From an uncultured Thermoplasmatales archaeon (GTDB lineage: Archaea; Thermoplasmatota; E2; DHVEG-1): a stretch of 64,000 nucleotides of DNA. The translations under genes were made by a program, and so were the position numbers. Below the pieces are notes generated by a model. It made no database searches and was not told the DNA's origin. It worked only from the letters and a program-made list of their open reading frames with translations. Shown in pieces: positions 1-64,000 of the stretch (position 1 is its first letter; every line of letters starts with the position of its first letter). The DNA is taken from the NCBI GenBank assembly GCA_964638155.1, contig CAZWYI010000006.1:5949-69948 (forward strand), written 5' to 3'.

Positions 1-112
1 TCTATTTTTTTCATAGGAGCAGGATAAAGCAAAAACAGATATATAAAAACTATTATCTCTTAATAATCTAAACCTAAAAAAGACCTCGCTGTAATATATG
101 TTGGCGAACAAA

Positions 113-442
113 TTAATTTTGCTTTGTATAATCCCAGTTTTTATACAAATTTTTCCTATTGCCTTCTTTTTTCTTTAAATCCTTTCCACCGTTATATTGA
201 ATATCTATAATAGTTCCTTCTGAATCTCTAAGAAGTATTTTTGATTCGTCTTCTGAAAAATCAGTTGTGAAATATTTACCATTTTTAAAAATTAAGCCGT
301 TTTCAGAATTATATACTGCGTTTTCACCAAATAAAAGCTCTGTATCAACTTCTAAGATGCTGTCCATCTTCTTCATTTTATATGCATCCTCTGCCATTCC
401 TATCATAGTGCGGAAAATTCTTGTTTTTCCTTTGTCTTCCAC
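113..442 (-). CDS. hypothetical protein immediately downstream of hypD. The reading frame stays open upstream to 685 with no ATG/GTG/TTG before the GTG at 442.
   Basis: ORF track gives 109 aa from a GTG start. I translated the upstream frame by hand and it is open for ~80 more codons (…ILWPKKPPEHVNARASKTYNWFWKK…) back to a TAG at 686-688. No recognisable motif. Confidence 0.35.
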   Translation of the reverse strand: MEDKGKTRIFRTMIGMAEDAYKMKKMDSILEVDTELLFGENAVYNSENGLIFKNGKYFTTDFSEDESKILLRDSEGTIIDIQYNGGKDLKKKEGNRKNLYKNWDYTKQN

Positions 443-729
443 ATTTTTTATCTGATCACGAATGTTTGAAATTATAGCAGGGATCTCCTCAATTTTTGTT
501 GGAAGAAGTACTTTTTTCCAAAACCAATTATAAGTTTTACTTGCTCTTGCATTAACATGTTCAGGTGGTTTTTTAGGCCATAGTATGATTTTACCATTTA
601 AAATGCGATGTTTTTTACGCCATTCATTTCTGGCAGTGTCAAGTGCTTTTTTTCTTTCTGAAGTTTTGGAAATATTGTATACCTCCTAAGACCAATTATA
701 GAAATATAGTACGAACTTATGAATGTTGT

Positions 730-1821
730 CTATTTTTCATCGTTTTTTGACGAATAACGGTACTCTATATTGCATGAACCCTCCATACTAACCATGCAGG
801 GACCAACCGGAGAGTCCGGGGTGCATTTTTTTCCAAATAAAGGACAATCAAAGGGTGATACAAGCCCCCTTAGTAGTTCTCCACATCTACAACCTTTTGG
901 TTCAGAAAAATCCTTATTTTTTAATTTAGAAAGAATATTTTTATATTTCTTACGTGCATCATATTTTCCGTATCTATTTTTTAGTTTAAGACCAGATTTT
1001 TTTATTACCGTAAAACCACGCCATTTCATATCGTACTCTTCAAAAACTTTGTTCATAGCTTTTTGAGCGATTTCATTTCCATTTTTGTGGACTGCTCTTT
1101 TGTATTCATTTTCAAGTTTTGGTTTATTATTTTTTATTTGTTTTACAAGCATATAAGATGCCATTAATACATCAATTGGCTCAAAACCAGCAATTACTTG
1201 TGGAACCTTATAATCTTTTGATATGAATTCGTATGGTTTTGATCCAATAATAGTTGATACATGCCCTGGTTCAATTAAACCATCTATTTTTATTTCACCC
1301 ATATCAAGGATAGTTTTCAAAGCATTTGGCATGGTTCTATGGCATGAAAGTATAGAAAAATTATCTGGAGGATTACTTAAAATTGCAGAAGCAGTAGTTG
1401 GTGCTGTTGTCTCAAAACCAACTGCCATAAAAACTACTTCTTTGTCTTTATTTTCTTCTGCTATTTTTACTGCATCTTCAATTCCATAAACTGTTCTAAC
1501 ATCGTGTCCTTCAGATTTTATATCATTTAGAGAGTCTTTTTCTCCAGGAACCCTCATCATATCTCCAAAACTTGTAACAATAATATCATTTTTTGCAAGA
1601 AGAAGCATTTCTTCTATTTCACGAGGTGTTGTAACACATACCGGACAACCCGGCCCCTGTCCAATATATATTCCAGACTCTTTTAAGAGAGAGTCTAAAC
1701 CATTTTTTACAAGTGTGTCTTGATGTGTACCACATACATGCATGAATCTAAGAGTTACATTTTCTTTTTTGATTTTGGAGGTTATTTCTTTTGCTAATTC
1801 TTTATCTTTTAAAGAAAACAA
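730..1821 (-). CDS. hypD: [NiFe]-hydrogenase maturation factor HypD
   Basis: 363 aa with the HypD signature motifs: HVCGTHQ (CGxH), GQGPGCPVC, and a C-terminal CxxC…CPLFGKKC cluster. Confidence 0.9.
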   Translation of the reverse strand: MFSLKDKELAKEITSKIKKENVTLRFMHVCGTHQDTLVKNGLDSLLKESGIYIGQGPGCPVCVTTPREIEEMLLLAKNDIIVTSFGDMMRVPGEKDSLNDIKSEGHDVRTVYGIEDAVKIAEENKDKEVVFMAVGFETTAPTTASAILSNPPDNFSILSCHRTMPNALKTILDMGEIKIDGLIEPGHVSTIIGSKPYEFISKDYKVPQVIAGFEPIDVLMASYMLVKQIKNNKPKLENEYKRAVHKNGNEIAQKAMNKVFEEYDMKWRGFTVIKKSGLKLKNRYGKYDARKKYKNILSKLKNKDFSEPKGCRCGELLRGLVSPFDCPLFGKKCTPDSPVGPCMVSMEGSCNIEYRYSSKNDEK

Positions 1822-2052
1822 TTATCTCTCCTCCATCTCCATCATTTCTTTGAAAAGAGCAAGTGTTTTTTTTGCTTCGGATTCATCTATTATTTCTATT
1901 GCAAAACCAGCATGGACTAGTACATAATCTCCTTTTTTTGGCTTTACTAGTGTAACATTTATTTTTCTTTTTGTCCCGTCTCCATAATCTACTAAAGCAT
2001 GGTTTTTATCTGAATCGATATTTATTATTTTACCAGGTATAGCTAGACACAC
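1822..2052 (-). CDS. hypC: hydrogenase maturation factor HypC
   Basis: 76 aa starting MCLAIPGKI (conserved Cys2 of HypC/HupF), directly upstream of and coupled to hypD. Confidence 0.9.
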   Translation of the reverse strand: MCLAIPGKIINIDSDKNHALVDYGDGTKRKINVTLVKPKKGDYVLVHAGFAIEIIDESEAKKTLALFKEMMEMEER

Positions 2053-2172
2053 AAATCTGGTTTATAAATAACTTTGATATAAAACTAATGGATAGAATTA
2101 ATAACAAAAGCTAAATAACACCATATATTTAGCCTCTCTCAGTTTATCATATATCTATTGGGTGAAAATAGT

Positions 2173-3699
2173 ATGAAAAAATTAGAAGATACCTATTCAG
2201 TATGCCCAGCATGTAATAAGGAAGGAAAAATTGTTAAAATTCCAGCTGAAATAGTAGAAGAAAACGGTAAGGTCTATATTAAAAAGACATGCAAAGAGCA
2301 CGGGACTTTTAAAGAGATTTATTTCAGTGATGCTGATATATATAAAAAATGGATGAAATATAAGGTCATTGGTACAGATTCACCAGATGTAAAAACTAGT
2401 GTTCTTGGTTTTCCTGCTCTTTATGATATTCATAAGTCACAAAGTGTTCTAACTAATCTTCTTGTAACAAATAGATGTAACCTGCGCTGTAGCTATTGTT
2501 TTATGAATGCAGGAGCCTCAGGAATGGTCTATGAACCGTCTTTAAATCAAATAAGGGAGTTACTTATACAAGCAAGAAATGAGCGTCCATTAGGCTCTAA
2601 AGCCCTTCAAATTACAGGCGGCGAACCTACAATTCGGGAGGATCTTTTTGATATAATTGATATGGGAAAGGAACTTGGTTTTTCACATATGCAGCTTAAT
2701 ACAAATGCTTTGAAACTTGCTGATAGCGCTGAATACTGTAGAAAAATAAAAGAACACGGTGTAAACACAATTTACATGAGTTTTGATGGTGTCACAAAGG
2801 ACACAAACCCTTGGATTGATATGAATAAAAAAGCAATTGATAATATGCGAGAGGTTAATTTAAAATGTGTTTTAGTCCCTGTTTTAATCAATGGTAAAAA
2901 TCTTCATGAGACAGGTAAAATAGTTCAATTTGCACTGGATAACATGGATATAATACGTGGTGTTAATTTTCAGCCAATTAGTTTCTGCGGGAGAGTTACA
3001 AAGGTTAAAGATGAACGAAGAGACAGTCAGCGTGTTGATTATGTCACAATGATTGAAGCAATTGAAAAAGAGTTTGATAATAAGATATCTAGAGATGATT
3101 TTTATCCTGTACCATTTGTTTTTCCTATTTCAAAATTAATAGAGATGCTTAAAGGCGAAAGCCAGGTAGAGTTTACTGCTCATCCGGGTTGTGGTGGTGC
3201 AACATATGTATTTGTAGATGATAGTGGAGAACCAATTCCTGTTACTCGTTTTATAGATGTGGAAGGTTTATTTGATTTTATTGATAAAGAGAGTCAAATA
3301 AAAGGTCCGCTTAAAAAAATACGGATTGCATCTGCTTTTCTAAAACATATTGATGATTATGTTGATTATGATAAAGCACCACATGGCTTTAATCTTAAAA
3401 AACTACTTAAGGATGCAGCAATAGGTGGAAGCTATGATTCTTTACGCGGTTTTCATTACAAGAGTCTTTTTATTGGCTCTATGTGGTTCCAGGATTCATT
3501 TAATTTAAATATTGATAGGCTTAAGAGATGTGTAATTCACTATACCACGTTTGAAGGAATAATTCCATTCTGTACATATAATGGACTAGGAATTGGCGAT
3601 AAAATACGGGAGAAACATTCAACTCCTATAAAAGAATGGGAAGAAAAAACTGGTAAGAAATTAAAGGATGATCTTAGAAAAGATGTACCTTTAACCTAG
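2173..3699 (+). CDS. radical SAM protein with an N-terminal CxxC…CxxH zinc-ribbon/rubredoxin-like motif; possibly Tes/GDGT-MAS-like
   Basis: CNLRCSYCF (CxxxCxxC radical-SAM cluster motif); an N-terminal CPACN…(22 aa)…CKEHG motif; ~9 additional Cys that could ligate auxiliary clusters. Start moved from the track's TTG at 2158 to the ATG at 2173, which follows a GGTGA RBS. Confidence 0.7.
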   Translation: MKKLEDTYSVCPACNKEGKIVKIPAEIVEENGKVYIKKTCKEHGTFKEIYFSDADIYKKWMKYKVIGTDSPDVKTSVLGFPALYDIHKSQSVLTNLLVTNRCNLRCSYCFMNAGASGMVYEPSLNQIRELLIQARNERPLGSKALQITGGEPTIREDLFDIIDMGKELGFSHMQLNTNALKLADSAEYCRKIKEHGVNTIYMSFDGVTKDTNPWIDMNKKAIDNMREVNLKCVLVPVLINGKNLHETGKIVQFALDNMDIIRGVNFQPISFCGRVTKVKDERRDSQRVDYVTMIEAIEKEFDNKISRDDFYPVPFVFPISKLIEMLKGESQVEFTAHPGCGGATYVFVDDSGEPIPVTRFIDVEGLFDFIDKESQIKGPLKKIRIASAFLKHIDDYVDYDKAPHGFNLKKLLKDAAIGGSYDSLRGFHYKSLFIGSMWFQDSFNLNIDRLKRCVIHYTTFEGIIPFCTYNGLGIGDKIREKHSTPIKEWEEKTGKKLKDDLRKDVPLT

Positions 3700-3705
3700 T
3701 ATCTA

Positions 3706-4233
3706 TTAAAAAAAATCTTTTAACTTATCGATCTCAGGATTAACTATCCCTTGTATTTTTGCTGGAAATATACCTTCTATCAAGGTTACCTCTGTTAAAA
3801 CTTTTTTATATCTTTCTCTAAAAAGTTCACTTACTTTTTTTGCTTGTGTGATATCTGGAGCGGTAAAAATAATAAGCCAATCATAGGGACCATGGATAAA
3901 CATACTTGTAATCATCTCACAGCCAATATTTTTTATGTGGTCATCTATCTCTCGAGAGGTAATATTTTCTATTATAGACGGTTTTACAGGTACTGGTGAT
4001 CTTTTTAAAAGTAAAACATAGGTATTTAGATCATTTTTTTCTTCATCTATAACTGCACTATATCCCCAGATATTATTATTTTTTTCAAGTCTTTTAATAA
4101 TTCTCCATACCTTCTGTCTGGAGAAACCACATTTTTTAGCTATTTCATTTATACTTTTATTAGAGTTTTTCTTAAGTTCTTCAATAACCTTTTTTTCATC
4201 AATATCTATTTGTTTTTTACTATTTTTAGGCAT
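3706..4233 (-). CDS. Lrp/AsnC family transcriptional regulator
   Basis: N-terminal HTH (SINEIAKKCGFSRQKVWRIIKRLE) plus a C-terminal AsnC-type RAM domain; 175 aa. Confidence 0.8.
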   Translation of the reverse strand: MPKNSKKQIDIDEKKVIEELKKNSNKSINEIAKKCGFSRQKVWRIIKRLEKNNNIWGYSAVIDEEKNDLNTYVLLLKRSPVPVKPSIIENITSREIDDHIKNIGCEMITSMFIHGPYDWLIIFTAPDITQAKKVSELFRERYKKVLTEVTLIEGIFPAKIQGIVNPEIDKLKDFF

Positions 4234-4339
4234 TTAAAATACACCTTAATTATATTCTAATATATTTACTCATATAAATACTAGTCAGTTCTTTTTATTT
4301 ATCCTTTTACATCATTTTTCTTATTATCATAAATAAGTT

Positions 4340-4768
4340 TCATTCAATGATTTTGTAAGAATAATCAATTTTTACTCCTGCTTTTGATAGCATAGCAGCA
4401 ACTGGACAGTATTTATTCTGCGAGAGTTCAATTGCTTTTTTTACTTGTTTTTTACTTATTTTTCCATAGAAAATATATTCTAGATTTATTTTTGTAAAAA
4501 CCTTCGGATGTTCTTTTTGTTTTTCTCCTATAATATTTATTTCCATTTTTTCATATTCTGCACGTTTTTTCTTTAATATAGATGCAACGTCACTTCCGGT
4601 ACAACTACCAAGTGAAATTAAAATAAGTTCCATAGGTCGAGAAGCTGCTTCAGCGCCTCCAAATTTTTCTGGGCCATCTATTGTTATCCAGTGATTAGTG
4701 TCTCCTTTTCCTACAAATGTTAAGCCTTCAACTTGTTTGATTTTTACTTCCATGAAAGATTGAAACAA
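4340..4768 (-). CDS. OsmC/Ohr family peroxiredoxin-like protein
   Basis: 142 aa; conserved Cys pair (GSCTGSD … KYCPVAAML), as in OsmC. Confidence 0.75.
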   Translation of the reverse strand: MFQSFMEVKIKQVEGLTFVGKGDTNHWITIDGPEKFGGAEAASRPMELILISLGSCTGSDVASILKKKRAEYEKMEINIIGEKQKEHPKVFTKINLEYIFYGKISKKQVKKAIELSQNKYCPVAAMLSKAGVKIDYSYKIIE

Positions 4769-4774
4769 TAAAAC

Positions 4775-5425
4775 CTATATTTCAATCTTTCTTCCTACTC
4801 CGCCTGAGATAAAAGATTCTGAATATAGTTTTTTAATTTCTTTTATATGTTTTGTACAATGTGTAGGACATATTAGTTCCATATTTTTTAAAATAGAAAA
4901 TTCATTAAAACCATGAAGTCCTCCAATTATTCCTCTAATCTCTCCATATTCTTTAGCTTTATTTAATATATTTTTTACACCGTTATGTGAGCATCCAGCA
5001 AGGACAAACCAACCGTTTTTTCCTTTTAATATAAGGGATTGTTCATCCACTGGAGTTCCTGGCATTTTGCCAGTTGAATAGATCTTTTCAGAAATCTTGA
5101 TAGGATCCGTAACAGATACAAAAGAATTTTTTTCTGTTTTAGTTTCGTTGAATCTATAGATAGTAGTACCCTTTTTTAGAAAAGCAATAAGACCTTTTAA
5201 TCCGCCGTTATGATCCCCGTGCTCATGAGATATAACAATCTTTGAGATTGTTTTTGGGTCAATCTCAAGGATTTTCATATTATTAGTTAGAATATCACTT
5301 TTACCTCCTGTATCAAACAGTATGGTCTCTTCGTCTGTTTTTATAATACAAGAAAATCCCCAATCTGATTTAAGATTTAGATTTTTGTTATGAACTTTAT
5401 TGTCATATACTATGATCAATTTCAT
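4775..5425 (-). CDS. MBL-fold metallo-hydrolase
   Basis: HEHGDHNGG (HxHxDH zinc-binding motif); 216 aa. Confidence 0.8.
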   Translation of the reverse strand: MKLIIVYDNKVHNKNLNLKSDWGFSCIIKTDEETILFDTGGKSDILTNNMKILEIDPKTISKIVISHEHGDHNGGLKGLIAFLKKGTTIYRFNETKTEKNSFVSVTDPIKISEKIYSTGKMPGTPVDEQSLILKGKNGWFVLAGCSHNGVKNILNKAKEYGEIRGIIGGLHGFNEFSILKNMELICPTHCTKHIKEIKKLYSESFISGGVGRKIEI

Positions 5426-5427
5426 GT

Positions 5428-6138
5428 TTATTCTCCTATATTTTCTATTTTTTTTAAGGCAAATTTAACTGCAGCTTTTGCATGTATATTTATTGTATCA
5501 AAAATTGGAATATCAACATCTTCTTGTTTTATTAATAAAGGAATCTCTGTACATCCTAAAATTATTCCTTGAGCATTTTTTGATATTAGTTTTTCTATTA
5601 TTTTTTTGAATTTTTGTTTTGATTTTTCTTTTATGATTTCGTTGGATAATTCATTAAAAATTATATTTTCTATTAGTTCTTGGTCTTTTTTTTCTGGTAC
5701 TATTACTTCAATATTATATTTTTCTTTTATTCTTTTTTTGATGAAATCTTCGTTCATTGTATATTTTGTTCCGAGAAGCCCCACTTTTTTTAGATTTTTT
5801 TCTTTTATCTTTTCTGCTGTTGCATCTGCTATATGTATAAGAGGAATTTTTATGTTCTCTATTATTTTATCTGCAATTTTATGAGGAGTATTAGCACATA
5901 TTATAAGTAATTCAGCTCCAGAAATTTCTAATATATTTGCAATTTTTATAAAACGCTTTTCAATTTCTTTCCAGTTATTCCAGTTTTTAGTCATAGTTTC
6001 TTCAAAATCAATAGAATAAAGTATGCATTCTGCAGAATGGGTTTTTCCAAGCTTTTCATTTACTTCTTTATTTATTATCTTATAATATTCCTTTGTTGAT
6101 GCCCATGTAGTTCCACCTATCATACCAATTGTTTTCAT
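5428..6138 (-). CDS. aspartate/glutamate racemase family protein
   Basis: 236 aa; MIGGTTWASTKEYY N-terminus and GCTEIPLL catalytic-Cys region typical of Asp racemase. Confidence 0.8.
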   Translation of the reverse strand: MKTIGMIGGTTWASTKEYYKIINKEVNEKLGKTHSAECILYSIDFEETMTKNWNNWKEIEKRFIKIANILEISGAELLIICANTPHKIADKIIENIKIPLIHIADATAEKIKEKNLKKVGLLGTKYTMNEDFIKKRIKEKYNIEVIVPEKKDQELIENIIFNELSNEIIKEKSKQKFKKIIEKLISKNAQGIILGCTEIPLLIKQEDVDIPIFDTINIHAKAAVKFALKKIENIGE

Positions 6139-6203
6139 ATTTATTCTTCCTCAACAGAATTTCTAAAAACTATAATTATTTAAGGTTTCATAAACAATCT
6201 CTT

Positions 6204-6440
6204 TTATTTTGTTTCAAAAGAGTGCTGTTTCATATCAATCATTTTCTTTTTTTCTATTCCAAGAATATTGCCACAAATGCATTTTACCACTTTTTTATCA
6301 TGAATGCTTTCATCTTCAAGAATTCTATTTTTCCATAAATGAATTATTTTTCCTTTGCCAAATTTTATATATCGAAAAACTTTTTTCCCGCATTTGTTAC
6401 ATAAGACATCATATGTTTTTCTTCTCATAATATACATCAA
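6204..6440 (-). CDS. small zinc-ribbon protein (CxxC…CxC), hypothetical
   Basis: 78 aa, basic, with C14/C17 and C54/C56. No other homology recognised. The sense assignment against the overlapping + strand ORFs is uncertain. Confidence 0.4.
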   Translation of the reverse strand: MMYIMRRKTYDVLCNKCGKKVFRYIKFGKGKIIHLWKNRILEDESIHDKKVVKCICGNILGIEKKKMIDMKQHSFETK

Positions 6441-6446
6441 TTGATA

Positions 6447-7361
6447 TTATTCTAATTTAAATAAATCTGTACTAAGATATCTATCGCCCCTATCTGGAAA
6501 AATAGTGACAATTACTCCTTTTTCTGCATTTTTTGCTGTTTCAATTGATGCAAGCATAGCTGCACCACTGCTCATTCCTGCAAAAATCCCTTCATTTTTT
6601 GCAAGTTTTCTTGTCATCTCAAATGCTTTTTCAGATTCTATCATAACTTCTATATCTATATTTGATGGATCATAAATTGATGGGACTATTGCCTCTTCCA
6701 TATTTTTTAACCCCTGGATGTAGTGTCCAGTTACCGGATGAGCACATACGATTTTTACATTTGGATTGCATTCTTTTAAATATTTTCCAACACCCATAAT
6801 TGTTCCAGAGGTTCCAATTGCTGATACAAAATAATCAATTCTACCGCGGGTTTGTTCTAGTATTTCTCCTGCTGTTGTTTCATAGTGTGCAATTTTATTA
6901 TATTTATTTGTAAATTGATCTGTGCAAAAATATTTATCAGGATGTTTTTTGAGAAGTTCATTTACTTTTAAAATAGCTCCATCTGTACCCTTTTCTGCAT
7001 CTGTGAGAATTATATCAGCACCGAATGCCTTAATTGTTTTCCTTCTTTCTTTTGATACCGCACTGCTCATAACTATTGAAACATTGTATCCTTTAATTGA
7101 ACCTATCATGGATAGAGCTATACCAGTATTTCCTGATGTTGCTTCAATAATTGTTTTATCTTTTGTTAGTTTCCCCTCAGATTCAGCTTGCTCTATCATT
7201 TTTAAAGCTATCCTATCTTTAATACTTCCCCCAGGATTATTTCCTTCAAGCTTTGCATAAATTTCAACATTAGGATTAGGATTAAGATTATTTATTTTTA
7301 CAAGAGGAGTATTTCCTATTAAATCAAGAATGTTATTTCCTACATTTTTGTTGTTTATCAT
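6447..7361 (-). CDS. cysK: cysteine synthase / O-acetylserine sulfhydrylase (PLP-dependent)
   Basis: KLEGNNPGGSIKDRIA PLP-lysine motif and a GTSGT-like glycine loop; 304 aa. Confidence 0.85.
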   Translation of the reverse strand: MINNKNVGNNILDLIGNTPLVKINNLNPNPNVEIYAKLEGNNPGGSIKDRIALKMIEQAESEGKLTKDKTIIEATSGNTGIALSMIGSIKGYNVSIVMSSAVSKERRKTIKAFGADIILTDAEKGTDGAILKVNELLKKHPDKYFCTDQFTNKYNKIAHYETTAGEILEQTRGRIDYFVSAIGTSGTIMGVGKYLKECNPNVKIVCAHPVTGHYIQGLKNMEEAIVPSIYDPSNIDIEVMIESEKAFEMTRKLAKNEGIFAGMSSGAAMLASIETAKNAEKGVIVTIFPDRGDRYLSTDLFKLE

Positions 7362-7495
7362 TACTAACCCTCTAAAAATAATTTTTAAAAACTATTTAAT
7401 ACATATGAAAAAAAAGAATTAACAACAGCTACAGATTAGATTGTTCATATGTATCGTTCCAGAAATAAAAATAAAAAATAGGTTCTTAAATTTTT

Positions 7496-7867
7496 TTATA
7501 GATGTTTTTTGATTATTTTTTTTATTTCACCAACAGACTTTGTACCTCTAATATTTGCAATTTCTTTTCCATTTTTAAAAAGGATAAAATTAGGTATACT
7601 CATGACCTTATATTTTTTTGCTATATCTTGATTTTTTTGTGTATTTACTTTTCCAAAAGCAACGTTTCCTTCAAATAATTTAGAGAGTCTTCTCATACGC
7701 GGACTCATTTTTCTACATGGTGCACACCACGGTGCCCAAAAATCTATAAAACACAGAGGATATTTTTCAATAAATTCATAAAAATTTTTTTCATTTAAAT
7801 TTTCAGTGTAGCTAGGCCATTTAATGTTTTCTTTGTTTTTTTCGTCCTTTTTTTTAAAAAATTTCAT
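7496..7867 (-). CDS. trx: thioredoxin
   Basis: WAPWCAPCRKM (WCxPC active site); 123 aa with an N-terminal extension. Confidence 0.85.
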   Translation of the reverse strand: MKFFKKKDEKNKENIKWPSYTENLNEKNFYEFIEKYPLCFIDFWAPWCAPCRKMSPRMRRLSKLFEGNVAFGKVNTQKNQDIAKKYKVMSIPNFILFKNGKEIANIRGTKSVGEIKKIIKKHL

Positions 7868-7871
7868 TTTA

Positions 7872-8222
7872 TCAATTTTTTATTGGTATTAGACAAAGAA
7901 ACTTAAGTATTTTAGATCCAGTATTCACAAACTGATGCCATTCCATAGGTTTTACAAAAAATACATCACCTTTTTTAAAAGGTTTTTTTGTTTCTTTGTT
8001 TCTAGCTTCACCTTTTCCTTGTAAAATAAAAACTTCATGTTCCCAGTCATGCCTGTGAAGTGGTGTATGTCCATCTGGTTTTATTTCGAAAAGACGCATT
8101 GCAAAGTTTTCTGCTCCATCTTTTTTACCTATTAACCATCGCAATTTAGTATCTTTAACTCCTTCTTCAGAAGGAGTATCAAGCTTAACATCTGTATAAT
8201 GTACATGTTTCATAAATAACAC
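7872..8222 (-). CDS. cupin domain protein
   Basis: HRHDWEHEVFILQGKG cupin motif 1; 116 aa. Confidence 0.7.
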   Translation of the reverse strand: MLFMKHVHYTDVKLDTPSEEGVKDTKLRWLIGKKDGAENFAMRLFEIKPDGHTPLHRHDWEHEVFILQGKGEARNKETKKPFKKGDVFFVKPMEWHQFVNTGSKILKFLCLIPIKN

Positions 8223-9137
8223 CTAGATTTTTTCTTTTATTTTATTCCACATATATTTGATTTCTTTTGAAATATTTAAATCAGGATCATATTCAATAAT
8301 ATTTTTTTCTTCGATAAGTGCTTTTGTAATATTAGTATCATATGGTATTTTTCCAACTACTTCTACATTTTTAGTTTTACAATATTTTTCAATTCGTTCA
8401 GAATTTTTTTTATTTATATCATATTTATTGATGCATAATAAAGCAGGTATATCAAAATGGTTTGCAACATCAATTATTCTTTCCATATCACTTATTCCAG
8501 AAAGAGTAGGTTCAGTAACAATTAAAACAAGATCCACACCCGTTATCGCTGAAATTACAGGACAACCTATCCCTGGTGGTCCATCAATTATTATTAAATC
8601 AAGGTTTTTTTCTTCAGCTATTTTTTTTGCATTTTCCCTAACTACTGTTACTAGTTTACCTGATGCTTCTTCAGCAGTTTTTAAAACAGCATGTGCCATA
8701 GGTCCAAAGCGTGATTCAGAAATATATGAAAAACCAGATTCTCGATCAACCATTTTTATTGCATCTACTGGACACACATATTCACATACCCCGCATCCTT
8801 CACATAATGATTTTTTAACAATTATTCTATCATCTATTGCATCAAATCTACAGTTTTCAATGCATTTTTTACATTCAATACATTTATCATTATCTATTTT
8901 AGCTAATTTTAAACCATGAAAACCCATGGTTTTTTTAATTTCAGGTCTTAAAATTAAATGTAGATCTGCTGCATCTACATCACAATCAGCAAAAACAGAA
9001 TTTTCTGCAAGGCTTGCAAAGGCACCTGTAATACTAGTTTTTCCAGTTCCTCCTTTTCCGCTAATTACTGTTAACTCTTTGATTTTTCCACCTCCTCTGT
9101 AATTTTGGAAAAAACTTTTTTGAATTCTTCTTTCCAA
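8223..9137 (-). CDS. MinD/ParA-family P-loop ATPase with an inserted 2x[4Fe-4S] ferredoxin domain
   Basis: ISGKGGTGKT Walker A; CIECKKCIENC and CEGCGVCEYVCP ferredoxin motifs. The 67-nt overlap with the upstream paralogue leaves the true start uncertain. Confidence 0.8.
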   Translation of the reverse strand: MERRIQKSFFQNYRGGGKIKELTVISGKGGTGKTSITGAFASLAENSVFADCDVDAADLHLILRPEIKKTMGFHGLKLAKIDNDKCIECKKCIENCRFDAIDDRIIVKKSLCEGCGVCEYVCPVDAIKMVDRESGFSYISESRFGPMAHAVLKTAEEASGKLVTVVRENAKKIAEEKNLDLIIIDGPPGIGCPVISAITGVDLVLIVTEPTLSGISDMERIIDVANHFDIPALLCINKYDINKKNSERIEKYCKTKNVEVVGKIPYDTNITKALIEEKNIIEYDPDLNISKEIKYMWNKIKEKI

Positions 9138-9916
9138 AAAGAAAGCCTCTTTACAAAAGGAGTTCCATCTGAATAAAGCTCTGCTATTTCTTCACTTTGA
9201 GGAATCTTTAATAGAATTGGGATTTTTTCCTGCTGGCAGTAAATTTCTACTTTGTTGTCACCTACGCCATCCCTGTTTATAATAACACCAAATGGTACAT
9301 TAAGAAGCCTTACTGTTTCTACTGCAATTTTTAAATCATTAAGGCCAAAGGGCGTAGGTTCAGTAACTAAAATACAGTAATCTGATTCTTCAACTGTTTC
9401 AACAAAGGGACAGGCTGCTCCTGGTGGAGCGTCAAGTATTACATTTTTATTTTTATCAATTTTTTTCTTTAATTTTTTTAAAACAGGTATAGCTTGTATT
9501 TCACCAATATTTAAAAAACCTTGATAGAAATCAATATCTTCTTTTTTTCCATGTTCTATTTTACCAATTTTCCTTGTTTTATAATCTATTGCATTTTCTG
9601 GGCAGACTAGTTTGCATCCTCCGCAGGAGTGACACAGCTCATGGAAAACAAGTACATCTTTTTTAATTACAGCAAGTGCATTATATTTACAGAAATTTGA
9701 GCATTTACCACAAAAACTGCATTTTTCTTTGTCTATTTCAGGAATCAAAACATTTACATTTTCAGATTCAAAAATATCTGTTTTTAAAAAAATATTTGAA
9801 TCCGGTTCTTCTACATCGCAGTCTAAAAACTGAACATTATCAATACTTAATGCAAGGTTTGTTGAAACTGTAGTTTTTCCGGTTCCACCTTTTCCACTTG
9901 CAACAGATATTATCAT
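9071..9916 (-). CDS. MinD/ParA-family P-loop ATPase with an inserted 4Fe-4S ferredoxin domain (paralogue)
   Basis: ASGKGGTGKT Walker A; CSFCGKCSNFC and CHSCGGCKLVCP motifs. Confidence 0.8.
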   Translation of the reverse strand: MIISVASGKGGTGKTTVSTNLALSIDNVQFLDCDVEEPDSNIFLKTDIFESENVNVLIPEIDKEKCSFCGKCSNFCKYNALAVIKKDVLVFHELCHSCGGCKLVCPENAIDYKTRKIGKIEHGKKEDIDFYQGFLNIGEIQAIPVLKKLKKKIDKNKNVILDAPPGAACPFVETVEESDYCILVTEPTPFGLNDLKIAVETVRLLNVPFGVIINRDGVGDNKVEIYCQQEKIPILLKIPQSEEIAELYSDGTPFVKRLSFWKEEFKKVFSKITEEVEKSKS

Positions 9917-10776
9917 TTATTCACCTTTAAAATTAGTTTTCCAACTTTTGATTTTATATCGTTAGCAACTAGAGGACATTTTGCAACTAGTAAAAAGAAC
10001 ACTCTTCTGTTTATACTACTTAATCCTTCATAGTTTCCTTGTCCTTTTGAAATAACCATATCAGATTTTTCAAATAGTTCTTTGAACTTATCTGATGCAT
10101 ATTTTGTTACAATACCTGGAGTTGATATTTTTTGTCCTTTATCATATGTTATAACATCTGCAATTTTATCTATTCCCGCGTATTTTGCATCATCAACGAG
10201 TACATCATTTATTATAGGATTTTCTTTTACAACATAAGTTATTTTTTTACCTCTTTTTTTTAGTTCTTCTAATAAAAGTCTATCAAAAAATATTTCACCA
10301 GAGTTATCTGCTAGATATAAAATGTCATTTGATTTATCTAATTCTTTTTTAAAAAGAGGATAGTCTCTATCGTCAAATTCACGTTCAAGTGCGTGGGAAA
10401 TCATCTCATCGACATTAAACCTGTTCATTGTTCCAAAATCAATTACATTTCCAACAATTGCAAGTTTAATTGATGTTATCAAAGGATCATCTGATTCTTC
10501 AATTTTTTCTTTTAAATGGTCAAAGATTTTTTTAACCATTTCGTTTGATTCGTTTTTTACTTTTTTATAGGGATCATTGTTTTTTGTAATGGTTCTAATA
10601 ATTCTATGTACTTCTCTAGATAATTCTGGAGGAGATTTTTCAAAATTAATATTTTGTAAGTGCTTAAGCACCTCTTTCATGACATATGTATGTATTTCTG
10701 TATCGTCTGTTGCCATCCTTGCTGCTTCAAGAGATTGCTTTAAAAAACATGGTATACAATCTAGATGTACTTTCAT
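9913..10776 (-). CDS. DUF89 (ARMT1-like) family damage-control phosphatase
   Basis: N-terminal CIPCFLKQ and a LADNSGEIFFD motif (the DNAGE-like metal site of DUF89); 287 aa. Confidence 0.7.
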   Translation of the reverse strand: MKVHLDCIPCFLKQSLEAARMATDDTEIHTYVMKEVLKHLQNINFEKSPPELSREVHRIIRTITKNNDPYKKVKNESNEMVKKIFDHLKEKIEESDDPLITSIKLAIVGNVIDFGTMNRFNVDEMISHALEREFDDRDYPLFKKELDKSNDILYLADNSGEIFFDRLLLEELKKRGKKITYVVKENPIINDVLVDDAKYAGIDKIADVITYDKGQKISTPGIVTKYASDKFKELFEKSDMVISKGQGNYEGLSSINRRVFFLLVAKCPLVANDIKSKVGKLILKVNK

Positions 10777-10791
10777 TTAAATTCACTTTTT

Positions 10792-11178
10792 TTAAAAATG
10801 TTTATGTTTTCCCTGTCCTCGGAAGGCGTGCTCTTGACATGCATCTCCTTCGTTTGCTTTTTTTAATTCTTCATTTTTATATGCATCTATTGCATCTTTT
10901 ACTGTTCCTTTTGCTCCAATATATACAGTTATTCCAAAATCAGAAAACATGCCGATTGCTTTTCTACCTAGGCCACTGCAGAGCATTACATTTACTCCTT
11001 CTTTAGTTAGAAGTTCAGGTGGATATCCTCTTCCGCCCATGTGATGGCTGTCATTTGAAATCACTTTTACATCATTTTTATCAAGATCAACAATTGTATA
11101 AGTTGGAACTCTTCCGAAATGTTCTCCTACTGTTTCATCAAGTCCTCTATTTCCATTTGTTGGTATACATACTTTCAT
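10792..11178 (-). CDS. NifX/NafY-like dinitrogenase FeMo-cofactor-binding domain protein
   Basis: 128 aa; MKVCIPTNG…GEHFGR…TIVDLD pattern of the Nitro_FeMo-Co fold. Confidence 0.7.
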   Translation of the reverse strand: MKVCIPTNGNRGLDETVGEHFGRVPTYTIVDLDKNDVKVISNDSHHMGGRGYPPELLTKEGVNVMLCSGLGRKAIGMFSDFGITVYIGAKGTVKDAIDAYKNEELKKANEGDACQEHAFRGQGKHKHF

Positions 11179-11183
11179 AATTT

Positions 11184-11549
11184 TTACCTCATTCCATGAT
11201 GGCTTCCTACATTAGGATTTTCTGTTTCATTTAAATCTCCTTTTTTGTAGCTTTCGATAGCCTCTTTTATAGAACCTCTTGCACCAGTAAAAATCTTCAT
11301 TCCGCCTGCAACAAGAGTTCTGTGTGCGTTTGGCCCGATGTTTCCTGTGATTAGTACTTCTGCTCCGTTGTTTACAACTGTTTCAGCAGCTTTAATCCCT
11401 GCTCCTCCTGTGGCCATACTACTTTCATTTGAAATTACATTAAAATCCATATTTTCAGAATCAACTATTAAAAAATATTTACAGCGTCCAAAACGCTGGT
11501 CAACTTCTGCATTTAAATCTTTATCTGTTGATGATACTGCAATTTTCAT
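11184..11549 (-). CDS. NifX/NafY-like FeMo-cofactor-binding domain protein (paralogue)
   Basis: 121 aa; MKIAVSS…VDQRFGRCKYFLIVD…. Confidence 0.7.
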   Translation of the reverse strand: MKIAVSSTDKDLNAEVDQRFGRCKYFLIVDSENMDFNVISNESSMATGGAGIKAAETVVNNGAEVLITGNIGPNAHRTLVAGGMKIFTGARGSIKEAIESYKKGDLNETENPNVGSHHGMR

Positions 11550-11606
11550 AATTATTCCTCCCTTGTTTTTCTCAAATATTAAGTGGTGTTAATAACTCTT
11601 TGTATT

Positions 11607-11819
11607 TTATGCGCGAGTCATGGGCTGACCGCACTTGGGGCATTTTCTGTTAAAACAAGGTACCGATCTTTGATGCGGCTCACGGTGTCCACAATTAGGG
11701 CAATAACATTTGCCTTCAGGGCCAAGACCATAACCTGGTCCTCTACCACGGTCTCTTCCTTGACCTCGACCTGCTACTGGACCAGTACCATCTGGTCCTG
11801 TACCATTTCCACCTGGCAT
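11607..11819 (-). CDS. DUF5320-like small Gly/Arg-rich protein with a C-terminal zinc ribbon
   Basis: MPGGNGTGPDGTGPVAGRGQGRDRG… then CYCPNCG…CPKCG. I moved the start to the MPGG ATG at 11819 because a 27-nt context is identical to the paralogue at 13032. Confidence 0.65.
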   Translation of the reverse strand: MPGGNGTGPDGTGPVAGRGQGRDRGRGPGYGLGPEGKCYCPNCGHREPHQRSVPCFNRKCPKCGQPMTRA

Positions 11820-11820
11820 C

Positions 11821-12627
11821 TTATTTTTCACCTCCCACAATTTTTTCTACATTTTCAACAAAATCGATATAGTTTTTTTCGGTATCTTTATTTTTTATAT
11901 CTATTTTTTTTGCGCTATCTCCTATTTCTACTATATCTGGATCAAGTGGAATTGAACCTAAGAATGGTATTTTAAAATCTTCTGCTGCTTTTTTACCTCC
12001 TCCTGTTTTAAAGATATCTACTTTTTTTCCACAGTGAGGACAGGTAAAACCACTCATGTTTTCAACAATTCCTATTACATTTAATTTTAGCTTTTTAACA
12101 AAATTAATTGATTTACGTACACTTACAAGTGCCACGTCCTGAGGGGTTGTTACAATTATCACTCCATCTACATCTGGAAGTAATTGTGCGATACTTAATG
12201 GTTCATCTCCTGTACCCGGTGGTAAATCAATAATTAAATAATCAAGTTCTCCCCAATCAACTTGTCCGAGAAGTTGTCTTATTGCGCCCATCTTCATAGG
12301 CCCGCGCCAAATAACAGGGGAGTCTTTTCCTGGCAGTAAATATCCCATGGACATTATTTTTAGTCCTTCATTTGTTTTGATTGGTTGGATAAGATTATTT
12401 TTCATTATTCCTTTTTCATCTTCCACACCCATTATTTTTGGAATGCTTGGGCCGTGTATGTCGCTGTCAAGTATTCCTGTTTTGTATCCTTTTTTTGCTA
12501 GATACATTGCAAGGTTTGAAGAGATTGTACTCTTTCCTACTCCTCCTTTTCCACTTAGGACTACTATTTTATGTTTTACTTTCTCTAGATTTTTTTTAAC
12601 ATCTATTTCATCTTTCTTTTTTTTCAT
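11821..12627 (-). CDS. apbC: Mrp/NBP35/ApbC family Fe-S cluster carrier ATPase
   Basis: [18 protein letters not shown] deviant Walker A; C-terminal CPHCGKK; 268 aa. Confidence 0.85.
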
Positions 12628-12675
12628 ATTAAGCCTCTGTATTGTTTATGTGTAAAAATAAAATAAAGATTAATT

Positions 12676-13032
12676 TTATTGTTTTTCTTTTGAAAGAGTG
12701 TTTAGTCTTTCTTTCATGGTCTTTAGGTCTTCTTCTAGTGCTTTTATTGTGTCTTCAAGATATCTTTTTTCTTCATCTTTTGTTGGTTCTGGGGATACTG
12801 ATCTGTATTGTGCTGGTTCGTAGTGTGATTCTGGATAGTAATAGTCTCTATACACTCCTCTTCGGCCAAAGCCTCTACCACGACCGAATCTTCTTCCAAA
12901 GCCGCGTCCGAAGCCACGACCTCTTGGTGTGCCTTTTGTATATCCTGGGCTGTTATATCCACTGCAGTAACCTAAGGCTCTTCCGGTTTTTGGACCATAT
13001 CCTTCTGGACCTGTTCTATCGCCACCTGGCAT
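12676..13032 (-). CDS. DUF5320-like Gly/Arg-rich protein with a C-terminal coiled coil
   Basis: MPGGDRTGPEGYGPKTGRALGYC… then RGRGFGRGFGRRFGRGRGFGRRG (RGG/FGR low-complexity box) and a KALEEDLKTMKERLNTL coiled coil. Start moved from the track's 13080 to the conserved MPGG ATG at 13032, which also removes the overlap with DUF134. Confidence 0.6.
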   Translation of the reverse strand: MPGGDRTGPEGYGPKTGRALGYCSGYNSPGYTKGTPRGRGFGRGFGRRFGRGRGFGRRGVYRDYYYPESHYEPAQYRSVSPEPTKDEEKRYLEDTIKALEEDLKTMKERLNTLSKEKQ

Positions 13033-13033
13033 C

Positions 13034-13372
13034 TTATTTTTCACCTCCTTTGTTTCTTTTGATGAATTCTCCATGCTCAATTTTAATTTGATAATCGTTT
13101 ACTAGGGCGTTTGTTACCTTTTTTCTTGCTTTGTGTAGATCGTTCCATAGTGTTTTTCTTGATACACCCATCATTGCTGCTGCTTCTTCTTGTGTGAGAT
13201 CTTCGAGATCTACTAGTCTTAATGCTTCGATTTCGTAGGTTTTAAGAAGTATTGTTGGTTTTGGTCTTTGGAAGTTTTTATCTTGTGGTGGAGTTGTTTC
13301 ATATGGATAATTTATCCATCTTCTTCCTCGGCAACGCCCTCGACCTCTTTGTCTTCGTCCGCCTCTTGGCAT
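13034..13372 (-). CDS. DUF134 (UPF0251) family sigma-70 region-4-like HTH protein
   Basis: MPRGGRRQRGRGRCRGRR…LVDLEDLTQEEAAAMMGVSRKTLWNDLHKARKKV matches the DUF134 signature. Confidence 0.75.
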   Translation of the reverse strand: MPRGGRRQRGRGRCRGRRWINYPYETTPPQDKNFQRPKPTILLKTYEIEALRLVDLEDLTQEEAAAMMGVSRKTLWNDLHKARKKVTNALVNDYQIKIEHGEFIKRNKGGEK

Positions 13373-13527
13373 GGTTTTTACACCTAATTAATTACTCATA
13401 TGAGAACTATTATATAAATATTTGCTTTTAGAAGGGGCGCTGTCGCATTGTCGACTGGTAAATTCTAATGTCGTATACGGCTGATAATCTATTTTTCACT
13501 TTTTTAGTTAAATTCTCAAAGGAAATG

Positions 13528-16500
13528 TTAGAAAAATTTCCTAACAATTACAGTATCTTCTGCTGGATTACCTGCATAGTCATAAGCAACTGTTTTTATT
13601 GTATGTTTACCAAATGTTTTTTCTTCCCAGTTAAAAACTAAATCACCACTTGTAATATTTGCCTTTAATTTATTGTCAACAAAGATTTTTACATAGTTTA
13701 TTCCTGATATATTATCAAAAGCATCAATTTCTATTTCTATTTCTCCTAATATCAAAGGAATTGGAAATGAAAATAGTTCCTTGTTTCTTAAATAAAATTT
13801 GTTTTCAGGTTTTAAAATTTGAACATTAGGATTAGAGTTATCCTCTCCATAAAAATAATCAGGTTTTATTTCTCTATCATTATTTCCATCTCCATCATCA
13901 TCAAAATAAATTATAGGATCGACTGCCTCACCATCAATATTCATTTTACCTATTGAATTTTCAAATATTGATATGTTATTGTAATAAAGATATGTTCTAT
14001 TACCATCAGATAACTGTTTAGTTGTTGAAAAATTAAAATCTCCATCGCCTGTTCCTTTCATTATAAATTTATATTTACCATTCCCATAAGGAATAGATAT
14101 TTCTTCGATTGTGTGATTCCATTTTGAAGAATTTGTTTCATTTGTTACAAATAGCGGATCAAAAGAATAAGAAACATTTTCAATTTCAAGATCTACCCCA
14201 TTTGTGTTATTTCTACCAACATGGTTACCATATTCATCATATAGGTGTAACTCAACTGGGCATCCTGTGATTTTTGCTTTAAATTTATCTTCAACAAATT
14301 TTTCTTTGTGAACTATGATTTCATCTTGTTTGAATTCTATTATCCTAAAGGCAGTATCAAGTGTGGAATCTGTTATAACATACAAAGGTTTATCATCTTC
14401 GTGTATGGGGAAATTTGTATAACCCGACCAATAATATGTTCCATCCATATCTCGATTGTATACACGATTTTTGTGTGTATGCCCACTAAGAACAATATCT
14501 ACATCATACTTATCGCAAGCATCTAGAAATCTTTCTTTTTCAGATGTAATGCATCCTGCATCCCAAATTCCATCTTCAGTATATCCTCCCCAGTGTTTCC
14601 AGTCTTCATTTTTTCTATAATATATAACTGGGTGATGCATAAATATAATTTTTTTATAATCACTTGTATCTTTATTGTTGTCACTACCATCTAAGTCATC
14701 TAATTCTGATTCTAATAGGTCTACTTGTTCGGGATCAAGACCTGTCCCTACAGGCGGCCACTTTGTTCCAGTGGTAAGTTTTTTATCATATCCTGAATCT
14801 ATAGATATAATACACGTTTTTGTTGTCTCGTCTTTCCAAGATTTATACCACGTTTGATGATCAATATATTCAATGTAATTATCAAGTACATCTGTCCAAG
14901 GTATTGAACCTTTTAAAGGAGAATATATTCGGTGATCATGGTTGCCAGGGCAATGATATATAGGTATCGTAAAATCAGAATTATGAATCCAATTAATATA
15001 CCAATTAGATTTTATTCCGTTAATTAAACTCCTGTATTCTAAATAATTATTTGCACCAATATCTCCTGATCCCCCACAATCAACAACATCTCCTGAGTTA
15101 ATGACAAATGAAGGCGGAATTGCAAAGTTTTTTATTTTCTTTAAAGTTTTATCTAAATTGCTAACACTGTTTTCTTTATCTAGATAAATTGGCCATTCTT
15201 CATGTATAATATGAGTATCAGTGATATGCACAAAATAAAAATTAGCATAAATTCCAGCATATGAACATCTAGATTCTAGTCCATTTTTATCTTTTATTTC
15301 TGCATGGATTTCTTTTTCCCCACCAGAATAAAAAGTCCATTTCAATATTTTATCATCAGCATTCCAACTATCAAAACTAGTATCCCAGTCAAACCATTCA
15401 GTCCAAATAAAACCATCATCGACCGTTCCATTTTGATCCTCATCACTTAGGAATCTTACTTTATCTATATTGTCTGTATAATCATAAATATGGATATCAA
15501 ACTCTAGCCCCATATCAATATTATCTATTTCTTTTCCATCTTTTTCAAGCCTTAAAAAACATTGAGGCATATCTGATAGTTCAAAATATAGATGATCTGA
15601 AAATAAACTCCAGCCATTAGTGTTATGAGAGCGCATATTCCATCTATATTTTTCTCCATATTCCAATATATCGCTGGGTAACTCATTAAAGGATGTTCCG
15701 TATATCTTTCCATCTGTATAATCTTCTTCACTATCATAAACTAAATTTGCTGGACCATAAGGATATTTACTAATATATAATCCATAATAATCAGCATCTG
15801 GCAGATTTTCCCATTGGAATGTAGGTGTATTTTCATATATAATTTCTCCTGGTTCAGAATTATATCCTGGGGAAATAAGTGTTGGTGGATTAGGTGGTTG
15901 ATTACCGCCCATTTTATATTTATAAAAAATATCATAGTCGTTTCCACTTTCATCGTAATCAGTATCATCCTGCCAGGCAACATGTACTATTTCACTACTG
16001 TCCACAAACAAAGAAGGATCCCAACAATATGTGCTTTCTGTGCTTACCAGTTCAGGGGAACTCCAGCTACCCTCAGCCGACTTATGTTTATAAAAAATAT
16101 TAGGGCCACTGCCGCTATCATCATAATCCATGTAATCAGTCCAAACAACATGTACCATGTCACTGCTATCTAAAAACAATGAGGGACAATAACTTGAGCT
16201 TGCGCTTTCCGTGCTTACTACTTGAGTAGTAGTCCAGATGTCATCAGCCGACTTGTATTTGTAAAATATATCATAATCACTACCACTTTCTCCATAAGAT
16301 GCTCCATCTTGCCAGGCAACATGAATCGTGCCGTTGCTTTCTACCGTCGATGAAGGATATTTACTATTACTGGTACTTTCTGTACTTACTACCTCTGTTG
16401 AACTCCAGCTTTCACCCGCTGGCTTGTATTTGTAAAAAATATCATAGTCGCTCTCACTTTCTACATAAGGTGTTTCATCCTGCCAAATAACGTGAATTGT

Positions 16501-17253
16501 GCTACTGCTGTCCACTATCAATGAAGGTTGTGAACTACTTCTTGTACTTTCTGTGCTTACAACTTCTGTTGCACTCCAACCACCGCCAGCTGGCTTGTAT
16601 TTGTAAAAAATGTCAGTATCACTACTGCTTCCACTATAATTAGTAACATCCTGCCAGGCAACATGAATCTTTCCAGCACTGTCCACGGCCAAAGAAGGAC
16701 AATAACTATATCCATTACTTTCTGTACTTACTACCTCTGTTGTACTCCAGCTTCCACCTGCAGACTTATACTTATAATAGATATCAAAGTCATTCCCACT
16801 ATCGCTATAACTAGTCCAATCATCCCATACTACATGAATCGTTCCAGAATTGTCCACAGTCAATGAAGGAGAAGAATAACTATCACTTGTGCTTTCTGTG
16901 CTTACCACTTCAGTTGTACTCCAGCTACCACCTGCAGGTTTGTATTTGTAAAAAATATCAATATCGCTACCGCTATTCCCATATGCCGTTTCATCCCGCC
17001 AGGCAATGTAAACTGTTCCACTGCTATCAACAACCAACGAACTATACTTGCTATCACTGCTGCTTTCTGCGCTTACTAATTCAGTAATATTCCAACCATC
17101 ATTATTTTTTTCTGTGGATAAGGAAACTGGTTTAGCATTTGTGAAGTTCTCTTCAAAGTCTTCATATTTTCTTAAACTTGGCACGAGACTTGCTACAATA
17201 AACAAGACTATAATAAAAAAAGCCAAATATCTGCTTGGTTTTACCTTTTTCAT
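13528..17253 (-). CDS. secreted multidomain protein: signal/TM anchor, 8 tandem ~50-aa BNR/Asp-box-like propeller repeats, FN3-like domain, calcineurin-like metallophosphoesterase, C-terminal Ig/CARDB-like domain
   Basis: N-terminal hydrophobic stretch (LAFFIIVLFIVASLVP). Repeats of the form DxDIFYKYK.AGGSWS.TEVVSTES….PSL.VD..G.IHV.WQD. Metallophosphoesterase motifs HITDTHI, GDVVDCG, GNHDH, FMHHP, GHTH. Confidence 0.8.
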   Translation of the reverse strand: MKKVKPSRYLAFFIIVLFIVASLVPSLRKYEDFEENFTNAKPVSLSTEKNNDGWNITELVSAESSSDSKYSSLVVDSSGTVYIAWRDETAYGNSGSDIDIFYKYKPAGGSWSTTEVVSTESTSDSYSSPSLTVDNSGTIHVVWDDWTSYSDSGNDFDIYYKYKSAGGSWSTTEVVSTESNGYSYCPSLAVDSAGKIHVAWQDVTNYSGSSSDTDIFYKYKPAGGGWSATEVVSTESTRSSSQPSLIVDSSSTIHVIWQDETPYVESESDYDIFYKYKPAGESWSSTEVVSTESTSNSKYPSSTVESNGTIHVAWQDGASYGESGSDYDIFYKYKSADDIWTTTQVVSTESASSSYCPSLFLDSSDMVHVVWTDYMDYDDSGSGPNIFYKHKSAEGSWSSPELVSTESTYCWDPSLFVDSSEIVHVAWQDDTDYDESGNDYDIFYKYKMGGNQPPNPPTLISPGYNSEPGEIIYENTPTFQWENLPDADYYGLYISKYPYGPANLVYDSEEDYTDGKIYGTSFNELPSDILEYGEKYRWNMRSHNTNGWSLFSDHLYFELSDMPQCFLRLEKDGKEIDNIDMGLEFDIHIYDYTDNIDKVRFLSDEDQNGTVDDGFIWTEWFDWDTSFDSWNADDKILKWTFYSGGEKEIHAEIKDKNGLESRCSYAGIYANFYFVHITDTHIIHEEWPIYLDKENSVSNLDKTLKKIKNFAIPPSFVINSGDVVDCGGSGDIGANNYLEYRSLINGIKSNWYINWIHNSDFTIPIYHCPGNHDHRIYSPLKGSIPWTDVLDNYIEYIDHQTWYKSWKDETTKTCIISIDSGYDKKLTTGTKWPPVGTGLDPEQVDLLESELDDLDGSDNNKDTSDYKKIIFMHHPVIYYRKNEDWKHWGGYTEDGIWDAGCITSEKERFLDACDKYDVDIVLSGHTHKNRVYNRDMDGTYYWSGYTNFPIHEDDKPLYVITDSTLDTAFRIIEFKQDEIIVHKEKFVEDKFKAKITGCPVELHLYDEYGNHVGRNNTNGVDLEIENVSYSFDPLFVTNETNSSKWNHTIEEISIPYGNGKYKFIMKGTGDGDFNFSTTKQLSDGNRTYLYYNNISIFENSIGKMNIDGEAVDPIIYFDDDGDGNNDREIKPDYFYGEDNSNPNVQILKPENKFYLRNKELFSFPIPLILGEIEIEIDAFDNISGINYVKIFVDNKLKANITSGDLVFNWEEKTFGKHTIKTVAYDYAGNPAEDTVIVRKFF
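15870..17060. repeat. intragenic tandem repeats (~150 nt unit, ~8 copies) encoding the propeller blades of the 1241-aa protein
   Basis: Recurring nucleotide strings such as gcttgtatttgtaaaaaatatca…ctaccact near 16255, 16425, 16595 and 16940. Confidence 0.6.
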
Positions 17254-17726
17254 AAGAAAGTCCCCTTATTAATATAAATAAATCAAATTTAAATTTATGT
17301 GAAAAAATATTAAATGAGTAATGTTAAACTCAATTTCCTTCTTTTGATACTATCAAAATCAGTATAATATTAGTTTAATATCAAGGAATTAAAGCTAAAT
17401 TTAATGATTTTAATTTATTTTAATATTTTTTTCTTTTTTGACGCTTTTCACCAAAATTAATATAAACTAGAACATGACAAAATATATTATGTCATGAATT
17501 ACCATGGCAACATAAAAGGGGTTGTTTAAAAAATGAATGAAGCAACAAAAAAACTACAAAAATTTGCGGGAAAGAAAACAAAAAAAGTAGTATCAAAACA
17601 AAAGGATTATAATCCTTATAAAAATAACAATTCAACTTCTGATTATGGGTATAACTAATTCCATTAATTCTTTTTTTTATTATTTTTCACAAAGGTATTT
17701 ACAAGGTTTTACATTAGCAATAAAAT
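17254..17726. promoter_or_regulatory. divergent AT-rich promoter region between the metallophosphoesterase gene (-) and xth (+); contains a 41-aa lysine-rich small ORF (17532..17657, +)
   Basis: 473 nt non-coding with multiple TATA-like tracts. ORF MNEATKKLQKFAGKKTKKVVSKQKDYNPYKNNNSTSDYGYN sits after an AAGGGG RBS. Confidence 0.3.
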
Positions 17727-18491
17727 ATGAAACTCATTTCATGGAATGTAAATGGGATAAGAGCAGCTGATAGAAAAGGATTATTTGATTTTATAAAAAC
17801 TAAAAAACCAGATATACTATGTCTTCAGGAAATAAAGGCAGAACCAGATCAACTTCCACCGCATTTGAAAAACACTCCAGGTTACAATGTTTTTATTAAT
17901 TCAGCTGAAAGAAAAGGATACAGTGGAGTTACAAATTACTCAAAAATAAAACCAAAAAAAGTTAAACATGGTTTTGGAATAGAAAAATTTGACAGTGAAG
18001 GAAGAACACTTATCACTGAATTCGATGATTTTGTTTTATTTAATATATATTACCCGAATGGAAAAAAGAACCAGGAAAGACTAGACTATAAACTAGATTT
18101 CTATGATACCTTTTTATCATATGCTGATAATCTAAAAGCAGAAGGAAAAAATATAGTTGTATGCGGTGATTTTAACACAGCTCACAAAGAAATAGATCTA
18201 GCACGTCCAAAGGAGAACGAAAAAATCTCTGGTTTTTTACCAATAGAACGTGCATGGATTGATACATTTATAGACCATGGATATGTTGATACTTTCAGGC
18301 ATTTTAATAAAAAATCAAACAACTATACCTGGTGGAGTATGAGAACAAAAGCACGGGAAAGAAACGTCGGTTGGAGACTAGATTATTTTTTTGTAAACAA
18401 AGAATTCATAAAAAATGTAAAAAACGCCTTTATATTGGATGATGTGATGGGATCGGATCACTGTCCAGTGGGAATAGAGCTTGAGGTATAA
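17727..18491 (+). CDS. xth: exodeoxyribonuclease III (AP endonuclease, Xth family)
   Basis: [14 protein letters not shown]-terminus, the DILCLQE motif and a C-terminal SDHCPV motif; 254 aa. Confidence 0.9.
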
Positions 18492-18493
18492 AA

Positions 18494-20002
18494 ATGAAAG
18501 AATCACTAGATTTCATCTACAAACAGCAAAAAGAGCTATCAGTTCTTGGAGGAATTGGAGCTTTAATTGGCTGGGATCAAATGACCTATATGCCAAAGAA
18601 GGCTGCAATTGATAAATCAGAACAATCAGCACTTCTTTCAAAGATTGCACATAACAAAGTTATATCAAACAAATTCTGGAATCATATTGAAAAACTAAAC
18701 AAAGAAACAATATACAAAGATCTGTCAGAGAAAGACAAAAATGTTGTAAAAAGACTATATATAGATGTAGAAAAAGCTAGATGCGTTCCATCTAAGTTTG
18801 TAGAAAAAATGTCAAAGACTACAACTCTAGCCTATCAAGAATGGGAAAAAGCAAGAGAAAAAAATGATTACAAAAGTTTTTCTCCGCATCTTAAAAAAAT
18901 AATAGATTTAGAAAAAGAATACTGTACTTTTTTTGAAATACCTGGTCCAAGATATGATACTCTACTTGATGACTATGAAGAAGGAATGACTGTAGACAAA
19001 TTAAGAAAAGAATTTACTTATCTGAAAAAAGAGCTTATAAAAATACTTGATAAAATAAAGGATTCAAATGTTTACAAAAATCAAAAAGAAATTAATATTA
19101 AAATAAGCCCAGATGATCAAAAAAAACTGTGTAATAAAATAATTAAAAAAATGCTTCTTCCTGAAGATAAAACCCGTCTTGATGAATCAACCCATCCTTT
19201 TACTACAAGCATGGGTGATGACGATGTTAGAATTACTACAAGTTTTAAAAGAAAAGGACCTCTTTTTTCCTTTTTTTCAACAATACATGAGGCAGGACAT
19301 GCCTTATATGAACTAGGAATGCCAAAAGATGGATACAAAGATACTGTTATTTCTGATTCACCATCTCTTGGTCTACATGAATCTCAATCTCGGTTCTGGG
19401 AAAATATGATAGCTAGAAGTACTTTTTTCTGGAGTAATTTCTATCAAGATTTTAAAAAAACAAATCCTAGTTTTTTTAAAAAAATTGATTTTGATTACTG
19501 GTATAGAATGGTAAACTTGGTTAAACCCTCTTTTATTAGAGTAGAAGCAGATGAGTTAACCTATCCATTGCATGTGATACTTCGTTTTGAAATTGAAACA
19601 GATATGATGCAGGATAAAATTAGTGTAAAAGAGTTACCGCAGGTATGGAATGAAAAAATGGATGAAATGCTTGGAATCATTCCAGAGAATGACAATGATG
19701 GAATACTTCAGGATATGCACTGGAGTGGAGGGAATATAGGCTACTTTCCAACATATGCAATAGGTACGATATATTCAGCTCAGATTTACAATCAAATTTG
19801 TAAAGAAAATAAAAACATTGAATCTGAAATAGAAGAAGGTAATTTTAAAAATATTTTAAATTGGCTTAGGGGGAATATTCACAGTAAAGGGAGAAGTATG
19901 ATGGCTGATGATATTGTAAAGGAGTGCTGTGGAGAAGGGCTTAATTCAAAAGTATTTGTAGATTATATTAAAGAAAAATATTATGGAATATATCTTTCAT
20001 AA
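18494..20002 (+). CDS. M32 family carboxypeptidase (carboxypeptidase Taq-like)
   Basis: HEAGHALYE (HExxH) plus STHPFTTS and DVRITT motifs typical of M32; 502 aa. Confidence 0.85.
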   Translation: MKESLDFIYKQQKELSVLGGIGALIGWDQMTYMPKKAAIDKSEQSALLSKIAHNKVISNKFWNHIEKLNKETIYKDLSEKDKNVVKRLYIDVEKARCVPSKFVEKMSKTTTLAYQEWEKAREKNDYKSFSPHLKKIIDLEKEYCTFFEIPGPRYDTLLDDYEEGMTVDKLRKEFTYLKKELIKILDKIKDSNVYKNQKEINIKISPDDQKKLCNKIIKKMLLPEDKTRLDESTHPFTTSMGDDDVRITTSFKRKGPLFSFFSTIHEAGHALYELGMPKDGYKDTVISDSPSLGLHESQSRFWENMIARSTFFWSNFYQDFKKTNPSFFKKIDFDYWYRMVNLVKPSFIRVEADELTYPLHVILRFEIETDMMQDKISVKELPQVWNEKMDEMLGIIPENDNDGILQDMHWSGGNIGYFPTYAIGTIYSAQIYNQICKENKNIESEIEEGNFKNILNWLRGNIHSKGRSMMADDIVKECCGEGLNSKVFVDYIKEKYYGIYLS

Positions 20003-20014
20003 TTTTATTTCAGG

Positions 20015-20036
20015 GGTTCAAATCCCTTCCCCTGCA
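20015..20036 (+). repeat. 22-nt direct repeat GGTTCAAATCCCTTCCCCTGCA (tRNA T-arm/acceptor-3'-like), upstream copy
   Basis: Identical 22-mer at 29320..29341. It resembles a tRNA T-loop plus 3' acceptor strand, but no 5' half is present. Confidence 0.7.
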
Positions 20037-20053
20037 TTTTTATATGCTTTTTA

Positions 20054-20112
20054 ACAGGAGAAAAATATGATTTTATTCAATTTTATTCCCTTGCACGATT
20101 TCACCGGTGAAA
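20054..20112 (+). repeat. repeat motifs ACAGGAGAAAAA (20054-20065) and palindrome TTTCACCGGTGAAA (20099-20112), upstream copies
   Basis: Both motifs recur at 29284-29295 and 29303-29316 respectively. Confidence 0.6.
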
Positions 20113-20309
20113 ATTAATAAAGAGTAGAAAGTATATTCTCATATCTTTAATATTTTTCTTAAAAAATTACGCAAAATCTTTATATAACAAATTAATAGAG
20201 TTTGGTGAGTCTGCAATATTTTTTTTATATATGTGGATTTAATATTTCGTGAGGAGTAAGGGGTAGGTAAAATCATTAATTTAAGGTTTGAGTGGAGGTA
20301 TTTTTTGTG

Positions 20310-23300
20310 AATAAAAGCGGTGTATGTATTCTTATAGTATTGATGCTAGTGTTTTCTTTTGTTGGTGTGACAAATGCAGATTTTTTATCAGAAAATGATA
20401 TAGATGTCAATGGTTCTGATTCTAATTTTATTAATAAAGATTTTAATAGCATAGATGGTGTCCCTGATGGTCTTTCTGATGATGAATGGTCAGGTATTTT
20501 GGAAAGCATTGAAAATTATGATTATCAGCTTGGTTATGATGATCTTTTAGATTGTTATCATGCTGAGAATAGTGTTCATGGTTTAGATGTAAGGTTTGGT
20601 TCAGATGGTGGTGTTAAGACTGTTTTTTCTGATGAAAATTCTTTTTCGTTGAAACCAGTTGGTTTTGGTTATAGTGGTTTTTTATCGGGTTTGAGTAATG
20701 ATCCAGATGTTGAGGTAGGTTTTAATAGAATAGATTATAGTTACTCTGAAGATTTTATTGGTTGGTATAAAAATTCTGTTGATGGTTTGGAGCATGGTTT
20801 TGATATTCTTGAGCCGATTGAACCTCGTTTGAACTCTGAGATCTGTATTGAGATTTCTTATGATTCTAGTTTTACTGCTGAAAAAGTTGGTGATGGTATT
20901 GTGTTTTCTGATGAAAGTGGTGTTTCTCAGTTAAAATATGATAAACTTAAGGTTGTTGATGCAAAAGGAAGTACTCTTCCGTCTTCAATGAGTTTAGAAG
21001 AAGAAACAAGATCTATTTGTTTATCCTTTGATGACAGTGATGCGGTGTATCCTGTGGTTGTTGATCCATTGGTTACCAGTTTTGTAAAGAAAATTACTGC
21101 ATCTGATGGTGCAGCAGAGGATCGTTTTGGTTATTCCGTTTCTATATCTGGTGATACTATTGTAGTTGGTGCATATTGGGATGATGTTGATGGTAATACT
21201 GATCAGGGTTCGGCGTATGTGTTCACTCGGAATAATCAGACTATGGATGATTGGGGACAGGTAAAAAAACTTACTGTATCAGATGGTGCAGCAGAGGATT
21301 ATTTTGGTGGTTCTGTTTCTATTAGTGGTGATACATTGGTTGTTGGCGCATATAAAGATGATGTTGATGGTAATACTGATCAGGGTTCGGCGTATGTGTT
21401 CACTCGTAATAATCAGACTATGGATGATTGGGGCCGGGTAACGAAATTGACGGCGTCTGATGGTGCATCATCTGATCAATTTGGTGGTTCTGTTTCTATT
21501 AGTGGTGATACATTGGTTGTTGGTGCATCTTTTGATGATGTTGATGGTAATACTGATCAGGGTTCGGCGTATGTTTTTAGTCGTAATAATGGTAGTATGG
21601 ATGGTTGGGGTCAGGTAACGAAATTGACGGCTTCTGATGGTGCAGCATATGATTATTTTGGTTATTCTGTTTCTATTAGTGGCGATACATTGGTTGTTGG
21701 TGCATCTTATGATGATGTTGATGGTATTGCGGATCAGGGTTCGGCGTATGTTTTTAGTCGTAATAATGGAGGTATGGATGGTTGGGGTCAGGTAACAAAA
21801 TTGACGGCGTCTGATGGCGCAGAAGATGATTATTTTGGTTGGAGTGTTTCTATCAGTGGTGATACATTGGTTGTTGGCGCATATGGTGATGATGATGTTG
21901 ATGGTAATAATTTTCAGGGTTCGGCGTATGTGTTTACTCGTAATAATCAGACTATGGATGATTGGGGTCAGGTAACAAAGTTGACTGCTTCTGATGGTGC
22001 AGAAGATGATTGGTTTGGTACTTCTGTTTCTATCAGTGGTGATACGATCGTGGTTGGTGCAGATAAAGGTGATGGTGGTAATAGAAATCAGGGTTCGGCG
22101 TATGTGTTTACTCGTAATAATCAGACTATGGATGACTGGGGTCAGGTAACGAAATTGACGGCTTCTGATGGTGCAACACATGATTATTTTGGTTATTCTG
22201 TTTCTATTAGTGGCGATACATTGGTTGTTGGTGCATTTGGTGACGAATCTTTCTCTGGTTCTGCATATACTTACGTTATGGAAGGTGATGCTTGGACACA
22301 GATTGCTAAACCAGTTGCTTCTGATGGCGAAGAAGATGATTATTTTGGTTATTCTGTTTCAATTAGTGGCGATACGATTGTGGTTGGTGCAAGGGATGAT
22401 GATGGCTGTAAGGGTTCTGCGTATGTGTATACTCGTAATAATCTAACCGCAGACGACTGGGGTCAGGTGGTGAAGCTTACTGCTTCTGATGGTGAAGCAG
22501 GTGATGAGTTTGGTTGTTCTCTTTCTATATCTGGTGATACGATTGTGGTTGGTGCACATTGGGATGATAATCCTGATAGATCTGGTTCTGCGTATGTATA
22601 TACGCGGAATAATGAAACTGCTGATGACTGGGGTGAGGTAACAAAACTTACTGCATCAGATGGTGAAGCAAGTGATTATTTTGGTTATTCTGTTTCAATT
22701 AGTGGCGATACGATTGTTGTCGGTGCATATGGTGATGATGATGGTGGTGATTATCAGGGTTCTGCGTATGTATTCGTTCGTAATAATCAGACTGCAGATG
22801 ACTGGGGGCAGGCAGCAAAACTGAATGCTTCTGATGGCGAAGAAGATGATTATTTTGGTCGTTCTGTTTCAATTAGTGGTGATACGATTGTGGTTGGATC
22901 AGATGGTGATGATGATAATGGTGGTGAGTCTGGTTCTGCGTATGTATATACGCGGAATAATGAAACCGCTGATGACTGGGGTGAGGTAACAAAACTTACT
23001 GCATCAGATGGTGCAGCAGATGATGAGTTTGGTCATTCTGTTTCTATATCTGGTGATACGATTGTGGTTGGTGCATATTATGATGATGATAATGGTCTTA
23101 GTTCTGGTTCTGCGTATGTGTTCACGCGGAATAATCAAACCGCAGATGACTGGGGTGAGGTAACAAAATTAACTGCATCTGATGGTGCGGAATTTGATAA
23201 TTTTGGTTGTAGTGTTTCAATATCTGGTGATACGATTGTTGTCGGCGCCAATTATGATGATGATAATGGTGATAATTCTGGTTCTGCATATGTTTTTACT

Positions 23301-26300
23301 CGTAATCAAGGGGGTGCTGATAGTTGGGGTCAGGTAAATAAGTTGACTGCGTCTGATGGAGAAGCACAGGATGTTTTTGGTTGGTCTGTTTCTATTAGTG
23401 GTGATACTATTGTTGTTGGAGCAAGAGATGGTGATGGTGAAGGAACTAATTCTGGTGCTGCGTATGTTTATTATGAATATTCAATTCCCCCCCCACTTGA
23501 CCCACCAACAAGTTTTAAGGCAAACTCAGTAAATTCCACAAAAATAGATTTATCCTGGACTAAAGCATCAACAGCTTCACATACACATATACAACGAAAC
23601 ACAGGTAGCTATCCAACCAGTATCACTGATGGAACCACAGTATACAATGGAACCGCTTCAACCTACTCAGATACTAGTTTAACAGAAGGAACAACATATT
23701 ATTACCGTGCTTGGAGTTATAATGCAACTGATAACGAATATAGCAGCAGCTATGTCTCAGCAACAAGCACAGCAAATAATATTCCAATGATATCAGGCGA
23801 ATCTCCAAGTAATGAAAGTACGAATATAGATCCTCTTACAATATCTTCAATATCAATAAATGACTCTGATAGCGATACCATGAACATCACCTGGTACAGC
23901 AACACCAGCGGATCATGGACTGTTTTTGGAACAAACAACAGTGTTTCAAATGGTACATATCATCAGACCAACAACAATTTCAGTTCATATAATGAAACAT
24001 ATTACTGGAATGTAACGGTAACTGATGGTAAAGATACTAACTCCAGTAACATTTTTTATTTTTCCACAAAAATAGGATCGCCCACGGTAACAACAAACAG
24101 TTCAACAGGGATAGAAGAAACCAATGTTACCCTACAAGGATATCTTTCATCAAATGGTGGAGAAGCATGTACGGTCCGATTTGAATATGGTACTACTAGT
24201 GATTATGGGACTAATACCAGTAATCAGACAAAAAACAGTGGACAAGAATATTCAGAGGAAATAACTGGGTTGACTGAAGGTCAACTTTATCATTATCGGG
24301 CATATGCAAACAATACCGCAGGGAGTAATACTGGTAGTGATATGACCCTGCTGACTAAACCAGAAGTGCCAACAAACCTACAAGCCCAAACAAACAGTAG
24401 CTCTCTGATTTATCTTACTTGGACAACGGCAGATGGGGCGAATAATACCTATATTGAACGAAATACAGCAGCAGACTGGGCACGAAGCACGGGTTCAGAA
24501 GTGTATAATGGTAGTTTATCCTCTTATGAAAACACAGGGCTTACTGATGGTACAACCTACTATTACCAGGCATGGTCATATACCAATTGGAGTGATCTGC
24601 ATCAATATTCAGATGATAATGATAGTGCATTTAATACAACAAAACATGTACCAACTCTGACGGGTGAATCACCCAGTAACCAAACAACAAATGTAAACCC
24701 ATTACCCACCTGTTCAATCACCGTTAATGACCTTGATGGTGATAATATGGATCTTACCTGGTATAGTAATTCATCAGGGCCATGGGTGGTATTTGGGTCT
24801 AACACCAGTGTTAGTAATGGTACATATTATCAGACGAATAGTAATTTCAGCAGTTATAATACCACTTATTATTGGAATGTAACCGTGAATGATAGCAATG
24901 ATACTAACAATAGTGATATTTTCTGGTTTACCATAAGAAAGCATTATCTGCCGGATCCACCAAATAGTTTTACTGCCACTGTTAACAGTTCAACTGAATT
25001 GTATCTTTCTTGGTCAAAAGGAACGAATACATCATTTACGAGAATACAGCGAAAAACCAGTGGTTATCCAAACAGCATAAGTGATGGAACAAATATCTAT
25101 AATGATACTGGTTCGTCATATTCTGATACTGGTCGTTCTGAAGGAACCACTTATTATTATCGTGCTTGGAGCTATAATGTCACAGATGGTTTATGGTCAA
25201 CCAATAACGCTAGTGCTGCAAATACAACCAACTCTATACCAGTTATAACGAATGAAGGACCAAGTAATGAGAGCACAAATATTGATCCCATACCGCAGAT
25301 GAACATCACCATAAATGATATTGATGGTGATAGTATGAATCTTACTTGGTATAGTAATTCTTCAGGGTCATGGGTTATCTTTGGAACAAATAATAGTGTG
25401 GGTAATGGTACGTATCATCAGACTAATAGTAATTTCAGTAGTTATAATACCACATATTACTGGAATATCACAGTAACAGATGAAAAAGATACAAACACAA
25501 GCTCTGTTTTCTGTTTTACAATTAGAAATCAGTATATTCCTGATCCTGCGGATACTTTTACCGCGACAACAATAAACAGTACAAAAATTAATCTAGAATG
25601 GGACAAAGGATCCAATGCAGATTATACAAGAATTCAACGAAAAACCAATGTTTATCCCACAGGTATAAGTGATGGCACCAATATCTACAACGACACCAGC
25701 ACCTCATATAACGACACTGGCCTTACACAAGGAACCACTTATCACTATCGAGCATGGAGCTATAATAATACTGATAACTCATGGTCAGAAACTAATATTT
25801 CAGTTTATAATACCACAAATTATCTACCAATCATAACTGCAGAATCACCAGATGATGAAAGTACAAATATTAACATTCTACCTACTCTTGCTATAACCGT
25901 AAATGATTTTGAAGAAGACACCATGAATGTTACATGGCGGTGGAACAATAGTGGTACATGGAATATTTTTGGAACAAACAATAGTATCGGCAACGGAACG
26001 TATTATCAAACTAATAGTAATTTCAGTAGTTATAATATCACATATTACTGGAATGTAACTGTGAGTGATAGTACGAATACGAACATTAGCTCTGTTTATC
26101 AGTTCACCATTAAAAACAATGATGTCATCCGGGTTGATCCAAATAAACCAGATGATTGGTATGATGATCTTCATGTGAGAAATATCACTGAAGCAATAAA
26201 CAATGTAACTGAAAATGGAACATTGTATGTTTGGGAAGGAACGTACAATGAAACACTGACCATTAATAAATCAATAAACATCGTTGGCAATGGAACCGGT

Positions 26301-29225
26301 AGTACGATTATTGATGGTGGGGAGAATGGTAGTGTTATCACGGTTAATGCAGATAATGTAAGTATCTCAGGGTTCACTATTCAAAATAGTTCTAATTCAA
26401 GTGGAAGTGCAGGGATACAGATCAATGGGAATCATACCACGGTTTCAAATACAACTATTTCAGATTCCTGGAATGGGATCATCTGCGGGAATCGTAGTTT
26501 TCCAACCACTAATAACACTTTTGAAAACAATACGTTTACCAATAACAGTGATGGTGCAGGAATCCTGGTAACGAATACATCAGATGGAACCAGTATTAGA
26601 AACAATACCTTCCAACATAATTATGATGGTGTTAAAGTAACATCAGATAACATTACAATTGATAATAACACTATCCAGAATTCAACTAATAACGGAATAA
26701 ACCTTGAAGATAGTAATGATTCTACAATCACCAATAATATCTGTAACCAAAACCAGTATGGTATTGTTCTCAATAATACCAATGTTATAACTATTCATAC
26801 AAACAATGTTTCAGATAATACAAAGGCTGGATTATTTTTTACAGATACATATAATACGACAACATATAATAATTATTTAGATAACATTAATCAGACATTG
26901 TTTTCTGGTTTAAATATCGATACTGTTTGGAATACAACAAAAACAAGTGGTACAAACATTATTGGTGGAAACTATCTTGGCGGTAATTACTGGAGTGACT
27001 ATAATGGGTACGATACCGATGGCGATGGACTTGGAAATCTAAACTATACTATTAACCAAACACATAATTTCTATGATATATTAGCATTAACAGTTGCAAA
27101 TATGGAGTCTGTACCAGGGGGTATAAACCCTGCAAATGGAAGTAGTAACCAGAATCCACATAGTTTAAACTGGACAATAGCAATTAGTGATTCAGATGGA
27201 GATCTATTTGACTGGACAATAGAATGTGCAGGTCAGAGTAATACTGGTTCAAACGAAGAAAATGGTACAAAAAATATAGTTCTAACATCACTGTCATATA
27301 ACACAACATACAAAGTATATGTTAATGTGTCAGATGGAACATGTTGGGTGAATGAAAGCTATAATTTTTCAACAAGAACTCAGTATCTGCCAACCCTGCC
27401 AACTAGTTTTACTGCAACAACAATAAACCCTGTAAATATCACTTTAACATGGTCTAAAGGAACAAATACGGATTACACCCGGATACAAAGGAAAACAACA
27501 GAGTATCCTGAAACCATTTCAGATGGAACAAATGTGGCAAACACTACAGGTACAACACATTCAGATACAGTATCTGAAGGAGATACCTACTACTACCGTG
27601 CATGGAGCTATAATATTACTGATAACGTATGGTCGACAAACAACGCTAGTGATTACAATATCACAACATATTACGCAGATATTCCTAGTAAAACTCCTGT
27701 AAATGATTCTACGGGTGTTTCATTATTGCCTGTTTTGCAGGTTTCTGCAAACGACTCTGATGGTGATACTATGAATATAACATGGTATAGCAATAGCAGT
27801 GGCACTTGGCAGGTTTTTGGAACAAACAATAGCGTTTCAAATGGAACATATAGTATGAGTAACAGTAACTTTAGCCAGTATTCAACAAAATATTTCTGGA
27901 AAGTAACAATTTTTGATGGAACTTATTGGGTAAATAATACTTATTGTTTTACAACTATTGCAAACAATCTACCTATTCAATCAAATCATACTATTGTAAA
28001 CAGCAGTATAAGTTACAATCTATCTTTGAATACTACCATTTCGGCACTATATCCATCTTATCTATCAATTGATTTTTCAGATGAAGAAAATCATTCAATG
28101 GCAATCAACATCATTACAAATGCATCTGGCACTTGGCAGGTTGTTAATTCAAGTTCAGGGCTGTCTAATGGCACGTATAAAGCATATAATTTCTCATGGA
28201 TCAATCAATCTAGCACAACATATTATTTGTGGGTCAATCTTTCTGATGGACATGATTGGAATAACAAATCATACACAATAACGACACTTGGCGAATATGT
28301 ACCATTTAAACCAATTAGTTTTACTGCAACTGCGGCAAGTTCAAGTAAAATCAATTTAGCTTGGACAAAAGGAAACAAAGCTAATAAAACCTATATTAGA
28401 TACAAGGAGGGATCAACTGCACCAGTTAATCGTTCTGATGGAACACTACTTTATAATGGAACAGATACATCTACTAGTGCAACATCCCTTTCATCAAGTA
28501 CTACATATAGTTTTAAAGCCTGGAGTTACAATGACTCTGGAAACTGTTTTAGCATATTCAACTCGACTTGCAGTGCTACATCAAATTCAGCAAGTACTGG
28601 TGGTACTACTTCACCTGGTACTGGAACTACAGCTCCATCAGATGATCCTGAGGATTCAGATGGTGATGGTATTCCTGATGAGGAGGATGAATTCCCTGAT
28701 GATCCCAGTGAATCAAAGGATTCAGATGGTGATGGAATAGGTGATAACTCTGATAACAGCCCAGAGGTTCCTAATCCTGATCAGACTGATAATGATAATG
28801 ATGGTGTAGGTGATGCAAGTGATACGGATGATGATAACGATGGTGTTTCTGATGATATGGAAGAAGAAATAGGTAGTGATCCTAAAACAGATGGTGATGT
28901 TGAAGATATTGATCCTTTTATTTCAGATAGTTATGTTGCTGATACCAATGGTGATGGCAGATATGATAAGTTCTATAATTCTAGTTCTGGTGTTAAAACA
29001 GATGTTATGTATGTGGAATCAGAAGGTTATTATATAGATAGTGATGGCGATGGATCCTGGGATTATGTTTATAATCCAACAGATGGAAGTCTTACTCCTG
29101 CTGAAGAAGAAACAACAGATGGGGGTAACTTATGGTTTATAATTGGTGGTGCTCTTGTCGGTGTTTTAGTATTGCTATTTATTATTATTTTTGTCTTTAA
29201 AAGACGTAAAAAAGACAAAAAATAA
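20310..29225 (+). CDS. giant (~2970 aa) surface protein: signal peptide, ~14 FG-GAP/integrin-alpha-like propeller repeats, ~7 FN3 + accessory-module repeats, right-handed parallel beta-helix (NosD/pectin-lyase-like), thrombospondin type-3 Ca-binding repeats, C-terminal TM anchor with a basic tail
   Basis: GTG start at 20310, 8 nt after a GGAGGT RBS; signal NKSGVCILIVLMLVFSFVGVTNA. FG-GAP units SAYVFTRNN…DWGQVTKLTASDG…FGYSVSISGDTLVVGA. FN3-like units …YRAWSYN…. Beta-helix repeats N.S.GI.L…N.I.NN. TSP3 repeats DSDGDGIPDEEDEFPDDP. C-terminus LWFIIGGALVGVLVLLFIIIFVFKRRKKDKK. The ORF track's start is 20292. Confidence 0.85.
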   Translation, partial: NKSGVCILIVLMLVFSFVGVTNADFLSENDIDVNGSDSNFINKDFNSIDGVPDGLSDDEWSGILESIENYDYQLGYDDLLDCYHAENSVHGLDVRFGSDGGVKTVFSDENSFSLKPVGFGYSGFLSGLSNDPDVEVGFNRIDYSYSEDFIGWYKNSVDGLEHGFDILEPIEPRLNSEICIEISYDSSFTAEKVGDGIVFSDESGVSQLKYDKLKVVDAKGSTLPSSMSLEEETRSICLSFDDSDAVYPVVVDPLVTSFVKKITASDGAAEDRFGYSVSISGDTIVVGAYWDDVDGNTDQGSAYVFTRNNQTMDDWGQVKKLTVSDGAAEDYFGGSVSISGDTLVVGAYKDDVDGNTDQGSAYVFTRNNQTMDDWGRVTKLTASDGASSDQFGGSVSISGDTLVVGASFDDVDGNTDQGSAYVFSRNNGSMDGWGQVTKLTASDGAAYDYFGYSVSISGDTLVVGASYDDVDGIADQGSAYVFSRNNGGMDGWGQVTKLTASDGAEDDYFGWSVSISGDTLVVGAYGDDDVDGNNFQGSAYVFTRNNQTMDDWGQVTKLTASDGAEDDWFGTSVSISGDTIVVGADKGDGGNRNQGSAYVFTRNNQTMDDWGQVTKLTASDGATHDYFGYSVSISGDTLVVGAFGDESFSGSAYTYVMEGDAWTQIAKPVASDGEEDDYFGYSVSISGDTIVVGARDDDGCKGSAYVYTRNNLTADDWGQVVKLTASDGEAGDEFGCSLSISGDTIVVGAHWDDNPDRSGSAYVYTRNNETADDWGEVTKLTASDGEASDYFGYSVSISGDTIVVGAYGDDDGGDYQGSAYVFVRNNQTADDWGQAAKLNASDGEEDDYFGRSVSISGDTIVVGSDGDDDNGGESGSAYVYTRNNETADDWGEVTKLTASDGAADDEFGHSVSISGDTIVVGAYYDDDNGLSSGSAYVFTRNNQTADDWGEVTKLTASDGAEFDNFGCSVSISGDTIVVGANYDDDNGDNSGSAYVFTRNQGGADSWGQVNKLTASDGEAQDVFGWSVSISGDTIVVGARDGDGEGTNSGAAYVYYEYSIPPPLDPPTSFKANSVNSTKIDLSWTKASTASHTHIQRNTGSYPTSITDGTTVYNGTASTYSDTSLTEGTTYYYRAWSYNATDNEYSSSYVSATSTANNIPMISGESPSNESTNIDPLTISSISINDSDSDTMNITWYSNTSGSWTVFGTNNSVSNGTYHQTNNNFSSYNETYYWNVTVTDGKDTNSSNIFYFSTKIGSPTVTTNSSTGIEETNVTLQGYLSSNGGEACTVRFEYGTTSDYGTNTSNQTKNSGQEYSEEITGLTEGQLYHYRAYANNTAGSNTGSDMTLLTKPEVPTNLQAQTNSSSLIYLTWTTADGANNTYIERNTAADWARSTGSEVYNGSLSSYENTGLTDGTTYYYQAWSYTNWSDLHQYSDDNDSAFNTTKHVPTLTGESPSNQTTNVNPLPTCSITVNDLDGDNMDLTWYSNSSGPWVVFGSNTSVSNGTYYQTNSNFSSYNTTYYWNVTVNDSNDTNNSDIFWFTIRKHYLPDPPNSFTATVNSSTELYLSWSKGTNTSFTRIQRKTSGYPNSISDGTNIYNDTGSSYSDTGRSEGTTYYYRAWSYNVTDGLWSTNNASAANTTNSIPVITNEGPSNESTNIDPIPQMNITINDIDGDSMNLTWYSNSSGSWVIFGTNNSVGNGTYHQTNSNFSSYNTTYYWNITVTDEKDTNTSSVFCFTIRNQYIPDPADTFTATTINSTKINLEWDKGSNADYTRIQRKTNVYPTGISDGTNIYNDTSTSYNDTGLTQGTTYHYRAWSYNNTDNSWSETNISVYNTTNYLPIITAESPDDESTNINILPTLAITVNDFEEDTMNVTWRWNNSGTWNIFGTNNSIGNGTYYQTNSNFSSYNITYYWNVTVSDSTNTNISSVYQFTIKNNDVIRVDPNKPDDWYDDLHVRNITEAINNVTENGTLYVWEGTYNETLTINKSINIVGNGTGSTIIDGGENGSVITVNADNVSISGFTIQNSSNSSGSAGIQINGNHTTVSNTTISDSWNGIICGNRSFPTTNNTFENNTFTNNSDGAGILVTNTSDGTSIRNNTFQHNYDGVKVTSDNITIDNNTIQNSTNNGINLEDSNDSTITNNICNQNQYGIVLNNTNVITIHTNNVSDNTKAGLFFTDTYNTTTYNNYLDNINQTLFSGLNIDTVWNTTKTSGTNIIGGNYLGGNYWSDYNGYDTDGDGLGNLNYTINQTHNFYDILALTVANMESVPGGINPANGSSNQNPHSLNWTIAISDSDGDLFDWTIECAGQSNTGSNEENGTKNIVLTSLSYNTTYKVYVNVSDGTCWVNESYNFSTRTQYLPTLPTSFTATTINPVNITLTWSKGTNTDYTRIQRKTTEYPETISDGTNVANTTGTTHSDTVSEGDTYYYRAWSYNITDNVWSTNNASDYNITTYYADIPSKTPVNDSTGVSLLPVLQVSANDSDGDTMNITWYSNSSGTWQVFGTNNSVSNGTYSMSNSNFSQYSTKYFWKVTIFDGTYWVNNTYCFTTIANNLPIQSNHTIVNSSISYNLSLNTTISALYPSYLSIDFSDEENHSMAINIITNASGTWQVVNSSSGLSNGTYKAYNFSWINQSSTTYYLWVNLSDGHDWNNKSYTITTLGEYVPFKPISFTATAASSSKINLAWTKGNKANKTYIRYKEGSTAPVNRSDGTLLYNGTDTSTSATSLSSSTTYSFKAWSYNDSGNCFSIFNSTCSATSNSASTGGTTSPGTGTTAPSDDPEDSDGDGIPDEEDEFPDDPSESKDSDGDGIGDNSDNSPEVPNPDQTDNDNDGVGDASDTDDDNDGVSDDMEEEIGSDPKTDGDVEDIDPFISDSYVADTNGDGRYDKFYNSSSGVKTDVMYVESEGYYIDSDGDGSWDYVYNPTDGSLTPAEEETTDGGNLWFIIGGALVGVLVLLFIIIFVFKRRKKDKK
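21090..23470 (+). repeat. intragenic tandem nucleotide repeats (~170-nt unit) encoding the FG-GAP blades
   Basis: Near-identical stretches such as ggttcggcgtatgtgtt[c/t]actcg[g/t]aataatcagactatggatga[t/c]tgggg at ~21211, 21391, 21921 and 22091. Confidence 0.7.
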
Positions 29226-29231
29226 AATACA

Positions 29232-29258
29232 TTTTTTTTTCTTTTTTTTATATTTTTA
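29232..29258 (+). terminator. oligo-T terminator tract after the giant gene (archaeal-style T-runs)
   Basis: TTTTTTTTTC TTTTTTTTT ATATTTTT immediately after the TAA at 29223-29225. Confidence 0.45.
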
Positions 29259-29283
29259 GATTTAAATGATTAAAAATGTTTTT

Positions 29284-29341
29284 ACAGGAGAAAAAAGTAT
29301 TTTTTCACCGGTGAAACTAGGTTCAAATCCCTTCCCCTGCA
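29284..29341 (+). repeat. downstream copies of ACAGGAGAAAAA, TTTCACCGGTGAAA and the 22-nt tRNA-3'-like repeat
   Basis: 29284-29295, 29303-29316 and 29320-29341. The order is X-Y-Z here versus Z-X-Y upstream of the giant gene. Confidence 0.65.
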
Positions 29342-29413
29342 TAAATTACCATTTATAAAGTTATAGCTTAATTCATTTCCATGTGAGTTATAAAAAAATG
29401 AAAGATTATTAGT

Positions 29414-30280
29414 TTAAACGTGCTCTTCAATTAAATCTGCGATATCTGTAGGAAATTGGGCGATTTTAACACCTGCTTCTTTGAATGCTTTTACTTTTGA
29501 TGCAGCTGTTCCTTTCCCTCTGGCAATAATTGCTCCTGCATGCCCCATTCTTTTTCCTGGTGGTGCAGTTCTTCCCGCAATAAAGGCAAACACAGGTTTT
29601 GAGATTTGTTCTTTTATGTATTCTGCAGCATCTTCTTCAGCTGTACCACCGATTTCTCCCACTAACACCATTGCTTTTGTTTCTTTGTCTTTTTCAAAAG
29701 CATCTAGAGAATCAATAAATGTAGTCCCAATAATCGGGTCGCCTCCAAGACCAATACAGGTACTCTGTCCAATTTTCTTTTCAGAAAGAGAGTTTACTAT
29801 TTCATAAGTAAGGGTTCCCGATCGACTGGCCACACCAATATTTCCTTTAAGGAATATACTTCCCGGAAGGATTCCTATTTTTGTCTTCCCTGGGCTTGCA
29901 ATACCTGGGCAATTTGGACCGATAATTACTGCATTTTTGTATTTTGCATAATGAACAAAATCCATTGCATCATGAAAAGGAATATTTTCAGTAATTACTA
30001 CAATAGTTTTTATTCCAGCATCAAGTGCTTCAAAGACAGCATCTTTTGCATAACGCGCAGGAACAAGGACAAGTGAAGTGTTTGCATGAGTTTCATTTAC
30101 ACCTTTTTGTACGTTATCAAAAATTGGTACACCATTGACATCCTGTCCACCTTTACCAGGTGTTACTCCTGCAACAACATTAGTTCCAAAGTTTTTCATC
30201 TCACCAATATGGAAAACTCCTTGATGACCGGTTGCACCTTGAACAATAACCTTGCTTTTTTCATCTACAAAAATTGCCAT
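29414..30280 (-). CDS. sucD: succinyl-CoA synthetase alpha subunit
   Basis: MAIFVDEKSKVIVQGATGHQG…, the CoA-binding GxxG motif and the phosphohistidine loop (GHAGA); 288 aa. Confidence 0.9.
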   Translation of the reverse strand: MAIFVDEKSKVIVQGATGHQGVFHIGEMKNFGTNVVAGVTPGKGGQDVNGVPIFDNVQKGVNETHANTSLVLVPARYAKDAVFEALDAGIKTIVVITENIPFHDAMDFVHYAKYKNAVIIGPNCPGIASPGKTKIGILPGSIFLKGNIGVASRSGTLTYEIVNSLSEKKIGQSTCIGLGGDPIIGTTFIDSLDAFEKDKETKAMVLVGEIGGTAEEDAAEYIKEQISKPVFAFIAGRTAPPGKRMGHAGAIIARGKGTAASKVKAFKEAGVKIAQFPTDIADLIEEHV

Positions 30281-30283
30281 TGA

Positions 30284-31390
30284 CTATTCACCTCCAGCTA
30301 AATCAGATGATCTTTTTGCTGCATCCTGCAGGGTAGTAGCAGTGATAAGGCCTGCATCTTTTAATATCTCTTTAGCGGCATCTTCATTCATACCTTTAAT
30401 ACGAGTAATAACAGGGCAGTCAATACCTTCTTTTGTAATAACTGCTTTAACACCTTTTGCAACTGTATCACATTTTGTAATTCCACCAAAAAGATTTAAG
30501 AAAATAACTTTTGGTTTTGCTTTTTTCATAAGTTCAAAAGCCTGTTTTACTTTTTCAGGATCATCAGTACCACCAAGGTCAAGAAAAACACCACCTGAGC
30601 CTTTAAAATAAGTTAAGGCATCAAGTGTTGCCATTGTAAGACCTGCCCCATTTGCAATAACACCGATGTTTCCTCCGAGTTGAACAAAAGATATTCCCAT
30701 TTCCTCAGCTTCTTTTTCTAAATCTGTCAGCTCTATATTCTCAGGAGTAATATCTTTGTGGCGGTACATTGCATCATCGTTGATAATCACCTTTGAATCA
30801 ATTGCCATTGCTTTTCCTTTTTTTGTAATAATAAGAGGATTAATCTCTACTAATTCACAATCATATTCCCGGAATAATTTATAAATTTTTGAAAGTACAT
30901 TGGATATTTGTTTTGCTTCTTCTTTTTCAACATTTAATTTTGAAATAATATTTCTACGGTTAAAAGATTGTATTCCAATCAACGGGTTTACCCATTCCTT
31001 GAAGATTTTATTATCTGGGACACTTTCTATATCCATCCCGCCAGAGGCACTAGCCATAATCAAAGGCATTTTTTTAGTTCTATCAAGTGATATACTAAGG
31101 TATAACTCTTTTTTGATGTCAGCCATTTCTTCTGCAAGTACTTTTCCAACTTTATAAGAACGGATAGCCATCCCCATGATTTCAGAAAGCTTTTCTTTAG
31201 CATCATCTAGGTTTTTTGTTGTTTTTATTCCACCAGCTTTTCCTCGTCCACCAATTGGAACTTGTGCTTTTAGAACAAGTGGGAATTTAAGATCTGAAAA
31301 ATCTTTTTCTCCTGAAACAAGTTTGCCGTTTGGGACTGAAATATCATATTTAACAAACAGCTTTTTACCTTGGTACTCAAAAAGTTTCAT
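30284..31390 (-). CDS. sucC: succinyl-CoA synthetase beta subunit (ATP-grasp)
   Basis: MKLFEYQGKKLF N-terminus; 368 aa; coupled to sucD. Confidence 0.9.
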   Translation of the reverse strand: MKLFEYQGKKLFVKYDISVPNGKLVSGEKDFSDLKFPLVLKAQVPIGGRGKAGGIKTTKNLDDAKEKLSEIMGMAIRSYKVGKVLAEEMADIKKELYLSISLDRTKKMPLIMASASGGMDIESVPDNKIFKEWVNPLIGIQSFNRRNIISKLNVEKEEAKQISNVLSKIYKLFREYDCELVEINPLIITKKGKAMAIDSKVIINDDAMYRHKDITPENIELTDLEKEAEEMGISFVQLGGNIGVIANGAGLTMATLDALTYFKGSGGVFLDLGGTDDPEKVKQAFELMKKAKPKVIFLNLFGGITKCDTVAKGVKAVITKEGIDCPVITRIKGMNEDAAKEILKDAGLITATTLQDAAKRSSDLAGGE

Positions 31391-31409
31391 AGGAAACCGT
31401 AATACAAAT

Positions 31410-32498
31410 TCACATATTTAAGAGCTTTTTAACCCAGAAATCAGATCCTACAATCTTGTTTGCTATTGGAGCAAATATTAAATCTTTAATAAAAACCATC
31501 GTATTCAAACTATAGGTCTTAATTACTGGATCTCTTGCAATCCATTTATTTTGTTTTAAAGTCTGCATCAAATTCAGTGTATCTAATTTATAATCATCAT
31601 AATCTCTATAAATTGATATCATTATTGCTTCAAATTGTCTACATGCAAAAAGAACAGTTGAATCGCTCATTAACATCGCTGCTTCATCATTGTCCATGTT
31701 TGGCGGGTTACTGGGATCAAAACGTATATGACAAAAAGTAAGGATTTCAAAACCCATCTTTTTGATATTAGGTAGGCTTATATGTCTTATGAGATTGTCT
31801 TTTTCAAATCCACGGCGCAAGCGTGAAACAGTATGCCGAGAAACATCTATCTCCTTACCAATATCATTATCAGACATCTCGGGATAGCTAATCATCATGG
31901 AATAAACATTTTTTTGGATATCTGAAAAATCTACATCTGTTTCTTTTTGAAATGCAAGATTTACTGTTTCTTCTGAATTTTGAGATTTGATATTAAAATT
32001 TTTTTTAAGTAAAGGTGCATAATCAAAAAATCTGTATATCCGACTTATTTCAAATGGGAAAACAACCATAATTGGATATTCATCTTCGAGTAGTCCTCTT
32101 TTACCAAATGTTTGAGTTCTTATGTCATTAATTCTACCAATTGTTGAATAATCACTTGAAAGACTTAATGAAAAACCTTTGTCATATTCACCTACTGAAA
32201 AAAATATTTCTTCAAAGACTTCTATTGCTTTGCCTGTTATATCTGTACGTTCCTGAAGTGGTATAAGCGGACTAAAGTTCGTATAAATTGCAACTAACAT
32301 TTTACAACCCATATTTTGAAGTCTGGGTATAATCAATCTTCTAAAATAATCGCTTTCCTTTAGCCTATGCCTTATGGAAGTAACTGTTGAATGTTTTATT
32401 TTGAATGTTTCCGAAAGTTCCTTATCAGTAAATGTTGGATATTTGACTAAACCATATAGAACAAGTTTTTCTTTTGGAGTGAGATTTAGTGATTTCAT
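31410..32498 (-). CDS. transcriptional regulator with two winged-HTH-like modules (hypothetical)
   Basis: Duplicated HTH-like segments: residues ~5-60 (LVLYGLVKYPTFTDKELSETFKIKHSTVTSIRHRL) and ~190-245 (YSMMISYPEMSDNDIGKEIDVSRHTVSRLRRGF); 362 aa. Confidence 0.5.
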   Translation of the reverse strand: MKSLNLTPKEKLVLYGLVKYPTFTDKELSETFKIKHSTVTSIRHRLKESDYFRRLIIPRLQNMGCKMLVAIYTNFSPLIPLQERTDITGKAIEVFEEIFFSVGEYDKGFSLSLSSDYSTIGRINDIRTQTFGKRGLLEDEYPIMVVFPFEISRIYRFFDYAPLLKKNFNIKSQNSEETVNLAFQKETDVDFSDIQKNVYSMMISYPEMSDNDIGKEIDVSRHTVSRLRRGFEKDNLIRHISLPNIKKMGFEILTFCHIRFDPSNPPNMDNDEAAMLMSDSTVLFACRQFEAIMISIYRDYDDYKLDTLNLMQTLKQNKWIARDPVIKTYSLNTMVFIKDLIFAPIANKIVGSDFWVKKLLNM

Positions 32499-32701
32499 TA
32501 TTACAAGAATAAGTAAAATTTATATATAAATGTTTTCACCATTTTACTAAATTAAGTCTTAAATATTGAGAAAAAGATATTTTTAATTACAAAATATACA
32601 CAAATTCTTATTTAAATAGCGTTAATTTATTTTTTTGATAATATTAACAATAAGTATTTAATACTAGTATCTTATACAAAACTTACTCAGGAGGAACCAT
32701 C

Positions 32702-32800
32702 TTGATTAAACATATGGTAGAAAAAACTAACCTGTTTGATATAATAATAACTTGTAATTTTACAATTTTTAAAAATTTTGATTTATGTTTTGTGGGGTAA
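32702..32800 (+). promoter_or_regulatory. possible 32-aa upstream leader ORF (TTG start) ending 5 nt before the frdB ATG
   Basis: An AGGAGG at 32689-32694 is followed 7 nt later by TTG; the ORF reads MIKHMVEKTNLFDIIITCNFTIFKNFDLCFVG, and its stop overlaps the frdB RBS. Confidence 0.25.
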
Positions 32801-32805
32801 ACAAA

Positions 32806-33564
32806 ATGACCAAAACTAAACAGGCCCTTGTTAAAGAATCAAAGAAAAAAAACAAGGAAGAAAAATCAGATGAAGTTGAAGTTTACATAATGGGTAAAAG
32901 CTACAAAGTCCCAGCAGGTCTTACAATAATGAAAGCTCTTGAATATGCTGGTTATCGTTTTATCCGTAGTTGCGGTTGTCGAGCAGGTTTTTGCGGAGCT
33001 TGTTCAACAGTTTATAGAATAGAAGATGAACAAAAACTTGGTTTTGATCTGGCTTGTCAAAAAGTTGTAGAGGATCAAATGTATCTTGTTCAGCTTCCTT
33101 TTGTTCCTGGATTAAAAGCTGAATATGACATTGAAAAAATTGAACCAAGCGATACAACTCTTATAGAAATTTATCCAGAACTTGCTAGATGTGTTTCATG
33201 TAATACCTGTACAAAATCCTGTCCACAAGATATTGAAACTATGAAGTATATTCAAATGGCAGTTAGAGGTGATATCGAACGTTGCGCAGAGTTATCCTTT
33301 GACTGCATTCAATGTGGGTTATGTGCTATGAGATGCCCGGCAGACATTAAACATTATCATTTAGCTCAACTTGCCCGTAGACTACGCGGTAAATATCTTG
33401 ACTCAAAATCAAAAAATCTTGCAAAAAGATTAAAAGAAATTGACCAAAGAAAATACGATGAAGAAATTGCAAAACTAATGAAAATGCAGAAAAAAGAAAT
33501 CATTGATCTCTATAATTCAAGAAAAATAGAAGCAGAACAAGAAGAAGATGAAGGGGGCAGCTAA
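32806..33564 (+). CDS. frdB: succinate dehydrogenase/fumarate reductase iron-sulfur subunit (soluble type: 2Fe-2S + 2x[4Fe-4S])
   Basis: CGCRAGFCGAC (Cx4Cx2C plant-type 2Fe-2S), CVSCNTCTKSCP and CIQCGLCAMRCP. Start taken at the ATG at 32806, after a GGGGT RBS; the track gives 32785. Confidence 0.75.
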   Translation: MTKTKQALVKESKKKNKEEKSDEVEVYIMGKSYKVPAGLTIMKALEYAGYRFIRSCGCRAGFCGACSTVYRIEDEQKLGFDLACQKVVEDQMYLVQLPFVPGLKAEYDIEKIEPSDTTLIEIYPELARCVSCNTCTKSCPQDIETMKYIQMAVRGDIERCAELSFDCIQCGLCAMRCPADIKHYHLAQLARRLRGKYLDSKSKNLAKRLKEIDQRKYDEEIAKLMKMQKKEIIDLYNSRKIEAEQEEDEGGS

Positions 33565-33566
33565 TT

Positions 33567-35213
33567 TTGACAGATATTGAAGGATATCCAGATTATATGC
33601 TGGAATCTATTAAAAAAGTAGAGGAAAAAAGAGAGCGTAACCTTAAAAAAACTGTAAAACCAATGAGCATGGAAGAAAGAGAGTCGATGCTTAGTAAATA
33701 CCATCCAGATTATATGAAAGGTACTCGCCGTAAATTAAAAGTAGGTATTAATAAAGGAGAAGTTTTTTACAACGGGCTTTCTGATCTTTTAGAGGCTAGA
33801 CCTATTCTTGGTCCTAAGGATGTTGATCTCGATAAAATTGATTATGATGTAGATACCTTAATTATTGGTGGAGGGGGAGCAGGAACAGTTGCAGCACTTT
33901 TTGCTCATGAATCAGGAGTTTCAATTGATAAAATATTGGTTGTTACTAAACTTCGACATGGTGATGCAAATAGTATGATGGCACAAGGCGGCATCCAAGC
34001 AGCTGATCGACCAGAGGATAGTCCAGCACTGCATTATCTTGACATTTATGGAGGAGGACATTTTACCAATAAACCTGAACTTGCACGTGCTCTTGCTCTT
34101 GATGCACCAAGAATCATAAATTGGCATGAAAATCTTGGTGTAATGTATGATCGTCAAGAAGATGGAGAATTCCAAGAGCTCTCCGGGGGCGGAACCTGTC
34201 GCAACCGTATGCATAGTTGCAAAGACTATTCAGGTATGGAAATAATGAGAAACATCCGTGATAGAGCAAGAAACCTTGAAATCCCTGTTCTAGAATTTGC
34301 ACCTATTGCAGAATTAATCATGGATGATAAAGGGCAAGTTGCAGGAGCAGTAGCATTTAATCTTGAAACCCATGAGTATTATGTAATAAGAGCAAAAGCA
34401 ACAATTCTTGCAACAGGCGGTTCTGGTAGACTTCATCTTTCAAATTATCCAACTACAAATCATTATGGTGCAACTGGTGATGGTCTTATAATGGCCTATC
34501 ATGCAGGGGCAAACCTACGTGATCTTGATACAATTCAAATTCATCCAACTGGTGATGCATTTCCAGAACCAATTGTTGGAATTCTATCAACTGAAAAAAT
34601 TCGAGGTCTAGGGGCAAAACCGCTTAATAAAGACGGTGATCCATTTGTATTCCCACTAGAACCACGTGATGTTGAAGCAGCATCTTTTATTCATGAGTGT
34701 AAAGAAGGTCGAGGAATAATAACACCAACAGGAATGCCAGGTGTCTGGCTTGATACACCTATGATAGAAGAAATTCACGGCGAAGGGACTATAGCTACAA
34801 AACTAGCTGGTGAAGTACGCAAATTCAAACGTTTTGGAATTGATATTACAGAACAACCAATTTTAGTTTATCCAACTCTTCACTATCAAAATGGCGGGGT
34901 TGAAATAAATGAAAAATGTGAGACTCGCGTTCCAGGACTCTTTGCCGCAGGAGAAGTAAGCGGAGGAGTACATGGTAAAAACAGACTAATGGGCAATTCA
35001 CTTCTTGATTTTAATGTCTTCGGACGTAGAGCAGGAATTTATGCTGCTAAATATGTTAAAAAAGCAAAAGTTGGAAAGCTCACACTAAGACATCTTGACA
35101 AATATACCAAAATGCTAGAAGAATCAGGAGTTAAACCAAAGAAAACAGCCCCAATATTACTTCCAGATTATCGTGGTGAAATGGCTATTTCTAGATCACT
35201 TGATATTTTATGA
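33567..35213 (+). CDS. frdA: fumarate reductase/succinate dehydrogenase flavoprotein-family subunit (non-covalent FAD type)
   Basis: IIGGGGAGTVAAL (FAD GxGxxG), AQGGIQAA and a C-terminal GLFAAGEVSGGVHGKNRLMGNSLLD. The ~90-aa N-terminal extension makes the start uncertain (TTG at 33567, alternative ATGs at 33598 or 33713). Confidence 0.75.
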   Translation: MTDIEGYPDYMLESIKKVEEKRERNLKKTVKPMSMEERESMLSKYHPDYMKGTRRKLKVGINKGEVFYNGLSDLLEARPILGPKDVDLDKIDYDVDTLIIGGGGAGTVAALFAHESGVSIDKILVVTKLRHGDANSMMAQGGIQAADRPEDSPALHYLDIYGGGHFTNKPELARALALDAPRIINWHENLGVMYDRQEDGEFQELSGGGTCRNRMHSCKDYSGMEIMRNIRDRARNLEIPVLEFAPIAELIMDDKGQVAGAVAFNLETHEYYVIRAKATILATGGSGRLHLSNYPTTNHYGATGDGLIMAYHAGANLRDLDTIQIHPTGDAFPEPIVGILSTEKIRGLGAKPLNKDGDPFVFPLEPRDVEAASFIHECKEGRGIITPTGMPGVWLDTPMIEEIHGEGTIATKLAGEVRKFKRFGIDITEQPILVYPTLHYQNGGVEINEKCETRVPGLFAAGEVSGGVHGKNRLMGNSLLDFNVFGRRAGIYAAKYVKKAKVGKLTLRHLDKYTKMLEESGVKPKKTAPILLPDYRGEMAISRSLDIL

Positions 35214-35223
35214 GGAAAAAATT

Positions 35224-35478
35224 ATGATAGAAGTTAGAGAAGACTGGTGCAAAGGTTGCAACATCTGCATAGAAAGGTGTCCAGTTAACGCTTTAGAAGA
35301 ATCTGACAATCTCAACAAGAGAGGTGTGCGCCCACCAACACTCAAAAAAAATAATGAATGCAATTATTGCAGGCTCTGTGAATTGTTATGTCCAGATCTT
35401 GCAATAACTGTTATTGCTGAAGAAAAGAAAAGAGAGAATAAAAAAACCCTTTTAACACCAGTAGGGGGAAGAAAATAA
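35224..35478 (+). CDS. korD: 2-oxoacid:ferredoxin oxidoreductase delta subunit (2x[4Fe-4S] ferredoxin)
   Basis: CKGCNICIERCP and CNYCRLCELLCP; start at the ATG at 35224 after a GAGGA RBS. Confidence 0.8.
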   Translation: MIEVREDWCKGCNICIERCPVNALEESDNLNKRGVRPPTLKKNNECNYCRLCELLCPDLAITVIAEEKKRENKKTLLTPVGGRK

Positions 35479-35479
35479 A

Positions 35480-36664
35480 ATGATATATGAGCGAGATCCT
35501 AAGAAAATAAGGGAAATATTGGGAGGAAAAGTCCAATTTTTACTAGGTGATATGGCCTGCGTTTATGGTGGCATACTCGCCGGTGTTTCATTTTTCGGCG
35601 GATATCCTATTACTCCCGCATCAGAGGTCGCCGAAGGAATGGCTAGATTACTACCGCGTGCAGGCGGAACATATATTCAAATGGAAGATGAAATCGGAAG
35701 TATCGCAGCAGTGATAGGCGCAGCATGGGGTGGTGCAAAATCAATGACTGCAACATCTGGACCTGGTTTTTCACTTATGATGGAAAATTATGGATTTGCT
35801 GTAATGACTGAAACACCATGTGTGATAGTAAATGTTCAAAGAACAGGCCCAAGCACAGGTCAGCCAACTCTAGGTGCACAAGGCGATATGATGCAGGCAC
35901 GATATGGAACACATGGAGACTTTGAAGCAATTGCATTTGCACCCAGCACTGTACAGGAATGCCTTGATTTTACAATTGAAGCTTCTAATCTTTCCGAGAA
36001 ATATCGTAATCCAGTTTGTGTTATGGCAGACGGAGAAATTGGACATCTTCGTGAAAGAATTGTAATCCCTGATGAAAAAGATCTTAAACTAATAAATAGA
36101 GTCGAAGCAACAGTTCCAAAAAAGAAATACATTCCTTTTACCAGATCACAAACCCAAAAGAATTCTAAGGTTCCTGATTTTCCAACATTTGGAACAGGAT
36201 ACCGAACATATGTTACAGGCTTAACACATAATGAAAAAGGTTTCCCGGCAACTGATAAACAAAAAGATCATGAAAAACTTGTGAAAAGAATCACCTCTAA
36301 GATTACTGATGATGCTGATAAACTTGTAAAGGTTGAAAAATTAAACCTCGATGACGCAGATATTGCATTTGTAACTTACGGTGCTAGTGCTCGTCCTGCA
36401 GAAACTGCTATGGAAATTGCCCGCTCAAAAGGTAAAAAAGTAGGTTTACTAAGACTTCAAATAGTCTGGCCTTTCCCAGAAAAAGTTATATCAAAACTTG
36501 CAAAACAAGTCGATAAAATAATTGTTCCAGAGATGAATCTAGGCCAAATATATCATCCTATAAAAGAAGCTGCAAGTGGGAACTGTGAAGTAGAAGTAGC
36601 CCCAAAAATAGGCGGTGAGATGCATCTACCATCTGAACTTTTAAAATATCTGGGGGTGAAATAA
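35480..36664 (+). CDS. korA: 2-oxoacid:ferredoxin oxidoreductase alpha subunit
   Basis: 394 aa with the Por/Kor alpha fold signature (GYPITPASEV…); TCA-cycle context suggests 2-oxoglutarate, but this is inferred from neighbours only. Confidence 0.8.
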   Translation: MIYERDPKKIREILGGKVQFLLGDMACVYGGILAGVSFFGGYPITPASEVAEGMARLLPRAGGTYIQMEDEIGSIAAVIGAAWGGAKSMTATSGPGFSLMMENYGFAVMTETPCVIVNVQRTGPSTGQPTLGAQGDMMQARYGTHGDFEAIAFAPSTVQECLDFTIEASNLSEKYRNPVCVMADGEIGHLRERIVIPDEKDLKLINRVEATVPKKKYIPFTRSQTQKNSKVPDFPTFGTGYRTYVTGLTHNEKGFPATDKQKDHEKLVKRITSKITDDADKLVKVEKLNLDDADIAFVTYGASARPAETAMEIARSKGKKVGLLRLQIVWPFPEKVISKLAKQVDKIIVPEMNLGQIYHPIKEAASGNCEVEVAPKIGGEMHLPSELLKYLGVK

Positions 36665-36665
36665 A

Positions 36666-37553
36666 ATGGTAGAAATTAAAACAGCAGATCAATTGAATAA
36701 AAAATATCTCAGAGAGGGAATGTGGCCAACAATTTTTTGTAACGGATGTGGAAATGGAGTAGTACTTGAATATACTTTATGGGCACTTGAGGAACTCGGC
36801 TGGGATATGGATAAAACAGTTTTTGCTTCAGGAATAGGGTGTTCATCTAGAATGCCTGGCTATATAAATGCTGATGCTCTTCATACAACTCATGGACGGG
36901 CAATAGCATTTGCAACCGGAATAAAAGCTGCAAATCCAGATCTTAATGTTGTAATTTTCACAGGAGATGGAGACTGCTCAGGAATAGGTGGTAACCATTT
37001 TATCCATGCAGCTAGAAGAAATATAGATATGACGGTGATTATGATTAATAACTTCATTTATGGTATGACCGGTGGGCAGCTTGCTCCAACTGCACCTTTA
37101 GGAAGCATTGCAACCACAGCACCATATGGAAATATAGAGCCGCCGTTTGATATTTGCAATCTAGCAAAATCACTCGGTGCAAATTATGTAGCAAGATGGT
37201 CTGTTACTCATCCTTATCAGCCTATAAAATCAGTAAAGGCAGCACTAGAGAAAACAGGTTTTTCACTTGTTGAATTTTTAGCCCCATGTCCAACTGCTTA
37301 TGGCCGACGTAATAAGCTAGGAGATATCAAAAAACAATGGGAATGGTATGATAATAACACAATTCTGATTGAAGATTACGAACGAATTATGAACTATGGA
37401 TCTGAAAAAGAAAAAGAAGAAATCAAACACATGTTTCCAGTTGGTGTTTTTCAGGATTTGGAAAAACCAGGATTTTTCGAGCAATACGAAAAACTAGTTG
37501 AAAGACTTGATGGAAAAAAGACTGCTAAATCAAAGAAGGTGATCCACAAATGA
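36666..37553 (+). CDS. korB: 2-oxoacid:ferredoxin oxidoreductase beta subunit (TPP-binding)
   Basis: GDGDCSGIGGNHFIHAARRNIDMTVIMINN (TPP GDG…NN motif) plus Cys ligands; 295 aa. Confidence 0.85.
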   Translation: MVEIKTADQLNKKYLREGMWPTIFCNGCGNGVVLEYTLWALEELGWDMDKTVFASGIGCSSRMPGYINADALHTTHGRAIAFATGIKAANPDLNVVIFTGDGDCSGIGGNHFIHAARRNIDMTVIMINNFIYGMTGGQLAPTAPLGSIATTAPYGNIEPPFDICNLAKSLGANYVARWSVTHPYQPIKSVKAALEKTGFSLVEFLAPCPTAYGRRNKLGDIKKQWEWYDNNTILIEDYERIMNYGSEKEKEEIKHMFPVGVFQDLEKPGFFEQYEKLVERLDGKKTAKSKKVIHK

Positions 37554-38092
37554 AAAAGGAGATACGCATCTGCGGTTTTGGAGGACAGGGCGTTATTCTA
37601 TCAGGCTATATCATTGGAAAAGCAGCATCTGTCTTTATGGATTATAATGCTGTTCAATCTCAATCATATGGCCCTGAAGCACGAGGGGGTGCAGCACGCT
37701 CAGAGGTAATTGTTTCTGACGAAAAAATAGGATATCCAAGACCCATGGGGGTAGATTTACTTGTTGCAATGAGTCAGGAATCATTTGATACATATAGAGA
37801 TGACCTTAACAAAGATACTAAGATTGTTATCGACCCTGATCTTGTTCCAAGACATGACATCGGAACACCAGTTTATAAAATTCAAGCCCAAAAAATCGCA
37901 GAAGAACTTGGCAACAAAATTGTGACAAATATCGTAATGGTTGGTGCATCTACTGCAATCTTTGGACTCTTAGATGAAGATGCTGTAAAAAAATCTGTTA
38001 TGGAAAGCGTTCCGAAAAAATTTATCGATTTAAATGAAAAAGCTTATTTAAAAGGATTAGAGGCAGGAAAAAATGCCCTCAAGAGATTATAA
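37550..38092 (+). CDS. korG: 2-oxoacid:ferredoxin oxidoreductase gamma subunit
   Basis: 180 aa; MKKEIRICGFGGQGVILSGY… typical of the gamma subunit. Confidence 0.8.
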   Translation: MKKEIRICGFGGQGVILSGYIIGKAASVFMDYNAVQSQSYGPEARGGAARSEVIVSDEKIGYPRPMGVDLLVAMSQESFDTYRDDLNKDTKIVIDPDLVPRHDIGTPVYKIQAQKIAEELGNKIVTNIVMVGASTAIFGLLDEDAVKKSVMESVPKKFIDLNEKAYLKGLEAGKNALKRL

Positions 38093-41000
38093 TCAAAAAA
38101 TGGATCATAACCAAGGAATTCCTCTTACTGATGATTACTTTTTAGAAGAACCAGAATTAGCACTATTGAAAGATAAAATGCCAGCTCCTGAGACTACCGT
38201 TAAGGCGTTAGAACAAAGGCTTGCTAAAAAGAAAAAAAGAGTAATCAATGCAGATGTATTAGTTGTTGGTGCAGGTATTTCAGGAATGCAATCTGCACTG
38301 GATATTGCAGATAAAGGCTACAAAGTTGTAATAATTGATAAAACTTCAACTATTGGCGGGGCAATGGTAAAACTTGATAAGACTTTTCCTACAAATGATT
38401 GTAGTATTTGTACAGCGGCACCTAAGATGGTCGAGCTTGCTCGTCACCCAAACGTTGAACTAATCACTTATGCAGAGCTAAATAAATTAGATGGTGAAAA
38501 AGGTGATTTTTCCGCACAAATTTGGAAGAAAACCAAATATGTTGATCCTGATAAGTGTACCGGTTGTGATGACTGTACAGAAGTGTGTCCTGTAGATGTG
38601 GTGAGTAGTTTTAATGAAAAAATTTCAACTCGTAAAGCAATTTATATCGAGTTTCCACAGGCAGTTCCAATAGTCTATACAATTGATCATGAACACTGTA
38701 CCGGATGTGGAGCCTGCGATAGAGTTTGTGAACCAGAGGCAATTAATTTTCTAGAAAAATCCCAAGAAATAGAAGTAAAAGTAGGTGCTGTAGTTGTTGC
38801 TACTGGTTTTGAAGTATTTGAACCAAATGAGATACGTAAAGAATATGGTTATGGAAAATATGATAATGTTATGACTGCAATGCAGTTTGAAAGACTTTTA
38901 TCAAGTTTTGGTCCTACATCAGGAAAAGTACTACGCCCTTCAGATTTAAAGAAACCAAAAAAAATTGGTTGGATACAATGCGTCGGATCACGTAGTGAAC
39001 AAGATGGATATCCCTATTGTTCACGGGTTTGCTGTATGTATGCCACAAAAGAAGCAAGCATTGTAAAAGAATCAAACCCAGATATTGATATTAACATATA
39101 TTATATGGATATTAGAGCCTATGGTAAAGATTTCCAACAATATTATGATCATGCAAAAGACCTTGGTGTAAAATACAAAAGAGGCCGCCCTTCAAATGTT
39201 TATGAAAACAAGGATAAAAGCCTAACTGTAAGATATAAAGATACACTCTCTGGAAAAGTAGAGGAAGACAAAGTTGACTTACTTGTACTTTCCACATCTA
39301 TTATTCCTTCAAAACACAATAAAAAATTAGCAAAAATCCTTGGAATTGAAGTTGATGAAAACGGCTTTTTTAAACAAGATTCGCTTTTGAATAACCCTGT
39401 TCAATCAACTAAAGATGGTATATTTTTAGCAGGGTGTATTCAGGGGCCAAAGGATATTCCAGATAGTGTAAGTATGGCAAGCGGTGCAGCTGCAAAAGCA
39501 GTTTCACCTGTAAAAGATAGAAAAAGACATATCGGCCGTGACTTTCCAGCGGAAAAAGATGTATCTTTAGAAGAACCTAGAATTGGTGTTTTCATATGCC
39601 ATTGCGGTAAAAACATTGCAGGTTATCTTGATGTTGAAAAGCTAACTGAAAAAGTCAAAAAACAAGCAAATGTTGAATATGCAGAACATGTGATGTTTGC
39701 ATGTTCTGAGGATACTTGTAAAAAAATCCGTGAAACAATAAAAGAGAAAAAACTCAATAGAATTGTAGTTGCTGCCTGCTCACCAAGAACTCATGGTGGC
39801 TTGTTTCAGGATACATTACTTGAGGCAGGTTTAAACAAATATCTATTTGAAATGGCAAATATTCGTAACCACTGCAGTTGGGTTCACTCTGATGACTGGG
39901 ATAAGGCAACTGAAAAAGCAATAGGCCTTATTGATGCAGCTATAGCTAAAGTAAGATTACTAGAGCCTCTTAGTGAAGAGGAATTTTCAATTATCCCTAA
40001 AGTACTTGTTATCGGAGGGGGAGTATCAGGGATGAAGGCATCTCTTGCACTAGCTGATATGGGTATTAAATCATATTTAATTGAAAAAGAAAAAGAGCTG
40101 GGCGGGAGACTAAAACACCTACATTCCATGTTTCCATCTGATACCAAAGCAAAAGATATAATTAATCCATTAATTAAGAAAGTCAATAAAAACAAACTTA
40201 TTACTGTAATGAGAGAAGCAACACTTGCAGATATTGATGGTTTTATTGGTAACTACGAAGGCACAATTAAACATAAAGGTAAAAAGAAAAAACTGGAGTT
40301 TGGAACAATAATTGTTTCAACTGGTTTTAAAGAAGTAGACCTTAAAGGGCAGTATCAATATGGAAAAAATAAAAATATTCTTTCTCAAACAGAACTTGAA
40401 GAAAAAATCAAGAAAGGAGAATTAAAGAAGAAACCAAAAAACGTGGTAATGGTAAACTGCGCTGGCGCTATGGATGAAAAAAGACCTTATTGTTGTCGTA
40501 TAGGTTGCGGTGTTGCAATTAAAAATGCAAAGCTTATTTCTGAGAAATATCCTGGTGCAAAGATTTGGTTACTATATAGAGATATGCGTGTTTTTGGAAA
40601 AGAAGAAGAGGAATATTATTCTGATGTATTAGAGAATCAACATGTCACAATGGTTCGTTATCCTAGTGAGAAAAAACCAGAGGTAGTCTTAGACAAAAAA
40701 GATCCAATAGATGGGCCTATAAAAATAAAAGTATATGATGATATTTTAGGTGAAGAACTAACAATAGACTCAGATTTAGTTGTACTTACAGTTAATACTG
40801 AGGGTGAGGTTTTAACTGATACTTTGAAAAATATGCTAAAGATACCTGCAGATGCCGGTGGATTCTTTTTAGAAGCACATGCAAAAATCAGACCTCTTGA
40901 TTTTGCAACTGATGGTATATTCCTATGTGGTGCTGCTCATTTTCCAAAAAATTTAGTTGATTCAATTGCTCAGGCAGAAGGTGCTGCATCTCGGGCGGCA

Positions 41001-41288
41001 ATTCCAATAATGCAGGAGAAAATGAAAGGAGAAGGTCAGGTTGCAGAGGTAAATGAAGACCTCTGCAGTGGATGTAAGACATGTGAATCACTTTGCCCGT
41101 ATTCTGCAATAAGTGTTGAGCCTAAAAAGGATGATCCTGATCATCTTGTTGCAGAAGTAAATCGCGCTCTTTGCAAAGGATGTGGTGCATGTGCCGCTGG
41201 TTGTCCATCTGGTGCTATAGAACAGATGGGATTTAAAACAAAGCAGATACAAGTCATGGTAAATGCTCTTTTAGGGGAGTGTAAATAA
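38073..41288 (+). CDS. hdrA: tandem fusion of two HdrA-like flavoproteins: an N-terminal HdrA/QmoA-like FAD module with an inserted 2x4Fe-4S ferredoxin, plus a complete HdrA (N-domain + FAD + C-terminal ferredoxin)
   Basis: First FAD motif VVGAGISGMQSALD; inserted CTGCDDCTEVCP and CTGCGACDRVCEP. Then the HdrA N-domain PRIGVFICHCGKNIAGYLD. Second FAD motif VIGGGVSGMKASL; C-terminal CSGCKTCESLCP and CKGCGACAAGCP. An alternative start is the ATG at 38100. Confidence 0.8.
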   Translation: MPSRDYNQKMDHNQGIPLTDDYFLEEPELALLKDKMPAPETTVKALEQRLAKKKKRVINADVLVVGAGISGMQSALDIADKGYKVVIIDKTSTIGGAMVKLDKTFPTNDCSICTAAPKMVELARHPNVELITYAELNKLDGEKGDFSAQIWKKTKYVDPDKCTGCDDCTEVCPVDVVSSFNEKISTRKAIYIEFPQAVPIVYTIDHEHCTGCGACDRVCEPEAINFLEKSQEIEVKVGAVVVATGFEVFEPNEIRKEYGYGKYDNVMTAMQFERLLSSFGPTSGKVLRPSDLKKPKKIGWIQCVGSRSEQDGYPYCSRVCCMYATKEASIVKESNPDIDINIYYMDIRAYGKDFQQYYDHAKDLGVKYKRGRPSNVYENKDKSLTVRYKDTLSGKVEEDKVDLLVLSTSIIPSKHNKKLAKILGIEVDENGFFKQDSLLNNPVQSTKDGIFLAGCIQGPKDIPDSVSMASGAAAKAVSPVKDRKRHIGRDFPAEKDVSLEEPRIGVFICHCGKNIAGYLDVEKLTEKVKKQANVEYAEHVMFACSEDTCKKIRETIKEKKLNRIVVAACSPRTHGGLFQDTLLEAGLNKYLFEMANIRNHCSWVHSDDWDKATEKAIGLIDAAIAKVRLLEPLSEEEFSIIPKVLVIGGGVSGMKASLALADMGIKSYLIEKEKELGGRLKHLHSMFPSDTKAKDIINPLIKKVNKNKLITVMREATLADIDGFIGNYEGTIKHKGKKKKLEFGTIIVSTGFKEVDLKGQYQYGKNKNILSQTELEEKIKKGELKKKPKNVVMVNCAGAMDEKRPYCCRIGCGVAIKNAKLISEKYPGAKIWLLYRDMRVFGKEEEEYYSDVLENQHVTMVRYPSEKKPEVVLDKKDPIDGPIKIKVYDDILGEELTIDSDLVVLTVNTEGEVLTDTLKNMLKIPADAGGFFLEAHAKIRPLDFATDGIFLCGAAHFPKNLVDSIAQAEGAASRAAIPIMQEKMKGEGQVAEVNEDLCSGCKTCESLCPYSAISVEPKKDDPDHLVAEVNRALCKGCGACAAGCPSGAIEQMGFKTKQIQVMVNALLGECK

Positions 41289-41290
41289 AT

Positions 41291-41719
41291 ATGCCAAAGG
41301 AAAAACTACCAAAGAACAAAGAAATAAGTCAGCTAACTTTTAAAAAAGGTGAACTGGCAAGAGAAGTCGAAGAAATCAGTGGTGAAAATCTCTTTGGCTG
41401 TTATCAATGCGGAACATGTTCTGCAGGTTGTCCATATGTTGATGATATGGATCTTACACCAGATGAGGTTATTAGATACATTATACTTGATAGAACGGAG
41501 GTACTAAACTCTAAAACGATTTGGCTTTGCTCAGCATGTTTTACATGCGCTGAACGCTGCCCCCGCAATATCAATATCACAAAAATTATGGAGGCTCTCC
41601 GCCAGATTATTCTTAGAAGAAAAATAGATCATAGTAATGCTCATAAAACAACAAAGAAAGAAAGAGAAAAGATACCGCAAATTGCGTTTGTAAGTTTATT
41701 TAGGAAAAATATTGGCTGA
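41291..41719 (+). CDS. hdrC: heterodisulfide reductase subunit C
   Basis: CYQCGTCSAGCP and CSACFTCAERCP; 142 aa. Confidence 0.85.
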   Translation: MPKEKLPKNKEISQLTFKKGELAREVEEISGENLFGCYQCGTCSAGCPYVDDMDLTPDEVIRYIILDRTEVLNSKTIWLCSACFTCAERCPRNINITKIMEALRQIILRRKIDHSNAHKTTKKEREKIPQIAFVSLFRKNIG

Positions 41720-41724
41720 TTGTT

Positions 41725-42606
41725 ATGAAATTATTATACTACCCTGGTTGCACACTTAAAACATCTGCAAAAAATCTTGAAAAAACAGCTTTTGCAATAA
41801 TGGATAAACTTGGCCATGAACTAAAGGAGATGGATGATTGGGTATGCTGCGGCGTTGTATCATCACTTTCTGATGATGATTTAATGAGACATCTGGCACC
41901 GCTTCGTTCATTGATTCATGTTGAAGATCAAGGTGAAAAAAAAGTAATTAGTCTCTGTGACATGTGCTGCAACACTCTCAAACAGACTAATCTTAGGGTT
42001 AAGGAAAAACCTGATGATTTTGAAACTCTAAATGATTTTATGGATCAGGAAAATGATTATAAAAAAACAGTTGAGGTCTATCATTTCTTGGAGTTCTTAC
42101 GGGATGATATAGGTTTTGACAAATTGAAAAAAATGGTTAAAAACCCACTTTCTGGTCTAAAAATTATGCCTTATTACGGGTGTATGTTGTTAAGACCAAG
42201 AGAGGTTGCAATTGATGATGCCGAAGATCCAACTATTATGAGCGATCTTTTAAGGGCTCTTGGTGCAGAAGTAGTTGACAATCCATTTAAGATAGAATGT
42301 TGTGGTTCTTATCATACTATAGAAAATAAAGATATTGTTATAAATCGTGCATATCGTATCACAAATTTTGCAATTGAAAGAGATGCCGATGCAATTATGC
42401 TTTCTTGTCCGCTATGCCGTTTTAATTTAGATGAAAGGGGAAAAGAAGCAGAAAAGTTACACAAGGGATACCAACAGATTCCTGTTTATTATTACACACA
42501 ATTGATGGCAATAGCACTGGGAATTGATCCTTCATTATGCGGTTTTGATCAGCATGCTGTTGATCCAAAATTGTTATTGAAAAGAAAAGGGGTTTATGAA
42601 AAATAA
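41725..42606 (+). CDS. hdrB: heterodisulfide reductase subunit B (two CCG domains)
   Basis: YYPGCTLK…, and CCG motifs (VCCG…, ECCGS…); 293 aa. Confidence 0.85.
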   Translation: MKLLYYPGCTLKTSAKNLEKTAFAIMDKLGHELKEMDDWVCCGVVSSLSDDDLMRHLAPLRSLIHVEDQGEKKVISLCDMCCNTLKQTNLRVKEKPDDFETLNDFMDQENDYKKTVEVYHFLEFLRDDIGFDKLKKMVKNPLSGLKIMPYYGCMLLRPREVAIDDAEDPTIMSDLLRALGAEVVDNPFKIECCGSYHTIENKDIVINRAYRITNFAIERDADAIMLSCPLCRFNLDERGKEAEKLHKGYQQIPVYYYTQLMAIALGIDPSLCGFDQHAVDPKLLLKRKGVYEK

Positions 42607-42629
42607 AAAGTTAGGTGGTATTATATATG

Positions 42630-43628
42630 ACTAAAAAAAAGAAAAACAAAGAAAAAAAGAAACTCCAATTAGCATTCTACTGGGCTGCTAGTTGTGGCGG
42701 CTGTGAAATAGCAGTCCTTGATATTGATGAAAAGATTTTAGATGTAATAGAAATAGCTGATATCTTGTTTTGGCCTGTTGCTATGGATTTCAAATATAAA
42801 GATGTTGAAGCTATGAAAGATAACCATATCGATGTATGTTTCTTCAATGGCTCTATTAGAACAGAGGAACAAGAACATATTGCAAAATTACTTCGTAAAA
42901 AATCAAAAGTCCTTGTAGCATTTGGGGCATGTGCTGTAAGTGGCGGGATCCCTGGTCTTGGTAATGTTGCTAACAAAAAAGAAATTTTTGAGGTTGCCTA
43001 CTTAGATAATCCATCCACTGTTAACAAAAAGAAAATAACACCAAAACCAAAAGTGAAAGTAAAAGAAGGGGATCTAACACTCCCTGAATTTTATGATACT
43101 GTAAAAACTCTAGATCAGACAGTTGATGTTGATTACTATTTGCCAGGTTGTCCACCTACTCCTGACATGATTATGACAGCGGTCGAGGCTATAGCAGAAA
43201 ATAAACTACCACCAAAAGGCTCTATCCTTGGGCCATCAAAATCTGTCTGTGATGAATGTCGTTTTGAAAAAACAGAGAAAAAAATCAAGGAAATAAAACG
43301 TGTATATGAGGTCGATAAAATCGAAGATAAATGTCTACTTGAACAAGGAATCATCTGTCTCGGTCCTGCAACACGCGGTGGGTGTGACGCCCGCTGTCTT
43401 GATGCAAATATGCCCTGTACAGGATGCGGTGGGCCTACACCACACTCCATGGATCAAGGTGCAAGTATGATATCAGCAATTGCGTCTATTCTTGGATTAG
43501 AAGGTGAAGAAAAAATGAGTGATGAAGAAGTTCAAAAACTTATCGACCAAGTAATAGATCCAATTGGAACTTTCTATAAATATGGTTTACCTAGTGCCAT
43601 TCTTAATAGGAGGCTTGTTAAAAAATGA
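42630..43628 (+). CDS. mvhG: [NiFe]-hydrogenase small subunit (group 3c, Mvh type)
   Basis: LAFYWAASCGGCEIAVLD proximal-cluster motif and no Tat signal. Start at the ATG at 42630 after an AGGTGG RBS. Confidence 0.85.
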   Translation, partial: TKKKKNKEKKKLQLAFYWAASCGGCEIAVLDIDEKILDVIEIADILFWPVAMDFKYKDVEAMKDNHIDVCFFNGSIRTEEQEHIAKLLRKKSKVLVAFGACAVSGGIPGLGNVANKKEIFEVAYLDNPSTVNKKKITPKPKVKVKEGDLTLPEFYDTVKTLDQTVDVDYYLPGCPPTPDMIMTAVEAIAENKLPPKGSILGPSKSVCDECRFEKTEKKIKEIKRVYEVDKIEDKCLLEQGIICLGPATRGGCDARCLDANMPCTGCGGPTPHSMDQGASMISAIASILGLEGEEKMSDEEVQKLIDQVIDPIGTFYKYGLPSAILNRRLVKK

Positions 43629-45085
43629 AAACTGTAACAATTGATCCCATTACAAGACTTGAGGGACATGGAAAAATAAGTATATTTTTAGATGACATAG
43701 GTGATGTAGCAAATGCCTACCTTCAGATACCTGAACTTAGAGGATTTGAACGATTCAGCGAAGGTAGACGTGCAGAAGATATGCCACAAATCACAAGTAG
43801 AATATGTGGGGTATGTCCGGTTGCTCATCACTTTGCAGCAACAAAAGCACTTGATGATGCTTTTAATGTCACTCCTCCATCTGCAGCAAAAAAACTCCGT
43901 GAATTAATGTACATGGGATATATCATCTATGATCATATTCTGCATTTTTATTATTTAGGGGGGCCTGATTTTGTAGTAGGTCCAGATGCACCTCCATCAA
44001 AAAGAAATATTCTTGGTGTTATAGAAAAAGCAGGTGTTGATATTGGAAAAGAAGTAATAAAACACAGGGCATATGGCCAGAAAATAACAGCAATTCTCGG
44101 TGGAAAGGCAACTCATCCAGTATGTGGTCTTCCTGGTGGTGTATCAAAGGGGCTTAATAAAGATGAAGTAATAGACATTGAAAAAATGACAAAGTCCTGT
44201 GTTGATTTTGCTAAGTTTTCTTTAAAACTTTTTGATGACATAGTTCTACAAAATAAAGATTATGTGGATATGATACTTAGTGACCCATATCAGTTAAAAA
44301 CATATAATATGGGGCTTGTTGATAAGAATAATAAGTTAAATTTTTATGATGGCACAATCCGTGTTACTGATCAAAAAGGAAAGGAATACAAAAAGTTTGA
44401 TGTGAAAGATTATTATAAAAATATTTCAGAACATGTAGAAGAATGGTCCTATATGAAATTCCCTTATCTTAATAGTATAGGCTGGAAGGGATTTAAAGAT
44501 GGAAAAGATAGTGGAATATATCGTGTGGGGCCATTAGGAAGACTTAATGCAGCTGAGGGCATGGCAACTCCTCTAGCAGATAAAGAATACAACAAATTTT
44601 ATGAAACACTTGGTGGAAAAGCAGTCAATAGTACCCTTGCCTTTCACTGGGCTCGGTTAATAGAACTTTTGTATGCAACAGAGAGGGCAACTGAACTTTT
44701 AAAAGACAAGGAACTCACTTCAGAAAAAGTAAAAAATCCAGTTGGAAAACCAGGTGAAGGATTTGGTGTAATAGAAGCTGCCCGTGGTACACTTATTCAT
44801 CATTATAAACTTGATAAAAACGGGCTTATTGATAAAGCAAATTTAATTGTTGCAACTACAAACAATGCAGGTGCAATAAACATGAGCATACGCGATGCAG
44901 CAAAAGGTTTGATAAAAAACGGTAATGTTGATGATGCAACATTAAACATGGTTGAAATGGCATTTCGTGCATATGATCCATGTTTTGCCTGTGCAACGCA
45001 CACTCTACCTGGTGGTATGCCACTTAAAGTTGAAATCTATGATCATAATAAAAAACACATTAAAACATTAAAACAAAATCTATAG
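43625..45085 (+). CDS. mvhA: [NiFe]-hydrogenase large subunit (Mvh type)
   Basis: N-terminal RICGVCPVAHH and C-terminal DPCFACATH Ni-Fe ligand motifs, all Cys with no in-frame TGA; 486 aa. Confidence 0.9.
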   Translation: MKTVTIDPITRLEGHGKISIFLDDIGDVANAYLQIPELRGFERFSEGRRAEDMPQITSRICGVCPVAHHFAATKALDDAFNVTPPSAAKKLRELMYMGYIIYDHILHFYYLGGPDFVVGPDAPPSKRNILGVIEKAGVDIGKEVIKHRAYGQKITAILGGKATHPVCGLPGGVSKGLNKDEVIDIEKMTKSCVDFAKFSLKLFDDIVLQNKDYVDMILSDPYQLKTYNMGLVDKNNKLNFYDGTIRVTDQKGKEYKKFDVKDYYKNISEHVEEWSYMKFPYLNSIGWKGFKDGKDSGIYRVGPLGRLNAAEGMATPLADKEYNKFYETLGGKAVNSTLAFHWARLIELLYATERATELLKDKELTSEKVKNPVGKPGEGFGVIEAARGTLIHHYKLDKNGLIDKANLIVATTNNAGAINMSIRDAAKGLIKNGNVDDATLNMVEMAFRAYDPCFACATHTLPGGMPLKVEIYDHNKKHIKTLKQNL

Positions 45086-45094
45086 GAATAAAAA

Positions 45095-45565
45095 ATGAAA
45101 ACTATAATATTAGGAGTTGGAAACCAGATTCTAGGTGATGACGGTGTAGGAATACACGTAGTAAAAGAGTTAAAAAAACACCTTCAAAATAATTCAAATG
45201 TCACTATAGATGAGGCGATAACTGGCGGAATGAATCTATTAGACCTACTCCTAGGATATGAAAAAGCAATAATAGTTGATGCTGTAAAATCAGATGATGC
45301 AAAAGAGGGGGAGGTTAAAAGAATTCCTCTCGGTGATTTTAAGACTATGCATTCCTGTAATCCTCATGATGTAAGCTTAACTGAAGCAATTGAAATGGCA
45401 GAAAAATTAGGGGAGAAAAGAATTCCAACAGAAATAGTTGTCATTGGAATAATGATGAAACAAATTCCTTGTGAATTCAAAGAAAACCTCAGTAGTAATA
45501 TTGCTTCTGCTGTTCCAAAAGCTGTAAAAATGACTATCAACGAATTAAAAAATGAAAATAATTAG
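45095..45565 (+). CDS. hydrogenase maturation endopeptidase (HycI/HybD family)
   Basis: IILGVGNQILGDDGVGIHVV; 156 aa. Confidence 0.8.
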   Translation: MKTIILGVGNQILGDDGVGIHVVKELKKHLQNNSNVTIDEAITGGMNLLDLLLGYEKAIIVDAVKSDDAKEGEVKRIPLGDFKTMHSCNPHDVSLTEAIEMAEKLGEKRIPTEIVVIGIMMKQIPCEFKENLSSNIASAVPKAVKMTINELKNENN

Positions 45566-45585
45566 ATTTGAGGTGAAAAAAATAG

Positions 45586-46008
45586 ATGGCAAAAAAAGAA
45601 TTTGAACCAAAAATTATTGGGTTTTTATGTAACTGGTGTAGTTATGCTGGAGCAGACTTGGCAGGCACAAGTCGTATGAGATATCCACCAAACATAAAAA
45701 GCATTCGTGTGATGTGCTCAGGCCGTGTGGAACCTGCATTTGTACTTGAAGCATTAAAAAAAGGAGCTGATGGAGTGCTTATTGCTGGATGCCATCCAGG
45801 TGATTGTCATTATCAGTCTGGTAATTACAAAACAAACCGCCGTATTAAACTTCTAAAAAAACTTTTAAAGGATATGGGAGTTGAACCAGAGCGGGTAAGA
45901 TTTGAGTATATATCTGCATCTGAGGGGCAGAAATTTGCAGATACTGTTACTGATTTTGTAAAAGAACTCAAAAAATTAGGGCCAAATCCAATAAAGGTTG
46001 AATTATGA
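45586..46008 (+). CDS. mvhD: methyl-viologen-reducing hydrogenase delta subunit
   Basis: [16 protein letters not shown]…CSGRVEP…GCHPGDCHY (MvhD/FlpD family Cys pattern); 140 aa. Confidence 0.85.
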
Positions 46009-47441
46009 ATAAAAATGTAGATATCGATAAATTAAAAGATATAGTCGGCGAAAATAATGTTAGAGATAATATCGCTGATTTATACGTTTATTCATCTGAT
46101 GCATCAGTTCATAGTAAATTGCCTGATGTAGTTGTAAGACCAGAATCTACAAAACAAGTACAAGAAATTATGCGTTATGCAAATAAAAATAAAATACCAG
46201 TAGTCACAAGAGGTGCCGGTTCAGGAATGAGTGGACAAACAGTTCCACTTGATGGCGGCATCATTCTTGATATTAAAAAAATGGATAAAATAATTGAAAT
46301 CCGCCCTGAAGATGTTATTTGTAAAGTTGAACCGGGGGTTGTAAACGATGAATTAAACCGTGTTTTAAAACCATATGGTTTCTTTTTCCCACCAACACCT
46401 TCCTCCGGTCGTATATGTACAATTGGTGGTATGATAGGAACAAATGCATCAGGAAACCGCTCTGTTAAATATGGTGCAACTCGTGATGCTGTACTTGGAA
46501 TGAAAGTAGTTCTTGCAAATGGAGATTTAGTAACCCTTGGGTCAAACACTAAAGTCGATTCATCAGGGTATCAACTTGCAAGACTTATGGTTGGTTCTGA
46601 AGGAACACTTGGGATTGTTGTTGAGGCAACCCTTCTGATATCACCCACTCCAAAATATCGTGCTATGGGTATTGCAAACTTTAAAACACTTCAAGATGCA
46701 GGAAAAATGATTAGTGATACTATTGCAAATGGTATAACTCCGTCTATGCTTGAACTTATGGATAATGTTGCAATAACTGCAGTAAATAACGCTCAAGATA
46801 TGGATCTTCCTGATGTTGAAGCAATTGTTATTTTTGAATGTAATGGTATGACTAAAGAAACAGTTGATTATGAAATAAATCAATTAAAAAAGATTTGTAA
46901 AAAACATAATGGAAATGGTATTAAAATCACTCATGATGAAAAAGAAATGACAAAAATATACACAGGAAGGAAAAAACTGTTTCCATCTCTATCCAGATAC
47001 AAAGAGGGCCTATATACAACTGCTCTAGCTGATGATATGGCAGTACCTATGAGTAAAATTGCTGATACCATAAATAAAATCCATGAAATAGCAGGTAAAA
47101 ATAAGGTTGTAATGAGTGCATATGGTCACTGTGGTGCAGGTTTAATACACACTAAAATTCTTATGGATACAACTAAGGAATCCCAATGGAAAAATGCAAA
47201 AAATGCAGTAAAAGAAGTATATGATTATGTTCACTCCATTGGTGGTACTACTTCAGGTGAACATGGTATAGGTTTTTCCAAAGGACCTTCTTTTAAAGAA
47301 GAAAAAAAGGACTCACTTGAGATGATGCGTGCAATAAAATATGCACTTGATCCAAATAATATTCTAAATCCAAATAAACTTATGGATTCACCTGACGATT
47401 GGCTTACTGCAACTAAATTACGTTATCGAGTTGAAACATAA
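46005..47441 (+). CDS. FAD-linked oxidase, GlcD/D-lactate dehydrogenase-like
   Basis: 478 aa; FAD-binding PCMH domain with the [10 protein letters not shown] motif and a C-terminal GEHGIG motif; ATGA overlap with the mvhD stop. Confidence 0.75.
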
Positions 47442-47470
47442 AATTAATATAATTGTTTGAGGGAGAAAAT

Positions 47471-48568
47471 TTGGCTACAAAAACTAAAACAAAAAGCAAA
47501 CATCTAAAAGAGTATGAAGAACAGATGAACATGTGCATACGCTGTGCATATTGTTTTGAGAAATGCCCTGTTATTAAAGAAATTAAGTGGGATACAGATG
47601 GTGCACGTGGAAAAGTAATAATGAGCTATGGAATCCTTACTGGAGAATTAGAGCCATCTAAATATATAGCTGATAAACTCTTTAGATGTACATTTTGCAG
47701 AGATTGTATGGAGAGATGCCCATCAAAACTTGAAATACTTGAAATTTTTTCAAATGCTCGTGCAGAATTAGTAGATGCAGGTTTTGCATCTGATACTCAC
47801 AAATATATTATCAAAAACATCAAAAAAACAGGTAACATCTATGGAGATACAGAAGTAATATATCCTGAAAAAAAAGGTAAAACTCCCTTGTTTATAGGAT
47901 GTCAGTATCTAGGCCGTCCTAATAAAACAAAAAAATATATAAAAATTCTTGAAAAACTTGGAATGGAGCCAACAGTTGTAAAAGAAATATGCTGTGGTTT
48001 TCCAATGGACGTACTTGGGTTTAAAAAAGAATATAACAAACATAAAGAAGAATTCAAGGAAAAATTCCCATTTGATAACGCAGTAGCTCTTTGCCCTACT
48101 TGCACAGTTTTTTTAAAAGAGGGATATGAAATAAAAGCAAAACACGTACTAGAATTTATACTTGAAAAATTACCAGAGGTAAATTTAGATATGAAAGTTA
48201 CCTATCATGATCCCTGTGATTTTTCGCGTGGCTTGAAAATAATTGAGGAACCTAGAAAAATTTTAGAAAAACTTGGTGTAGAAATAGTTGAAATGGAAAA
48301 CAATAGAGAAAATAGCAGATGCTGTGGCGGCGGAGGCGGAATTTTGATGACAGATCAAGAATTATCAAATGATATAGCTAAAAAAAGAATCCATGAAGCG
48401 CTTGAAACAGGTGTAGACCTGCTTGTTACAAGTTGTCCTACATGTGAAACAACTCTTAAAAAAGCAGCTCAAGAAATATCTGAATCTGAGGGAAAAACAA
48501 TATCTGTTAGAAATATTGAAGATATAATTTGGAAAGGATTAAGAAAAGCAACAAAGGAGAAAAAATAA
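47471..48568 (+). CDS. Fe-S/CCG-domain protein (GlcF / LldF / HdrD-like)
   Basis: CIRCAYCFEKCP and CTFCRDCMERCP, plus two CCG-type motifs (ICCGFP…, RCCGGGGG). Start uncertain: TTG at 47471 after a GGGAG RBS, the track's TTG at 47453, or the ATG at 47525. Confidence 0.7.
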   Translation: MATKTKTKSKHLKEYEEQMNMCIRCAYCFEKCPVIKEIKWDTDGARGKVIMSYGILTGELEPSKYIADKLFRCTFCRDCMERCPSKLEILEIFSNARAELVDAGFASDTHKYIIKNIKKTGNIYGDTEVIYPEKKGKTPLFIGCQYLGRPNKTKKYIKILEKLGMEPTVVKEICCGFPMDVLGFKKEYNKHKEEFKEKFPFDNAVALCPTCTVFLKEGYEIKAKHVLEFILEKLPEVNLDMKVTYHDPCDFSRGLKIIEEPRKILEKLGVEIVEMENNRENSRCCGGGGGILMTDQELSNDIAKKRIHEALETGVDLLVTSCPTCETTLKKAAQEISESEGKTISVRNIEDIIWKGLRKATKEKK

Positions 48569-58300: not shown

Positions 58301-58400
58301 TTTTTTCCCTCTAATTTTTATAGATTATCGAATTTCAATACTCGCTGTGTTTTATGCTTAAAGATTTATTTGTAATATTTAAAAAATGGTTGTGATTTGA

Positions 58401-59771
58401 ATGGTATTAAAATCTATTAATCCGTCTAATAAAGAGATTTTAAAAGAATTTAGAGAAGATAGTCAAAAAGAAATTGAAGATAAGATTAAAAAAAGTACTA
58501 GGGCCTTTGATAATTGGAAAAATATTACTTTTAAAAAGAAAAGATTTCTTTTAAAAAACGTTGGAAAAATCCTTAGAAAAAATAAAAGTAAATATGCAAA
58601 AATTATGACCATTGAAATGGGAAAACCTATATCTCAATCAGAGGCTGAAGTTGAAAAATGTGTATGGCTTTGTGATTTTTACGCGGAGAATGGATCCAAA
58701 TTTTTAGAAAAAGAAATAATTGAAACTGATGCTGAATCGAGTTATATTCAGTATACTCCACTAGGTGTTATACTTGGGATTATGCCTTGGAATTTTCCAT
58801 TCTGGCAGATTTTTCGTTTTGCAGTACCAACTCTTCTAGCAGGTAACACTGTTTTACTTAAACATTCATCAAATGTCCCTCAATGTTCACTTGCTATTGA
58901 AGATATCTTTAAAAAAGCAGGATTTAATAAATATGAATTTCAAAACCTATTGATATGTTCTAAAAATATATCTAATATCATTGAAGATGATAGAATTAAA
59001 GCAGTGTCACTTACAGGTAGTACTGAAGCTGGGATGAAAACTGCAGAGAAAGCTGGTAAAAATATTAAAAAAACAGTTCTTGAACTTGGTGGTAGTGATC
59101 CATTTATTGTTTTTGATGATGCAGATTTAAATTATACAGTTGATATGGCAGTTAAAGCTAGGATGTTAAATAATGGTCAGAGTTGTATTGCTGCTAAAAG
59201 ATTTATTGTTTTTGATAGTATTTTTGATAAATTTCAAAAATTATTAACAGAAAAGATCAGTGAGTTAAAAGTTGGTGATCCTTTAGATAAAAATGTAGAT
59301 ATCGGACCACTTGCAACAAAGGATGGTTTAGATCAAATTAATAGGCAAGTTTTAAAATCTGTAGAAATGGGGGCAAAGGTTTTAGTTGGCGGGAAAAAAC
59401 CAGATATGTCAGGTTTTTTTTATCTACCAACTGTTATTACAAATATAAAAAAAGAAATGCCAGTTTATAATGAGGAAACCTTTGGGCCAGTAGCTACAAT
59501 AATAAAGGTAAAAGATGAAAAAGAAACAGTAAAAATTGCAAATGATACCTGTTATGGTCTAGGTGCAAGCGTTTGGACTAAAGATTTTAAAAAAGCAGAA
59601 AGACTTAGTAAATATATTGAGGCAGGTAATGTTTTTGTAAATGAAATAGTAAAATCTGATCCAAGACTTCCTTTTGGCGGTGTTAAAAAATCTGGTTTTG
59701 GAAGAGAACTTTCATATTATGGCATTAAAGAGTTTGTAAATATTCAAACAGTTTATATTAAAAAAACATAG
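58401..59771 (+). CDS. NAD(P)+-dependent aldehyde dehydrogenase (succinate-semialdehyde DH-like)
   Basis: ELGGSDP (catalytic Glu region) and GQSCIAAKR (catalytic Cys); 456 aa. Confidence 0.85.
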   Translation: MVLKSINPSNKEILKEFREDSQKEIEDKIKKSTRAFDNWKNITFKKKRFLLKNVGKILRKNKSKYAKIMTIEMGKPISQSEAEVEKCVWLCDFYAENGSKFLEKEIIETDAESSYIQYTPLGVILGIMPWNFPFWQIFRFAVPTLLAGNTVLLKHSSNVPQCSLAIEDIFKKAGFNKYEFQNLLICSKNISNIIEDDRIKAVSLTGSTEAGMKTAEKAGKNIKKTVLELGGSDPFIVFDDADLNYTVDMAVKARMLNNGQSCIAAKRFIVFDSIFDKFQKLLTEKISELKVGDPLDKNVDIGPLATKDGLDQINRQVLKSVEMGAKVLVGGKKPDMSGFFYLPTVITNIKKEMPVYNEETFGPVATIIKVKDEKETVKIANDTCYGLGASVWTKDFKKAERLSKYIEAGNVFVNEIVKSDPRLPFGGVKKSGFGRELSYYGIKEFVNIQTVYIKKT

Positions 59772-59792
59772 AGGGGCTTACGGCCTGCATAC

Positions 59793-61007
59793 TTACATAT
59801 TTAATTTATATGATAAAAACTCTTTACCAAGAAGCTCTCTTGCAATTATTATTTTCATAATGTTCATAGTACCTTCTGCCCCAATAGAGTATGATCTCAC
59901 ACCACGGATACCCATCTCAATTGGGTATTCCTTGGTATATCCTGCAGCGCCAAGCCAATCTGCTACTTCATTCATAACTATAAAGGTATGAACAGGAGCA
60001 CGAAGTTTACTCATAGCTGCGGCAAGTGCTACATCATGATGGTCAAATCCTTTTTTCTGATACATTTGATCCATAATCCAAGCGGCACGATATGTCAAAA
60101 GTTTGTCACTTTCTATATCTCCATAGTGCTCTGCTAATGGAAACTGGATGCCTTCAAAACTTGCTATTGGTTTTCCAAAAGACTTTCGATTTTTAATATG
60201 ATCTATTCCAAATTCAAGTGCTCCTTCTGCTGCACCAACACAGGTTGCACCAATAAGTGTTCGAGCAGCTGAAAATCCTTCCATAGCATAATAAAAACCA
60301 CGATTTTCTTCTCCAACAAGATAATCATCAGATAACTCTAAGTTATTCATTTTAAAACCACCAGTTGATATACCCATCCTGCCCATATCTTCAAGGAAAG
60401 TAGTTTCAATATCAGATCTGTTTTTGAGAGGTACTGCAAAAAAACTAAATCCTTTATGGCCTTTAGAAGAATCAGTACGAGCAAGTGTAAGATGTACTCC
60501 TCCCCATTTACTAGATTCAGATATACCGCTGATATACATCTTCTCGCCGTTAATAGCCCATTTATTGTTTTTCTTCTCTGCCTTAGTTTTAGCAGATCCA
60601 ACTATGTCTGAGCCTCCTTCAGATTCAGTTACAGCAATACCACAAAAAGCATCCCCCGATGTTACTTTAGGTAGATATTCTTCTTTTAATTTCTTTGTAC
60701 CGTATCTATTAAATATAAATCCCCAAGAAGCCTCTACTAAATACAATACAGGAACTGCAAGGCTGATATCAGCACGACCTAATTCTTCAGCAGCAATACA
60801 TGCCATGGTCCAATCAAGATCTGCGCCGCCATATTCTTTTGAGACAGTTGGAGCAAGGAGCCCTAATTTCCCCATTTTTTTAATGATATCTATAGGAATT
60901 TGACCTGTTGTATCATTTTCTCTTACCTTTGGCGTGATATTTTTTTGTGCAAATTCACGAACAATTTTTCTCCATAATTTTTGTTCTTCTGTCCAATTAA
61001 ATTCCAT
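59793..61007 (-). CDS. acyl-CoA dehydrogenase family protein
   Basis: 404 aa; ACAD N-terminus (MEFNWTEEQKLWRKIVREFA) and C-terminal catalytic region. Confidence 0.8.
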   Translation of the reverse strand: MEFNWTEEQKLWRKIVREFAQKNITPKVRENDTTGQIPIDIIKKMGKLGLLAPTVSKEYGGADLDWTMACIAAEELGRADISLAVPVLYLVEASWGFIFNRYGTKKLKEEYLPKVTSGDAFCGIAVTESEGGSDIVGSAKTKAEKKNNKWAINGEKMYISGISESSKWGGVHLTLARTDSSKGHKGFSFFAVPLKNRSDIETTFLEDMGRMGISTGGFKMNNLELSDDYLVGEENRGFYYAMEGFSAARTLIGATCVGAAEGALEFGIDHIKNRKSFGKPIASFEGIQFPLAEHYGDIESDKLLTYRAAWIMDQMYQKKGFDHHDVALAAAMSKLRAPVHTFIVMNEVADWLGAAGYTKEYPIEMGIRGVRSYSIGAEGTMNIMKIIIARELLGKEFLSYKLNM

Positions 61008-61011
61008 TTGA

Positions 61012-62268
61012 TTAATCCCTCTTTAAGAATGGTATAGTTAAACTACCATATGGCATTACAAGGATTTTGGGTTGTTTTGTTTTTTCTTTAATAATTTTGA
61101 TTGCATCTTCAACTGCTTTTTGAATTTCTGAATATGGTTTCAGCTGGGCTTTTTTAATAATGGGATCATCTAAATCTGTTACAGCCCACATCTCAGCACG
61201 AGTTCCAATTTGTGCCATTTTTGCAGCTTTATGATATCCCAGTTTATATTCTTCACCAAGTTTTTCAAGCACTTCATGGCATGATGTCTCTGAACCAAGA
61301 AGATCTAAAAATTTATCTTCTCCAACACCCATTCTGCATTTTGAAACAAGAATAATAATTCCATCATCCTCAAGAGCATGTTTTCCATTATCTAAAGCTT
61401 TCTGGGATTGATATAAATCAACATCCATAGGATATGGTGCTGCAGTTATGACAATATTTGCTTTTTGTTTTAATGGAACACAAAAGATCTGCTTTGCATG
61501 TTCAATAGCTGCATCAAATGATTTATGTAAATCACCTGCTGTTGCTGCATATACCTTATGCTCTCCTGTTAAAATGGTTTGTATTGAAAATACATTGATA
61601 TTTTTTAATACGTTCATGGCATCAACCATATCTTCATGAACAGGATTTCCTTTTAGAGCAAGGGAACAAGCTTTATCACTTAAGGCGAGCTTATGGTTCA
61701 TCTCAATTGTTTTGTATGAAGCTACTCCAGGAAGAAATGATTTTCGTCCTCCTGTAAATCCTGCAAAGTAATGAGGTTCCACACTTCCTATAACAAGTAC
61801 ATTTTCATACTCGGAAACAAGCTTATTTATATACATCTCAGTTCCATTTTTAGATGTTCCAAGATAAACCATTTCCTCTTCATTTCGTGCATTATGTATT
61901 ATAATTTGATTTTTAAATAAATTATATGTTTTTCCAAATATGTATTTCAATTCTTCATCGGTAGGTGCTCGGTGTACCCCTGTTGCTATAAGAAATGTAA
62001 CATGTGGATGTGACGAAAGAATAGGGGATAAATATTCCAATATTTTTGCTGTTGGAGTAGGTCTTGTAGCATCATTAACAATAACTAGAAGTTTTTCTGA
62101 TTTTTCAGCAAATTGTTCAAATGTTTCCATGTCAATTGGTTTTTCCAAAGCTTTTTTTATAACTTTGTTTTCATTTTTTATTTTAATTTTTTTTGGATAA
62201 ATCACTTCAACAGGTTCACTTATTGAAACAGTAATCTCTTTTTCCCCGTATGGTATATTTACATCCAT
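61012..62268 (-). CDS. larA: LarA-family nickel-dependent lactate racemase (DUF2088)
   Basis: 418 aa; MDVNIPYGEKEITVSISEP N-terminus, VATGVHRAPT and SVEPHYFAGFTGGRK motifs typical of LarA. Confidence 0.75.
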   Translation of the reverse strand: MDVNIPYGEKEITVSISEPVEVIYPKKIKIKNENKVIKKALEKPIDMETFEQFAEKSEKLLVIVNDATRPTPTAKILEYLSPILSSHPHVTFLIATGVHRAPTDEELKYIFGKTYNLFKNQIIIHNARNEEEMVYLGTSKNGTEMYINKLVSEYENVLVIGSVEPHYFAGFTGGRKSFLPGVASYKTIEMNHKLALSDKACSLALKGNPVHEDMVDAMNVLKNINVFSIQTILTGEHKVYAATAGDLHKSFDAAIEHAKQIFCVPLKQKANIVITAAPYPMDVDLYQSQKALDNGKHALEDDGIIILVSKCRMGVGEDKFLDLLGSETSCHEVLEKLGEEYKLGYHKAAKMAQIGTRAEMWAVTDLDDPIIKKAQLKPYSEIQKAVEDAIKIIKEKTKQPKILVMPYGSLTIPFLKRD

Positions 62269-62358
62269 TTATCTCCCTCAGATTATTCTGTCTTTTCAGA
62301 TATATTATAAGATAAATCACCTAATATATTTATATGTTTACTTATATTCGCCGAACTG

Positions 62359-63819
62359 ATGAAAAATTACCATGTTGCAATTATTGGAGGGGGTGTTATC
62401 GGTTCTGCCATTGCATGGGAACTTTCAAAGTATAAAGTTGATGTAATTGTTTTTGAAGCAGGATCAGATGTTGCATCAGCTGCAAGCAAAGCAAACAGCG
62501 GTGTATTGCATAGTGGTATAAATTCTGCTGAAAATTCAATTAAAGCTCGTTTTTGTGTAAAAGGAAATGAGATGTTTAATGATCTTTCTAAAAAACTAAA
62601 TATTTCAGTAAAATGGATTGGAAAATATGTAATTGCAAAAAATCCAAATGAAGAAAAAAAACTAAAAAGACTTAAAAAAATCGGTGAAAATAACGGGGTA
62701 ATGGGTTTAAAAATTGTAGAAGGTTCAGATGTAACAGAACCCAATGTTTCATGTTACTCTGCATTATGGGTGCCAAGTGCAGGAATCACTCTCCCCTATG
62801 AGTTTACTATTGCCCTTGCTGAGAATGCTGTTGAAAATAATTCAAAAATATTACTTGAAACAAAAGTAACTGATCTTAAAAAACAAAATGATAAATTTCT
62901 AATTAAAACAAATAAAGGGGAATTCAAATCAAATATAATTATAAATGCAGCAGGGATGAATTGCAGAAAAATAGTTGCAATGCTTGAAAAATCAGATTTT
63001 AATGTTTATCCATGTAGAGGAGAATATCTTGTTTTAGATAAAAAATACAGTAATTTGGTAACTTCAATGATTTATCCAGTACCTGATACAAAAAAAGGAG
63101 TTTTAGGTGTTCATATTACACCAACAATTGAGGGGAATTTGCTTCTTGGTCCAAGTGCAGAGTTTATTTATGATCCAGATGATAAAAGGACAACATCTGG
63201 AAAAATGAAAGTTTTATACAAAGAAGCAAAAGAAATAATCCCTAGCCTGCCATCAGATGCAGTAATAAATGCATACTCCGGCATTCGATGTAAACTTGCA
63301 TCAGAAAAAGAAGGTGCTTGGGCAGACTATAGAATTTTCGAAAGCAAAAAAACTCCAGATTTGATAAATCTTTTAGGAATAGAGTCTCCGGGTCTAACTG
63401 CTGCTCCTGCAATTGCAGAAGAAATTAGAAAAATGATAGATAATAAAATGGTTTTGAAAAAAAAGGAAAAATTCATTTTACCAAAAAAACAAAAACGTTT
63501 TTCTGAAATGAACTTAGAAGAAAAAACAAAATTAATCCAAAAGGATAAATCCTGGGGGAGAATTGTTTGTAGATGTGAGCATGTCACAGAAGCAGAAGTG
63601 ATTAGAGCTTTATCAAATCCATTGGGTGCAAAAACATTATCTGCAGTTAAATATCGATGTAGAGCAGGAATGGGTAGATGTCAAGGTGGGTTTTGCACAC
63701 AGCATATTGTTAGAATTATGGAAGAAAATTTTAATATGAATTTTAAAAATATAAACCTAAAATCACCAAATTCAAATTTATTTTACAGAAGAAATCGAGA
63801 GGTAGAACATGATAAATAA
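62359..63819 (+). CDS. FAD-dependent oxidoreductase (GlpA/LhgO-like) with a C-terminal BFD-like [2Fe-2S] domain
   Basis: VAIIGGGVIGSAIAWEL (FAD motif) and C-terminal CRCEHVTEAEV…CRAGMGRCQGGFC (BFD-type); 486 aa. Confidence 0.75.
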   Translation: MKNYHVAIIGGGVIGSAIAWELSKYKVDVIVFEAGSDVASAASKANSGVLHSGINSAENSIKARFCVKGNEMFNDLSKKLNISVKWIGKYVIAKNPNEEKKLKRLKKIGENNGVMGLKIVEGSDVTEPNVSCYSALWVPSAGITLPYEFTIALAENAVENNSKILLETKVTDLKKQNDKFLIKTNKGEFKSNIIINAAGMNCRKIVAMLEKSDFNVYPCRGEYLVLDKKYSNLVTSMIYPVPDTKKGVLGVHITPTIEGNLLLGPSAEFIYDPDDKRTTSGKMKVLYKEAKEIIPSLPSDAVINAYSGIRCKLASEKEGAWADYRIFESKKTPDLINLLGIESPGLTAAPAIAEEIRKMIDNKMVLKKKEKFILPKKQKRFSEMNLEEKTKLIQKDKSWGRIVCRCEHVTEAEVIRALSNPLGAKTLSAVKYRCRAGMGRCQGGFCTQHIVRIMEENFNMNFKNINLKSPNSNLFYRRNREVEHDK

Positions 63820-64000
63820 ATCTGTAGAGGTAGCAGTAATTGGCGGTGGTCCTGCAGGTCTTGCTTCTGCAATTTCAGCAAAAGAACATGGTGCAAAAAA
63901 AGTTTTAGTTTTAGATAGAAATAATTGGCTTGGAGGAATTCTACCTCAATGTATTCATGATGGATTTGGAGTTGAAGAAACTGGAACTTCTATGACTGGA
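63809..64000 (+). CDS. NAD(P)/FAD-dependent oxidoreductase (partial, runs off the window end)
   Basis: MINKSVEVAVIGGGPAGLASAISAKEHGAKKVLVLD…, an FAD GxGxxG motif. This is the usual partner of the GlpA-like/BFD protein. Confidence 0.6.
   Translation, partial: MINKSVEVAVIGGGPAGLASAISAKEHGAKKVLVLDRNNWLGGILPQCIHDGFGVEETGTSMTG

Follow-up and report, generated by a model that had tools for sequence, protein, structure and literature searches.

A conserved GlcD/HdrD-like gene pair between Hdr modules of an uncultured Thermoplasmatales archaeon: a candidate di-acid dehydrogenase with a proposed link to electron bifurcation

Described systems related to the locus

In Ldh-EtfAB (LctBCD) of Acetobacterium woodii (PDB 7qh2), a 2-hydroxyacid dehydrogenase sits on a bifurcating flavin module that joins a couple near -190 mV with ferredoxin and NAD(P)H. 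VAO-type FAD subunits are paired with [4Fe-4S]/CCG subunits in E. coli GlcDEF and in the fused Dld-II/YdiJ, and gene pairs of the same kind are the HdrD/GlcD pairs of Bathyarchaeota, Methanomethylicia, Methanomassiliicoccales and Archaeoglobus, for which a lactate:heterodisulfide activity with CoM-S-S-CoB has been proposed. Methanogen TfrAB places a C4 di-acid flavoprotein and a CCG module on a thiol/disulfide couple. Hdr proteins join hydrogenase or NAD(P)H modules in MvhAGD-HdrABC and FlxABCD-HdrABC, and in sHdr-LbpA (Cao et al. 2018, PMC6067878) Hdr-like genes accompany a GcvH-like lipoate-binding protein and a dedicated lipoate ligase. Besides, the malate racemase Mar2 (LarAH6; PDB 6d6z) belongs to a group linked with malic enzyme, COG0277 and COG0247 (Desguin 2020, Table S1).

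Here, we analysed a window of 64,000 nucleotides (the whole stretch of contig DNA considered) of an MBG-D-like archaeon of the Thermoplasmatota; it bears a likeness to each of these systems. Its central genes follow the order of a single operon, kor-hdrA1C1B1-mvhGA-protease-mvhD-glcD-glcF-lplA-hdrC2B2-hdrA2::gltD, and the relevant features are the following:

29414-31390, minus strand: succinyl-CoA synthetase (SucCD) alpha and beta subunits, a TCA-type context
31410-32498, minus strand: TrmB-like regulator
32785-33564, plus strand: fumarate reductase/succinate dehydrogenase-like Fe-S subunit
33567-35213, plus strand: fumarate reductase/succinate dehydrogenase-like flavoprotein subunit
35480-38092, plus strand: KorABC, 2-oxoacid:ferredoxin oxidoreductase, operon head
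38073-41288, plus strand: HdrA1
41291-41719, plus strand: HdrC1
41725-42606, plus strand: HdrB1
42615-43628, plus strand: MvhG
43625-45085, plus strand: MvhA
45095-45565, plus strand: hydrogenase maturation protease
45586-46008, plus strand: MvhD, [2Fe-2S] electron-transfer subunit (FlpD, 1.6e-58)
46005-47441, plus strand: GlcD-like protein, 478 aa, predicted FAD-dependent D-2-hydroxyacid dehydrogenase (Pfam domains, residue mapping)
47471-48568, plus strand: HdrD/GlcF-like Fe-S protein, 365 aa (domains, alignment with HdrC plus HdrB)
48568-49617, plus strand: lipoate-protein ligase with LplA catalytic and C-terminal domains
49618-50106, plus strand: HdrC2 (TIGR03290, 129 bits, under the equivalog cut-off)
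50103-50984, plus strand: HdrB2 (TIGR03288, 288 bits, under the equivalog cut-off)
50981-55711, plus strand: HdrA2, 1576 aa, into which a GltD/NfnB-like NAD(P)H-binding Fe-S flavoprotein module is inserted
55724-56263, minus strand: class I fumarate hydratase beta, a C4-dicarboxylate context
56266-57135, minus strand: class I fumarate hydratase alpha, likewise
57866-58300, plus strand: GcvH-family lipoyl carrier, 144 aa (GcvH, 135.6 bits, cut-off 117)
61012-62268, minus strand: LarA-superfamily Ni-pincer 2-hydroxyacid racemase homologue (LarAH) of the malate-racemase type (Lar_N, 6e-58; LarA_C, 1e-15)

All six subunits of MvhAGD-HdrABC (HdrA1C1B1, MvhG, MvhA and the connector MvhD) are thus encoded in one operon, which differs from the known complex by the extra dehydrogenase pair at the MvhD junction and by the GltD-like insert in HdrA2 (1070 bits for HdrA2; 534 bits against a cut-off of 516 for the NAD(P)-binding model NF009410, at residues about 154-650). 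HdrA, with GltD-like or, in sister loci, Flx-like NAD(P)H modules, stands in place of the Etf module of Ldh-EtfAB, with an HdrD-like Fe-S/CCG subunit in between; EtfA and EtfB genes were not found in the window, and the likeness to Ldh-EtfAB is functional only. Unlike sHdr-LbpA, this locus of an anaerobic sediment archaeon contains hydrogenase, GlcD and LarAH genes, and DsrE, TusA and rhodanese were not found among window ORFs of 80-120 aa or longer. Compared with TfrAB, the flavoprotein is of the VAO rather than the Frd/Sdh type, and the TfrB-like protein encoded in the window has no CCG half. The racemase, GcvH, LplA and the insertion between two Hdr modules have no part in the HdrD/GlcD proposals, and our search of the literature on MBG-D/Thermoprofundales Hdr-GlcD and on Methanococcoides LarA found no description of such a cluster. 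Genes for an acyl-CoA dehydrogenase with similarity to glutaryl-CoA dehydrogenase and for a succinate-semialdehyde dehydrogenase lie near the locus, and a tRNA scan of the 64-kb window found none.

The GlcD-GlcF pair

The original prediction of a GlcD-type dehydrogenase paired with an HdrD/GlcF-type Fe-S/CCG protein is borne out by domains and motifs. It had also described the pair as fused to the end of mvhD. The two genes do overlap, the mvhD stop and the glcD ATG sharing ATGA at 46005-46008, yet this is translational coupling of two separate genes and there is no fused protein; 829-aa fused versions of this GlcD clade do exist elsewhere.

The GlcD-like protein carries FAD_binding_4 (1.7e-47) and FAD-oxidase_C (1.2e-58) domains, and its VAO/PCMH-type signature (His/His/Glu metal ligands, a catalytic His and a carboxylate-binding Arg) is intact: H375/H382/E420/H421/R322 align with LctD H377/H384/E422/H423/R328. 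Tyr373 and Lys384 are further key residues. The protein belongs to a distinct 'Y-G-H...H-T-K' clade, and homologues from Methanomassiliicoccales and Thermoplasmata (L019, L021-L023, L030) also fall into this H-T-K clade. The nearest PDB entries are LctD (260 bits, 34% identity) and a glycolate oxidase (245 bits), but the clade is roughly equidistant from all characterised enzymes (28-34% identity). E. coli GlcD shares 32% identity with it, and the protein stays under every NCBIfam equivalog cut-off, including those of the GlcD models TIGR00387 (397.6 vs 567.9) and NF008408 (293 vs 897). No GlcE-like gene was found in the operon, and the context is that of cytoplasmic Hdr proteins here as opposed to quinone in GlcDEF. 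Orthology to alkyl-DHAP synthase, which would have spoken against the original assignment, or to vanillyl-alcohol/cresol oxidase was rejected (at most 107 bits vs 260 for LctD).

In this clade, a Tyr and a Lys line the side-chain pocket at positions that are hydrophobic in enzymes for lactate and glycolate. Tyr373 occupies the position of D2HGDH Tyr432, and Lys384 that of D2HGDH Asn443, LDHD Ile407 and LctD Tyr386; in YdiJ, the E. coli D-2-hydroxyglutarate dehydrogenase, the latter position is taken by Arg. The hydrophobic LDHD pocket (V101, W351, S365, I407) is therefore not matched, and LctD has Phe and Tyr where this protein has Tyr and Lys. Of the distal-carboxylate set of human-type D2HGDH, Tyr432 is kept, while Thr390, Lys401 and Asn443 are replaced by Phe, Ala and Lys. 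A crude neighbour-joining tree, computed without Dld-II, DVU3027 and AF0394 and with PDB reference sequences rebuilt from alignments, places the clade beside YdiJ.

For GlcF, Fer4_8 and two CCG domains (2.3e-26) match the ORF listed as 47453-48568, whose likely start is the TTG at 47471, following GAGGGAG; the same start was called on an independent contig. All 18 cysteines lie within motifs. The eight cysteines of two CxxCxxCxxxCP motifs (Cys22/25/28/32 and Cys73/76/79/83) would hold two [4Fe-4S] clusters. The other ten make up two complete CCG motifs, one with Cys144, 174-175 and 208/211 and one with Cys249, 284-285 and 322/325, and all of them align with HdrB. Every cysteine of HdrC plus HdrB is thereby retained, including two CCG-motif cysteines that E. 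coli GlcF lacks. Since no transmembrane segment was detected (maximum hydropathy 0.75), GlcF is predicted to be a soluble, HdrD/HdrCB-type protein; it differs from HdrDE in that no membrane protein adjoins it as an HdrE-type cytochrome b partner. Its top family match is the C-terminal, thiol-oxidising Fe-S/CCG part of TfrB (169 bits).

Racemase, lipoyl carrier and conservation of the module

The reported LarA homologue is real, but lies 12.4 kb from glcDF on the opposite strand and is of the malate-racemase rather than the lactate-racemase type. Catalytic His108/His174 of LarA correspond to H99 and H166, and NPN-binding Arg75/Lys184/His200 to R69, K176 and H192. Substrate selectivity in this superfamily follows four residues: F,F,W,E/Q in lactate racemases, H/Q plus K at the LarA1 W358/T359 positions in malate racemases, and Y,F,H followed by Thr in 2-hydroxyglutarate racemases (PMC11770544). 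LarAH has Y167, F168, H346 and K347, with H346/K347 identical to Mar2, its best match in the structural database (218 bits, where lactate racemases reach 189 and 160) and in NCBIfam. It differs from Mar2 in the first two selectivity residues (Y,F vs Y,K) and scores below the malate-racemase cut-off (NF052593, 380 vs 500 bits) as well as the lactate-racemase one (NF033504, 299 vs 460 bits). The NPN biosynthesis genes larBCE were not found within the window.

As the original prediction had supposed, the racemase homologue and the pair are linked. Orthologues of LarAH, GlcD and GlcF are adjacent in 12 genome loci and seven further contigs, in Methanosarcinales and several bacterial phyla, and the Y,F,H,K signature recurs in 19/19 GlcDF-linked LarAH homologues. 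Genes for citrate synthase, aconitase, fumarase or malic enzyme often lie next to them. L033 has the first two of these together with ICDH, L125 has fumarase, SucCD and aconitase, L127 malic enzyme and L131 Mdh/Ldh. In MBG-D metagenome loci, it is a GlpA-like flavoprotein gene, not glcDF, that constantly adjoins larAH. This GlpA/LhgO-like gene was considered as the racemase's L-specific partner and dropped: its product contains a BFD [2Fe-2S] domain, and downstream come a GlpB-like gene of ~410 aa and, in many loci, HdrCBA genes. This arrangement may be akin to the E. coli glpABC layout.

Two genes overlooked in the original prediction concern lipoate. The start of lplA overlaps the glcF stop (TAATG, 48566-48570), and LplA occupies this position in 10/13 MBG-D-type loci and in Calditrichota L123. 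The GcvH-like protein carries its lipoyl-Lys70 in an unusual K-W-x-G-K motif, with neither gcvT nor gcvP nearby, and its orthologues adjoin LarAH-GlcDF in L123, L125, L127 and L129, and the module in L014, L074 and L075. The carrier and the ligase are recurrent parts of the module across domains.

The operon order is kept in about 15 related MAGs. MBG-D-type MAGs share MvhD-GlcD-GlcF-(LplA)-HdrC2-HdrB2-HdrA2::GltD and the 4-nt mvhD/glcD overlap at GlcD identities of 66-91%; the orthologous loci L002, L011, L016 and L017 have the overlap. The pair's link with Hdr/Mvh is conserved, and the association with Hdr recurs with other gene orders in bacteria (Calditrichota L123, and L129). The sister loci L016/L017 have a 4-cluster ferredoxin::MvhD fusion in place of GlcF, with MvhD, Flx-like NAD(P)H modules and HdrA downstream of it; this exchange of a CCG for an MvhD domain fits the expected Fe-S wire into HdrA. 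L014 retains a GlcD-GlcF-LplA-HdrC2B2A2 unit alone, without Mvh or HdrA1. Judging from L014, L016/L017 and L123, it is the second Hdr module, of the NAD(P)H type, that persists as a partner, and not the Mvh hydrogenase that the original prediction had put forward.

Substrate and electron path

We consider the chances about even that GlcDF is a soluble FAD/Fe-S dehydrogenase wired to bifurcating HdrA complexes, with D-malate as its likeliest and D-2-hydroxyglutarate as its second likeliest substrate. The dicarboxylate reading rests on the Mar2-like match and signature of LarAH, on GlcD Tyr373 and Lys384, and on the neighbouring genes, which in the window itself include fumarase, SucCD, the Frd/Sdh-like pair and Kor; the link of the Mar2 group with malic enzyme, COG0277 and COG0247 also speaks for it. 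The sequences directly show gene content, cofactor motifs, the conservation of order and overlaps, and active-site residues peculiar to the clade, whereas substrate, physical complex, electron path and direction are predictions. In the proposed scheme, LarAH would interconvert D- and L-malate, and GlcDF would act as a D-2-hydroxyacid dehydrogenase, reversible as a 2-oxoacid reductase. Electrons would reach the GlcD FAD by metal-assisted hydride transfer, pass through the two [4Fe-4S] clusters of GlcF to its CCG clusters and then enter the bifurcating, flavin-based HdrA complexes of the flanking genes on both sides, with NAD(P)H-linked HdrC2B2-HdrA2::GltD as the main and the MvhAGD-HdrA1B1C1 hydrogenase complex as the secondary partner. 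At about -170 to -190 mV, the hydroxyacid/oxoacid couple would take the high-potential role of the methanogens' CoM-S-S-CoB, in keeping with the thermodynamics of Ldh-EtfAB. Two reactions could then run in either direction: 2-hydroxyacid + reduced ferredoxin <-> 2-oxoacid + 2 NAD(P)H, and the same with 2 H2. Several points speak against this reading: three of the four LarAH signature residues are common to 2-hydroxyglutarate racemases, Kor at the operon head would fit 2-hydroxyglutarate, LarAH scores below both racemase cut-offs, larAH is 12.4 kb from glcDF and in MBG-D loci constantly adjoins the GlpA-like gene instead, and some pairs of the clade stand alone (L124, L132).

The original prediction had favoured lactate, with GlcDF as a D-lactate dehydrogenase fed with L-lactate by LarA, and with lactate and Kor-reduced ferredoxin yielding H2 via Mvh-Hdr. 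The relationship to LctD of the confurcating Ldh-EtfAB and the pyruvate/lactate potential suit this scheme, 'lactate' HdrD/GlcD pairs are widely proposed in papers on archaeal MAGs, and two Ldh/Mdh-family genes lie upstream in L131. We nevertheless regard it as improbable, since LarAH has H,K and not the lactate-racemase residues, the neighbours of LarAH-GlcDF elsewhere are TCA or malate enzymes, and GlcD subsite B presents Tyr and Lys instead of the hydrophobic residues of lactate-specific LDHD and LctD; LDHD rejects di-acids because its side-chain pocket is hydrophobic. Besides, no lactate permease occurs in any examined locus. Were GlcDF instead a D-2-hydroxyglutarate dehydrogenase (or 2-oxoglutarate reductase), it would oxidise 2-hydroxyglutarate to 2-oxoglutarate, from which the co-transcribed Kor would make succinyl-CoA and reduced ferredoxin, and the two electron pairs would be confurcated. 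This version, which we deem unlikely, draws on korABC at the operon head, the cationic residue two positions past the second His that parallels the YdiJ Arg, the placement beside YdiJ in the crude tree, the Y,F,H residues of LarAH, ICDH in a Zixibacteria cluster, and the nearby glutaryl-CoA-dehydrogenase-like and succinate-semialdehyde dehydrogenases. Against it, the fourth LarAH residue is the Lys of malate racemases and not Thr, Ala stands at the D2HGDH Lys401 position, and malic enzyme, fumarase and citrate synthase as neighbours point to C4 acids. Nor can Kor fix the substrate, as it passes the generic 2-oxoacid oxidoreductase model only and none of the 2-oxoglutarate-specific ones.

A different kind of coupling is conceivable, though we hold it only tentatively: GlcDF could be HdrD-type and, rather than being hard-wired to HdrA, share a dithiol/disulfide carrier with HdrB, namely lipoyl-GcvH here and CoM-S-S-CoB in Methanosarcinales. 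Like HdrB, GlcF has both CCG motifs in full, its best family match is a thiol-oxidising protein part, the operon includes lplA, GcvH-like genes adjoin the module in the seven loci named above, GcvH and LplA occur in 0/11 Methanosarcinales-type loci, and the L016/L017 variant without the CCG domain also lacks lplA; precedents or earlier suggestions exist for sHdr-LbpA and Culexarchaeia. Yet lipoamide (about -290 mV) is poorly suited to take up electrons from malate or lactate, though no worse than NAD+, GcvH is absent near LarAH-GlcDF in L033, L126, L130 and L131, LplA is absent in 3/13 MBG-D loci, and both could be ordinary housekeeping genes of lipoate or glycine-cleavage metabolism. With similar reserve, GcvH-like/LarAH/GlcD/GlcF(/LplA/HdrCBA/MvhD) may be seen as a conserved, undescribed system that occurs in both domains, in which the lipoyl group of a dedicated GcvH-like protein (at K-W-x-G-K) would be the dithiol/disulfide for the CCG clusters of GlcF and HdrB. 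It seems very improbable, finally, that we are dealing with a common catabolic enzyme of the glycolate/D-lactate oxidase type and that GlcDF is co-transcribed by chance, without functional tie to Hdr/Mvh. Source annotations do call homologues 'glycolate oxidase', and clade members L124 and L132 are pairs standing alone with no Hdr nearby. However, the mvhD overlap and the embedding between Hdr modules persist over the whole GlcD identity range, the Hdr association recurs independently in bacteria, there with other gene orders, an MvhD-fusion variant exists, GlcE and a membrane or quinone partner are lacking, and GlcD equivalog cut-offs are not reached.

Bifurcating complexes of the Hdr/Mvh type occur widely among anaerobes that are not methanogens, abundant sediment archaea among them, and the present locus offers two candidates for their high-potential substrate: an oxoacid/hydroxyacid couple acting via a dedicated dehydrogenase, as in our favoured reading of GlcDF as a di-acid dehydrogenase, and a lipoylated GcvH-like carrier, through which the GlcDF-Hdr coupling possibly runs. 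The routine 'glycolate oxidase/lactate dehydrogenase' annotation of a large GlcD clade should be corrected accordingly, and the largest group of Ni-pincer racemases would gain a physiological context in TCA-type di-acid redox chemistry. If true, lipoyl-GcvH would be the long-sought 'heterodisulfide' of Hdr complexes where CoM and CoB are absent, and NAD-independent interconversion of malate and oxaloacetate, via D-malate from a Ni-pincer racemase, would be tied to flavin-based electron bifurcation.

A GlcD–GlcF pair in an Hdr-rich operon

The genes discussed here are the following (those between 35480 and 55711 are all co-directional and overlap or are separated by tiny gaps):

46005-47441: GlcD-like FAD-dependent dehydrogenase, 478 aa (Pfam domains FAD_binding_4 and FAD-oxidase_C)
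from 47471: GlcF-like Fe-S/CCG protein (one Fer4_8 dicluster domain, two CCG domains)
48568-49617: lipoate-protein ligase (LplA), its start overlapping the glcF stop
50981-55711: HdrA2 (HdrA2::GltD), 1576 aa, of which ~500 form a GltD/NfnB-like NAD(P)H Fe-S flavoprotein insertion
57866-58300: GcvH-like protein
61012-62268, minus strand: LarA homologue (LarAH)

Domain searches recovered the FAD-oxidase gene, the Fe-S/CCG gene behind it and the LarA-family gene as originally predicted; the lipoate ligase and gcvH genes were absent from that prediction. GlcD had also been described as joined to the end of mvhD. The two are separate genes, yet the mvhD stop and the glcD ATG share the sequence ATGA, and this 4-nt overlap, which recurs in the orthologous loci L002, L011, L016 and L017, implies translational coupling rather than a fused protein. 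The glcF gene probably starts at TTG 47471, which is preceded by GAGGGAG and was called as the start in an independent assembly, too. From 35480 to 55711, the operon reads korABC, hdrA1 (1071 aa), hdrC1, hdrB1, mvhG, mvhA, maturation protease, mvhD, glcD, glcF, lplA, hdrC2, hdrB2, hdrA2. Genes for succinyl-CoA synthetase and for a fumarate-reductase/succinate-dehydrogenase-like pair are found upstream, and the surroundings encode a class I fumarase, OsmC, GcvH, succinate-semialdehyde dehydrogenase, acyl-CoA dehydrogenase, LarAH and a GlpA-like flavoprotein.

The GlcD-like protein retains the catalytic set of its family (Arg322, His375, His382, Glu420, His421), aligning with R328/H377/H384/E422/H423 of LctD, the lactate dehydrogenase subunit of Acetobacterium woodii Ldh-EtfAB. 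Its scores stay below the cut-off of every curated equivalog model (for the GlcD model TIGR00387, 398 where 568 is required). Identity is 28-34% with each of E. coli GlcD, YdiJ, LctD, a solved glycolate oxidase, mouse LDHD and 3pm9, and in a crude neighbour-joining tree that leaves out several key references the protein forms a separate clade with its relatives. Homologues of 66-91% identity all come from Thermoplasmatota or "Thermoplasmata archaeon" MAGs (e.g. M8B2D, M11B2D), which assigns the window to a sediment archaeon of MBG-D-like type. The GlcF-like protein is collinear with HdrC plus HdrB and, judged from its sequence, is of HdrD-type architecture: each of its 18 cysteines belongs to one of two CxxCxxCxxxCP or two complete C...CCG...CxxC motifs, whereas E. 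coli GlcF lacks two of these residues. No hydrophobic segment was found in it, and among protein families it best matches the C-terminal Fe-S/CCG portion of the thiol:fumarate reductase subunit TfrB. The window's own TfrB/SdhB-like Fe-S subunit (32785-33564, 259 aa) lacks the CCG half present in methanogen TfrB, the very half to which the GlcF-like protein has its best match.

Neither the building blocks nor the general notion of "GlcD/HdrD" is new. In the searchable literature, we found no description of the GlcD-like clade, of its placement between two Hdr modules at the junction with MvhD, or of its conserved association, in archaea as well as bacteria, with a LarAH of malate-racemase type, a GcvH-like carrier and a lipoate ligase.

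Elsewhere in the window, a region with raised GC and a strongly positive GC skew encodes a giant protein of 2977 aa (20292-29225), most of which is made up of FG-GAP repeats, with 14 stretches matched. A cluster at 8223-12627 encodes two ferredoxin-domain MinD/ParA-like ATPases, an ARMT1-like protein, two Nitro_FeMo-Co (NifX-like) domain proteins and one Mrp/NBP35-type ATPase, and may be a metallocluster assembly set.

Hdr modules and a lipoyl carrier

In the genome-derived MBG-D-type loci, the order MvhD-GlcD is kept in 16 of 17 cases, GlcF comes next in 13 of the 15 whose sequence reaches downstream of GlcD, and LplA separates GlcF from HdrC2 in 10 of the 13 that carry GlcF. Bacterial contigs show the GlcD/GlcF-Hdr association again with different gene orders: GcvH-LarAH-GlcD-GlcF-LplA-HdrC-HdrB-HdrA-MvhD in Calditrichota (L123) and HdrC-HdrB-FAD protein-HdrA::MvhD-x-x-LarAH-GcvH-GlcD-GlcF in L129. 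At L014, the unit GlcD-GlcF-LplA-HdrC2-HdrB2-HdrA2::GltD-MvhD occurs by itself, and GcvH is encoded divergently from GlcD; what persists as the partner is thus the second Hdr module, of the NAD(P)H type, and not the hydrogenase. The predicted tie to the Hdr/Mvh machinery is conserved; the hydrogenase as its constant companion is not supported.

A sister lineage (L016 2742-3752, L017 7937-8947) has, in the place of GlcF, a protein in which an MvhD domain is joined to a pair of ferredoxin dicluster domains; MvhD, FrhB-like, Fer4_22 and FlxA-like NAD/FAD proteins and HdrA come after it. Such a variant would be expected of a GlcD whose electrons enter HdrA through an Fe-S wire. In the related MAG loci L002, L006, L010 and L018, MvhD2 and an FrhB-like protein come after HdrA2::GltD; the window lacks both.

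The GcvH-like protein passes the GcvH models and has its lipoyl-lysine at Lys70, within K-W-x-G-K as opposed to K-A-A-S-D in E. coli GcvH; neither gcvT nor gcvP was found near the gene. Genes for homologues (51-78% identity) adjoin LarAH-GlcD(F) in L123, L125, L127 and L129 and GlcD in L014; in L074/L075 GcvH directly follows HdrA2::GltD (LplA-HdrC2-HdrB2-HdrA2-GcvH). In both archaea and bacteria, a lipoate ligase gene within the hdr operon and a solitary carrier gene of this type are repeatedly met together with LarAH-GlcD-GlcF and Hdr genes. No homologue was found in Methanosarcinales-type loci, whose organisms have CoM-S-S-CoB. Given this distribution, a ligase encoded within the operon and CCG motifs that are intact, lipoyl-GcvH is a candidate for the dithiol/disulfide on which GlcF and HdrB would act; related ideas have been put forward for sHdr-LbpA (PMC6067878) and, as speculation, for Culexarchaeia (PMC9723716). 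Alternatively, the lipoyl carrier might have an antioxidant role: one of two OsmC-family peroxiredoxin-like genes (57348-57788, 4340-4768) lies directly upstream of gcvH, and the OsmC-GcvH pair is seen again in L117. OsmC/Ohr enzymes are lipoyl-dependent peroxidases.

The putative racemase and the likely substrate

LarAH keeps the catalytic and cofactor residues of the Ni-pincer racemases (R69, H99, H166, K176, H192) and has Y,F,H,K as its four selectivity residues; the signatures known from the superfamily are F,F,W,E/Q in lactate, x,x,H/Q,K in malate and Y,F,H/Q,T in 2-hydroxyglutarate racemases (PMC11770544). Its closest solved relative is the malate racemase Mar2 (218 bits, against 189 and 160 for two lactate racemases), and of the NCBIfam models the one for LarAH6 malate racemases scores highest, though below its cut-off. 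Orthologues with the same signature (49-60% identity) directly precede GlcD-GlcF in 11 Methanosarcinales-type loci and one Zixibacteria locus, and seven further contigs also place such orthologues with GlcD-GlcF. The suspected racemase-dehydrogenase link is therefore real. Neighbours of the triad include citrate synthase, an aconitase-type dehydratase and ICDH (L033), SucCD, fumarase and aconitase (L125), malic enzyme and aconitase (L127), and two Mdh/Ldh-family genes (L131); malic enzyme, COG0277 and COG0247 are likewise among the Mar2-group neighbours (Desguin et al.).

By residue alignment, the side-chain pocket ("subsite B") of the GlcD-like protein is unlike that of lactate and glycolate enzymes. 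Every member of its clade has Lys384, two positions after the second metal His, where LDHD has Ile407, LctD Tyr386, D2HGDH Asn443, E. coli YdiJ Arg, and GlcD and glycolate oxidase Leu. Tyr373, two positions before the first metal His, occupies the position of D2HGDH Tyr432, which binds the distal carboxylate. With functional assignments drawn from sequence and gene neighbourhood, in genomes visible in part only, the H,K of LarAH, Lys384/Tyr373 and the TCA/malate-type neighbours argue against lactate, the substrate named first in the original prediction: a dicarboxylic D-2-hydroxyacid is more likely, and among these D-malate more so than D-2-hydroxyglutarate.

Adjoining the GcvH-LarAH-GlcD::GlcF module in L125 (9674-10295) and L127 (13529-14165) are DUF3842 and CooT genes; CooT is a nickel-binding protein and could be related to the Ni-pincer cofactor. 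The GlpA-like flavoprotein (62359-63819; DAO and BFD [2Fe-2S] domains) is encoded divergently from larAH in 47 of 80 metagenome loci (e.g. L048, L058, L065, L070, L083, L118). Downstream of its gene lies a GlpB-like one and, in many of the loci, also a third HdrC-HdrB-HdrA set, suggesting another dehydrogenase-Hdr module.

Energetics and direction

Standard potentials are about -170 mV for oxaloacetate/malate, -190 mV for pyruvate/lactate, -140 mV for CoM-S-S-CoB and -290 mV for lipoamide, compared to -320 mV for NAD(P)H and -414 mV for H2; ferredoxin lies at about -450 to -500 mV. On these values, an oxoacid/hydroxyacid couple can therefore stand in for the heterodisulfide at the high-potential end of HdrA-based bifurcation. 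If NAD(P)H fills the mid-potential role, the reaction would be near equilibrium, as it is for Ldh-EtfAB; with H2, its oxidation would be favoured unless H2 were very low. The system might oxidise malate together with Kor-derived reduced ferredoxin or, in the opposite direction, reduce oxaloacetate and so generate the reduced ferredoxin with which Kor would synthesise 2-oxoglutarate.
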